In this document: in pieces, positions 1-64,000 of the stretch
Layout of the letters: the number at the start of each line of letters is the position of its first letter
Numbering within the stretch: the stretch's first letter is position 1
Assembly: GCA_051313645.2 (NCBI GenBank)
Contig: JBNRSN020000001.1
Coordinates: 216,318,001 to 216,382,000 of the forward strand
From: Centroscyllium fabricii
Lineage: Eukaryota
Length of the DNA: 64,000 nt
Direction of reading: 5' to 3'
The notes under the pieces: model-generated
Databases searched by the model: none
The model's input: only the letters and a program-made list of their open reading frames with translations
Told to the model about the DNA's origin: nothing
Program-made: the position numbers and the translations under genes

Positions 1-594
1 ACTGCAAATTTTTCATTTTATGCTGTGCTAACTCTGACCTCTTCCTTCTGGCTCCCATCCTGCTCTACATTCTGTTCCAATACTGCTGAATGAGCTCTGC
101 TTTCCGTTTGCTTCCTGTGGCTGCTGACTCCACTCATCCTTCAGAACTCTTGCTGGACTAGCTCCTCAAGCTCCTCCTAGCGCCTCTGGTCTTGCGTGCT
201 CCTCGCCTCCCGATAGCTGCTCCTCAGACCAGCTCCCTCATCTGCACTGATCCTGTAGATTTACCATTCCCTGGCTCCCTGGGAGCTTCACTGCTCCATA
301 TTCTTGGTTTTCATTCCCACTATTTCTCGCTCGCCTCTGCTGGTATACTGAATCTGCTGGTACACACTGCTAACACAGATGGCTGTATGCACCTCTGCTG
401 GACTTCTGGAGCAACCTATACTGGTTCATGGTCAACTCTCCACTCATTCTTGGCCCCCTGTTTTCTACTGGACAATTTCCAACATGGTAACTTTACGTAG
501 GCAGTTTCCATTAGAAATGTTGACATAGGAATTTATAATGGAATAAATCGACAAAAAATGCAGATGTAATTTCTACTTGGGTCTTTCTATTGGC

Positions 595-910
595 AGGTAG
601 GTAGGTAACCAGAGGACACAAATTTAAGATAATTGGTAAAAGAATCAGAGGGGAGAGGAGGAGAATTTTTTTTTTTTTAAACACAGCAAGTTATTACGAT
701 CTGGACTGCAATGTCTGTAAGGGTGGTGGAAGCAGGTTCAATAGTAACTTTCAAAAGGGAATTGGTTAAATACTTGAAAGGGAAAAAATTGCTGGGATAT
801 AGGAAAAGGGTAGGGGAATGGGACTAATTGAATAGCTCTTTCAAAGAGTCGGCACTGGCACGGTGGGCTGAACGGCCTCCATCTGCTCTGTATCATTCTA
901 TAATTCTATG
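595..910 (+). mobile_element. CR1 3' end (a second copy of the 3'UTR at 1170-1290)
   Basis: TRGHKFKI.GKR-like coding remnant, 3'UTR and TTCTAT tail. Confidence 0.75.
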
Positions 911-1313
911 ACTGGTGGTTGAATGGACTGTTTCCATGTTGTCATTTCTATGTAATTAGAACAGCATTTATTAATTTTGACTTCAACAGCAGTGAGCTAT
1001 TTGAACTACAACTGGGCCATTAAATGTCAACAGTATGTAAATATGATTTAATAATTAACTGAGGTTTTAAGTATAAATAAAAGCCAGAGCCAATTGTTGT
1101 AGGGCACAATTTCACAATCTCATAAGTTTGAGTCTTTTGGCCCCATGGTATTTTGTTCCATGTCATGAAAAATTTGCAGGGCTATGGGAAAGGCCATGGG
1201 AATGGGACTAATTGGATAGCTCTTTCAAAGAGCCGGCACAGGCATGATGGACCAAATGGCCTCCTTCTATGCTGTAAGATTTTAAGATTCGGATGTATCA
1301 TACCATGACTTAC

Positions 1314-1470
1314 CACAGTAAACAAACCGGAATGAAGCATAAACATGTTGCTATCAAAAAGCTGAAGCCTGAAAATGTTTCGACGGTGGCAGCATAAATA
1401 CTATTGAAAATTGCAGTCGCAAGGGTACTACTTAAATTTTCAAGACAGGCAATTAAGGCAAAGAGAGCAC
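1314..1470 (-). CDS. SLC46A3: SLC46A3-like coding exon 4 (157 bp)
   Basis: (G)ALFALIACLENLSSTLATAIFNSIYAATVETFSGFSFLIATCLCFIPVCLL; ttttgcAG acceptor, TG|GTAAGT donor. Terminal exon presumably lies left of the window. Confidence 0.92.
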
Positions 1471-1552
1471 CTGCAAAAAGAACAAACAAAAATCAAATAA
1501 TTTTACTTATTTACAGAGCAACAATCTCTTGAACACCACACTCTCACAGACT

Positions 1553-2505
1553 GGGGGCTAAATTCGTCAGCGCATGTTTTCGGGCGTTGCAGTGGGCGCA
1601 GCGCTAAAATTAGCGCCGGGCGCAAATTAGTGCCCGACCTCCCGATAATCAGTTTAGCGCCGGCATTGCAGATTGCAGCGCTAAATCAGGCGTTAAATCA
1701 GGCGTTACACGGGCGCAAATGGCGAATATTCAGGTGCATGACTCTATGATTCTATCGAATGTCGGAGCAGGCTCGAGGGGCCGTATGGTCCACTCCTGCC
1801 GCTATTTCTTATGTTCTTATGTTGTCGCTGCATCTACATTAGCTCAAAGTTCTTCATTTAACAGGAAAAACTAAATGTTACTTTTCCAAAAATATAAAGA
1901 GAATTCAATAGCAGTGTAACATCAGTAGAATTCAGAACACTTTGATTACCCAATTCCTTACACATTAATGGGGCATAATAATATTTCTCATTATTAAATG
2001 AAATGAATTAAGATGTTTCATAAAGTGATAAATATAGCAGCAAATATCAATAACGTAATATTGAAAGGCCGCAGCAATATCTTGGAATAAAATCGAATAG
2101 ATAATTAGCTGATTAGATTCAGGATAATTAAAATGAATTATACGACGGCTGAGATACCGAGATCCATGTTCCGAGGAGGACAGAATTTGATCTCGGACTG
2201 TACAAGGCTAAATTGCAATTAGTCATGTGTCTCCCTTTCAATAGCGCCCCAGCGGCCCCACATCGCGTCGGCTGCATTCCTCAAAGCTGGCGCGGGCAGC
2301 GCTGCACGCGAGGTAGGTGGGCGCTGGTGAATTTCCGGTGCAGCCCTCGGGAAGGGCGTTGCACGATGGAATCAGCAGGTGATTGACGTGCATCCAGCAG
2401 TGGGCGCCGGCGTTTGCCTGGCGAATTTCTGCGCCCAGCACTAAAACCTCTTGCGCCCATCTTCAGGCACTAACGGGCCGGTGCTAGACCGCCAATTTCG
2501 CGCCC
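1553..2505. mobile_element. Harbinger-like non-autonomous element with nested CR1 tail (about 1741-1823)
   Basis: Imperfect TIRs GGGGGCTAAATT / AATTTCGCGCCC; GCGC/AGCGC-rich ends. Confidence 0.5.
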
Positions 2506-2599
2506 ATTAGCTCTTCAAAAAAAAACTTTCTTTGGCATAAGATAGGAAGAGGGAGGAGGTTCATGTGGAGTATAAACACTGGCATAGTCCAGTTCGGCT

Positions 2600-3070
2600 G
2601 ACAGGCTCGCTGCTAACATTGAAAATTGCACTTGTCTGAGCAGCTTGGACAGCTATAGCACCCTAGAGACACGGTCAGGGAACAGGCCTAGTGAGCAATG
2701 AGCAGGACAGTTGATTTGAGGGAATGTCAATTATGCTCATGGCCTTTTGTCATGTTACAGATCGCTGTCCAAAATGGTTGATTCAGAGGAGGTGACCAGA
2801 AGCACAGGAGCAATTCACTTGATCAGCACTTCTGCCAATGGACTCAATATCCACTCCCACCATGCTCGGGGACAGCATGCTTTGTGAATTGGAGGCACCC
2901 GAGACATTGCTCCTCCGAGAAGTTCAGGTAAAAGTGCTCCCTGAAGACCGGCTGTGGGTGTGGCCTCCTGCACAGTACCCTCCTCCTCTCTCTTCTGTGA
3001 GCTGCTCCTGTGCTCTCCTGACTTCCTTGCTGCTTCTCCTCTTTCAACCTCGAAGGCATTTCTATGATAT
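2600..3070 (-). mobile_element. Decayed Harbinger transposase remnant (5' part probably continues 7518-8190 beyond element A)
   Basis: RRPHPQPVFREHFYLNFSEEQCLGCLQFTK resembles the HARBI1-like N-terminus at 55600-55710. Confidence 0.6.
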
Positions 3071-6000
3071 TGTGGCGGCACGCCCACTTGGACACCGAAT
3101 CCGCCACGGGAACACCGCGGGGCAGAGCCCCGCTCATCCGGGTGATGCGACGACGTCATCACGTCTTCCTGCGTGATGACGTCACCAACGGCGGGCAGTT
3201 TAAATAAGCTTGTTTCGAGTGGTTCGCTCTCTTTCCTGTTTAACTGTAATGCATTAAACAAGTGTTTTCTCTAGCTCTCTGGCTCACGCGTGGTTTCTAG
3301 GCCTTGCTGGCGCTACAGTGGTGACCCCGAATTGGAACGACTTCCAAAGAAAAAAAGCTGCCGCAGGATCAAGGATCACCAGCTTAAGGACACTTTAAAA
3401 GAGAAAACATGACTGCAAGAGCAAGGAACCAAGCTCCACGAACCCAAGGACTTGGCCAGAACTTCGGGCACAGACTTACCCTGCCAGAGTTCTGGGAGCA
3501 ACGGCCAGCGGCCTGGTTCATGTGCATTGAGACCAGCTGCCGCACACATGGCATCCAGGGGGACGACCGCTACGACCTGGTCTTCTCAGCCCTACCGCAA
3601 TCGACGATCGATCGGATGTGGTCAAAAATACAGCGTGTGCCCACTACAGGCAGGTACGAATCCCTCAAGGCCGCGCTCATAATTTTTTTTACCCCCTCTC
3701 AATTTGAGCGCGACTGCCAGCTCCTTGACCTCCCCGAACTCGGGGACGCAGACCCATCGGACCTTTTGGGTCAGATGCAAGCGCTCACCGCCAATCCCGC
3801 CTCCCTGTTCCGCACCGTCTTCCTCCTCAAACTACCCCGCTCCATCAGGCCGGCCTTGGCGGCCCTGGGCCAGCGGAGCGACGACGAGCTCGCTGAGGAG
3901 GCCGACAGGCTCATGGAGGCAGAGCGCACCCGCTCAACCACGTGCGACCCTAACTCCGCATCTATAGAGCGCAACCAATCGCCCCCCAGGCCCAACTTCA
4001 TGCCTGAACCTAGGGCCCCGCGCCCACCCAGGCAACCGCGTCCCTCTAGCACCGGCTGGTGCTACTACCACACGCGGTTCGATAGTAAAGCGCACCGCTG
4101 CGTCCAGCCATGCGCATTTAAGCCACGGCCCACCCCAGCCCCCACCATGTCTGTAGGACTCACAGGAGCACTGCTCTTTGTTACAGACAGCGGCACAGGC
4201 CTCAGGTTCCTCTGCGACACAGGCGCACAGCACAGCATTGTGCCAGCCTCCCCTGCAGAAACCAAGCAAGGCACCCGGGGCCCGCCACTCGCAGCGGCCA
4301 ACGGCTCCAATATCAAAATGTACGGCACCCGCAAGCTCACGATTACACTTGCAGGCCACACGTATACCTGGGACTTTGTCACAGCCCAGGTCACTTCACC
4401 CCTCCTCGGGGCAGATTTCCTCTGCGCCTACGGCCTGCTGGTCGATATGACCCGGCGCCGCTTGGTCAACATTAATAACATGTCGACCATCCCATGCTCC
4501 ACAGGGCCCGCACTCCTGGCCCACGCGGCCGCCCAATGCCGCTCTCGGAACTCCGATGCCTACGGCACTCTCCTAGCAGAGTTCCCCGCCCTAACCAACC
4601 TCACGTTCACCGCCCGCCGGGCCAAACACGGGGTAGAACATTTTATAACTACCACAGGCCCTCCCGTCCATGCCCGCAGGCTCGACCCGGCCAAACAGGA
4701 GATCGCGCGCACCGAGTTCCGCACCATGGAGCAACTCGGTATTATCCGCCGCTCCAACAGCCCCTGGGCCTCTCCTCTCCATATAGCCCCCAAGCCGGGC
4801 GGGGGTTGGCGCCCCTGCGGCGACTACCGCCGCCTAAACAATGCCACTACCCTGGATAGGTACCCCGTACCCCACATCCAGGATTTTTCCGCCAGATTAG
4901 CGGGCTGCACGATCTTCTCCAAGATCGACCTGGTGCGTGGCTACCACCAGGTTCCGGTGCACCCGGCGGACATTCCCAAAACGGCCGTTATCACTCCCTT
5001 TGGACTCTTCGAGTTTCTCAGGATGCCCTTCGGCCTTAAAAACGCGGCCCAGGCCTTCCAGCGCCTCATGGACTCGGTCCTACGGGACTTGAAGTTCATT
5101 TTCGTCTACTTAGATGACATCCTCGTGGCCAGCACCTCCCCCCAGGAACACCTCCTGCACCTCAGGACCCTGTTCCAGCGCCTGGTCGAACACGGCCTAA
5201 TATTAAGCCCCACTAAGTGTAAATTCAGCCTCCAAACCATTGACTTCCTCGGCCACCGCATTTCCCAAACCGGGGCCATACCCCTGCCCTCCAAGGTGCA
5301 GGCGGTCCAGGAATTTCCCCGCCCGCACTCCATTAAGGGGCTGCAGGAATTCCTGGGGATGGTCAATTTTTACAACCGCTTTATCCCGGGAGCAGCCGCT
5401 CTCATGGCCCCCTTATACCAGGCCACACGCGGGCAGTCCAGCAAGGCTGCGGTCGAGTGGACGGCCGACGCCGCCACCGCCTTCACCGCAACTAAAACCG
5501 CCCTGGCTAACGCCACCCTCCTAGCCCACCCTAGGCCCAACGCCAGAGTAGCCCTCACCACCGACGCCTCCGACCACGCGGTCGGGGCCATATTTGAGCA
5601 GTGGACCGGCAACTCGTGGCAGCCCCTGGCCTTTTTCAGCCGGCAGCTCCGGCCCCCAGAGGTCAAGTACAGCGCCTTCGATAGGGAGCTCCTCGCTCTC
5701 CATCTGGCAATGCGACATTTTCGCTTCCTCCTGGAGGGCCGCCACTTCACAGCCTTCGTCGACCATAAGCCACTCACCTTCGCGATGGCTAAGGTCGCCG
5801 AACCCTGGTCGGCCAGGCAGCAGCGCCAGCTCGCGGCCGTGTCGGAGTTCACGACCGACATTCAGCATATCTCCGGCCGCGACAACGTGGTCGCTGACTG
5901 CCTCTCACGCCCCACCATTAACGCCGCCCAAATGGCGGTCGATTACGCCCAGCTGGCCGCAGACCAGCTGGCCGACCCTGACCTGCTCAACTCAGCAGCT

Positions 6001-7513
6001 AATCTCCCCGGCCTCCACTTGGCCAATATCGCGCACGGCCCCGCTGCCACCGTCGTCTGCTGCGACGTGTCCCTGCCGCAGCCCAGGCCCGTCGTCCCTC
6101 ACGCTTGGAGGGGACACATTTTCAAAACCCTCCACGACCTGTCCCACCCCGGCACCCGCGCATCGATTAAACTGATCTCGGCCCGGTTCGTATGGCGCGG
6201 CCTGCGCAAAGACGTCCGCGCCTGGGCCAACTCCTGCATTGCCTGCCAGCGCTCCAAAGTGCATAAGCACATCAGGGCACCGCTGGAAACATTTAAAGTG
6301 CCGGCCAGACGCTTTGACCACGTCCATATTGATCTCGTCGGGCCACTACCGCCATCCCGGGGCCACACGCACGTAATGACCATGGTCGACCGCAACACTC
6401 GCTGGCCAGAAGCAGTCCCCCTCGCTGCCACCGGCACCACGGACTTGGCCAGGGCGTTCATCGCCACCTGGGTCGCCCGCTTCGGCGTGCCCACCGACAT
6501 CACCTCCGACAGAGGACCCCAGTTCATGTCAGCACTATGGGCAGCCATCGCCCGCGACCTCGGGGTAACCTTGCATCGAACCACCGCATACCACCCACAA
6601 GCTAATGGGCTCTGCGAACGGTTCCACCGATCTATGAAGGCATCACTGCGAGCCACCCTCAAGGATGCGTCTTGGACCGACCGTCTCCCATGGGTCCTCC
6701 TCGGGCTGCGCTCGGCAGTCAAAGAGGACCTAAATGCCTCGGCAGCAGAACTCGTATACGGCCAAGCCCTAACAGTTGCGGGTGAATTTTTAGCCGAGCC
6801 AAACGCTCCCTGGTCAGCCGACCAGTATTTAAAAGACTTTGCCAACCCGGCATGAGCTTTCCAGCCACTGCCAGTGGCCCGGCACGGAGCGCCGGCAGCA
6901 CGAGTACCGGACGGCATTAAAAATGCAAAATTTGTGTTCGTCCGGCGCGACGGACACCGATCACCACTACAGCCACCATACGATGGCCCCTATAGAGTGC
7001 TTCGGGCGGGAGCTAAAGCTTTCCAGCTTCAAATGGGCAACAGGACAGAAACTGTTACAATAGACCGGCTCAAGCCGGCACACGTTATAGCGGGCGAGAC
7101 GACTGTCCCCGCACAACCACCGCAACGCGGACGCCCTCCCGCAACAACACCCGCCCACACTCCACCGCAGAACCAGAAGCAACGTACAACATGGGCCGGC
7201 CGCATCATCCGGCCACCCCAACGGCTCACATAGACTCTTTCCTATTTCTCCCGGACGGATTCTGGGGGGGGAGCTGTGTGGCGGCACGCCCACTTGGACA
7301 CCAAATCCGCCACGGGAACACCGCGCGTCTCATCCGGGTGACGCGACGACGTCACCATGTCTTCCTGCGTGATGACGTCACCAACGGCGGGCAGTTTAAA
7401 TAAGCTTGTTTCGAGTGGTTCGCTCTCTTTCCTGTTTAACTCTAATGCATTAAACAAGTGTTTTCTCTAGCTCTCTGGCTCACGCGTGGTTTCTAGGCCT
7501 TGCTGGCGCTACA
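3071..7513 (+). mobile_element. Full-length Ty3/Gypsy LTR retrotransposon A (CsRn1-type)
   Basis: LTRs 3071-3317 and 7277-7513 (TG...CA); 4-bp TSD ATAT; PBS TGGTGACCCCGA (tRNA-Trp) 3319-3330; G-rich PPT about 7264-7273; single gag-PR-RT-RH-IN frame; Gag Cx2Hx9Cx3C. Confidence 0.96.
3409..7233 (+). CDS. Gag-Pol polyprotein of element A (one in-frame TGA at 6853-6855, frame continues to 7233)
   Basis: PR LCDTGA, RT YLDD, RNase H TDAS, IN HHCC plus D-D-E and GPY module. The 6874 ORF is in the same frame as the 3409 ORF. Confidence 0.9.
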
Positions 7514-9304
7514 ATATCACCCATGACGACAGTAAAACTGTTTAGAAGGCAGCTAAAAACAGTCCAGCCAGCACCAACAAAATCTTCTCAGCAGTCAGAA
7601 TTAAGTTTTCACAGTCAGAAAGGCCAAAAAACAAACAAAGTTGACCAGCAGCTTCAATTGACAAACCAGGAAGGAACCTGTAAGTAGTGGCTGTGCCCTT
7701 TAAACAGCGCCGCTATGGGTCCTTCCTGCCTCTAGTGCCACAAGGTGCTGGGCAAGTTAATCACGTTGCGAGTCCAGCACTGGGGCAGACCAATATCAGA
7801 AAAGGATTCTACTCATCTTTTAAATAGTTCTGGCGTACACCCGAGATGCCTACAGAGTAGCTCGATCCAATATGGTGGGTGGTGCACATCCGGCTCATAA
7901 TGTACCCGTATACCTTGACCATCATATTGGACGCTGAAGTGCCCATTTTGCGCCTGAGAAACATGTGCGGCATCATTGAATTTCTGGGTCAGATTGATTT
8001 GGCAGTACTTAATCAGATCTCCCTGGGCAAGGTAGAACTTGTTCGCTAGCTGCTGAAACATCAGGACCTTCCTGTTTTGAAGAAGCTGGCCCAACCTGGT
8101 GGTGCCTTCCAAAACCAGGTTCAGAAATCTACTTGTGGCATGCAAAGCTAGGAACGCTTTGTTGTGTCAGATTTGGCGAGGCGCTAACAGAGAACAGGCC
8201 TCTTTCCAAATCAATAATATTGGTGCAATCTGAAATAAGTTTTAATCACAGACCAGTTAACAGCAATCAGGTTTTCAATCCACTTACAAAACAACAAAGT
8301 TACTGTAAGTGGGCAATTCATCGGGAGAATTGCCCTGCTCTTCTTCGGAAAATGGCCATGGGATCTTTTACGTAGATCTCGGGATAACATGTCATCCGAA
8401 AGACGGTACCTCAGACAGTGCAGCGCACCCCCAATGATGCATTGAAATTTCAACCAAGATTATGTACTCAAGTCTCTAGAGTAAGGCTTGAACCAATGAC
8501 CTTCTGACTCCGAGGCAAGAGTGCCAACACTGAGCCACCGCTGACACAAAGCAACACTTTGAAGTCAAACCTAAAACAGACTCATTAAAAGCTGTAAGTG
8601 AATGAACATTTAGCTATTCTCTCAGCAAAGACATTTCACAAGAGAAAAAAAACCAACATAAACAGGGTTATCACCATTTGTTTAAAGTCCAGTTTCCACA
8701 TGTTGTTCTGGAATCTAGAGATAAGACTTCAGGATTATTGAACCAGATTAACATTTAGACTCACCGTCCAACTCTTCCAGCTCTTTCTGATTAAAGTATG
8801 TTACTCCTATTCCAAAACGGCACTGAAAAAAACTTACACTTTCTGCTCCTAACCTCTTTATTTTAACTTTGATGACAGGATACTGAAGTACCAACATTTA
8901 TTCTGCTGTAATGTTGTCGTCACCTCTCTATGTCTTATAGTGCAGGCTGCCAATGATTACGGTCTGCTGATGACTATCAATTTCTGCTTTCTTCGTGCTT
9001 CATCAAGCTCCTTGATGCAATATCTTTTTCTGGTGTTGCTGAACTGGGTGAGGAGTTACTCTTCAGCAAGTAGCTGCCACAGCTGCTTAATGTTTCAAAA
9101 GCAAACAATGGTGTTTTTCACTCTTTGGCTAGAGGCTAGATGAGCTACTTTATAATCTGATGTAATTTTTACTTTATAATCATTGTGCTTTGTGCTGATT
9201 TGAATTCCACTGCATGCAAATGGAGGCTTACTTTGGTTATAAACTTAAGGCTGAATCACAACAAGTTTTATGGACGATACTATTTTATTAGTCCTAATTA
9301 ATAG

Positions 9305-9762
9305 TAAAAAAGACGAGCTTTTATATAGCAACTTTCACGATCTCAGAATGTCCCAAAGCACTTTACAGCCAATGAAGTACTTTTAGAGTGTAATCACTGT
9401 GGTATTGTAGGAATCGTGGCAGACAATTTGGGTACAGCAAGCTCCCAGATAATCTGTTTTAGTGATGTTAATTGAGGGACAAATATTGACCAGGACGCAG
9501 AGGAAAACTTCCCTGCTCTTCTTCGAAATATTGCCATGGGATCTTTAAAGTCCACCCGAGAGCGCAGACGTCAGAGCAGTCTGAGCAAACTCAGTTTAGC
9601 GTCTCTTCTGAAAGACGACACCACCGACAGTGCAGCACTCCCTCAGCACTGCACTGGAGTATCAGCCTAGATTTATGTTCTCGAGTCTCTGGAGTGGGAC
9701 TTGAACCCACAATCCTTCTGACTCAGAAGCAAGAGTGCTGCCAACTGAGCCACAGCTGACAC
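9305..9762 (-). mobile_element. Same SINE family, minus copy (others at about 8300-8548, 11645-11757, 48140-48570, all minus)
   Basis: Reverse-complement similarity to 11172-11640, including A/B boxes. Confidence 0.8.
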
Positions 9763-10342
9763 AAGTTTGCCTTAGTTTCAATAGCGAGTTTTGTTAATCT
9801 CCTATTGTTGATAGCAGGCAGATCAGTGCTGCCTTCAGAAGGTCTCCTTGCTGCAACTGAGGGCCTTCCTCTTCCGGGGAGTCCACGGTAATGGCTCTTT
9901 GCAAGGCAAAGTTGCACAGTGTACAGCAGCAATTTCTAATGGCGAGAGACGAGGAACTGTGGGTGTGCAAAGGTGTGGGCGTGTCCATGTACACCAATCA
10001 CAAGTATCTAGTGCACAGGTACAAAAGGCAATCAAAAATGCTAATGAGATGGTCGCCTTTATTTCAAGTAGGATGCAATACAAAAGTAAGGAAATGACCA
10101 CAAACTGGCAAGTTTGTCCTATACCAATTAAAGCCACAATCACAAACTTGGAATGGATGCAAAATGGGCTGCTGATTTGCTATTGCCTGTTTTGTGCTAT
10201 TGTCGAAGAGCAATTTCATCCCCAATACGACACAATGGATCTCCACCCAACTTCCTGAATGAAAACCAACTTGTTACACAAATCTGGGAATTAAAAAAAC
10301 ACACTCAAATATCCGATGCAAAAAGTATTTTAAATAACTGAC

Positions 10343-10426
10343 CTTGATCCTTCGGTAAAACTGCCTTGGACATCATTGATCGGAGCATCGGGAACGGCAT
10401 GGCAGCAAAAAGAGAAACCACTCTCA
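10343..10426 (-). CDS. SLC46A3: SLC46A3-like coding exon 3 (84 bp)
   Basis: Translates (V)RVVSLFAAMPFPMLRSMMSKAVLPKDQ(G), with the SLC46 LRSMMSK motif; tttacAG acceptor, G|GTCAGT donor; phases match neighbours. Absent from the ORF track. Confidence 0.92.
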
Positions 10427-11171
10427 CTGTAAAAATGGCAAAATTGATTAGTCATAACCATAGAACAAAAGCCAGATTACATTCATTGTGGGATTTCAAA
10501 CACCACAATCTCACATCTATTGTGATAGCATTAAAATAGGTTACACAGTTCACTACATGCAAATTTTAGACTGGACATGCTGACTAAATTTGACAGGAAA
10601 TTATATACAGTTTGCAGAAGCTACCCAACAGATTTCACTAAAACTACTTAAGTGATTACCTCAACACTTCTCACTCTGGCCACAAAGTTTACCAGAGATT
10701 GTAACAGAATCACTCCCTTTAAATTAATGGTTTATATCTGCTTTGCACATGTTAAATGTAAAGTTACCATGTTTTCTTTCTTTCTTCCTCAGCTCATATG
10801 GACTTTCTTCCATCTTGCCTGGTGCATTCCCACTCACTACACTTCTCACATACTGGCCAGAAATATGGAGGCGGGTATGGAACGGGTAGGTTGGAAAGCG
10901 GTCAGGAAACCCGGGAGAATTTAACAGCAGGATCTGATTAGTATTTCAAAGCACTGATTCCCACCCGCAGCCAGCCAGGTGGGGAGGTTGGCTGGCTGTC
11001 AGGCGGGTAGGCCTGTGGCACCAGGCTGCAGAGAGAAAGGAGGGAGAGATCAGGGGTTGGAGGAAGGTTGGGACTGGAATGATGGATGGGGATCGGGGGT
11101 TCTCCTTGGACTGCCTCGGAGCTCCTGCCCCCCAAACCTGCCTTCCCCATTAAAATTCACCCAGTTTACAG

Positions 11172-11640
11172 TGTCAGCTGTGGCTCAGTTGGTAGCACCC
11201 TCGTCTCTGGGTCAGAAGGTTGTGGGTTCAAGCACCACTCCAGAGACTTGACCCCATTATCTAGGCTGACACTCCCAGTGCAATACTGAGGGAATGCTGC
11301 ACTGTCGGAGGTGCCGTCTTTCGAAGGAGACATTAAATCGCGTCCCTGTCTACTCTCAGGTGGACTTAAAAGATACCATGGCACTATTTCGAAGAAGAGC
11401 AGGGGAGTTATCCCTGGTGTCCTGGCCAATATTTATCCCTCAATCAACATCACTAAAAAGACAGATTATCTGGTCATTATCACATTGCTGTTAGTGGGAG
11501 CTTGTTGTGTGCAAAATGGCTGCCATGCTTCCTACATTACAACAGTAACTGCACTTCAAAAAGCACTTAATTGGCTGTAAAGCGCTTTGGGACGTCCAGT
11601 GGACGTGAAAGGCACTATATAGATGCAAATCTTTCTTTTT
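11172..11640 (+). mobile_element. tRNA-derived SINE with L2-type tail (Deu/SacSINE-like), full length
   Basis: A box TGGCTCAGTTGG, B box GGTTCAAGCACC, conserved body, tail TTGGGACGTCC...GGCACTATATAGATGCAA. Confidence 0.85.
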
Positions 11641-12000
11641 TTCTTTACTGCACTGAAATTATACCATAGATTTATGTGCTCAAGTCATGGTCTGGGGGTT
11701 GATCTCAGAACCTTCTAACTTAGAGACAAGAGTGCTACCAACTGAGCAAAGCCAACACATTGTACAAACAACTTCTTATACTTTAACATTTATTGAAACA
11801 TTATCCTGAGTGGCATTAAACACCTCTAGGCTGAGGTATTGCAAAGGACACTTCAGAGAAATATAATGTTTTTGCTATTAGATTACATTTTACTTACAAT
11901 TGGTAAGTTGAAATTATAGTTCTGATTTACATTTGAATTTTATTGTGAAATAACTTCTGTAGTAGCTATCTGTGATATAGTTCCAATATTGACACTCAAT

Positions 12001-12772
12001 GGCCCAGAAATTGCGAACGCCCCAGGTGAGTACGCGCTGGGTACTCACCCGTAGGCCCATCCGAAGTGCCGGTTTCGTGCATGCACAGCGCATGCGCGCG
12101 AAACCGGCACTTCCGATCCCCTGAAAGAAGGGGTCAGGGGTCGGAACGCGTGCACGGCAGCGGGTGCGCAATGCACTTGCGATTTAAAAAAAATAAAATT
12201 TTTAAACAGGTTTTTATCCGGGTAAGTATGGAGAAAGTTACGTCTCCTATTTTCAAGTGCAAAGACCCCTTTTCAGCAGGTAAGTGGTGAATTAATTCAA
12301 TTAAAAAAAAAATTTCCACAGGTATTTCATTTTTAAATACTTTAAAGAAAGGTAAGTTGATTTTTAGCTCTGTTAAATACTTTAATTACTTTTTTCTAAA
12401 TTCTTAATTTTTGTTTAAAATAGCTAATTTATGTAATTGATAGTTATTTTAAAAAATGTGATGTTTTTTAAAAATTTATTTTAAGATTTAGTGATTTTTT
12501 GGGTTGTAGTATTCATAAGTTTGACAGGTCTTCCTGTCAAACTTATGAATGGAGCATTCTGTGCTCCGATTGGCTCTCCGTGGCCCACGTGATCCCACAC
12601 GAAGCCTCGCACTATCTTCGCTGCTGGGATCCAGGAGCGCGGCGCGCCGGCAGTTCAGGAAGGCCCCGCATTGGGATTCCATGTGGGGGCACTGCTCAAC
12701 GGCCGGCGCGCTAGGTATGTGTAGGTTGGAGGCTTGCACTCGCGGGAAGCCTCCAACCCGAATTTCTGGGCC
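12001..12772. mobile_element. MITE (PIF/Harbinger-type)
   Basis: Perfect 12-bp TIR GGCCCAGAAATT, 3-bp TSD AAT, AT-rich core, internal 18-bp hairpin. Confidence 0.85.
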
Positions 12773-13514
12773 AATGTATGTAACATGAGAAAGTGGAACA
12801 CAAAAGTAAATGTAAACATACTTTGAATGCAGGAAATAAATGGATTACTGCTGCATTGCCTAACAAAGCGAGTGGAGCTCAATTTTAATCACAATAAATT
12901 TGAATTTATTTGGTGCATCGTGTGCGTGTCAGTGTTAACACTTGAGCTAAAACTATTTTCTCGAATCCTATTTCCCTGGCCTTTCGTCATATCCTTTTCT
13001 TTATTCCTTTTACAAATGCTAATTCAATTCCCCTTTAAATAATGATGTAGTCCCTGTATCAAAAGTCAAATGTTTTAAAAATTCAATGTTCTAATAACCC
13101 TCTGTGTGAAAGAAAATTCTAACTTTCCCTTTGTTCTTCTAGTGACACTTCTGACCCTGTTACCAACATGATAACCAGTGGAACACATTTTAACAATTTA
13201 TCATCTCAAAATCTTGCATAGTGTTGAAAATTTCTATTAGATCCGCCTTAACATTCTCTGTAACCAGTGAAGGAAGCCCCAATTTTTCCAGCCTTGCTTC
13301 ATAATTAAGCTTGGCAACTATAACCACTTACTCCTGGCATTGCTCCGATGAATCTTTGCTGTCCTCTTTTCATAATTAATATTCTTCCAATTGTGGCTTA
13401 ACCAATGTTTTGTACAGGTTCAACACCACTTCCTTGTTTATATATTCAATTCCTAACATGTATAAAATATATGAAACTCATTTGTCTTTTTTACGCCCAC
13501 TATTAAATAGCTAT

Positions 13515-13650
13515 GGGACGAAATTGGTATTGACAGAAAATGCAAAACAGGCGATAGTGAATCAGCAGCCTGTTTAAAATGCAGTGTAAAACAGCCTGCA
13601 GATTTGCTATTGCCCATTTTGTGTTTTCACCAATGACACATTTCACCCCC
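13515..13650. mobile_element. Old palindromic MITE
   Basis: Degenerate fold-back of about 135 bp (GGGACGAAAT...ATTTCACCCC). Confidence 0.5.
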
Positions 13651-13664
13651 TATCTGTGTCTCAT

Positions 13665-14272
13665 GGGGCTGTCACACCTTGACGTTTTAGCCAGCGTATG
13701 CAAATTTGGCGAAAACGCTGGTACACGTCGAATACGTTATGGGTAAGTTTTGTATACGTTAAGAGCACGCTGGCATACGTCGTTGTACTCCGAGTAAGTC
13801 GAGAAATTTTGAGCATGCACAAAATTTCTCGACTTATCCAGCGTATGACTCACACGTCCGCATACACTGGCCATAAGTTGTAGGCACGTTAGGCACGTTA
13901 GGCGATCGTTGACACACGTCGACACACGTTACTTGTAAGTTAGTCATAAGTCAAAATACGTCGAGATAATGTCTAGCCACGTGATCGTCGGCGAAACGCT
14001 GCCGCGCGCTATGCATAAGTTAGACTATCGTTGGGCATAAGTTGTGAACGCCGACAACACGCTAAGCATTCGTTGGTATAAGTTATCTGTAAGTTATCGA
14101 TACGTTCTGTGTACGTTACTAATACGTTATGCATACGTCCAACTCGTTATGAATACGCTATTATACGCCCAAAAACTGAAAAAAACATCGATAGTTCAGC
14201 GAACGCCAGCGTTTTAGATAAATTTGCATACGTCGGCATGCGCTAGCTAATTCGTCAAGGTGTGACAGGGCC
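13665..14272. mobile_element. CpG-rich MITE with long TIRs
   Basis: CTGTCACACCTTGACG / CGTCAAGGTGTGACAG plus subterminal CGTATGCAAATTT inverted pair; periodic ACGT/ACGC motifs. Confidence 0.8.
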
Positions 14273-15173
14273 TTTACTGTTTCTCCATTTTCCATAAATC
14301 TTACAATTTTGAAGATACAGACTTTCTTTCATTGTCATTTCCTCCCAAAATGTACTATTCTGCAGTGAACGGTATCTGCCACCTCTCTGCTAACCTGTCG
14401 AGGTCCTTCTGCAAGCTCCTGAATTTTCCCTCACAAATCACTATGATGTGGAATTTGATTTCTCCTCCACCCCTTCATGCACCGTTAACATTTCTTTACT
14501 TTTGAATCTCAAAGCCACTCTGACTTTTTGTTAACAGAGGGAGAATGAATTAGCTCATCTTCATATTCTCCTGTTTAGTGATCTGTTGGAAAGCAGACTA
14601 GGTAGTGTAAATACAGAATAACAGATCCTTAGAAGAAAACTGACAGGCTGTAATTCAACTGAGAAGTTCAGAGCACACCTAAGAATTAACTCAACAAGAT
14701 GATATATGTGTTTTAAGGAAAATGTACAGAAATTACTCTGTATGTTGGTTGATTTTTACTTAACTGAAAGAGAGAAAGATGCTTTTGCTTACCTTCTGGT
14801 TTCCCGATGGTTTATTGCAATTCCCATTTTCTACATAATTTAACAATTTTTCCAAGTTGTGACTTCCACCAGTTCTAAAACCTCTTGTTTTGAATTATAT
14901 GGATACCATAATGCTGTAGCATTTACTTATTTAACATTCAATTTGATATGAATAACACTTATATCATCACAGGTTTGTTTAAAATACAGAATCTATAATT
15001 AACAAGCAGTTTCATAATAATGGGAGCTGTGATAGAACTGGGGCTATTTTAATGAAGTTTTGAAATCTGGCCCCTTTATGTCTAACCCCCCCCCCCCCAA
15101 GGTGATTTCATTTATGTAAATACTTCTTAATTCCAGTCACATTTCATTCTATGAATATTAAAGTTTAACATAC

Positions 15174-16041
15174 CCAAAAACATGAGCAGAGTAGTAGTGG
15201 CATAGATAGCCACGACCATTCCTCCAACGAATGAGAATATTCCAATAAGAACTATAAAGGTGTCTCGAAGACAGCGGGAAAACAGAGTCGCTCCCACAAA
15301 ACTCATCAGAAATGTAACTAGTCCAGTTGCAGAGCCATATCCAATGAGGATTTCATTCCAACAAAGAGGCGTATTTAATTCATAAAGAGTGAAAAGACCA
15401 GCAGCACCAAATTCACAAAGTCTAAATGTTGTAAAGGTAAGAAGCAACAAACTGATCTCGACTCGCTTTCTAAAATCAGCACCAGTATAAATAATTAAGA
15501 TTCCAGAGATTATTTCTCTGAACTTCGTACAGTATGACACTTGGTCTTGTTCATTGCTTGACACCTCGACAGTCTCTTCAAAGAAGAAGACGATATACAC
15601 AACATTGACAAAATTAAGCACTACGATCGTCAATATTGGCCAATTAAAACCTACTGCCCGTAAAAAGTATCCAGATGATAGCGCCCCTATGCCGCCCATT
15701 GTTCCAACAATCGTTTCCAGCAATGCCATGCGCATATTTTTCTGCTTGGTAGAAATCGTGTCTGCTACATAAGCAAACGTAGCCCCAAATAAAGTTGAGA
15801 AGCCACCAAGAAATGCACTAATTGCCGCTGATATAAAAATATAATAAATGGACAAAGAAAAATAGGCCGTTAGAAAAAACCCCACGGTGCTAAACAGAGC
15901 CCCTAAAGAAGGAAGGAGGACAGATAGTCTGCGTCCATAGCGATCGCTGTATGCACCCAAAAAGAAGGTAACAATTAGGCCAGGAAAGAATTGAAGCAAA
16001 GCCATGTACAAAAAAAAGTGAGAAGTTATTCTCTGGACCAC
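15174..16041 (-). CDS. SLC46A3: SLC46A3-like coding exon 2 (868 bp, most TM helices)
   Basis: MFS motif A GAYSDRYGRR, FAYVAD, LYELNTPLCWNEILIGYGSA. Acceptor ttttcttttAG at 16042-16043; donor G|GTATGT at 15173; phase 0 to 1. Confidence 0.93.
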
Positions 16042-17424
16042 CTAAAAGAAAAAGCAAACAAAGAATCAAAAAATCACAACTTGAAACTTTTAAAAACATT
16101 TGAAATATTTCAATAGAATTAAGCAACTGTCTCCATTCACTATTTATGGTACTAATTTGTGATCTAAAAATATGTCTTTTTTGTCATTGACACACAACTT
16201 TAGTAATTGTTAAAATAACTCAAATATATTTAACAAGAATATTAGGAATAAATCGCTTTTTCACATTAATTAATGCAGAAATTAATGCTTCAGTTGAATT
16301 TTACTTCTTCATAAGGCTGATATGTAATTTGTAGCCTGCATGTATGGTTTATCACAGTGTTATTTGTCGGTCAGTCAGAGGGATCAGGAACTTACCGTGG
16401 CAATCCATATTATTTTTAGTGAGTACATCATCGGTAAAAGGATGTATTGTTCACCCTGTGGCTTTCTATATTCAAACTTTGTGTACAAGGTTATGTTTTG
16501 GTTAACGGCCTGATAACATCCAGGCTTGGGCTGATAAGTGGCAAGTAACATTCACGCCACACAAGTGACAGGCAATGACCAGCTCCAACAAAAGAGAGCC
16601 GAACCACCTTCTCTTGACATTCAATAGCATTACTATTACCAACGGCCTCACCATCAACATTCTGGCGGGGGGGGGGGGGGGGGGGGAGGCGGGGGGTCAC
16701 CATTGACCAGAACCTCAACAGAACCAGCCACATAAATGCCGTGGCTACCAGAGCAGGTCAGAGGCTGGGTGTTCTGCGGCGAGTGGCTCATCTCCCGATT
16801 CTCCAAAGCCTCTCCCCCATCTACAAGGCACAATTCAGGAGTGTGAGGTAATACTCTCCATTTGCCTAAATGGGTGCAGCTCACACTCAAGAAGCTCGAC
16901 ACCGTACAGGACAGAGCAGTCCGCTAGATCGTTACTCCGTCCACCAGTTAAACATCCACTCCCTCCCCCACTGGGGTTCTGTGGCTACATTGTGTACTAA
17001 CAACAGGATGCACCGCAGCAAATCGCCAAGGCTTTTCCTGCAGCACCTCCTAAACCCATTACCTCCATCACCTCCAAGTTCCATTCCAAGTCACACACCA
17101 TCTTGACTTGGATATATATCATCGTTTCTTTATCATCGCTGGGTCAAAATCCTGGAACTCCCTAACTAACAGTATTGTGGAAGCACCTTGCAGTGGTTCA
17201 AGAAGAAGGCCTACTATCATCTTCAAAAAAGGCAACTAGGGATGGGGAAATAATTGCCCACCTTGACAGCGACACCCATATCCCTCAGAAGCCTTGGGCA
17301 TGAGAACAAGCATTTTGGATTATGTCCAAATCATAACAACTTAACTGGCGATTGTTTATATCCCAGTGTAAAACTGACGTCTAATGTTACTACATAACAT
17401 TATTGGAGCAGAAATTTCCTTCAA

Positions 17425-18125
17425 TTAAATATTGGGAAGGCCAAAGCCATTGTCTTTGGTCCCCACCATTGCCTAGCCACCGACTCGATCCCACTCCCTG
17501 GCCACTGTCTGAGGCTGAAGAAAACTGTTCACTACTGTGGTATTCTACTTGAGCCCGAGTTGACTGACCAACCCCATGTCCTCTCCATCACAAAGATCAT
17601 CTACTTCCACCGCTGAATATCGCCCAGCTCCACCCCGCCTCAGCTCATCTGCTGCTGAAACCCTCATCCTTACCTTTGTTACCTCCAAACTCGACTATTC
17701 CAATGCTCTCCTGGCTGGCCCCCATCAACTTGAGCTCATCCAAAAGTCTGCTGCCCATATCCTAACTCGCACCAAGTCCCACTCACTCATCACCTCTGTA
17801 CTCGCTGACCTATATTGGTCCAGCAACACCTCGATTTTAAAATTCTCATCCTTCTTTTCAAATCCCTCGGTGGCCTCGCCCCATCCTACCTCTATAACCC
17901 CCTCCAGTCCGACAACCCTCAGAGGTCTCGGTGCTCCTCCAATTTCGGTCTCTTGCACATCACAGATTTTCTTCGCTCCACCAGTGCTGGCCGTGTCATC
18001 AGCTGCCTAGGCCCTAAGCTCTGGAATTTCCTCCCTAAACCTCTCCATCTCTCTCTCCTTCTTTAAGACGCTCCTTAAAACCTATCCCTTTGACCAAACG
18101 TTTGGTCATCTGTCCTAATATCTCC
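17425..18125 (+). mobile_element. L2 LINE 3' fragment (further L2 tails at about 29795-30040 minus and 37012-37120 plus)
   Basis: AETLILTFVTSKLDYSNALLAG, FKILILLFKSL.GLAPSYL, LWNFLP: L2 RT C-terminus. Confidence 0.8.
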
Positions 18126-18129
18126 TAGG

Positions 18130-19130
18130 AGAAACAGCGATTTACTTGTACTTCTTTCACGCTATTGGCACAAAAATTAGGGTGACCACGGGCCGTTCTG
18201 GAGCCGGGTACTCATGCGTGTGGGCTCCGAATTGCAGGTAGACGCTATTTCCCGGTGCTACCTGCAATTCCGATGAGGGCCAGGGAGCTGCAGTGCGTTC
18301 GCCTGCGCACCAGGAGGAGCGCAGTAGGATTCCATTTTTTTTTTAAAGAGTTTTTTCATCTGTGTAAGTATTGAGATCGTTACGCTGAAAAATATCAGCC
18401 GTAACGATCTCTTTTTTATCAGGTAAGTGTTTTATTTTATAGAATTTAAGTTTTTTTTTTGAACAGGCTTTTACTTTTTATAAACTTTAAAGACAGGTAA
18501 GTATTTTTTTAGGCCAGTTAAAAACTTTTTTTCAACATTTTTATTTTTTCTTTAAAATAGGTAACTTATGTTAGTTAGAGTATTGTTAAAAAATGTGGTG
18601 TTTTTTAAATTTTGATTTTGTGTTTAGATGTGTTTTTGAAGCTCTTCCTTTTCATAACTTACACAGATTTCTCCGTGTAAGTTATGAATGGAGGATTGCT
18701 TCCATTCATTGGCTCCCTGCAGATCACGTGGTGCCGCGCAAGATCTCCCACTAACTCCGTCGTTGAGTTACACCAGCGTGTCACCTGGAGCCTGCAGCAG
18801 CTTTACAAATCAGGATTTCACATCCCAGAATTGCAGAACGGCAGGAGCGCAGGGTAAGTGTACCTTGGAGGCTCACACTTGCAGGAAGGCTCGGAGGCTC
18901 ATTTTTGGGCCAATATATTATATGCGCTGCTCACCATGCAGTTTCATCTACATTGGGGTGAACAAACGCAGATTGGGCGATTGATTTGCTGAATACCTTC
19001 ATTCAGTCCGCAAGCGAGTCCGTGAGTTTCCGGTCACTTGCCATTTTAGTTCTCTGTCCCACTCAGACCTCTGTCTTTGGCCTCCTACATTGTTCCAATG
19101 AAGAGCAATAGAAACTTCTTTCGATTAGGA
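18130..19130 (+). mobile_element. Penelope-like element GIY-YIG endonuclease remnant (split by the MITE)
   Basis: RFTCTS ... Y.MRCSPCSFIYIGVNKRRLGD, then PVTCHF. Confidence 0.7.
18167..18911. mobile_element. MITE related to 12001-12772, inserted in a Penelope endonuclease remnant
   Basis: TIRs GGCACAAAAAT / ATTTTTGGGCC; collinear AT core and hairpin with the 12-kb MITE. Confidence 0.75.
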
Positions 19131-19164
19131 TGCGGGGGGGGTAGCGAGGCCCCGGCTGTGCGGA

Positions 19165-19335
19165 ATAACGTCTCATGAACAAGGAGCGGGGGAGGGGCAG
19201 TAACATCTCATGAACCAGGAGTGGGGGCAGTGGGGAGTAACATCATATGGGAAGGAGCAGGGGAGGGGGTGTAACGTCTCATGAACCAGGAGCGCGTCAG
19301 GGGGGAGTAACGTCACATGGGAAGGAGTGGGGAGC
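19165..19335 (+). repeat. About 35-bp G-rich minisatellite
   Basis: About five copies of TAAC(G/A)TCTCATGAACCAGGAG..GGGG. Confidence 0.8.
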
Positions 19336-19344
19336 CTAGAATGA

Positions 19345-19755
19345 GTCAAAGTCCTACAACAAGATCTGGTCACAGCGGTTAGGGCTGCTCCGGAAGCCCA
19401 CTTGCTCCTTAGGAATGGTTGGCTCAATGATAGGGGCTAGTTTGTGGAGCAGTAACCTCTCCAGCACTTCATAACATGTGCAAAGTAAGGAGATCGGGCA
19501 GTAGCTGGAGGCTTCACAAGCATTCTTACCCTGCTTCAGGAGGGCAATTATTTCAGGCTCGCTCCAAATAGATGGAATTTTACCAGTTGCTGTACAGAGA
19601 AGAAGGTCAACCATTGCTTTGCTTTGGGTCCTGGTGCTTTTAAGAATTCTGGGTAAACACCATCTGGTCCAGCAGCTTTACCAGATTTGGTTGTCGACAG
19701 GGCTGCGTTTCGTTCATCCAAGGTGAATGGATCATACACAGTTGATGAACTATGG
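19345..19755 (-). mobile_element. Non-LTR (RTE-like) RT fragment, joined to a CR1 piece 19755-19950
   Basis: GKAAGPDGVYPEFLK ... SYCPISLL..YEVLERLL ... EQVGFR. Confidence 0.65.
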
Positions 19756-19974
19756 CAAGTATATCCTTCCTTAGGTAAGGAGACCAACACTGTACACAGT
19801 ACTCCAGGTGAGGTCTCACCAGGGACCTATATAATTGCAGTAAGATGTCTTTACTCATGTAATCCAACTCCCTTGCAATAAAGGCCAACATGCAATTTGC
19901 TTTCCTAATTGCTTGCTTTATCTGCATGCCAACTTTCTGTGTTTCCTGTTAAGAGGACACCTAATTTTCTCTGA

Positions 19975-20490
19975 ACAACACAAGGGTGGTGCTGTTGTTG
20001 TTTGGCGAACCAACCTCTATCTCACGGAGGCCGAATGCCATCTCTCGGACATCTCCTTCTACCTCCCCCTGGACCACAGCCCCACTACCGAACATCAAGC
20101 CATCATTGCCAAGACTGTCACTGAACTCATCTCCTCTGGTGATCTTCCCTCCACGGCTGCCAACCTCATAGTCCTCCAAACTGGCACAGGCCACTTCTAT
20201 CTCCTTCCCAAGATCCACAAACAGGACTGCCCTGGTAGACACATCGTTTCAGCCTGTTCTTGCTCCACAGAACTGATTTATTCCTATCTCAACTCAATGC
20301 ACTCCTTCATGGATATGGAGGAGTGACGCAGGTGTCCAGTCTCTTCTCACCTACATCCACGACTCTTCTGGCGCCCTGCGCCACTTTAGCAGTTTCCTGC
20401 TTCCTGGCCCTGTCTCCGTCTCCTATTCACCATGGGCGTCCCATTCCTCTACACCTCCGTCCCTCACCAGGACAGCCTGAAGGTACTGGC
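19975..20490 (+). mobile_element. Penelope-like RT fragment
   Basis: KGGAVVVW...FYLLPKIHK...PGRHIVS and LYTSVPH, Penelope RT motifs. Confidence 0.8.
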
Positions 20491-21158
20491 TGTATTGGTG
20501 CCTTTTCCTGCTCTCGCCCTGAACTGGAAAATTTCAGTTTTGGTTTCACCAGGAACACTCGGTTCCAGACTCATTACAGCCTTGGTCCAAACACGGACAA
20601 AGGAGCTGAATTCTGGAGGCGAGGTGAGAGTGACTGCCCTGGACATCAAGGAGCCCTAGTAAAATGGCATTCAATAGGGATCGGGGGGGAAACTCTCCAC
20701 TGGCTGGAGTCATACCTAGCACAAAAGAAGATGGTTGTGGTTGTTGGAGGCCAATCGTTTCAGTCCCAGGACATCATTGCAGGAGTTCCTCAGGGCAGTG
20801 TCCTAGGCTCAGCCATTTTCAGCTGCTTCATTAATGACCTTCCCTCCTGTGGTAACCGTATATGTATAAATTACCACCGTAATATTGGTGCCAATATTAC
20901 TAGTGTGCATAGCGGTCGGGTGCATGAGATGTTGCGACACTGTCGTGAGGCCAGGTCAGCCACACCTCTAACTCCTCCCCCAGGTGAGGCCCTTTATAGG
21001 TGAGGACTGACCGGACCCCGTCCATTCTGTACCTGTTGTTCGTTCGGAGTATAGCTCCTATGTAAGTCAATAAAAGCCTGTAGTTAAGGTCACTACTCGT
21101 CTTTGGCTTTATTGAGTTAATTGACGATACGTCAATTTTATTGACTTAAAAATTCGAA

Positions 21159-24100
21159 ATGGAGAGCGGCGCGGTAAAACCAGAGAAGCTGGACATCAGT
21201 CCACAGGACCCAGCCGCCGCCACTACCTTCGAACACTGCTTCGGTCTCCTGGAGGCCTACATGGACGCCGCTAAGGCTACAACCGACGGGAACAAGCTAC
21301 AGGTTCTCCAGTCCAGGATCTCCAGCCGAGTATTCTCCCTCATCCGGGACGCCAAAACGTACCCAGTGGCGGTGGAGAAACTGCGAAAATGCTACGAGCG
21401 CCCGGTCCACTCTGTCTACGCCAGACATGTGGAAGGTGCACGCCACAAGCTGCAGGCGTACAGCGTCACAAACCCGCAGGTCTACGACGCGTGGGCTGCA
21501 CCACAACGGGTCCAGGCCTGGGCAGCACCACAACGGGCCGAGACCCCCACGATGGCAGCGACAGCCGCGAAGACGCCGGCGGACAAAAAGTGCTACTTCT
21601 GCGGCCAGGGATTACATCCACGGGCGAGATGCCCAGCGAAGACCGCGACCTGCGAGAGGTGCTCCAAGAAGGGACACTATGCAAAGGCCTGAAGATCAGC
21701 CCCGGCGCTCAACTCCAGGTACAACAGCGCAGCCTGTGAAAGCTCCACCAGGTCTCAGGTAAGCTGCAATTGCAGCGCGATCCAGCGACGGTCCGGGGGT
21801 AGAGAAAACGCGCCCCCATCTCCCACCCTGATGCGGCAAAGGCCGGCTGCACCCACGGCACGCCAAGCTCAGCCACGGCCGGCCAGGCGCGACCCCCCAA
21901 CGCCGGCATCACGCCCAGCGCGGCCCGCTGCGTGCGAATCACGGGCACCGCCAACCCAACCGCCGCGGCTCGCTGCGTGCGAACCACGGGCACCGCCAAC
22001 CCAGCCACCGCGGCCCGCTGCGTGCGAACCACGGGCGCCGCCAACGCGCTCACAGCGGTCAGCCGCGTGCGAACCACGGGCGCCGCCATCTTGCCTCCAA
22101 TGGCCCGCCATGTGTGACCCCTCGGCGCCGCCATCTTGTCTCCAGCGGCCCGCCATGTGCGACCCCCCGGCGCCACCATCTTGTCTCCAGCGGCCCGCCA
22201 TGTGCGAACCACGGGCGCCGCCATCTTGTGTTCAGCCCCAACCAGCAGGGGGCCCACACACACAAACACACACTTCGGCTTCAGCCATCCCAAAAGTCGA
22301 TCAGGCTAGGCCGCACACCCTATCGAACTCAATTATGCCGATTAAAGTCAACGGCCATACGACCAACTGCCTGTTCGACACTGGAAGCACAGAGAGCTTC
22401 ATTCACCCTGATACAGCGCGGCGCTATGGACTGCAGATCCTGCCCACGAGCTACCAAGTCTCCCTTGCTTCACAGTCCCACACCACAGACGTCACCGGCT
22501 ACTGCTCCGTCACGCTCACAGTTAAGGGTTGAGTGTACCGCAACTTTAAGTTGTACATCCTCAAGCAACTGTGCGCCCCAACCTTACTGGGACTGGATTT
22601 CCAGTGCCACCTTAAGAGCGTGACAATGGAGTTCGGCGGGACCCTGCCCCACCTCACCGTCAGTAGCCGGGACAGTCCCTTCCCAAAGCGGAGCCCGGCC
22701 TGCGGCCTCTCCACCATGAAAATCGACCCCCCCTCACTGTTCGCCAATCTCGACCCCAACTGCAAGCCTATTGCTACCAAGAGTCGGCGGTACAGTGTGG
22801 GGGATCGGACATTTATCAGGTCGGAGGTCGGGCGTATGCTGAAGGAGGGGATAATTGAAGCCAGCACCAGCCCCTGGCGGGCCCAGGTAGTAGTGGTGAA
22901 GACTGGCGAGAAACAGCGGCTGGTTATCGATTACAGCCAGACTATTAACCGCTACACCGGGCCCGATGCCTATCCCCTCCCCCGCATCTCGGACATGGTC
23001 AACCAGATCGCCCAATACAAGGTGTTCTCCACAATCGACCTTAAGTCGGCGTATCACCAACTCCCGATCCGGAAAGCCGACCGCCCGTACACCGCCTTCG
23101 AGGCGAACGGTCGGCTCTACCACTTCCTCCGGGTCCCCTTCGGCGTGACCAACGGAGTGTCGGTATTCCAGCGGGAGATGGACCGCATGGTTGACCAGAA
23201 CGGGTTGCAGGCCACCTTCCCCTACCTGCACAACGTGACTATCTGCGGCCATGACCAGCAGGACCACGATGCCAATCTGGCCAAATTCCTTGACACGGCG
23301 AAACGGCTGGATCTAACGTATAACAAGGACAAATGTGTCTTTAATACAGATCGGCTCGCCATCCTCGGATACGTGGTGGAGAACGGGGTCCTCGGCCCCG
23401 ACCCACAGCGTATGCGCCCATTGCAGGAACTGTCCCTTCCTCACAACACCAAAGCCTTGAGGAGATGCCTAGGATTTTTCTCCTATTACGCACAATGGGT
23501 CCCACAGTTCGCGGACAAGGCTAGACCACTCCTCAAGGCTGCCGCCTTCCCCCACTTGGTAGAAGCCCAAACGGCATTCGCCCGGATAAAGGAAGACATC
23601 ATCAAGGCGACCATGCACGTCGTTGATGAATCCATCCCTTTCCAGGTGGAGAGTGACGCTTCGGACTTTGCCCTTGCTGCCACCCTGAATCAGGCAGGCA
23701 GGCCCGTAGCGTTTTTCTCCCGCACCTTACAGGGACCCGAAATTCGCCACTCTGCAGTGGAAAAGGAGGCCCAGGCCATCGTGGAGGCCGTGCGCTATTG
23801 GCGTCATTACCTGGCCGGTAAGCGTCTTACCCTACTCACCGACCAGCGGTCGGTTGCGTTTATGTTTAATAATAAACAAAAGGGTAAGATCAAGAATGAT
23901 AAGATCCTGCGGTGGCGGATCGAGCTCTCGACTTACGAGTACGACATTCTTTACCGACCAGGCAAACTCAATGAACCCCCGGACGCACTGTCCAGGGGAA
24001 CGTGCGCCAGTGCCCAGCTAGACCGGCAGAAGGACCTCCACGATCGCCTCGGTCACCCGGGTGTCACCAGACTCGCCCACTTCGTTAGATCCCGTAGCGT

Positions 24101-25177
24101 CCCCTACTCCATCACGGAGATCAAGGCTATGACCCGAGAGTGCCCTGTTTGCGCCGAGTGCAAACCCCAATTTTTCAGGCCAGACACGGCGCACCTCATT
24201 AAGGCCACCCGCCCCTTTGAACGTCTAAGCGTGGACTTCAAAGGCCCCCTCCCCTCCACCGACCGCAACTCGTACTTCCTCACGGTCGTAGACGAGTTCT
24301 CCCGCTTCCCCTTCCCCTGCCCAGATATGATGAGCGCAACAGTGATAAGGCACTTCACCACGCTGTTCGCCATTTTCGGTCTCCCCAGCTACATTCATGT
24401 AGCGATCAACTGCGCCAGTTTCTGCTCCAGAAAGGGGTTGACTCGAGCAGAACGACCAGTTACAACCCCCGGGGGAACGGCCAGGTAGAAAGGGAGAATG
24501 GGATCATCTGGAAGGCGGTCACCCTGGCTCTGAAGTCCAGAGGCCTTCCAGTGTCCCATTGGCAGGCAGTCCTCCCCGACGCGCTGCACTCGATACGCTC
24601 TCTGCTGTGTACGGCCACAAACGCCACCCCTCATGATTTAATGTTTTCCTTTCCCAGGAAGTCGACTTCGGGGACAGCTCTTCCACCGTGGCTCACGACG
24701 CCGGGGCCGGTCTTCCTTAGGAAACACGTCCGCGGCCACAAGACCGACCCCCTGGTAGAAAAGGTGCATCTCCTGCACGCCAACCCACAGTACGCCTACG
24801 TGCAGTTCCCGGACGGGCGCGAGGACACCGTCTCCATCAGGGACCTAGCGCCCGCCGGGAGCACCACAGCAGAGCCACTGGTCGGGCAGCAGCCCGCCCA
24901 GCCACGATATTTCGACCACCCCCTGCACCTACAGTGGCCACCAGGGTATCTAGAGCCCCCGCCGTGGCCAGCCCAAGACCACCATTCGGATGGCTCGGAC
25001 CAACCACCACCACCAGCACCTGAAGTTTCGGCACCAGCGCCGCTGTCACCACCACCGGACCCAAGCGGAACGGATCACACAGAACTTCTGCCAGAACCCC
25101 GGCGGTCCTCCAGACAGACGCGACCGCCGGACAAGTTAATAATGAACTGCTCTGTCCATTCACCCCGCCGGACTTAA
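21159..25177 (+). pseudogene. Disrupted gag-pol of element B
   Basis: Gag with two CCHC knuckles, PR LFDTGS, RT (YLHN), RNase H, IN; stops at 21690 and 22530 and a frameshift/deletion in IN. Confidence 0.9.
21860..22230 (+). repeat. In-frame 39-42-bp tandem repeat in the Gag-protease linker of B
   Basis: Units such as GCGTGCGAACCACGGGCGCCGCCA...; peptides AACEPRAPPT / PPSCLQRPAMC repeated about 8 times. Confidence 0.85.
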
Positions 25178-26610
25178 ATTTTCAAGAAGGGGTGAATGTG
25201 GTAACCGTATATGTATAAATTACCACCGTAATATTGGTGCCAATATTACTAGTGTGCATAGCGGTTGGGTGCATGAGATGTTGCGACACTGTCGTGGGGC
25301 CAGGTCAGCCACACCTCTAACTCCTCCCCCAGGTGAGGCCCTTTATAGGTGAGGACTGACCGGACCCCGTCCATTCTGTACCTGTTGTTCGTTCGGAGTA
25401 TAGCTCCTATGTAAGTCAATAAAAGCCTGTAGTTAAGGTCACTACTCGTCTTTGGCTTTATTGAGTTAATTGACGATGCGTCACCTCCATCATAAGGTCA
25501 GAAGTGGGGATGTTTGCTGACGATAGCACAGTGTCCATTTTCTATTAATGAAAATTTCACTATCCCCTTAAACTTCAGATTGATTTTCCATTTGAGTGCT
25601 TGAAATAGCAACTCATTTTTATTTTTATGAATCTATCTTATCAGTTCCAATTTCAGAAACAAGTGATTACACAGTTTGGTGGTTTACATGGTGTTTTAAC
25701 ATCAGAGAAGCAATTGACATTATGTGTAGATAGGATTGGTCAGCTTCACCCACCCCTGCAGGAGTAATTTGCAATGAACTGGGTTCCGCAGAAGGAGATG
25801 TGGGTATCATATTCCTGAAGTACCATTCTAACTTTCAGGAACAACAGCAATAATCGGATCGAGTCAGAGAATGGCAAGATAAAATACCTGCGTCGCACCT
25901 CCTCATCCATGAAGGAGTGCATCGAGTTCCTATGCCACATATTTCCACATATTTGCAGAAGACCTCTTTCAAGCGGATTGCAGAGACACCTGCAGATCTA
26001 CAATCCTTCTATGCGGAGTTCACCAATTATACGGGATAATCATCGTAACCTGGATGCAGTGAGCGTCAAGCAGCAGGAAGCGGACAGTCACTGTGACTTC
26101 TGGTGACAGGGCGTACACTCCACAGACACATGACGGCTGAGCTACCTGCAGCTGCACCTTCTGCATTCAGCATTTGTTGTCCTATCGTAGTGCAGAGGCA
26201 TTTGGGTTTGTCTCTGGGGAGACTTGCCCCCCGACAGCCGTTGGCAATCATCTCGGCTGCATGTTGATGTAGACATTGCTTCTGGAATTGTGGTTACCGA
26301 AGCCCGGCCATGTGCCTTCAACAGCTGTGAGAAGTACCGTATAGCTGCAGACATCACACATCGACTACAGCACATCTTGACCAACAGCGGACAGAGACTT
26401 TCCAGTGCTAACTCGACTGGCTAGAATGACAGGTTTACAACTGGCAGCAAGGACTGGGAGAGGAGATGGAATGGACCAACCCATCTGCAGCTGCTCCTTC
26501 TGGATCCAGCATCATGAACAATGGTGCAATTGTGCCTCGATCAATACCTGGTGCCTCCCAACATGGAAAAAGTACCCGAGGCCCTTTCATTCGCAGTTGA
26601 AACAAATGTT

Positions 26611-28750
26611 GGGGGTGAAATTCGGTACCTTAGCACCTCCTATTCGCGCCTCCAGGGGCGTTACCGGCTTAGTGACCGGGTGTGGCGATAGTACCGACGC
26701 CCGTGAAATTGAAGTGGATGTTTGCAGTGGCGGTAACCACTAGCGCCACACTCTCTTGTGGCCAGAGATGGTGACGTCATCTGGCTGCGCAGTGCACCGG
26801 CTCAGAAATTTACTCTCGCCCGAGTGCCTGCCATTAGCAACGACAGGTAGAAGAGGCGGTATATAAGAACATAAGAACATAAGAAATAGGAGCAGGAGTA
26901 GGCCAATCGGCTCCTCGAGCCTGCTCCGCCATTCAACAAGATCATGGCTGATCTGAACCCAACCTCAATTTTATTTTAACTCTCCACCCCACCCAAACAC
27001 ATGTGATCACCCGGGAGAGGCGAAAAACCAGATAAAAAACCCAGTAGCCAATTTGGGAGAAAAAATCTGGGAAATTCCTCTCCGACCCATCTAGGCGATC
27101 GAAAACTGGTCCAGGAGATCACATGGCCGATCTGAACCTATCCTCACGTCCACTTGCCTGCCCGCTCACTATAACCCCTAATTCCCTTTACTTCCAGGAA
27201 ACTGTCTATCTCTGTTTTAAAATTATTCAAAGTAGTAGCTTCCACAGCTCTCTGGGGCAGCAAATTCCATAGCCCCACCACCCTCTGGCTGAAGAAATTC
27301 CTCCGCATCTCTGTCCTAAATGAGTCACCCCTTATCCTTAGACTATGACCCCTGGTTCTGGACTCTCCTACCATCGGGAACATTCTTCCTGCATCAAGTC
27401 TGTCCAGACCAGTTAGAATTTTATACGTTTCGATGAGATCCCCTCTCAATCTTCTAAACTCCAGAGAGTACAAACCCAGTCTACCCAGTCTCTCCCCATA
27501 CGTTAATCCTGCCATCCCAGGTATCAGCCTGGTGAATCTCCTCTGCACTCTCTCCATTGCTAGAACGTCCTTCCTTAGATAAGGACACCAAAACTGCACA
27601 CAGTACTCAAGGCTTGGTCTCACCAAGGCCCTGTACAACTGCAGCAAGACCTCCCTATTCCTGTACTCAAAACCTCTCGCTATGAAGGCCAACATACCAT
27701 TTGCCTTCTTAACCGCCTGCTGCACCTGCATGCTCATCCTTAGCGACCGGTGCACCAGGACACCCAGGTCTCGTTGTACTTCCCTTTCTCCTAATCTATT
27801 GCCATTCAGATAATAGTCGGCATTTCTATTTTTTCCCCCAAAGTGGATAACCTCGCATTTATCCACATTATACTGCATCTGCCATGTATCAGCCCACTCG
27901 CCCAACCTGTCCAAATCATCCTGGAGCATCCTGCTATCCTTCTCGCAGCACACACGCCCTCCCAGCTTTGTGTCATCTGCAAACTTGGAGACATTACATT
28001 TAGTTCCCTTTTCTAAATCATTAATGTATATTGTGAATAGCTGGGGTCCCAGGACTGAGCCCTGTGGTACCCCACTAGTCACTGCCCGCCACCCAGAAAA
28101 AGACCCATTTACTCCCACTCTCTGCTTTCTGTCTCCCAACCAATTCTCAATCCAAGTCAATACCTTGCCCCCAATCCCATGTGCCTTAACTTTAAATGCT
28201 AGTCTCTTGAACGGGACCTTGTCGAACGCCTTCTGAAAGTCCAAGTATATCACATCTACTGGTTCTCCCTGATCAATTTTCCCAGTTAAATCCTCAAAAA
28301 ATTCCAGCAGATTAGTCAAGCATGATTTACCTTTTGTAAATGTATGCAGTCGGATGAGCACTATATAAAGGCGTCAACATCCGGTTTAGTTTTAGTCAGC
28401 AAAGAATGCTGCCTTGTCAATTTGACAAAGGCAAAAAGGCGTTTTGAGTGATTTCTGCATTTTTCACTTGAAGGAGTCTTCTGCCTCAGTAAAATGATTT
28501 ACTTTCATTCAGGTGAGATTTTAAAGTGCAACATTTCCATGCTTTAATGGGGGCTGCACTGGCACTGTCAACGTCAGAGGCAGCGGAAGCAGAAAGATTG
28601 CAAATAACGTAGGTCATTAGCGCTTGATTTAGTGCTTCAGTTCTTTCCAGGATCGCTAACAACCAATTATGGGGAAGCTCAGAAACATTAGCACCTGGCG
28701 CTAATCTTTGACGATTTCAAAAATTAGTGCCCCGTTTGAATTTCTCCCCC
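26611..28750. mobile_element. Harbinger-type non-autonomous TIR element hosting the CR1
   Basis: Imperfect TIRs GGGGGTGAAATTC / GAATTTCTCCCCC; GCGC-rich subterminal motifs. Confidence 0.55.
26866..28343 (-). mobile_element. 5'-truncated CR1 LINE (RT C-half open, 3'UTR, (TTCTTATG)n tail)
   Basis: 405-aa ORF 27144-28361 with DFQKAFD/PQGS/FADD; tail repeat 26864-26884. Confidence 0.92.
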
Positions 28751-28849
28751 CTTAAATTTAAAATGCTCAAACTGACCCTCGCCAGGAGGGCAGGATTGTG
28801 TGTGTGGGGGAGGGGGGGCGCGGCGTAGCTCGCTTTACAGATTAAGTGT

Positions 28850-29510
28850 ATAATAGGCAGGTGGAGGTGGTTAAAAAGGCATATGGGATAGTTGCCTCGG
28901 CTAATGAAGGCAAGAGCAGGGAGGTTATGATGGAGCTGTACAAAACGCTGGTAAGGCCACAGCTGGAGTACTGTGTACAGTTCTGGTCGCCGCACTATAG
29001 GAAGGATGTGATTGCTTTGGAGAGGGTGCAGAGGAGATTCACCAGGATGTGACCTGGGCTGGAGCGCTTCAGCTATGAAAAAAGATTGGACAGGCTGGGG
29101 TTGTTTTCCTTGGAGCAGAGAAGGCTGAGGGGGGACCTGATTGAGGTGTACAAAATGATGAGGGGCATAGATAGGGTAGATAGAAAGGAACTTTTCCCCT
29201 TAGTAGAGGGGTTAATAACAAGGGGGCATAGTTTCAAGGTAAGTGGCGGGAGGTTTAGAGGGGATTTGAGGAAGAACTTTTTCACTCAGAGGGTGGTTGG
29301 AATCTGGAACTCACTGCCTGAAAGGGTGGTAGAGGCAGGAACCCTCATAACATTCAAGAAGCATTTAGATGAGCACTTGAAATGCCATAACATCCAAGGC
29401 TACAGACCAAATGCTGGAAAATGGGATTAGAATAGACAGGGCTTGATGGTCGGCGCGGACGCGATGGACTGAAGGGCCTCTTTCTGTGCTGTAAAACTCT
29501 AGGACTCTAG
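28850..29510 (+). mobile_element. CR1 3' fragment
   Basis: LYKTLVRPQLEYCVQFWSP...FFTQRVV plus CR1 3'UTR. Confidence 0.85.
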
Positions 29511-31424
29511 GACTCTGGTTGTTGCTGCCGTCCAATGCCCAGGCCTGGGTCCCATTTGGATGCTGCCCGCACCAAACCAGCACTCTGCCTGTTGGTGGCG
29601 GCTGAAAATCGGACGGTGCCAGCTGGCAGTTAGAGGGGACTCGCAACTGTAGGCAACGAGAGAGAGCTTTTAATGTGGGCCCCAGGAAGCACATTCTTGT
29701 TTAACAAGTTACCTTTGGACCTCTTGTGTGTTTATTTGGATCCACCTCCAGTGGCCCTTTTAAAGACCGCTGGTTAAGCCGCTCAAAGAAGAGCAACAAC
29801 AATAACTTGTATTTATATAGCACCTTTAGCGTAGTATAACCTGTATTTATATAGCACCGTTAGCGTAGTAAAACATCCCAAGGCGCTTCACAGGAGCGTT
29901 ATCAAACAAAATTTGACACCAAGCCACTAAGGAGATTTTAGGGAACACTTGGTCAAAGAGGCAGACTTTAAGGAGCATCTTAAAGGAGGAAGGTGAGGTA
30001 GAGAGGCAGAGAGGTTTAGGGAGAGAATTCCAGAGGTTAGGGCATTGGAGGGCAATGTCCACGCACATGCTTAGGAGCGTGGAACTGACAAAATGGTCCC
30101 ATTTTCCCTCCACATCTGCCACTATACGACCCAATTTTGGCCAGTACAGCAGAGGAAAATCAAGCTCATAATGTGACCTCTGTACTGTGACTGCCTACTC
30201 GCAGCAACATTTAACGGTTTAACTGCATACAAGGTTCAAAGCTAAGCTTCCCCACTCCACGAAAAGTGGGAAAAGTCAGGGGATTAGAAGTTAGGTTCAA
30301 TTTACATTGTACAGCGAGTCTAATTTATTTGCTTTCAACACACAAACTTAATTTTCAAGTCTCTGAAGCAATATAGGGTAAAGTTGGTGAGGCAAGGCAC
30401 TGCCAAAAGGGCTCACTAAATTTACCTTGATAATTAATCACCCCTTCTGTTCCCTCAAAGTATAGCCGAAACTCACATTTTTTTATGACTAACCTCTTTG
30501 CTTTTCTCTTTTTTTTTGGTGTTGGCTCTTAAATGAGCCCAGTATGTGCACACCAAGTGTTCTTGCCTTCAGGGGTAAGGCTGGCCTGGAGTCTCCAAGA
30601 ATTGAAGCTTAAACACCAAAGCACTGCTGCGAACAACACCTGGGAGAAAAATCATAGGGGCCGGAAGCATTCTGCGCACTTCCATTTTCTTCTAACATTT
30701 TTATTTCTTAGTTGTCAAAATATTGGAGATGGGAACAAGGCTGGCAGTACTTTAAAGTGAATAAGTCACCCGGTCCAGATGGGATGCATCCTAGGTTTCT
30801 GAGCGAAGGAAGGGTCGAAATTGCGGAGGTGCTTGTCACAATCTTCCAAACCTCCTGGGGTCTAGGGCCGTGGTGCAGGGGACAGGGGCTTGGTGAGTGT
30901 AAATTCTTATTTAGCCATTTTTTATATTGCAACATTAATATTTTGTGTTATTCCCTGGATTCCACTTTGCTTTAAATAAAAGAAATTGAGACTTTATACA
31001 GTTGATCTTCTGTGGTATTGCTTACAGAGAAAAATACTGATTTGGGTACATTAGAGCATTTGTTCTTTAGCTTTACATACAGGACATTCACTGACTCTCT
31101 TCATAATGCTGCTGTTAAATAGAATGATATAATTTTTTGCCAAAAATACGTTCAGGTCTTCCTCTGTGCACCTCTGCACCATGATCATTACCCAGTGACC
31201 CTGGGTTAGTGTGGGAGAATCAGCCCAGGTTCCTACTCTTGACCATTACCCAGTGACCCTGGGTTTGTGTAGGGGAATCAGATTAAGTTGCTCCTTTTGA
31301 TCTCTGCTTGGTGATTCTGTGTAATGAAGTGTTTGGTGATTCTGTGTAATGAAGTGCTATCAGTCCAGGATTAAGTGGTCAGTCATTCTTCGGTTGCTCC
31401 AGAGGTTTGGGGTTTGACTGGCTG

Positions 31425-31646
31425 GAGGATAGGACCCAAAGACATGCAGGTTAGGTGAATTGGAGATACTAAAAATTGCCCATGAGTATGTGTGTGAGAT
31501 AGTTCTTAGAGTTGGGGGTGTTGGGGGATATGGTGGGAGGATAGGAGGGGGGTGCTGAGTTTGGATGATCAGCCATTATCTCGTCAAAATGGCGGAGCAG
31601 GCTCGAAGGGCTAAATGGCCTACTCCTGCTCTTATCTTCTGTGTTT
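31425..31646 (+). mobile_element. V-domain SINE fragment with CR1-type tail
   Basis: CCCAAAGACATGCAGGTTAGGTGAATTGG..AAATTGCCC V-domain-like core; tail GCTCGAAGGGCTAAATGGCCTACTCCTGCTC. Confidence 0.6.
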
Positions 31647-32024
31647 CGCCAGATGAACAGAGCCACTGGCTGAGGTCTCGGGAGTGCTCAGCCCGCCACT
31701 CACTATTAGCCCGGGCTGAGGCTCTCTGTCTCTCCGCAGGCGGGTCTGTTCATCCGGCACAAGGTCGACAACCTCAGGCGGGTGGCGATCGCTCACTCCG
31801 CAACTGCCGCCGAGCTCTGCACACCTCCAACCACCAGCGGCCGTGTGCAAGAGAGGCCACAGCAGCCTCGAGATGGGTTCCCGCAGGCCAGGTGCACGGT
31901 TCCAACCCCAGCTCCAGGCAGCTCCATCAAAACAAGTTTCTGGGTGGCGGCCGACATCTGCGCATGCGCAAACGTTTTCTATCATCGCAAATACGAGATT
32001 GTTAAGAACCGGAAGTACGCGTCC

Positions 32025-35000
32025 GGTCTTGTTTTGCACACTTGGTACAAAACTAATAAATTGTAGGACAACGGAGTATTATAAACTAACTCTTCTAATA
32101 GCATATGGTCTGATGTTCTCCTTGCAGCTCCATGTGCAAGACTCTAAGTAAAAACTAAAATGGCGGAGGCAGGACCCAAAAGTTTCTAGAATGTTCCAGA
32201 AACACAGAAGATAGGAGCAGGAGTAGGCCATTCCGCCCTTCGAGCCTGCTCTGCCATTTTGATGAGATCATGGCTGATCATCCAAACCCAGCACCCCCCT
32301 CCTACCCTCTTCCCATATCCCCCGACACCCCCAACTGCCCAGCAATACTGCCCTTGCAGAATGCCTGCTGGCTAAGAACCAATCACAATTCAGTATGCAA
32401 ATATTACATTCCCTTTCTTTTAAAAGAAAAATGTTATGCATTATTTTTTAAACCTTTTTATTCCTACATAATGTTTTCAGTAGCATAAACATGTATGTAT
32501 ACTCAGTATTTAACTAACACCGAAAACATCTCAACATTTCTATGTACAGTTTTAGGGCAGCGATTCACATACACCCTTTGGCAGCACACAAGTCCAGGAT
32601 AACTCGGGGCTTGACCTCTTGTCCCGATCTTGTGCGGTATGATCTGGAATCAGTCAACAGTTCAGGTTCAGGTGTTGATTTGTTTGATGTTTTGTTCATC
32701 ACACTCTGTTGAACTGGTCATCTCATTGGAGTGACGGTGTTGTTCCTTAGTGTTCAGGAGGTGCCTGCGATTGCGACGATACACCTGTCCTTCTGGGGTG
32801 CGGATGTGATACGATCGCTCAGTGTCAGCTGGCTGGATAACGATTACTGGCTTCCAGTAGTCATGCTCCTTGATTCTGACGGATTCACCATTGTGCAGTG
32901 GCAGCAGTAGTCTAGCTGACCTGTCGTGGTATTGCTTTTGGCATTGCTGCCTCTGTACACGTTTTGCATGCACTTGCTTACAGCTGACTGCCTCTGGCTG
33001 TAGCTGTTGGTTGGTGCTTGGCAGTATTGAGTGAAGTCTGCGGCTCATTAATAGCTGTGCTGGTGACTTGAAGTTGTCAACCGGCGTGTTGCGGTACTCA
33101 AGGAGACTGTTGTATGGGTCTCTTTTGTCCGCCTTGGCTTTGTCCATGAGTGTCTTTGCAATCTGGACAGTTTTCTCAGCAAGACCATTACTCTGAAGGT
33201 AATGTGGGCTTGATGTGACATGTGTGAAATCCCATGCCTTGGCAAATAACTCGAACTCTTTCGATGTGTATTGGGGCTCATTATCTGATATTAAAGTCTC
33301 TACTATGCCATGCCTGGCAAAGGCTGCCTTTAGCTTGTGGATCACAGCTGCGGATGTGGTGCTGTGAAGCTAGTCTAGTTTGAAGAATCTACTGTAGTAA
33401 TCAACAGTCACTATGCAGACCTTGTTGTTCCATGTGAACATTTCCGTTGCCACGACCTGCCATGGCCTGTCTGGGATACGGTGAGGTATCATGGGCTCTT
33501 TGACTTTTGATGGGCAGCGTTCTAGACAAAATGGAACATTTTCTGACAATGTCCTCAATGTGTTTTCATATTCCTGGCCAAAACATAATGTCACATGCTC
33601 TTTGTTTACATTTTTCCATGCCCATATGTCCCGCATGAATTTTGGTTAACATCTCTTCTGAGTCTGGTAGGGATGATGATTTTCTCCCCTTTGAAGACGA
33701 TTTTGTTGATTTGTGACAGTTCGTCTGAGGTTCCAGAATTCAGATATGCTCGGAGGGCATTTTCTCCTTTCCTCGGGCATTTTCTCCTTTCCTCAGGCCA
33801 TCCTTCATGTATGACTTTGCTCAGCAGTGTGAGTTGTGCATCTTTCTCTGTTTCTGCTTGGATCTCCTTCAGTTTTGAGTCACTCACAGGTAAGCTGTTG
33901 TATACCATGTGCATCTGCACATCCATGCCTTCACTGAGGCTGCTGTCCTGGTAGCTAAGAGACTTTCTGGAGAGCATGTCTGCAACGGGAATGTCTTTGC
34001 CTGGACGGTGGATGATTGTGAAGTCGTACCTCTGTAGCTGAAGGATCATTCTCTGTAGCCTTGGTGGGGCTGTGGCTAGCGGTTTCTTCGTAATTAACTT
34101 GAGGAGCCTGTGGTCGGATTCCACAATGACTTGTTGGCCATAGACGTACTGGTGGAAACGCTTACATCCAAACAGAATTGCATATAGCTCTCTCTCGATT
34201 TGACCATAGTTGATTTCACTGTCGGAGAGAGATCTGCAAAAAGTCACACAACACCAGGTTTATAGTCCAACGTTTTATTTTAAATCACAAGCTTTCGGAG
34301 CGTCGCTCCTTCGTCAAGGTGAACAGAGAGAGACTGAACTTAAACATCACACATCAGGGGAGGGGAGAAATCCGATCTCTTACACATCTCATTCTGTGGA
34401 TATCGGAGGAGGGGAGAAATCCGATCTTATACACATCACACCCTAGAGACAGAGAAATCCGATCTCTGCCTAGAGACAGAGAGAGCGCACACAAAGGCAC
34501 ATCTGGAAGCTTAGCCGATGGGCTTTCTTTCCTGCAGTAATACTGTGCCTAGTCCATACTTTGACGCGTCCACTTGTACTCTGAGCTCTTTGTTGGGCTT
34601 GAAGTAGGCAAGAACTGGTCCTGGCTCTCTGGTGATTAAGTCTTTCATTTTCTGAAATGCTGTGTCATGTTGTTTGTCCCACAGGAACTCATTTGATTGT
34701 TTGAGCAACTGATGCATTGGTACATTGATTTCAGAAAGGCTCGGGGCAAACTTGGCTAAGTAGTTAACCATGCCTAGTACTGTCTCTAGCTCTGCATGGT
34801 TCCTCGGCGGCTCCATCTTCTTGATGGCGGAGATTTTTTCTGGATCCGGTTTAATGCCATCAGTTGTGAGGCGTTGCCCAAAATAACTGATCTCAGTGGA
34901 TCCGATTATGCTTTTCTCGGGGTTGAGCCGGACACCTTTCTCCCGTGATCTTTGTAGCATCGCACGGAGGTTCCTGTCATGTTCCTCTCTATTCCTGCCA

Positions 35001-37006
35001 TAAATGAGGATGTCATCTACGATTGCGATTACTCCGTCGAGGCCTTCATATATTTTGTCGATTTTCCGCTGGAATTCATCCTGAGCTGAGATAAGACCAA
35101 ATGGTAAACGCAAAAATCGGTAGCGTCCAAATGGTATGTTGAACGTCGTTGGCTTAGATGACTCTTTCGTGAGTTTTATAGTCCAATATCGTGATCATGC
35201 ATCCATTACACTGAAGTAACATGCTCCCACTAGCTTGGGTGTGATGTCATCTAGCGTTGGTAGAGGGTAGTGATGGCGTTTGATAGCCTTGTTCAAATCT
35301 CTGGGGTCAAGACAGACTCTGAGCTTGCCTGTACGTGGTTTCTCAACCACTACTAATGCATTGACCCACTCTGTCGGTTCTGTTTCCCGGACGATGATTC
35401 CTGTACTTTCCATGCTCTGCAGCTCCTCCTTCAGGCGGCTATGTAGAGCAAGGGGTATCCTTCTCGGTGGGCAAACCACAGGGGTTGTTTCTGGGTCAAG
35501 GTGAATAGTTAATTCACCTGGGAATAGTCCGATTCCTTCGAAAACGTCAGCAATCTCCTCCATGACTGTCTGCTTCTCAATTGGTGCTGTCAATGATAGC
35601 ACTAGGTTGATGAGGTCCATGTCTAAACATGCTTTTAGACCTAGCACTGGAGGTGCTGGAGTGTCAACAATGTAAAAGTCCAACATCATGTTGCTTTCTT
35701 TGTACTTGCATTTCATCGCACATGTGCCTTTTACACCGAGTTGCTCACCCCCATAACTGGTCAGTCTGTGTGAGGTAGGCTGTAGCTCACACTCATCCTT
35801 CAAGCTGCGATACTCAGAGTAATTACGTTAACTTGCGCTCCAGTGTCAAGCTTAAATCTAAGCTCTGTGCCATGTCTTCCTATCTGAATGTCTGCGAAAG
35901 CCTGTGCCATTTTTGAAATCTGTTTTTTCTGTGACACAAAATCGAAAAACAGTTCCGTTTTATTTGGCTCTCTATCTGGCATTTGGCTGTCACTCAGTGT
36001 GTATGGTTTTTCCACAAACAGTCCTATGCACTTTAGCAAAGTGGTTCCGTTTGCCACACTTAGTACATTGTCTTCCTCTGGCAGGGCAAATCTCATTTTC
36101 GCAATGCGACTTGTTTCTACAATGTCCACAGTTTCTGAATCATTTTATATCTGTGTCGCCCATTTTTAGAACTCTCTGTTCTATTTTCTGCGTGCACTGT
36201 CTCTTCGGTTATGGTTTTCAACTGTGCTCGGGCTATCTTATGTGATCTAGCTACATCTATAGCTTTGTCCAAGTCAGCCCGGATCCGACATTTAAAAGTT
36301 TCTCTCTCACTTTCTCGGAATGTATTCCAAACACGATACCATCTCTAATCATCTCATCTGTATTTGCATAATCACAGTCTATAACCAACAGTTTTAAATC
36401 AGTCACGAACTGTTCAAATGACTCGCTAGCTTCTTGTACTTTCTTTTGAAACTTGTATCTAGCGAATATCATATTTTTCTTGGGCATTACATACATTTCA
36501 AAACGATCAAATAAACCTTTCAGTACTTTTGCTTCATCCGTGGTGAGAGTCCATGAGCTAAAAATTTCTCTCCCGGTTTCTCCGACCCATATGAGTAAAT
36601 AACTGCATTTTTCTTCCTCTCCTTTGTCTCTTACAGGACCAGAAAACAATAGTTCCACATGCCGCTTGAACCTTTTCCATGCTTGAGGTAAGTTCAACGA
36701 ATCCCAATTAATTCTCGGTATGGAAACTTCTACAAAGTCCATTTTTGATCCCTGTTCTGACACCATGTCTTGTTTTGCACACTTTGTACAAAACTAATAA
36801 ATTGTAGGACAATGGAGTATTATAAACTAATTCTTTTAATAGCATATGGTCTGATGTTTTCCTTGCAGTTCCATGTGCAAGACTCTAAGTAAAAACTAAA
36901 ATGGCGGAGGCAGGACCAAAAGGTTTCTGGAATGTTCCAGCAGTACTGCCCTTGCAGAATACCTACTGGCTAAGAACCAATCACAATTCAGTATACAAAT
37001 ATTACA
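32025..37006 (-). mobile_element. Decayed full-length Ty3/Gypsy element C
   Basis: 5' LTR 36766-37006; 3' LTR 32025-32408 (interrupted by about 143 bp of CR1/SINE tail); 5-bp TSD CGTCC; PBS TGGTGTCAGAA (tRNA-Leu-like) ending 36765; PPT 32409-32420; fragmented gag, LDTGA, RT IVDD, RNase H, IN. Confidence 0.92.
34237..34500 (-). mobile_element. Penelope pseudo-LTR fragment inserted in the RNase H of element C
   Basis: Same repeat family as 50084-50697; ATCTG duplicated at both flanks; host frame ASRS|LSD interrupted. Confidence 0.75.
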
Positions 37007-37373
37007 CGTCCTTTCTAATATCTCCTTATGTGGCTCGGTGTCAAATTTTGTCTGATAACGCTCCTGTGCAGCTCCTTGGGACGTTTTACTACGTTAAAGG
37101 TGCTATATAAATGCAAGTCATTGTTGTATGTTAGGTATACCTGTGTATTGCAAGAGTTCAGTTTGTTTTCATTTTGCAAATTCCCCATTTTCTAATCAAA
37201 GATGGCTTGCTTGATCCAAACCAAAAACAAGTGCATTAGATTGTTTAAAAAAATTAATTAAAAGACAGGTGCCACTTATTGCAATGACAATTCATACAGA
37301 TTTTATTACAGAAAGTGATTTACAATTGCACTTTAAAATGTAATTCAGTAGGACATCAATTGTAGAGACTGAC

Positions 37374-37565
37374 CTGTTGTTCCATGTACATAGGGTCACT
37401 GTAGTTCTGGTAGCATTGTGAACTATTTCCACTCTGAGTGTAGCTGCTGTTACTTTCCCTCTCCCATATCCTCTGATAAATATACTGCTGAATTAAGATA
37501 TAAACTGCTATATTACCCAAGGAGTAAAGAGCAAGAACAGGTTCAACAAGAAACAGCCGTTTCAT
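37374..37565 (-). CDS. SLC46A3: SLC46A3-like lysosomal MFS transporter, first coding exon (64 codons; exon starts at 37585 with a short 5'UTR)
   Basis: MKRLFLVEPVLALYSLGNIAVYILIQQYIYQRIW...C...: typical SLC46 N-terminus (VEPV, QQY.Y.R). Acceptor ttttacacacAG at 37586-37587; donor CAG|GTCAGT at 37373; phase 0. Confidence 0.9.
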
Positions 37566-38596
37566 TGTTCTCGGGAAACAGGGTCCTGTGTGTAAAACAA
37601 AAATCAAAGAAAACCATTGTTACTAAAATAATGTGGACTTAAAGGAAAACTAAACCTAAATTAAAACTAATCAAGTAGAACACAAACAAAATCAATATGG
37701 CTAGCTTCAGTTTTGTTTATAGTATATCCATAATAATTACTGCTGACATAAGACAATATGTAATTTGCCTACATTTTGTAACCAATGTGATAATCGTCCT
37801 CTTTCTTCCTGTGAAATAATGCCATGAAGACTTTCTTTCAAAGCTGCATTGAGAACATTTATCCAACACTAAAATAGTTGAATCCATCATATTTTTTATT
37901 ACTAATGGATTTCTTATGTTGCTAATGGTTAGGCAGAGGATATAGTATTTTAGAAGGAAATGGAAAGGGTATGATGTTGGTAAGAAAGAGGATATGGTTT
38001 ATGAGAGGGAATGTTGACTGTGTGATGATTTGGAAAATAGCATGGGATAGTTTACGGGTTGGGCAAGTGAAATGTATGGTGGAGTAGCAAGCATTTTTGG
38101 GTGATTAAAGAGAAGTTGGTGGAGGAAGGAAAGGAGGACGAAAGAAATGTGAGATACAGTACTTAGCAGGAAGGAGTACCGTGGTGTAGTAAGTAATAAG
38201 GTGGAAACCAGTAACTGTGGGTTGTGAGTATTTCAGGGGGATTGGGGTAATCAATCAAGGTAAACCACATAGGGATGGAAGATCTTGGTTTCCACACACT
38301 CAGCCACATATTAAGTGAATTTGCAGGATTCCATTCATTTAGTAACAATTAATTAATACAATGGATTCCATTGACTCACCAACACAAAATGTAATTGACT
38401 GGTTTGCTCAATTCCATTCACTCAGCCATACATTATAATTCTGTAGATTCCATTAACTGTTAATTTTGTAACTGCATCTATTTGGTGTCTTTTCTATTCA
38501 ACTAGCCTTTCTGCCTCACTTCTCTATAGCGGCCCTTAAGTCTGTACCTCAGTGAATGGAATGAAATTAAATTGGGATTGCTGACTACTATCACCT

Positions 38597-41500
38597 TGTG
38601 GCGGTACGCCGGCTGGCGAATCCGCCTCGGGAGTACTGCGGGGCATAGCCCCGCCCACCGGGTGACGCGATGACATCACCACGTCTCTCGGCGTCATGAG
38701 GTCACGAGCGGCGGGTAGTTTAAATAAGCCTGCTCCTCGTGGTTCAGTCTCTTTCTTGCTTATGTAGTTGTTAATTAAACAAGTGTTATCTGTCTCTCCG
38801 GCTCGTGTGTGGTTCTTGGGTCCTGCAAGCGCTACAGTGGTGACCCCGACTTGGAACGTCTTCCAAGGAGAAAACAGCAGCTACAGGACTTAAAACCCAG
38901 CATCCTCAGAACACTTATAAACAACATGACTTCCAGAAACCAAGCTTCTTGTCAACAAGGACTTGGCCAGAACCCCGGGCACAGACTAACTCTACCGGAG
39001 TTCTGGGAGCAACACCCGGCAGCGTGGTTTATGTGTGTAGAGACCAGCTGCCGCACTCATGGCATCCAGGGGGACGACCGCTATGACCTGGTCTTCTCGG
39101 CCCTACCGCAATCGACGATCGATTGGATGTGGTCGAAGCTACAGCGCGTGCCCGCAGAAGGCAGGTGTGAATTTATCAAGGCTGGGCTACTTAAAAAATT
39201 CACCCCCTCCCAGTTCGAGCGCGACTGCCAACTCCTTAACCTCCCCGAACTCAGGGACGCAGACCCATCGGACCTTTGGGGCCAAATGCAAGCGCTCACC
39301 GCCGATCCCGCCTCCCTGTTCCGCACCATTTTCCTCCTTAAGCTGCCCCCCTCCATCAGACCGGCCCTGGCGGCCTTCTGCCACCGGAGCGGGGACGAGC
39401 TAGCCGAGGAAGCCGACAGGCTCATGGCGGCCGAGCACACCCGCTCCGCCACGTGCGACCTCACTGCCGCGGCAGTCGAGCCCACCCACTCGCCCCCCAG
39501 GTCCAACCCAACGCCTGAACCCAGGCCCCCGCGCCCTCCCAAGCAACCGCGAGCCGCAAGCACCTGTCACTGCTACTACCACGCGCGGTTCGGCACTAAA
39601 GCGCACCGCTGCATCCTGCCCTGCACGTTCAAGCCACAGCCCGGCCCAGCCCCCACCATGTCTGTAGGCCACACCGGAGCCCTGCTCTACGTCACAGACA
39701 GCGGCACAGGCCTCCGGTTCCTCTGCGACACGCGCGCACAGCACAGCATCGTGCCAGCCTCCCCCGCAAAGCCAAAAAAGGCACCCGGGGCCCGCCAGTC
39801 GCGGCTGCCAACGGCTCGGACATCAAAACGTACGGGACCCGCAAGCTAACAATCTAGCTTGCTGGCCACACTTATGAATGGGAGTTTGTCACGGCCCAGG
39901 TCACATCACCCCTCCTCGGGGCAGATTTCCTCTGCATCCACGGCCTCCTAGTCGACATGACCCGGCGCCGCCTGGTCGACATTCAAAATATGTCGACCAT
40001 CCCATGCTCCACAGGGCCGGCACTCCTGGCCCACGCGGCGGCACAATGCCGCGCCCGGAACTCTGACGCGTACGGCTCGCTCCTCGCTGAGTTCCCAGCC
40101 CTTACCAATCCCACCTTCACCGCCCGCACGGCCAAACACGGGGTGGAACACTTTATCACCACCACCGGCCCTCCCGTGCATGCCCACGCCCGCAGGCTGG
40201 ACCCGGCCAAGCTGGAGATTGCGCGCACCGAGTTCGGCACTATGGAGCAACTCGGCATAATCCGCCGCTCCAGCAGCCCCTGGGCCTCTCCCCTCCACAT
40301 CGCCCCCAAGCCGGGCGGGGGTTGGCACCCCTGCGGCGACTACCGCCGCCTCAACAATGCCACTACCCCGGATAGGTACCCCGTACCCCACATCCAGGAT
40401 TTCTCCGCCAGGCTAGCGGGCTGCACGATCTTCTCCAAGATCGACCTGGTGCGTAGCTACCACCAGGTCCCGGTGCACCCGGCGGATGTCCCCAAGACAG
40501 CCGTAATCACCCCCTTCGGCCTGTTCGAGTTCCTCAGGATGCCCTTCGGACTCAAAAACGCGGCCCAGGCCTTTCAGCGCCTAATGGACTCAGTCCTGCG
40601 GGACTTGCAGTTCATTTTCGTCTACTTAGACGACATCCTCATGGCCAGCACCTCCCCCCAGGAGCACCTCCTGCATCTCAGGACCCTGTTCCAGTGCCTG
40701 ACCGAACACGGCCTCATATTAATGCAAATTCGGCCTAGAAATTATAGACTTCCTGGGCCACCGCATTTCCAAAACCGGGGCCATACCCCTGCCCTCCAAA
40801 GTGCAGGCAGTCCAGGAATTCCCCCGCCCGCACTCCATTAAGGGCCTGCAGGAGTTCCTCGGGATGGTTAACTTTTATAACCGCTTCATCCCAGGTGCAG
40901 CCGCTCTCATGGCTCCCCTATACCAGGCCACACGCGGGCAGTCCGGCAAAACTGCGGTCGAGTGGACGGCCGCCACCGCGTTTACCGCAACCAAGACCGC
41001 CCTGGCCAACGCCACCCTCCTAGCCCACCCTAGGCCCAACGCCAGAGTGGCCCTCACCACCGACGCCTCCGACCATGCTGTCGGGGCCGTTTTCGAACAG
41101 TGGGCGGGCAACTCCTGGCAGCCCCTGGCCTTTTTCAGCCGGTACCTACGGCCCCCGGAGGTCAAGTACAGCGCCTTCGACAGGGAGCTCCTCGCTCTCT
41201 ACCTCGCTGTGCGCCATTTTCGCTTCCTCCTGGAGGGCCGTCCCTTCACAGCTTTCGTGGATCATAAGCCGCTGACATTCGCAATGGCTAAGATCTCCGA
41301 ACCCTGGTCGGCCAGGCAGCAGCGCCAACTCGCAGCCGTGTCGGAATTCACTACCGACATCCAGCACATCTCCGGCCGCGACAACGTGGTTGCTGACTGC
41401 CTGTCACGTCCCATTAACGCCGCCCAAATGGCGGTCGATTACGCCAAGCTGGCAGCAGACCAGCTGGCAGACCCAGACCTGCTCGACCCAGCAGAAAACC

Positions 41501-42994
41501 TCCCTGGCCTACGCTTGGCCAACATCGCCCATGGCCCCGCGGCCACCATAGTCTGCTGCGACGTATCGTTACCGCAGCCCAGACCCGTCGTCCCCCACGC
41601 ATGGAGGCGGCGCATTTTCGAGACCCTCCATGGCCTGTCCCACCCCGGCACCCGCGCCTCCATTAAACTTATTTCGGCCCATTTTTTGTGGCGCGGCCTA
41701 CGCAAAGACGTCCACGCCTGGACCAACGCCTGCATCGCCTGCCAGTGGGCCAAAGTGCACAAGCACATCAAAGCCCCGCTGGAAACGTTTACTGTGCCAG
41801 CCAGGCGCTTCGACCACGTCCATGTCGATCTCGTTGGACCACTGCCGCCATCCCGGGGCCACACACACCTCATGACCATGGTCGACCGCAACACTCGCTG
41901 GCCAGAAGCAGTCCCCTTGGTTGCTACCAACACCACGGACTTAGCCAGGGCGTTCATCGCGACTTGGGTCGCCCGTTTCGGCGTGCCCACCGACATCACG
42001 TCGGACAGAGGTCCCCAATTTACGTCTGCACTATGGGCGGCCATCGCCCGCGAGCTCGGGGTGACCCTGTATAGAACCACCGCGTACCACCCACAAGCTA
42101 ACGGGCTCTGCGAAAGGTTCCACCGCTCCATGAAAACCTCCCTGCGGGCCAGCCTCAAAGACGCATCATGGACAGACCGTCTTCCTTGGGTACTGCTCGG
42201 ACTACGCTCGGCGGCCAAAGAAGATTTGCACGCCTCAGCAGCGGAACTCGTCTATGGCCAGACATTAAGAGTGCCGGGCGAGTTTCTCGCCGAATCAAAC
42301 GCTCCCTGGTCGGCCGACCAGTTCCTCAAGGACTTTGCCAACCCGGCACGAGCGTTCACCCCCTTACCGGTGGCCCAGCACGGAAAGCCGGCGGCACGTG
42401 AACCGGACAACATCAAGCACGCAAAGTACGTGTTCGTCCGTCACGACGCCCATCGTTCACCTCTACGGCCACCTTTACAGAGTGCTTCGGGCGGGATCCA
42501 AAGCTTTTGAGCTACAGCTGGGCAACCGGACAGAAACAGTCTCCATCGACCGGCTGAAACCGGCACACGTAATAGCGGGCGACGCGACAGTCCCCGCCCA
42601 ACCACCTCAACGCGGACGCCCTCCCGCACCAACACCCCCCTACACTCCACCGCTGCACCAGGAGCAACGCACGACATGTGCCGGCCGCATCTTACGGCCA
42701 CCACGACGCCTCGTATAGACTCTTTTCCTCTCGGACGGATTCTGGGGGGAGCTGTGTGGCGGTACGCCGGCTGGCGAATCCGCCTCGGGAGTACTGCGGG
42801 GCATAGCCCCGCCCACCGGGTGACGCGATGACGTCACCACGTCTCTCGGCATGATGAGGTCACGAGCGGCGGGTAGTTTAAATAAGCCTGCTCCTCGTGG
42901 TTCAGTCTCTTTCTTGCTTATGTAGTTGTTAATTAAACAAGTGTTATCTGTCTCTCTGGCTCCTGTGTGGTTCTTGGGTCCTGCAAGTGCTACA
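38597..42994 (+). mobile_element. Full-length Ty3/Gypsy element D (CsRn1-type, sister subfamily of A; frameshifted)
   Basis: 240-bp LTRs 38597-38836 and 42755-42994; 4-bp TSD ACCT; PBS TGGTGACCCCGAC; gag ATG 38926; protein closely similar to A but broken into several ORFs. Confidence 0.96.
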
Positions 42995-43537
42995 ACCTCA
43001 CCCTAAATACTCACCATATCCACAATACTCCATTCCCCCTCACTACACCTCTGATCCCCATTTGCACTACTCAGTATCTCAAATATCCTTCTGCCCAAAT
43101 CCTCAATTCGCTCCTCTGCCAACTATTCTCTACTCTCTGACAACTGCTTTCTACCCCATAATACATCTCACTTCCCCAGTTATCTAAACTACTCCAACAC
43201 ACCACAACGCCCCCTCCTGATCACCTTCCCATTATGATGCCCAGTTCGGAGGATTTTGCTCCTTCTGGTCCCTCCACCTCGGACATACAAGACTTGTCAG
43301 CTGGAGATGAAAGTGTTGATCCAGTCCAGCCACTTATTCTAACAGACTTTTACAGCTAGCAGAGGAGTTCCCCTAGAGTCAAGTGTCAACTAACCTCATC
43401 ATGTTCCAGCCTTCCAAAGAGGTCACCAGAAAGAAACCTCACTGCTTCCTTCAGGCACAGACTGTAATAACTGTGACTATATCTGGTGAGTTCCACTTCC
43501 CTTTTACCAGCAAAACTTTTCTTGTTCCAACTGTCTT

Positions 43538-46500
43538 CATAGAATCATAGATTGTACAGCACTGTACAGGCCCTAGGCCCTCAACGTAGTGCCGTGCTTA
43601 GTCCGTCTCTGATTATTCAATTCAATTCAATTCAAGTTTTATTGTCATTGCAGAGTACTAGTACAATACAACGAGACGAAGACTCGACTCTCCCGAGAGT
43701 AGTGCAAATAAATTACATGCAAATTGCATACAGTAAAGTACATTATCAGGCGTGCAGGTACCGGAGTTTCTTTTTAGAGTTCAGGAGGCATTTGCATCCC
43801 CCCTACTCTTCATTCCCCTCCATGTATCTATCTATCATCCTCTTAAAAGCTCCCAGACTGTCCGCTTCCACTATTTTGGATGGCAGCCTATTCCACGCCC
43901 CGACCACTCTCTGTGTAAAGAACTTGCCTCTACCATCCCTTCTGAATCTTCCTCCCCGAATCCTGTAGGCGTGCCCTCTTGTTACAGTCCTTCCTACCCG
44001 AGGAAACAGCCTCTGCACGTCCACTCTATCGATCCCCTTCATCATCTTAAACACCTCTATTAAGTACCCCCTCGTCCTTCTCCTCTCTAGGGAGAAGAGT
44101 CCCAGTTCCCTCAACCTCTCCTCATACGACTTACCCCCCAGTCCAGGCAGCATTTTGGTGAATCTCCTCTGCACTCTTTCTAAAGCCTCCACCTCCTTCC
44201 TATAGTATGGTGCCCAGAACTGTACACAGTGCTCCAGGTGAGGTCTCACCAGCGCCCTGTACAGCTGCAGCATAACCCCCCGGTTCCTAAACTCCAATCC
44301 CCTGTTGATGAACGCCAATGCACCATAGGCCTTTTTTACTGCCTTGTCTACCTGGGTGGCAGCCTTCAATGACCTGTGCACATATACTCCAAGATCCCTC
44401 TGCTCCTCTGCTTCCCTCAGGACCCTGCCGTTGACCCTATACTCTCTCTTCCTATTTGTCCTTCCGAAGTGCATCACCTCGCATTTCCCCGTGTTGAACT
44501 CCATTTGCCATTCTTCGGCCCAGCTCTGCATCCTATCTATATCCCTCTGGAGCTCATTACTTCCCTCCTCCTCGTCCACTACTCCCCCAATCTTTGTATC
44601 ATCTGCAAATTTGCTGACCCACCCCGCCGTCCCCTCCTCCAAGTCATTGATGAAGATTACGAATAATAGTGGCCCCAGCACCGATCCCTGTGGCACCCCA
44701 CTGGTGACTGGTCTCCAATCCGAGTATTGGCCATTCACCACTACCCTCTGCTTTCTCTGAGCTAGCCAGTTCTCTATCCATCCAGCTAACTCTTTGTTTA
44801 CCCTGCAGCTCCTTACTTTCTTCATGAGTTGACCATGCGGGACCTTGTCGAACGCCTTGCTGAAGTCCATATAAATGACATCAACCGCCTTTCCCTCATC
44901 CACACACTTGGTCACCTCCTCAAAGAATTCAATCAGGTTGGTCAGGCACGATTTGCCCTTTACGAATCCGTGCTGACTGTTCCTGATTACTTTGCCCCTT
45001 TCTAGATGGTCGTAGATCCTGTCCCTCGGGACCCTTTCCATCACCTTCCCGACCACCGAGGTAAGGCTGACCGGTCTATAGTTCCCTGGCTCATCCCTGC
45101 TCCCCTTTTTAAATATGGGAACCACATTTGCCTCTCTCCAGTCCTCTGGCACTATCCCCGAGGATAGTGAAGATCTAAAGATTGAGGCCAGGGGTTCTGC
45201 TATTTCGTTCCTTGCTTCCCACAGAATCCTTAGATATATCCCGTCTGGCCCAGGTGATTTATCTACCTTCATTCTCTCCAATATATCTAGTCCCTCTTCC
45301 CTCTGAATCTTCACTTCCCCCATCCCTTCTACTTGTATCCTACTCTCCTCCCCTACTCCTTGTCCCCTCTCCCTTGTGAACACGGACGCAAAATACTCGT
45401 TTAATGCTTCCCCAATATCCTCTGCCTCCATGCACATCTTTCCATTACCGTCCTTGATCGGCCCTACTCTTGCCCTAGTCATTCTCTTGTTTCTGACGTA
45501 TGCATAGAAAGCCTTAGGGTTCTCTTTTATTCTTCCCGCTAAAGCTTTCTCATGCCCTCCCTTTGCCTCCCTTAGCCCATTTTTTAGTTCCTTCCTTGCT
45601 TCCCTGTACTTCTCGTCCGCTCGTGCTGTACCCTGTTTTCTCATTCTAACGTATGCCTCCTTCTTCTTTCTCACTAGCCGCTCTACCTCTTTTGTGCACC
45701 ACGGTTCTCTCATCTTTCCCTTGTTTCCCTTCCTGCTCGGGACATGCTTATCCAGGCCTCTCAGAATTTTCTCCCTGAACACTCTCCATTTTTCATCCGT
45801 TCCCCTCCCAGCAAGTTCCCATTCCCAATCAAGGTTTCCTAAGTCCTGCCTAACCCTGTCGTAATTTCCCCTCCCCCAACTGTATACCTTGCCCTGCCTC
45901 TTGTTCCTATCCTTCTCCATCACTATAGTGAACGTCACAGAGTTGTGGTCACTGTCCCCAAAGTGCTCTCCTACCTCCAGTTCAACCACTTGGCCCGGTT
46001 CATTTCCCAGAACCAGGTCCAAAGTTGCCCTACCCCTTGTTGGCCCCTCCACGTATTGTGTCAGGAAACTTTCCTGCACGCATTGTATAAAAATGTCCCC
46101 ATCTACCCTATTTGACTTATATAGACTCCAGTCTATATTCGGGAAGTTGAAGTCCCCCATGATAACCACTATGTCCCCCACATCTATCCATTATTTGGCT
46201 CGCAATTTCCTCCTCCACCTCCCTGTTACTATTTGGTGGTCTATAAAAGACTCCCACTAACGTGACCGCCCCTTTCCTATTCCTAACCTCCACCCATACT
46301 ACCTCCGTTTGTGTGTCCCCCTCAAAAAGCTTTTCTGCAGCTGTCACGCTGTCTTTGACCAGCAGTGCCACTCACACTCCCCCCCCCACCCCCACCCCCG
46401 CGTTTTCCTTCTTCCCTACTTTTGCAGAAGCTTCTATAGCCCTGAACCACCAACATCCAATCCTGTCCCTGTTCCAACCATGTCTCTGTAATGGCCACCA

Positions 46501-47580
46501 CATCGTAGTCCCATGTCGCAATCCATGCCCCTAGCTCTCCTACCTTGTTTCTTATGCTTCTTGCATTGAAGTAGGCGCACTTCAGTCCACTGGCACTACC
46601 CTGCGCCCTTGGTTCTCCCCCCTGTTCCTCCTTGTTCTCTAGGCTCCCTTCTGCATCCCTGCCCATTTCCCCATCCCCCTGGCCAATTAGTTTAAATCCC
46701 CCTGAATAGCTGAAGCGAGTTTTCCACCCAGAATGTTGGTGCCCCTTTGGTTCAGGTGCAAGCCATCTCTCTTATACAGGTCCCACCTTCCCCAGAAAGA
46801 GCCCCAATTGTCTACAAAATTTATGCCCTCCCTTCTGCACCAACCCTGTAGCCACGCGTTTAGTTGTATTCGCTTTTCGTTTTTCCACTCCCTATCCCAG
46901 AAATTGTGGCATTTTTTGTTCTGTCCCTCAGTTTCCTCCCTAGTTCCCTAAACTCTTGTTTAATGTCTTCGTCCCTTTTCCTCCCTATGTCGTTCGTACC
47001 TATGTGTACCACGACTTGCACTTGATTACTCTCCCCTTTTAGGGTGCTGTAGACAAGGTCCGAGACGTCGCGGACCCTGGCACCCGGGAAGCAACATACC
47101 ATCCTCGAGTCCCTTCTACTCCCGCAAAACCTTCTCTCCATCCCCCTCACCATTGAGTCCCCCATAACTATGGCTCTCTGCCTTACCCACCCTCCCTTCT
47201 GCACCGCCTCGTCCGGCCTGGTATCTGGGTTCCCGTCCCCTTGGTCTCCCCCTGTTAGGTCTCCCCCCTCGTTAGTATCCAGGGCGGAGTACCTGTTGCT
47301 GAGGGAAACGACCCCTGAGGGACCTGACCCTGCCCTCCCCTTCCCCTTCCTTTTTACCTTCCCCGAACCGGCATTTTGCACAGGGGTATCTACAGCCCCC
47401 CTGGGTCGCTTTGTGGCTTCCTCCGCCTCCCTAAGGATTTTTATTTCCTCCAGGTCTCCTTCCATTTCCCCAACATGGTCCTCCTCTGCCTCCCTCAGGA
47501 TCCTGAGTTCCTCCAGGTCCCGTTCCAGTTCCCTTACTCTGTTTTTAAGGAGCTGTAGCTGGATGCACTTCTCACAGGTG
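43538..47580 (-). mobile_element. Near full-length CR1 LINE (5'-truncated in ORF1)
   Basis: ORF1 with C-x2-C/coiled coil and SGNH esterase (GDSMVR, HIGTND); APE endonuclease (NARSI, ITETW, YRPP, GDFN, SDH) frameshifted at a G run about 46380; RT 792-aa ORF (GVPQGSVLGP, FADD); (TCTATGAT) tail. Confidence 0.93.
43803..46181 (-). CDS. CR1 ORF2, C-terminal endonuclease plus RT (792 aa open)
   Basis: YRPVSLT, QHGF, DFSKAFD, PQGS, FADD motifs in the ORF track. Confidence 0.85.
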   Translation of the reverse strand: MGDIVVIMGDFNFPNIDWSLYKSNRVDGDIFIQCVQESFLTQYVEGPTRGRATLDLVLGNEPGQVVELEVGEHFGDSDHNSVTFTIVMEKDRNKRQGKVYSWGRGNYDRVRQDLGNLDWEWELAGRGTDEKWRVFREKILRGLDKHVPSRKGNKGKMREPWCTKEVERLVRKKKEAYVRMRKQGTARADEKYREARKELKNGLREAKGGHEKALAGRIKENPKAFYAYVRNKRMTRARVGPIKDGNGKMCMEAEDIGEALNEYFASVFTRERGQGVGEESRIQVEGMGEVKIQREEGLDILERMKVDKSPGPDGIYLRILWEARNEIAEPLASIFRSSLSSGIVPEDWREANVVPIFKKGSRDEPGNYRPVSLTSVVGKVMERVPRDRIYDHLERGKVIRNSQHGFVKGKSCLTNLIEFFEEVTKCVDEGKAVDVIYMDFSKAFDKVPHGQLMKKVRSCRVNKELAGWIENWLAQRKQRVVVNGQYSDWRPVTSGVPQGSVLGPLLFVIFINDLEEGTAGWVSKFADDTKIGGVVDEEEGSNELQRDIDRMQSWAEEWQMEFNTGKCEVMHFGRTNRKREYRVNGRVLREAEEQRDLGVYVHRSLKAATQVDKAVKKAYGALAFINRGLEFRNRGVMLQLYRALVRPHLEHCVQFWAPYYRKEVEALERVQRRFTKMLPGLGGKSYEERLRELGLFSLERRRTRGYLIEVFKMMKGIDRVDVQRLFPRVGRTVTRGHAYRIRGGRFRRDGRGKFFTQRVVGAWNRLPSKIVEADSLGAFKRMIDRYMEGNEE

Positions 47581-50254
47581 AATCCAGCCTGGGCCACCTT
47601 TGCCCCCCCCTGTCTTGCTCCAACTGCTGAGGACATCACCTCATTTTATACAGACGTTTGTCTATTTTCAACATAAAGGATTCAAAATAGAATGTTGGAA
47701 CTAGCCCAAGTGCCATTCAGCCATCATTGCAAATTGAATACTTCTGTCTGAGCAGGAGTCTGATTAGTCTAGAAAGAGATTAATAGCCCTGTTTGAGCAA
47801 ATATGCTGTGGGGGAGCATTTAAATGACAATGGCAGGGGTGGGGAAAGTCCAGAGAGGTAGAGACAAGATCAATTAAGTTGATGGAACAGAAGTAGAAGA
47901 TGTATCTAAATTATGAGAAAATATTATCACAGGAGAAAGGGGAAAAAGAACAGGAAAGGAGAATGAAGAGTCAAAGATAAGGCTGTGGACTGGCAAAGAG
48001 CAGAGTTTAACAAAATAAGATGGGATCTGGCAAAAATGTAATGTGCAGGAAAGTTAGAAAATAGGTTGACTGATTAGCAGTGGGACATATTCAAATTTAT
48101 GTTCCTTTCTCCAGCACTGATATCCCTCATCTTAGAAAAATCAACTTTCATTTAAAGAGCACCTTTCACGATCTCAGGATGTCCTAAAGTACTTCACAGC
48201 CAATGAAGTACTGTAGTCACTATTGTAATGTAGAGGAACATGATAGCCAATTTGCACACAGCAAGGTCCCACAAATAGCAATGAGATGAATGACCAGATA
48301 ATGCATTTTCTTTAGTGGTGTTGGTTGAGGGATAAATGTTGGCCAGGACACTGGGCTCCTTTGAATAGTGCCATGGGATCTTTTATGCCCACCTGAGACG
48401 GCAAACATGTTCTTGGTTTACTGTCTCATCTGAAAGGTGGCGCCTTCTACAGTGTAGCACTTCCCCAGCACGGCACTGTCAGATTAGATTATGTGCTGAA
48501 CTCTCTAGAGAGGGGCTTGAACCCGGGATTTCCTGACTTCGAGGTGAAAGTGCTACCACTGAGCCAAGGCAGAGTCCAGAATTAGCTTTAAAAAGTTAAA
48601 TATAATCACCTTCCTACACACATCTCCACATTCCAATATTTTTTTTGTTATACATGTTTAATATTATTAAAAGTAGAAAAAATTTGAGCAAAAAACATTT
48701 TGAATGCTTGTATTCAAATTTCACAGCAAATGTGTAAATACGTTTTAAAACTCCCAGCAATGTATTTAAAAATCTGAACGTATTGTATTTAAGACATCTC
48801 TAGAAATCAGCAATTTGAATACTGTATTGCCATGAAATCCAACTTTTTATACTGTAGTAGTTTTCTTGACTGAAATATTTCGTTCCTTTTCTCTGCACAA
48901 TCCTTAAAAGTTTATAATGCTCTAAATAAAAACATTCCTTGATATTTTGTGAAACAAAAAGCTTTAATTTTTATCATTCTGCACTTCAAGATTCACAGAA
49001 AACAAAATGGAAGGTTTGTAAATTAGGTCCCAGCATGAAAAAATGAAGCACAGTTACTCTGTACAATAACCAGGAAGTGGCAGAACAAATATAGCAAACT
49101 GCACTTAACAGTCCACTAATGCAAGACTTAAAAATGTAAAATATATTTTTTCCTGCCCATAACCCTGTCATTTAAATAGGGAACATTGTGTAATAAAAAC
49201 AGAAAATTCTGAAAATACATTGCAGGCCAATGAGAATCTGTAAGGAAAAAGGGTCATGAGCTGTCAAGTGTGTACCTTTCCATCAATGTTCTGATGAAAG
49301 CTACACACCTGAAACATTATAATTTATGGAATCATAGAGGTTTACAGGACAGAAATAAGGCCCTTCAGCCCATCAGGTGCAATTTTCAGCCGATCGGGTG
49401 CAATTTTCAGCCGGCTATTTCTTGCATGAAAAACTGGCATCCAGCAGAGAAAAATCCTGGTGGGGGCCTTGGACATCCATTTGCCCACTTGATTCAATTT
49501 TCAGACATACCTTTAAATGGGCTCCCATCAATCATGGACAAAACAGGCAGGAGGCTGTTTAAATATGAAAATCCTACTGCCTTACTCTCTCTCCATAGCT
49601 TACCTTACTGCTAATTGACCTGCTGTATATTTCCTACATTTTCAATTTTTATTTCAGATTTGCAATATTTGGAGCTGTTCCTCCCTTTTATTTATACAGA
49701 TGCATGATGTAATTAGAAGTCATGTAAAATCCACATGCACTACAACATGGCTGAAAAAGAACACAACTCTGAAAATTTAAATTTACACCCTCCACTGAAA
49801 GAACAAGGGAAACTAAGAACTGTAAATCATCTACTTAATACTCACAGGGCTGCGAGGGAGGTTTATAGTGCAGGCATGTTATATGCTATTTTTTCTTAGT
49901 TAATGTTTCAAATTGTTCCAGGTTACGTTACGGTGTCATTGATCATTCACCTCACTCTATATACCACTTTTCAAAGCAAGTGGTGTTTTGTATTGGCATG
50001 TAAAAAAACCTCTTTAGAAGCTTTAAAATTCTCTTCAGGAGGAATGAGGAGACGCAATATAAACTAAATGGCACAATTTTAAATGCAACAAGTCACACAA
50101 CACCAGGTTATAGTCCAACAGTTTTATTTTAAATCACAAGCTTTCGGAGCTTCTGCCCCTTCGTCAGGTTGTGGAGGTGCCGGTGTTGGACTGGGGTGGA
50201 CAAATGCAAGAAGTCACACGACACCAGGTTATAGTCCAACAGTTTTATTTTAAA

Positions 50255-50292
50255 TCACAAGCTTTCGGAGCTTTTGCCCCTTCGTCAGGTGA
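50255..50292 (-). ncRNA. Minimal type I hammerhead ribozyme (intact)
   Basis: UCAC-CUGACGA-A-GGGGC AAAA GCUCC-GAAAGCUU-GUGA: stem I UCAC/GUGA, stem II, palindromic stem III. Confidence 0.8.
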
Positions 50293-50570
50293 AAGAGAGA
50301 GACTGACTTGAAGAACGCACATATGGAACGAAGGGAGAAATCCAATCTCGCCCACATCTCACCTTAGCAGAGCCAGACAGAGCACACAAAGGCGTATTAA
50401 CATATTCTAAGAGATTCATTTAAACATAGCATATATAGAGAGAGAGAACAATGTGGTCTCTCCAGCTGTTTCACATCACACCTCAGCTGATCTCCCACAT
50501 CTCACCTTGATGTGGGAGATCAGATTTCTCTCTTCCTCCCATATGTGCGTTCTTTAAGTCAGCTTCTCTT

Positions 50571-50608
50571 TCACCTGACGAAGGGGCAGAAGCTCCGAAA
50601 GCTTGTGA
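50571..50608 (+). ncRNA. Minimal type I hammerhead ribozyme (intact)
   Basis: TCAC CTGACGA A GGGGC AGAA GCTCC GAAAGCTT GTGA. Confidence 0.8.
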
Positions 50609-51540
50609 TTTAAAATAAAACTGTTGGGCTATAACCTGGTGTTGTGTGACTTCTTGCATTTGTCCACCCCAGTCCAACACCGGCACCTCCACATCATCAC
50701 AATTTTAAAGGGGGTGCGTTAACAGAGAGACAGGGGGTGACAACAACACAAGTATTTGGAGGTGACAGGGCAATTTGAGAAGGCGGTTAAAAAGGCATAT
50801 GGGATCCTTGGCTTTATAAACAGAGGCAGACAATACAAAAAGCAAGGAAGTTATACTAAACATTTATAAAACACTGCAGTATTGTGGCCAATTCTGGGCA
50901 CCACACTTTAGGAAGGATGTGACGACCTTAGAGAGGGTGCAGAGGGGATTTACTAGAATGATACCAGGGAGGTGGAGAGACTAGATAAACAGGGGTTGTT
51001 CCCTTAGAGCAGAGAAGGTTAAGGGGGAATTTGATAGAGGTGCTCAAAATTTTGAAGGGTTTTGATAGAATTAATGCAGTTGCAGAAGGGTCAGTAACCA
51101 GAGGACACAGATTTAAGACAATTGGCAAAAGAACCAGAGGCAACATGAGGAAAAAAAATGTTTACACAGCGAGTTGTTATGATCTGGCATTCTTTGTCTT
51201 GTCTATCTCGATTGAGTTGGCATATGCAGTCTAGCTGTACTCCGCCAACTTGGGCCAGGATAACTCCCCTGCTCTTCCTCGAAATAAATGGACGTAAAAG
51301 ATCTTGTGCGCTGAGAGAGCAGACGGGACCTCAGTTTACCGTCTCATCCGAAAGGGTGGTGGAAACAGATTAAATCATAACTTTCAGAAGGGAATTGGAT
51401 AAATACTTGAAAAGGAGAGAAACACTGGGGTAAGGGGAACGAGTGGGGGAGTGAGACTAATTGGATAGCTCTTTCAAAGTGCTGGCACAGGCTGAGTGGC
51501 CTTCTTCTTTGCTGTATCATTCTATGATTCTTTGCTGTAT

Positions 51541-51915
51541 CAAGATTCAAGATTATTTTATTGCCATATGTAACTGGTACAATGGAATGCTTACTCCCCA
51601 TTCACTCCCACAATATAAGTATAAAAAGCAAAAACAAGTATAAATATAAAAAAAAATAATAATAATAATAATTAATAAGCAAATAAACAAATAAGCAAAC
51701 AAGAGCGGTTAGCAGTTAAGTAGGCGCACTGCCTGTGGGTAGAAACTGTTTTTGAACCTGCTGGTCCTGGTTCGGATGCTGCGGTACCGACGGCCGGACC
51801 GCAGGAGGGAGAACAGATCGTGCCCAGGGTGTTTGGGGTCCTGGATGATGGAGCGGGCCTTGTTCCGACACCTGGTCTGGAAGATCTCCTCGATGGACCG
51901 AAGTGCACACCTGAT
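51541..51915 (-). mobile_element. Rex1/Babar-like LINE 3' end
   Basis: RTSRFKNSFYPQAV-type C-terminus and (TCTTGAA)n-like tail. Confidence 0.6.
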
Positions 51916-51961
51916 GATCTTTTTTATGATTCTGTGAAAACTTAATGACTATCTTGTCTAC

Positions 51962-52110
51962 AAATGTAAGAAGTCACACAACACCAGGTTATAGTCCAAC
52001 AGTTTTATTTGAAATCACAAGCTTTCGGAGCGCTGCTCCTGACTATAACCTGGTGTTGTGTGACTTCTTACATTTGTCCACCCCAGTCCAACACCGGCAC
52101 CTCCACATTA
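51962..52110 (+). mobile_element. Short Penelope-type fold-back insertion
   Basis: 12-bp TSD TATCTTGTCTAC (51950-51961, 52111-52122); same terminal repeat family. Confidence 0.85.
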
Positions 52111-52304
52111 TATCTTGTCTACGATTATTGGGCCCTGTTTTCCTGTGCTCCAGAGTAAACGTGCTAGTGAACGAAAGTGTACATTTTAAACTTTGAATCC
52201 AAATGAATCCAGGAGCCGATAATTGTAAAAAAAAAACTTATTTTAGAGCCACCAAGTACGTAGATATTTCTTCATGCAAATAACCAATGCCATTAATCTT
52301 TACA

Positions 52305-52523
52305 AGTCACACAACACCAGATTATAGTCCAACGGTTTTATTTTAAATCACAAGCTTTCCGAGCTTTTGCCCCTTCGTCAGGTGAATGAGAATCTCATTC
52401 ACCTGACGAAGGGGCAAAAGCTCCGAAAGCTTGTGATTTAAAATAAAACCGTTGGACTATAACCTGGTGTTGTGTGACTTCTTGCATTTGTCCACCCCAG
52501 TCCAACACCGGCACCTCTACATT
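52305..52523 (+). mobile_element. Short Penelope-type fold-back insertion (about 87-bp arms centred on 52392)
   Basis: 13-bp TSD ATTAATCTTTACA (52292-52304, 52524-52536); head-to-head hammerhead motifs. Confidence 0.88.
52399..52436 (+). ncRNA. Minimal type I hammerhead ribozyme (intact)
   Basis: TCAC CTGACGA A GGGGC AAAA GCTCC GAAAGCTT GTGA. Confidence 0.8.
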
Positions 52524-52690
52524 ATTAATCTTTACAGCACAACACAGACCTGCTAACGAAAATCAATAGTTCCGCAGCTTTTCTCTTACTTTTAAAATTG
52601 AAACTCACTTGCATCTTGACTACGCAATAATGTTATAACTCAAAATAAGTAACATGTGTTCTTCGCTCTGACCTTCCCCAGTACATTTAC

Positions 52691-52870
52691 CTCTAGAGAA
52701 TGGTGACTGTGTAATTTGACAAGGTGATTTGCAGAGAACACACCGGCGCGTCTTCCTCACAGCAGAGCTTCCAGCTTGTTTCCGAGGAATGCAGTTGCAC
52801 ACAGTTCGTCACAGAGGCTGGGCAGACACTGCCTTGACACTTCCGAACGTCAGCGGCACAAACGCCGCGC
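52691..52870 (-). other. SLC46A3: Probable non-coding first exon of SLC46A3-like gene (5' end approximate)
   Basis: CpG-rich unique sequence ending in donor GAG|GTAAAT at 52690, directly downstream of CCAAT/GC boxes. The first coding exon has an acceptor, so an upstream exon is required. Confidence 0.55.
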
Positions 52871-53045
52871 GTCCCGATTCGAAGGTCGGACTGGAATGCC
52901 CACCCTCGCGCTTTCTCCATTGGCCCGCGCCTGCCGGCAGCCGAACCCCCATTGGTTGGTTTTCATGTCAATCAACGGGAGGGCGGGGTGTCGCCTCGGG
53001 GGCCATTCAGGACGGTTGCGGCGGCTACGCCTGCGCACTGGGTTT
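52870..53045 (-). promoter_or_regulatory. CpG-island promoter candidate
   Basis: Two minus-strand CCAAT boxes (ATTGG 52919-52923, 52951-52955), GC box GGGCGGGG 52981-52988, NRF1-like GCCTGCGCA near 53029; locally high CpG outside any recognisable TE. Confidence 0.6.
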
Positions 53046-53160
53046 GTTTACTCAGTTGATGGGGCATGAAATCAGACTTTGTTTATGAACCTACGACGTT
53101 AAACTTCAAATGCAAGAAGTCACACAACACCAGATTATAGTTCAACAGTTTTATTTTAAA

Positions 53161-53198
53161 TCACAAGCTTTCGGAGCTTTTGCCTCTTCGTCAGGTGA
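53161..53198 (-). ncRNA. Minimal hammerhead ribozyme (one stem II mismatch) in Penelope fragment 53108-53202
   Basis: TCAC CTGACGA A GAGGC AAAA GCTCC GAAAGCTT GTGA on the minus strand. Confidence 0.65.
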
Positions 53199-53735
53199 AT
53201 GACCTCCCCCGCCGCGCCCCCCCCCCCTTATTAGTGAGATATTCGTTTTAGTCTGCACTTTTAGTTGCCTGGTTTAAAGATGCGGTGAGTGTTGTTACAC
53301 GGGGCTATATTCACATTGAAACGAGAACAGGAGAACAGGCCACTGGGCCCAACCAGTCAGTGTTGGTGTTCGTCCTTCACAAGAGCAGCAATCCTAATCC
53401 CAGGTGTCCACCATGTTCTCCTTTATTCCCCATTCCTTCACCATCCGATCTAGCTTATTCTTAAATGTCTCTACTTTAATCACGGACTCTAATACTGCAT
53501 TTCACAGCCTCACAGATAGAGTTCAACAATTTTCGATCATAACCTCGGCCCCCATCAAACTTTTTTCAAACCACATTTTCGTCTGGGCTTTTTTCTTTTT
53601 TCTTTACTCTGCCAGAGCCGTTCACACCAATCCAGAGCCGTCCTGTGTTCCTTGATTTTCTGATCTATCCTTTGTCCTTTCAGCCCCCTCAGGCTTTAAA
53701 ATCTGTCTCCCCGCCCCCCCCTTCCTGGCTGCTTC

Positions 53736-53772
53736 AGTTCTGAAGAAAGGTCATCAACCTGAAACGTTAACT
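53736..53772 (+). ncRNA. Minimal hammerhead ribozyme of a second Penelope family (element about 53530-53865)
   Basis: AGTT CTGAAGA A AGGT CATCA ACCT GAAACGTT AACT: stem I AGTT/AACT, palindromic AACGTT. Confidence 0.75.
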
Positions 53773-54914
53773 CTGTTTCTCTCTCCACCGATGTTGCCTG
53801 GCCTGCTGAGTTTCTCCGGCGTTTTCTGTTATTATTTCGGATTTCCAGCATCCGCAGTATTTTACTATCCCCTCACAGATAGGGCTGCCATCACTCTGGT
53901 TAGACTTCCTTCTGGAGGTTTCCTCATATGACCAGCCTCCAAATCACGCCACCCAGTCATCTTTTTATCCAGTATTTGTTTGACAATGAATAAACGTGTT
54001 CAAAGAAAATGTAAAAACATTTTTAATGCCTCTATGATTTCTCCTGGGTTGCTCACAGCAGCGTCCAAGAGATGAATCTTCAATTCCTGAAATTCCAGGA
54101 CAATCATGGAGGGTTGGCAGCCCTACTCACAACCCTCTGTGTAAATCGTTTCTCCTCACTTTGTCCTAAATCTCTTCCATATAATCTTATATCTATATCC
54201 CCTCTTCAAAAAAATCACTGGAGTCAGTCTGTTTCTATCTATTTTGTCACATCCCTTCATAATTTAAACATCTCTATCAAATCACCGAATCATCCCCTCT
54301 GTTCTAATGAAAAAATACTTTCTTTGTATTTGTATTTGCTCATACCAGGCAGCACCCTAATGAATCTGCATTGTATCCTCTCTTTTGGGTCAAGTTCCTT
54401 ACCATAGTGTGGAGCTGAAAGCTGAAGTGTCCTACAGCTCAGTGTTGGAACTGCTACTGTTTCTAATTTACATCACGACTTGGAAACTCAATTCAAATTG
54501 GTCAGATTTGCAGATGATAACAAACTCAAAGGGACATTGTAATGCAAATGGACCTGAGATCTGGAGGAACAAAATCAAAATTTGCTGCTGACACCAAATT
54601 GGGGGGGCGGGGGATGTAAAATATATTAATAATGCTGAGTAGCTGCAACATTGTAACTGTATTCCATGTATAGTTGATGCTTGCAGGTCATGTTATATAA
54701 ACTAAAAAGGGAACATGATGGTCTTAGGGGGAAAGAGGTTAAAAAGATAGTTAGGAAGGCAAAGAGAAAATATAAAATAAAAATCAAAAGAAATAGTAAA
54801 GTATTCTATGGGCACATAAGTAACAAAAGGAGAATTAAGTCAAGGATTGAACCACGAAGGGATGATAAGATAATCTCATAGGAAATGGCAAGGATACAGA
54901 ATAGATACATTGGC

Positions 54915-56005
54915 CTCAATTTTCATTGAGCCATGGAGGTGGGCTTGGAGGCGTGCGGGGGGTTAACATCGCAAAAACTGGTGGGCGGGACCCCCCACCC
55001 CCCTGGCCTGGTTCCCGACTCCGAGCAATTTTAACTCAGTCGTGTGTGATGGCCCCGACTCCGTCCCGCATCCAACAGGCGGGACTGGTCGTTAAAGCCC
55101 TTAACAACCACTAAATGGCCTCTAAAAATCCTATTTTGAAAGGCCCTTGAGAATTTAACCATTTTCCTACGTGAAGCACGCCTGGTGGGAAACACGAATG
55201 TGAAACCTGGCGGGAGCACCGTTGGATTGCTGACCATCAACTGCAGGTCAACCATTAAAGAGGAGATTTGATCAGCCATGATTTGCAGGTGGCAGGACTT
55301 AGTGGTCTCAGATCTGGGGCAACTTCTTGAAGGTTCAACTACACCTGTAGAAGGTTGGAGCCTCACACCCATCTCCAGTGTGACCTCCTGGGAAACCCTT
55401 CTTGCCACCTTCACTCAGCGCATCCTCAACGGGGCCATATATTAGAAGCATGGGAGCCATTTATTTCCTTCCCATCTGGGCATTAGAAGAGCTCGAGCAC
55501 CAGCCGCGGCAGCAGCAGAACCAGGAACAACACCAGCAGCAGCAGGAGTGCCAGGCTGCTGCTCACCCACCTGAAGTTGCACAGGCCAGAAGGGGCCAGC
55601 GCCTGGAAGCCCGTCGGCACAGGAGATACCCCCCAAACGGGGTCTACAGATGCAGGGTCAGCTACCTCAACATGTCTGAGCAACAGTGCCAAAGGCGGCT
55701 CCGACTTTCACGAGAGGGAGTGACTGACATCTGCGCAACGCTACAGCAAGACCTGCTGCCCAGAGGACCAGGTGGACAAGCATTACCAGTGGTCATCAAA
55801 GTCACCACCGCCATCAACTTTTTTGCCTCGGGCTCATTCCAGGGATCAGCAGCAGACATCAGCGGCATCTCCCAGGCGTCACGCAGGTAACCGATGCCCT
55901 CTTTGCCCTCATGCACAATCACATCCATTTCACCAAGGATTGAGCAAGTGTCATGGCGTGAGCAGTTGGATTAGCTAATCTGGCAGGCTTTTCAAGGGTG
56001 CAGGG
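54915..56005 (+). mobile_element. PIF/Harbinger transposon remnant (HARBI1-like DDE nuclease), continuing at 60667-60815 after element E
   Basis: [18 protein letters not shown]...[15 protein letters not shown]...GISQ; GFSRVQG|VVDC...FVNRKGFHSLKVQLACD across the Gypsy insertion. Confidence 0.85.
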
Positions 56006-59000
56006 TGTAACCGTCAATAACGTCTTCGGAGTCGAATAGTTGGTTATAATAATCAGGCTTTTATTAACTACGTTAGCAATACACAACTGAGCTGACTGTC
56101 CCCAGAATGGCATGGGGGATGGGGGCAGTCGCTTATATACCTCCTCCAGTGGGGGAGGAGTCATGGGCGGCGCCAGGTATGTTCCTGGGATCCCGTACAG
56201 GTATTACAGGGTATTACAGGTATTACAAGGTATTACAAGGTGATTCGTTATATACAGTGATATATGGTTTATCACATTCACCCCTTCTTTAAAACAAAAG
56301 TACAGCGGGGTGAACAAAACACGGAAGTACAACGGGGTGAAAAAAAACCTAATAATTACAAGGTGCTCATTAACACAATATATACAATCAGCGTTCTTAT
56401 GACTATAAATTCAGTCTGTCAGGCGGTTTCGTTATCCGCGCTGATCTTTGCACCGCTGGTGGTGCCTGTGGTGTTCGTTGTCGTGGAGTGGCTGGTTGTG
56501 TCGGTTGTTCCCTTGCTGCCGGTCGACTGGTGGTGGTTATATCACTTCTGGGTGGCGGTGATGCCCTTATTCTGACAGCAGGGGGCGCGTTCTCTCCTTC
56601 GTCCTCTGACTCTAGGGGGCGCGCGTTGTGGATCAAGGCTTGGGGCCGGGTCGTGCTGCTCGCAGATGCCTTGTGGACATACTGGGGTACTGGGCCCACG
56701 TGTCGGGGCGTGTACTTCGGCCTCGGTGGCGCGGGGAGCGTCACAGGACGTTTTGGGAGCTCGGGCTGCCTGGCGGGGCTGGTTTTGGGGACTCCTGCTG
56801 GGGCTAGGTCCTTTATGGACACGGTGTCCTCCCTCCCGTCGGGGTACGCTATGTAAGCGTACTGGGGATTGGCGTGCAGGAGGTGGACCCGTTCGACTAG
56901 GCGATCTGCCTTGTGTCCCCTCACATGCTTCCGCAGCAGGACCGGTCCCGGAGATAGCAGCCACGATGGTAGCGAGGTCCCGGAAGCTGACTTCCTGGGG
57001 AAGGCAAAAAGTCTTTCGTGAGGGGTGGCATTAGTGGCAGTACACAGTAGGGACCGGATAGAGTGGAGGGCTTCAGGGAGAACGTCCTGCCATCGGGTGA
57101 CTGGGAGGTCTTTGGACTTTAGGGCTAACTGGATGGCTTTCCAGACCGTGGCGTTCTCTCTCTCTACCTGCCCGTTCCCCCGGGGGTTGTAGCTGGTAGT
57201 CCTGCTAGTCGCGATGCCTTTTGCTAGCAGAAACTGACGCAGCTCGTCACTCATAAAAGAGGCCCCCCGGTCACTATGGATATAGTTAGGGTACCCGAAC
57301 AGGGAGAAGATGCTACTGAGGGCTTTGATGACGGTGGCTGAGGTCATGTCCTGGCAGGGTATGGCGAAGGGGAAACGGGAGTACTCATCTATAACATTGA
57401 GGAAATAGACGTTCCTGTTGGCTGAGGGAAGGGGCCCTTTAAAATCGACGCTGAGTCGTTCAAAGGGGCGAGTGGCCTTGATTAAGTGCGCCCGGTCGGG
57501 CCGGTAGAAGTGCGGCTTGCACTCCGCGCAGACCTGGCAGTTGCTGGTCATGGTCTTGACCTCTTCGATGGAGTAGGGGAGGTTGCGGGACTTCACAAAG
57601 TGAACCAACCTGGTGACCCCTGGGTGGCAGAGGTCATTGTGAAGGGTTTGGAGACGGTCAGCCTGTGCGCTGGCACAGGTACCGCGGGATAGGGCGTCTG
57701 GGGGTTCGTTAAATATCACGGGCCGGTACAAGATATCATAATTGAACGCCGATAGTTCAATTCTCCACCTTAGTATCTTGTCGTTCTTGATCTTACCCCG
57801 CTCTTTGTTGTTGAACATAAAAGCGACTGAGCGTTGGTCAGTCAACAGGGTAAAACGCTTGCCGGCCAGGTAGTGCTTCCAGTGCCGCACTGCTTCAACA
57901 ATGGCCTGGGCCTCCTTTTCAATTGAGGAATGGCGGGTTTCTGGGCCTTGGAGGGTACGTGAAAAGAAGGCCACGGGTCTGCCCGCCTGATTAAGGGTGG
58001 CGGCCAGGGCAAAGTCCGATGCATCACTTTCCACTTGGAATGGGACGGACTCATCCACAGCGTGCATTGTGGCTTTGGCGATGTCGTTTTTAATTCTGCA
58101 GAATGCCGAGTTGGCTTCTGCAGAAAGTGGGAAGGAGGTTGATTTTAATAGTGGGCGAGCTTTGTCCGCGTAATTGGGGACCCACTGGGCATAATAGGCA
58201 AAGAATCCCAAAATCCGTTTAAGAGATTTGGGGGAGTGGGGGAGGGGAAGCTCCATGAGGGGGCGCATGCGGTCCGGGTCTGGACCGATGACTCCATTCT
58301 CCACCACGTTGCCGAGGATGGCAAGGCGGGTGGTGCTAAATACACATTTCTCCTTATTATATGTTAAATTCAGGGCTTTGGCCGTGTGGAGAAATTTTTG
58401 GAGATTGGTGTTATGGTCCTGCTGGTCATGGCCGCAGATGGTCACGTTATCAAGGTACGGGAAGGTCGCTCGCAGCCTGTACCGATCAACCATTCGGTCC
58501 ATCTCCCTTTGGAAGACCGAGACCCCGTTCGTGACTCCAAACGGAACCCTAAGGAAGTGGTAGAGGCGGCCGTCAGCCTCAAAGGCAGTATAGAGACGGT
58601 CCTCTGAGCGGATGGGGAGCTGGTGATAAGCAGATTTAAGGTCAATGGTCGAGAACACTTTAAACTGGGCGATTTGGTTCACCATGTCCGCTATCCGGGG
58701 AAGGGGGTAGGCATCTAATTGGGTGAACCGGTTTATGGTCTGGCTGTAATCCACTACCATCCTATTCTTCTCCCCGGTTTTCACCACGACTACCTGTGCT
58801 CTCCAGGGGCTATTACTGGCCTCTATGACCCCTTCTTTTAGGAGGCGCTGCACCTCGGATTTTATAAATGCCATGTCCCGAGCACTGTAGCGCCTACTCT
58901 TGGTGGCGACGGGCTTACAGTCTGGGGTGAGATTGGCAAAGAGGGATGGAGGGGCAACCTTAAGGGTTGAGAGACCACAGGTAGTGTACTGGGGGTGCCG

Positions 59001-60666
59001 CTTTGAGCCGCGGTTTGTGACCGTGAGAGGGGGAAGGGGTCCACCGAATGCCATTGTAACGCTCCGAAGATGGCACTGGAAATCCAGTCCCAGGAGTAGG
59101 GGGGCGCAGAGCTGCGGCAGCACGTAAAAACTAAAATCATTGAACATTGCGCCCTGTACATTAAGAGTTACAATACAGCGCCCGGTGACGTCAGCGGATT
59201 CTGACTTGGACGCCATAGATATTCTCTGGCGCGCAGGGATTACTTTAAGGGAGAGGCGCTTAACAGTATTCTGGTGAACAAAACTTACTGTGCTCCCACT
59301 GTCGAACAGGCACACCACCTCTTCACCGTTAACTTCCACCGGCATCATCGACCTCTCCAGTGGCTGGATTTTCCTCTGGTCTAGGCTCACGGATGCTAGT
59401 ACCAGGTCCTCCAAAAAGTCTTGATCCGGAGAGTAGTTATCTTGGTCCGGAGAGTAGTTATCTTGATCCGGAGAGTAGTCCTCCAGATCTGCTCCCCGAG
59501 ATGGCTGCCGCCATGTGTTGCGCTGTTGAGTCCAAGATGGCCGCTGTTGCTGCCTCGAGTGCTGCCGAGTGGGGGATGGGTGAGCCCGATATTGCTGCTC
59601 CCCTGTTCCACACGCAGCGCTGCCCAGTCTTGATTTAGCGTTTGGGCCTTTGCAAACCTTTGCATAGTGTCCCTTTTTGTCGCACTTGGAGCAGATCGCT
59701 TCTTTTGCGGGGCAGCTGCGTCTTGGATGCTGTGGTTGCCCACAGAAGTAGCATTTAGCTTTAGCGTGGGCCGCTGTGAGAAGTTCCTCTGGCGGTCTTT
59801 GCGCCAGTACTGTCCAAGATTGCGGGGCTGGGCCCGTATAGTTACTAGAGTAGGATGATAAATCCGTAGAGGCGCTATCTAGCGCGTGTCCCAAATCTGT
59901 AGTGGCCTGTAAGTCCTGGCCATTCTGCTCTAGCAGTCTTTGCCTAGCATAGTCCGATTTCAGGCCTGTTACATAGGCATCCCTGATGAGACTCTCCATA
60001 TGCACTAGAGCCGTTTGCGTTCTGCAGTCACAGTCCCGTGCCAGAATTCTGAGGGCTCTTAGGAACTGCACACTCGACTCGTTATTCTGTTGTTTTCGGG
60101 TGGCGAGTATATGTCTCGCGTGGACTCTGTTTGGTGCCCGATTGTATTCCGCCTCGAGGATCCTGAGGGCTTCTTGGAATGATGGGGCGTCCACTATCAT
60201 CGAATATACTTGCGGGCCCACCCGGGCGTGGAGGAGTCGTCGTTTTTGCTCCTCGGTCAGTATGACCGCTGCGTTGGCTCTAACGTATCCTTCAAGTACA
60301 TTTCGCCAGTGTGAGAAAGCGTTTGATGCTCCAGGCGATCGGGGGTCAACTTCGAACACTGATGGTTTCAACATTGTAGTATCCATTTCCAGTAGTTAAT
60401 AAAATTGTAACCGTCAATAACGTCTTCGGAGTCGAATAGTTGGTTATAATAATCAGGCTTTTATTAACTACGTTAGCAATACACAACTGAGCTGACTGTC
60501 CCCAGAATGGCATGGGGGATGGGGGCAGTCGCTTATATACCTCCTCCAGCGGGGGAGGAGTCATGGGCGGCGCCAGGTATGTTCCTGGGATCCCGTACAG
60601 GTATTACAGGTATTACAAGGTATTACAAGGTGATTCGTTATATACAGTGATATATGGTTTATCACA
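56006..60666 (-). mobile_element. Full-length intact Ty3/Gypsy element E (no tRNA PBS)
   Basis: LTRs 60406-60666 (5') and 56006-56276 (3') differ by 1 substitution and one 10-bp repeat unit; 5-bp TSD CAGGG; PPT AAAGAAGGGGTGAA. Confidence 0.97.
56403..60386 (-). CDS. Intact 1327-aa Gag-Pol polyprotein of element E
   Basis: Uninterrupted ORF: two CCHC knuckles, PR LFDSGS, RT YLDN, RNase H SDAS, IN HHCC, VDF...SDRG...ERE. Confidence 0.95.
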   Translation of the reverse strand: MDTTMLKPSVFEVDPRSPGASNAFSHWRNVLEGYVRANAAVILTEEQKRRLLHARVGPQVYSMIVDAPSFQEALRILEAEYNRAPNRVHARHILATRKQQNNESSVQFLRALRILARDCDCRTQTALVHMESLIRDAYVTGLKSDYARQRLLEQNGQDLQATTDLGHALDSASTDLSSYSSNYTGPAPQSWTVLAQRPPEELLTAAHAKAKCYFCGQPQHPRRSCPAKEAICSKCDKKGHYAKVCKGPNAKSRLGSAACGTGEQQYRAHPSPTRQHSRQQQRPSWTQQRNTWRQPSRGADLEDYSPDQDNYSPDQDNYSPDQDFLEDLVLASVSLDQRKIQPLERSMMPVEVNGEEVVCLFDSGSTVSFVHQNTVKRLSLKVIPARQRISMASKSESADVTGRCIVTLNVQGAMFNDFSFYVLPQLCAPLLLGLDFQCHLRSVTMAFGGPLPPLTVTNRGSKRHPQYTTCGLSTLKVAPPSLFANLTPDCKPVATKSRRYSARDMAFIKSEVQRLLKEGVIEASNSPWRAQVVVVKTGEKNRMVVDYSQTINRFTQLDAYPLPRIADMVNQIAQFKVFSTIDLKSAYHQLPIRSEDRLYTAFEADGRLYHFLRVPFGVTNGVSVFQREMDRMVDRYRLRATFPYLDNVTICGHDQQDHNTNLQKFLHTAKALNLTYNKEKCVFSTTRLAILGNVVENGVIGPDPDRMRPLMELPLPHSPKSLKRILGFFAYYAQWVPNYADKARPLLKSTSFPLSAEANSAFCRIKNDIAKATMHAVDESVPFQVESDASDFALAATLNQAGRPVAFFSRTLQGPETRHSSIEKEAQAIVEAVRHWKHYLAGKRFTLLTDQRSVAFMFNNKERGKIKNDKILRWRIELSAFNYDILYRPVIFNEPPDALSRGTCASAQADRLQTLHNDLCHPGVTRLVHFVKSRNLPYSIEEVKTMTSNCQVCAECKPHFYRPDRAHLIKATRPFERLSVDFKGPLPSANRNVYFLNVIDEYSRFPFAIPCQDMTSATVIKALSSIFSLFGYPNYIHSDRGASFMSDELRQFLLAKGIATSRTTSYNPRGNGQVERENATVWKAIQLALKSKDLPVTRWQDVLPEALHSIRSLLCTATNATPHERLFAFPRKSASGTSLPSWLLSPGPVLLRKHVRGHKADRLVERVHLLHANPQYAYIAYPDGREDTVSIKDLAPAGVPKTSPARQPELPKRPVTLPAPPRPKYTPRHVGPVPQYVHKASASSTTRPQALIHNARPLESEDEGENAPPAVRIRASPPPRSDITTTSRPAAREQPTQPATPRQRTPQAPPAVQRSARITKPPDRLNL

Positions 60667-62313
60667 CAGGGCGTCGTTGACTGCAAAAATGTGGCCCTTA
60701 GGACACCCCATCACAATCCAGGTATTTTTGTCAACCGCAAGGGCTTCCACTCCCTCAAAGTTCAGCTGGCGTGTGACCACAAGAACGAAATTTTGCATGT
60801 TTATGCCATGTAACCTGTGTTATGAATCTCATCATGAAGAAATGACTCATGAAATAACACTGGACAGCCAGCTGGTGGCACTGTCCAAGGAGTATAAATA
60901 CTTGGGTGTAGGCCCAGCTTGCCAGAGCCAGAGCTTACTATTTCCAGAGTACCGTTTTGTGCACTTTTGGCAGCTTTGCTCGCCAGACCTCCTTGTTTGA
61001 CACTCTTTCCCCCCGATGTAAGCCCATAGTCACTAAATCACGACGTTTCAGCCAAGATGATTGATCTTTTATCGAGACAGAAGTATCTCGCCTTCTAGCT
61101 GACAGTATCATTGAGCCATGTTCATCTTCCTGGCGGGCTCAAGTCGTCGTTGTTAAAAATCGTCTGAAGCAGCACAAGAAACGTCTTTGCATCGATTACT
61201 CGCAAACTATTAACCAGTATACCGACCTGGATGCCTACCCACTACCACGCATCGATGACATGGTCAATAACCTTGCTAACTACAAGGTATTTTCAACTTT
61301 TGATTTAAAGAGTGCATATCATCAAGTACCGTTAAAGGACTCTGACAAAAAGTATACGGCCTTTGAGGCCAATGGTCGGCTTTATCAGTTTTGTCGCCTT
61401 CCATTTGGGGTCACCAATGGGGTGGCCGCCTTTCAACGGGCAATGGATAGCCTAGTCAAACAGGAGAACTTAACGGATACTTTTCCATATCTAGATAATA
61501 TCACCATTGCTGGTCATGACCAGAATGAGCATGGTGCCAACCTCCAGAAATCTTTTGACATTCTCCGTCATCGCAACTTAACCTTAAATGAGTCCAAATC
61601 TGTGAAATCAGTACCATCAGTCAACATCCTTGGCTACTGGGTGGGCAATGGTGTCATCAAACCGGATCCGGAGCGACTTTGTCCGCTTCAGGAGCTCCCT
61701 CCCCCTATGAATCTCGGCTGTCTTCGTCGGGCACTCGGCATGTTCGCCTATTATGTGAAGTGGATACCCCACTTTTCCGACAAGATCCAGCCCCTGCTTC
61801 ACACGAAGTCATTTCCATTGGAAGCAACGGCTATTTCAGCTTTCAACCTCCTCAAGCGACAACTGGAAAAAGCCATGCTTCGTTCCATTGATGAAAATCT
61901 TCCCTTCGTGGTCGAGTGCGATGAATCGGAGGTGGCGATCTTGGCTACCTTGAATCAAGATGGTCGACCCGTTGCATTTCTGTCCAGACCTTTGCAGGGT
62001 AGCGAGCTCCATTATCCTGTCGAGAAAGAGGCTACAGCCATCATCGAAGCTGTACATAAATGGAGTCATTTTCTCTCTCGTCGCCATTTCACACTTATAA
62101 CCAATCAACGCTCCGTTGTCTTTATGCTGGATAACCGGAAATGCACTAAGATCAAGAATAACAAAATACAACTCTGGAGGATGGAATTGGCTGCCTTTGG
62201 ATACACCATACATTATCGACCCAGCAAAGAGAATGTGGCCCCGGATACCCTCACACGGGCATTCTGCTCTTCTATGTCAACTTCGACTCTTGTGGATCTT
62301 CATACTGACTTAT

Positions 62314-62615
62314 ACATACAGCCCTGTTCCTGGGACTAGGGACAGGGTCACTGGCAAGGCTTGGAAGCTAAGCAGAGCCAGGCCTGGTTAGTACTTGGAT
62401 GGGTGACTACCAGGGAATACCAGGTGCAGAAGGTCACAAAAGGAGCCCCGGGGAGGGGTGGTTGGCTGAAGATTGTCGGAATGATGGAAAGATGGAATGG
62501 CGGCACGCACAGATGCAGCGGCTTTGCTGGACTCTTGGGAGCTTGCAAGATCACATTTCATTGTTGATGTACTTGTACATTGTATAATGACAATAAAGTT
62601 AAATTATTATTATTA
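62314..62615 (+). mobile_element. 5S rRNA-derived SINE-like insertion with (ATT)n tail
   Basis: 62363-62429 matches the 3' half of 5S rRNA (GAAGCTAAGCAG..GGCCTGGTTAGTACTTGGATGGG..ACC..GGGAATACC.GGTGC), followed by a non-5S body, AATAAA and (ATT)n. Confidence 0.65.
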
Positions 62616-62621
62616 ATTATT

Positions 62622-63194
62622 TGTCATGGGTGGACTGTCGCTTTAAATCTCTAGGCTGCAGTTCGTTTATTGGATTATTACCTATTGTCATGTGTCACAT
62701 CTGATTGGTCTAATTCTAGCATACTGGTTACTGGAGCTAGATATAAACCACCTGCTAACCTTATGGCTTTGTCGGATTGTTAATTCTTATGTTGCTTGTT
62801 GAAGTATTCTGTGTTTCTGTATCCTGTTATTCTGGTATTATATATTTGAGTTCGATTCCAATCGTTTTGGGATTACCTGTGTTCGGTCGTGTTGGACTAC
62901 CTGCTGTACCCTGAACAAGGAGTCATCTTTCCTGGACTGTGGATTATTGGGAGTACTTCTGCACCAGACTTTGGGCCTTGTTTCTTCAACCACCAAGACT
63001 TGGGGTTTGGACTTTTGAACTCCTGCTGACCGGCTCTCGGGATATTGGACTATTGCTTTCTTCGTTATTGCTATGTGTATTATGCTCTATGTATTTTGAT
63101 ATAGATACACTGTTTTGATAATTAGGAAAAAAGCACTTCGTTTCTATAGACAGACTCCGGTGTTCTGCAATTGGGTTCAAACCGAACCCTTACA
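62622..63194 (+). mobile_element. Solo LTR (573 bp)
   Basis: TGTCA...TTACA termini, flanked by ATTATT on both sides (within an (ATT)n tail), ATTGG and TATAAA near 62704-62747. Confidence 0.65.
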
Positions 63195-63369
63195 ATTATT
63201 ATTATTATTATGCCATTCTGGCATTACCCATATGTTGCACTTTGTGCGATCTAAAGATCTCCCATTTTCTACAGAAAATGTGAAAAGAACATGTTCCTCC
63301 TATAGAATTTGTGCGGAATTAAAACCGCAATTCTTCCATCCATCGGATGGCTTGCTCATACGCTATACG

Positions 63370-63930
63370 CTTAGTGAGACCACACCTTGAGTATTGTGTG
63401 CAGTTTTGGTCGCCTTATCTGAGGAAGGATGTTCTTGCCATGGAGGGAGTGCAGCAAAGATTCACCAGACTGATACCTCGGATGGCAGGAATGACGTATG
63501 AGGAGAGATTCGGTCAATTAAGTTTATATTCACTGAAATTTTGAAGAATAAGAGGGGATCTCATTGAATCTTATAAAATCCTAACAGGACTAGACAGACT
63601 AGATGCAGGAAGGATGTTCCCGACGGCGGGGGAGTCCAGAACCAGTGGTCACCATCTAAAGATAAGGGGTAAGCCATTTAGGACAGAGATGAGGAGGAAT
63701 TTCTTCACCCAGAGAGTGGTGAACCTGTGGAATTCTCTACCGCAAAAGGCAGTTGAGGCCAATTCATTAAATATATTCAAGAAGGAGTTAGATATATTTC
63801 TTAAGGCTAAAGGAATCAAGCAATATGGGGAGAAAGCAGGGACAGGGTACTGAATTTGGATGATCAGCCATGATCTCATTGAATGGCGGAGCAGGTTTGA
63901 GGGGCCGAATGGCCTACTCCTGCTCCTATC
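63370..63930 (+). mobile_element. CR1 3' fragment
   Basis: LVRPHLEYCVQFWSPYLRKD, FFTQRVV, CR1 3'UTR. Confidence 0.85.
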
Positions 63931-64000
63931 TGATGTGCAATCAATCACTATCAAAAGACTGGAGTTAAGAAAGTAACTAACAGGCTTTCATTTACTAAAG

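Follow-up and report, generated by a model that had tools for sequence, protein, structure and literature searches.

A primer-binding site that pairs with the element's own R region points to self-priming in an animal-wide clade of Ty3/gypsy retrotransposons

Element B, a retrotransposon of Centroscyllium fabricii, carries behind its 5' LTR a primer-binding site (PBS) that is complementary to a stretch of its own LTR. Comparison of many copies and relatives indicates that this helix, P1, is a pairing of the PBS with the element's own R region that is conserved by covariation. We propose, with a probability of roughly 0.8, that P1 serves self-priming, in which a 5' piece of the mRNA of ~52 nt would be cut between AAA and GCC and prime minus-strand synthesis. 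Because the PBS pairs with the own LTR, and because copies that overshoot the PBS carry reversed R, it is very likely that the whole animal-wide group starts reverse transcription from the clipped-off 5' end of its own RNA. To our knowledge, Tf1-type elements are so far the only ones in which self-priming has been demonstrated.

The window, that is, the whole stretch of DNA analysed here, comprises 64,000 nt of C. fabricii contig JBNRSN020000001.1 (positions 216,318,001-216,382,000, forward strand). Element B belongs to the Ty3/gypsy LTR retrotransposons and has no tRNA primer site. Its features, and the corresponding helix of a second element, E, are as follows (window positions):

20848..21134, + strand: 5' LTR of element B (TG...CA), from LTR pair comparison and target-site duplication (TSD)
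20993..20999, + strand: TATA-like box, ~29 nt upstream of the predicted start
21023..21075, + strand: predicted self-primer, the first 52-53 nt of the mRNA, from initiator C21023/A21024 to AATAAAA; based on overshoot ends
21063..21075, + strand: 5' arm of P1, holding AATAAA at 21069-74; by complementarity
21076..21090, + strand: P2 helix, GCCT (21076-79) with AGGT (21087-90), from conservation; predicted cut between A21075 and G21076
21097..21127, + strand: rival U5 stem TCGTC/GACGA (P3a), from pair probability and MFE; competes with the palindrome
21119..21137, + strand: LTR-end palindrome (P3b), AATTGACG-ATA-CGTCAATT, from the sequence
21136..21148, + strand: PBS, the 3' arm of P1, not tRNA-like; by complementarity
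21159..25177, + strand: gag-pol of B, with two zinc knuckles, PR, RT, RNase H and IN
25184..25196, + strand: polypurine tract of B, from the sequence
25197..25483, + strand: 3' LTR of element B, from LTR pair comparison and TSD
60392..60471, - strand: the same arm/PBS helix in element E (arm 60459-71, PBS 60392-404); by complementarity

The two LTRs of B differ at 3 positions in 287 nt and are flanked by a 5-bp TSD, CCTCC, at 20843-47 and 25484-88. These bounds place the LTR end at CA 21133-34, which is followed by one A and then by the 3' arm of P1. The gag-pol region is interrupted by stops and a frame change. Its domain order, PR-RT-RH-IN, is that of gypsy elements (Pfam), and the best PDB match of the RT is Ty3 Gag-Pol (E 2e-58). 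B combines TG...CA LTRs, a TSD, a polypurine tract and an RT closest to Ty3, as Ty3/gypsy elements do. A 45-bp tandem repeat at 21877-22273 encodes a Pro/Arg-rich spacer between gag and protease. The window holds three further gypsy elements, which have TGG-type primer sites: A (3133-7513) and D (38597-42994) carry TGGTGACCCCG, and C (32026-36940) carries TGGTGTCAGAA.

In B, the LTR CA is followed by one A and then, at the usual position of a tRNA site, by TTTTATTGACTTA, the reverse complement of 21063-75. The arm, TAAGTCAATAAAA at 21063-21075, matches 21136-21148 exactly over 13 bp, as the initial annotation had reported, and terminates in AATAAAA within the R segment. The primer-binding position starts 1 nt past the CA of the LTR. 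A 13-bp match at the LTR end of B has a chance of ~1e-5, and folding gives z = -3.3. The PBS of B starts with TTTT, and neither a TGG-type start nor complementarity to a tRNA 3' end was found in it; an Rfam search (E up to 5) returned no match. Instead, the PBS sequence covaries with the element's own LTR. The helix in E had initially been taken as independent support, on the grounds that the B and E LTRs are dissimilar. However, the two RTs are 82% identical and belong to one clade, so B and E do not represent independent origins.

The search pattern AATAAA-N30-60-CAATTTTATT has 174,618 matches in the C. fabricii genome, compared with 721 for a reversed control. We assembled 51 copies, consisting of element E and 50 of the listed pattern loci, 20 of which were picked for diversity. 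The six P1 pairs that lie outside the search pattern are all Watson-Crick in 40/51 copies but in only 4.7% of cross-pairs, and positions 8-9 are both paired in 46/51 copies (17% in cross-pairs). Pairing declines beyond 13-14 bp, and 17 different perfect 13-mers occur among 28 arm/PBS pairs. Outside the pattern, 293 of 306 cells are Watson-Crick and 5 are G-U. This Watson-Crick excess raises the idea that the PBS might be copy-corrected from the primer; Ty1 and Ty3 are described as not inheriting primer sequence (PMC5371799).

Thirty B-family loci were picked by their Gag protein, independently of the helix pattern. All 13 P1 pairs are perfect in 24 of them and at least 12 in 28, and in the two misses the region is absent or deleted. 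Copies of the B family that lack the complementarity, which the initial annotation had named as evidence against its poly(A)-signal/PBS helix, were thus not encountered beyond these two, and the helix itself stands: it is kept within the family, covaries across families and animals, and its R arm is copied in the overshoots described below. In 8/30 copies AATAAA/TTTATT is replaced by ATTAAA/TTTAAT.

The helix extends beyond this genome. Out of 80 metagenome loci encoding relatives, 47 had a gag start and upstream DNA, and 39 of these 47 loci from other animals have a P1 helix of 9-20 bp in the same register. As 20/47 loci derive from one record series, they were collapsed by a crude key into 22 groups. 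The arm hexamer is AATAAA in 7 of these groups, ATTAAA in 4 and another sequence in 11, and in 20/22 the arm is followed immediately by GCC or ACC. In L251, L254 and L303 the arm ends in GTTAAA, and AATAAA or AATAAG lies further down in the loop, which suggests that the poly(A) signal can move while the TAAA-RCC junction stays. Some families (L264-L267, L287) have helices of 19-20 bp, which are possibly fixed partial overshoots.

P2 forms between the RCC that immediately follows the arm and a GGY within the loop. This pairing is found in 34/51 copies of this genome (vs 18.9), and P2 helices of at least 4 bp occur in 16/22 outside groups, compared with 4.5 in shuffles (maximum 9 in 500 shuffles). 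Judged by this conservation, the clade-wide partner helix of P1 is RCC/GGY, beside the predicted cut, and not the LTR-end palindrome. The initial annotation had not seen the RCC/GGY helix.

In the mechanism that we propose, the mRNA would start at the initiator 21023-24 and fold such that nt 40-52 pair with the primer site. It would then be cut at the P1/P2 junction, between AAA and GCC (A21075/G21076; clade form AAA followed by RCC), and the resulting front piece of ~52 nt would prime minus-strand DNA. The first strand transfer would use the short repeat that separates AATAAAA from the 3' poly(A) site. Transcription start, poly(A) site and cut position are in this scheme predictions from DNA alone. 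By analogy with Tf1, the cut at the P1/P2 junction would probably be made by the element's own RNase H. Because pairing is limited to the 3'-terminal 13-14 nt of the primer, normal replication would need a stop, trimming or Ty3-like recycling.

If the primer is a 5' piece of the mRNA, a plus strand that reads through it should yield a PBS that runs on as reversed R up to the transcription start. Such overshoots are present in the genome. Three patterns gave 71, 217 and 755 matches (1,043 in all; controls 0), where the spacing of the first hits a sister subfamily and not B proper, while that of the second is set for B. The 755 matches compare with 24,708 normal junctions, so that overshoots make up ~3% of this one family group. 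We examined 135 of the 1,043 loci in listing order (35, 70 and 30); the patterns fix the junction, and thus its register is not itself tested by these loci. Endpoints were scored relative to a CATT initiator placed on normal reference LTRs. Among the 135 copies, 31 fall short of the initiator and 32 stop on its +1 A or -1 C. A further 7 stop no more than 28 nt beyond it, 4 within U3, 57 where U3 starts and 4 beyond the polypurine tract. In other words, 32 of the 104 overshoots that reach the initiator end exactly on it. One further locus (L131) ends there by eye; it was kept as a miss in this count and added to the set of 33 used below. After shared junctions were collapsed, 27 distinct initiator ends remain, where the rate just upstream predicts 1.8. 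The 32 copies fall in two family groups (19 and 13).

The TATA-like box lies 28-31 nt from the initiator in 38/42 relatives scored, so two lines, TATA spacing and overshoot endpoints, agree on the start site. The reversed copies end 52-53 nt from the 3' end of the arm. The distance from initiator to arm is 51-53 nt in 37/46, a purely descriptive figure, as the motif nearest 52 was chosen. The overshoot end is followed by GC in 11/27 cases against a background of 7.8%, a figure confounded by microhomology at the landing site; in L220 neither GC base is present in the landing template. GC after the end is consistent with a start at C and a copied cap. For the 3' end, a search for poly(A)-tailed LTR copies gave 5 matches at 3 places (control 1).

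The sequence beyond the overshoots speaks to their origin. Of the 33 initiator-ended loci, 27 run on into the sense strand of the element itself, at scattered sites, as expected of a mis-transferred plus strand; 3 continue antisense and 3 could not be assigned. The jumps to the sense strand mostly occur by 1-4 nt of microhomology. Among 19 palindromic overshoots with TG (the U3 end) on both sides, nine have a 5-bp TSD (L103, L129, L137, L146, L152, L159, L197, L205, L212). These are mini-elements of 435-545 bp, and a U3 end on each side together with a TSD implies that integrase accepted two U3 ends. Eight single-LTR products with a partial primer copy (L104, L153, L177, L186, L204, L220, L225, L243) are also flanked by a 5-bp TSD. 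TSD-flanked overshoots must have formed before integration. After the jump, the single-LTR insertions resume in U5 and include its final 9-21 nt (a longer piece in L177). Several of them resume on the ATTGACG arm of the palindrome, which weakly suggests that the palindrome may fold as DNA or that integrase may need ~15 bp. L128, L133 and L157 share one overshoot-to-gag junction, which reflects either repeated landing at one site or the spread of a defective subfamily whose primer site is 52 nt long. In the palindromic products, mismatch rates in the primer-copied part do not differ from the remainder (20/957 vs 58/3517, six artefact rows dropped).

We interpret the overshoots as putative captured plus-strand strong-stop DNAs that have read through the whole attached primer. 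In Ty3, the first plus-strand strong-stop DNA is described as copying into the primer and being displaced as a dead-end product (PMC5371799). The overshoots may be likened to this displaced first-round product, which would also explain how a long primer is tolerated. Whereas 12 nt of the tRNA are copied in the Ty3 account, copying here reaches the 5' end of the predicted primer, and the products are integrated. The 57/135 overshoots that run to the U3 start and the 4 that pass the polypurine tract call for a second step, either fold-back or re-annealing.

These data have to be weighed against other routes. The primer could be a piece of only 13-14 nt that is cut on both sides from R; overshoots would then arise by template switching, when a plus strand whose end lies in the PBS jumps to the 5' end of another RNA that is still uncut. 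This would account for the 13-14 nt over which normal copies pair, would require no stop inside a long primer, and predicts the same initiator endpoint. We nevertheless consider it unlikely, since the second cut would lack a conserved motif and an overshoot share of ~3% is high for a chance switch; the element would, in any case, remain self-priming. Slightly less probable still is a primer supplied in trans, in which a capped LTR transcript, kept short by termination at the 5' poly(A) signal and then trimmed to AAUAAAA, anneals to intact genomic RNA, or the 3' copy of R primes. The coincidence of the primer end with the poly(A) hexamer would fit such a transcript, which would also end at the initiator, and in L102 and L103 the copied piece carries a subfamily variant that differs from the own LTR. 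As a rule, however, the copied piece tracks the locus's own LTR: it is closer to it than to the median relative in 30/34 loci and farther in none, with on average 1.0 base difference vs 4.7 for the median relative in a loose comparison set. Moreover, conservation of RCC/GGY at the junction is expected if intact RNA is the substrate, several families have no canonical hexamer in the arm, and priming by 3' R leaves the initiator peak unexplained.

The 5' poly(A) signal of HIV-1 is hidden by its polyA hairpin, and P1 might likewise do nothing but hide the 5' poly(A) signal of the element while something else primes. In most families AATAAA has a predicted unpaired probability of 0.06 with the PBS, compared with 0.50 in LTR-only folds, and the hexamer toggles between AATAAA and ATTAAA, both as such a role would predict. 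Yet masking explains neither the PBS register nor the initiator-ended reversed copies, 11/22 outside groups have neither hexamer in the arm, and in B the signal of the 3' LTR is predicted to be hidden as well; we regard masking as the sole function as very improbable. Finally, helix and palindrome could be features of the DNA and the overshoots fold-back inversions of the chromosome after insertion, which would suit the reversed copies extending through U3. These copies stop at the integrase end, the TG of the LTR, with host flank uncopied, they are flanked by TSDs, and only an RNA template would give so sharp a stop at the initiator, so that hardly any weight is left for this origin. Under self-priming, masking of the 5' poly(A) signal could be a second job of P1; on the folding models we give this even odds, and the case is weaker for B itself. 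In both LTRs of B, the U5 stretch 21105-21119 (GGCTTTATTGAGTTA) can pair with the same arm, and it is the predicted mask of AATAAA in the 3' LTR.

The closest known parallel is tRNA-free priming as described for Tf1 and Tf2 of Schizosaccharomyces pombe, Tj1 and the Tf1/sushi chromoviruses (PMC7175516, PMC10085805, PMC4600332). In the Tf1 account, the first 11 nt of the mRNA pair and RNase H cuts between bases 11 and 12 (PMC7175516), and self-priming needs a structure of three duplexes (PMC10085805). Like Tf1, B is a tRNA-free Ty3/gypsy element whose PBS pairs with its own 5' LTR RNA, whose primer would be a 5' piece of the mRNA, and whose extra helix uses LTR sequence just 3' of the primer. 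Unlike in Tf1, the paired part lies 40-52 nt from the predicted start, giving a primer of ~52 nt that ends at the poly(A) signal. Set against the Tf1 pretzel, P1 and P2 are conserved, while the U5-end stem is variable across families.

Although it appears to work like Tf1 in its priming, the element is, by its sequence, not a Tf1/sushi chromovirus. Neither a chromodomain/SH3_Tf2 nor a GPY/F region was found after the integrase in element E or 5 homologues (E up to 0.1). An RT tree (57 rows, those <140 aa left out, midpoint root) contains a clade of 46 rows with support 99/99, separate from 6 SH3_Tf2-bearing rows of this genome that act as stand-ins for named Tf1/sushi sequences. The RT of element E (56403-60395, - strand) has the catalytic motif YLDN; this motif, YMDN or YIDN is found in most clade members, and five metagenome RT rows have YLDD. 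Among Ty3/gypsy clades, Cigr-1 is listed in PMC6238403. TAR/Houba copia elements, with predicted self-priming, and fungal GalEa, with a hairpin site (PMC6317226, PMC5445492), indicate that tRNA-free priming arose in other LTR lineages too. Unlike the present clade, both belong to the copia superfamily, and the GalEa hairpin is described as lying downstream of the LTR and without an LTR partner. A description of priming in this clade was not found in the literature searched, a scope outside of which most subscription journals and Repbase reports fell.

We lean slightly towards the broader view that self-priming evolved independently of Tf1 in a gypsy clade that is animal-wide and non-chromoviral, with a capped primer of ~52 nt cut between UAAA and RCC. 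The primer would often end in the poly(A) signal, such that a single helix would serve for primer production as well as for silencing of the 5' poly(A) site, and integrated RT errors would allow primer and start to be read from the genome. If true, the clade would represent a second way of self-priming, in which the primer is long and the cut site conserved, with at least 174,618 junctions in one genome. These would offer natural substrates for studying RNA duplex cleavage by RT RNase H, and for asking how plus-strand synthesis comes to a stop when there is no modified tRNA base. The identification of primers from integrated overshoots could be extended to elements without a recognisable PBS, such as fungal GalEa and Tcn2-5.

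The LTR-end palindrome probably acts as an accessory U5 stem that is limited to some lineages. The perfect hairpin at 21119-21137 that straddles the LTR end is indeed present, and E keeps only ATTG/CAAT of it, both as initially annotated. Perfect hairpins of this kind are not rare, with 31 of at least 8 bp in the window. Since the palindrome shares 21136-37 with P1, only 6 bp (TTGACG/CGTCAA, 21121-26/21130-35) are compatible with the full helix. The initial annotation had proposed that this nested stem positions the primer in the manner of the retroviral U5-IR. In favour of a structural role, at least 5 pairs are kept in 33/51 copies of this genome (3.6% in shuffles), with compensatory changes (TTGACG/CGTCAA, TTGATA/TATCAA, TTGAG/CTCAA). 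The positioning role is weakly supported, as the palindrome is missing in the E-like and F-like families of the 51-copy set, occurs at chance in other animals (2/22 groups vs 1.7), and in B has a predicted pair probability of ~0.3 compared with 0.61-0.68 for the rival stem, both using GACG. The Rous sarcoma virus U5-IR stem, mentioned in PMC3601003 and PMC5445492, is likewise short and sits at the U5 end, immediately upstream of the PBS; it operates with tRNA priming, whereas the stem here is found in some families and competes with another. A small hairpin, GGAG..CTCC near 21048-21060, lies just 5' of the arm in B-like families; it is inconsistent across families and is a candidate stop for plus-strand synthesis.
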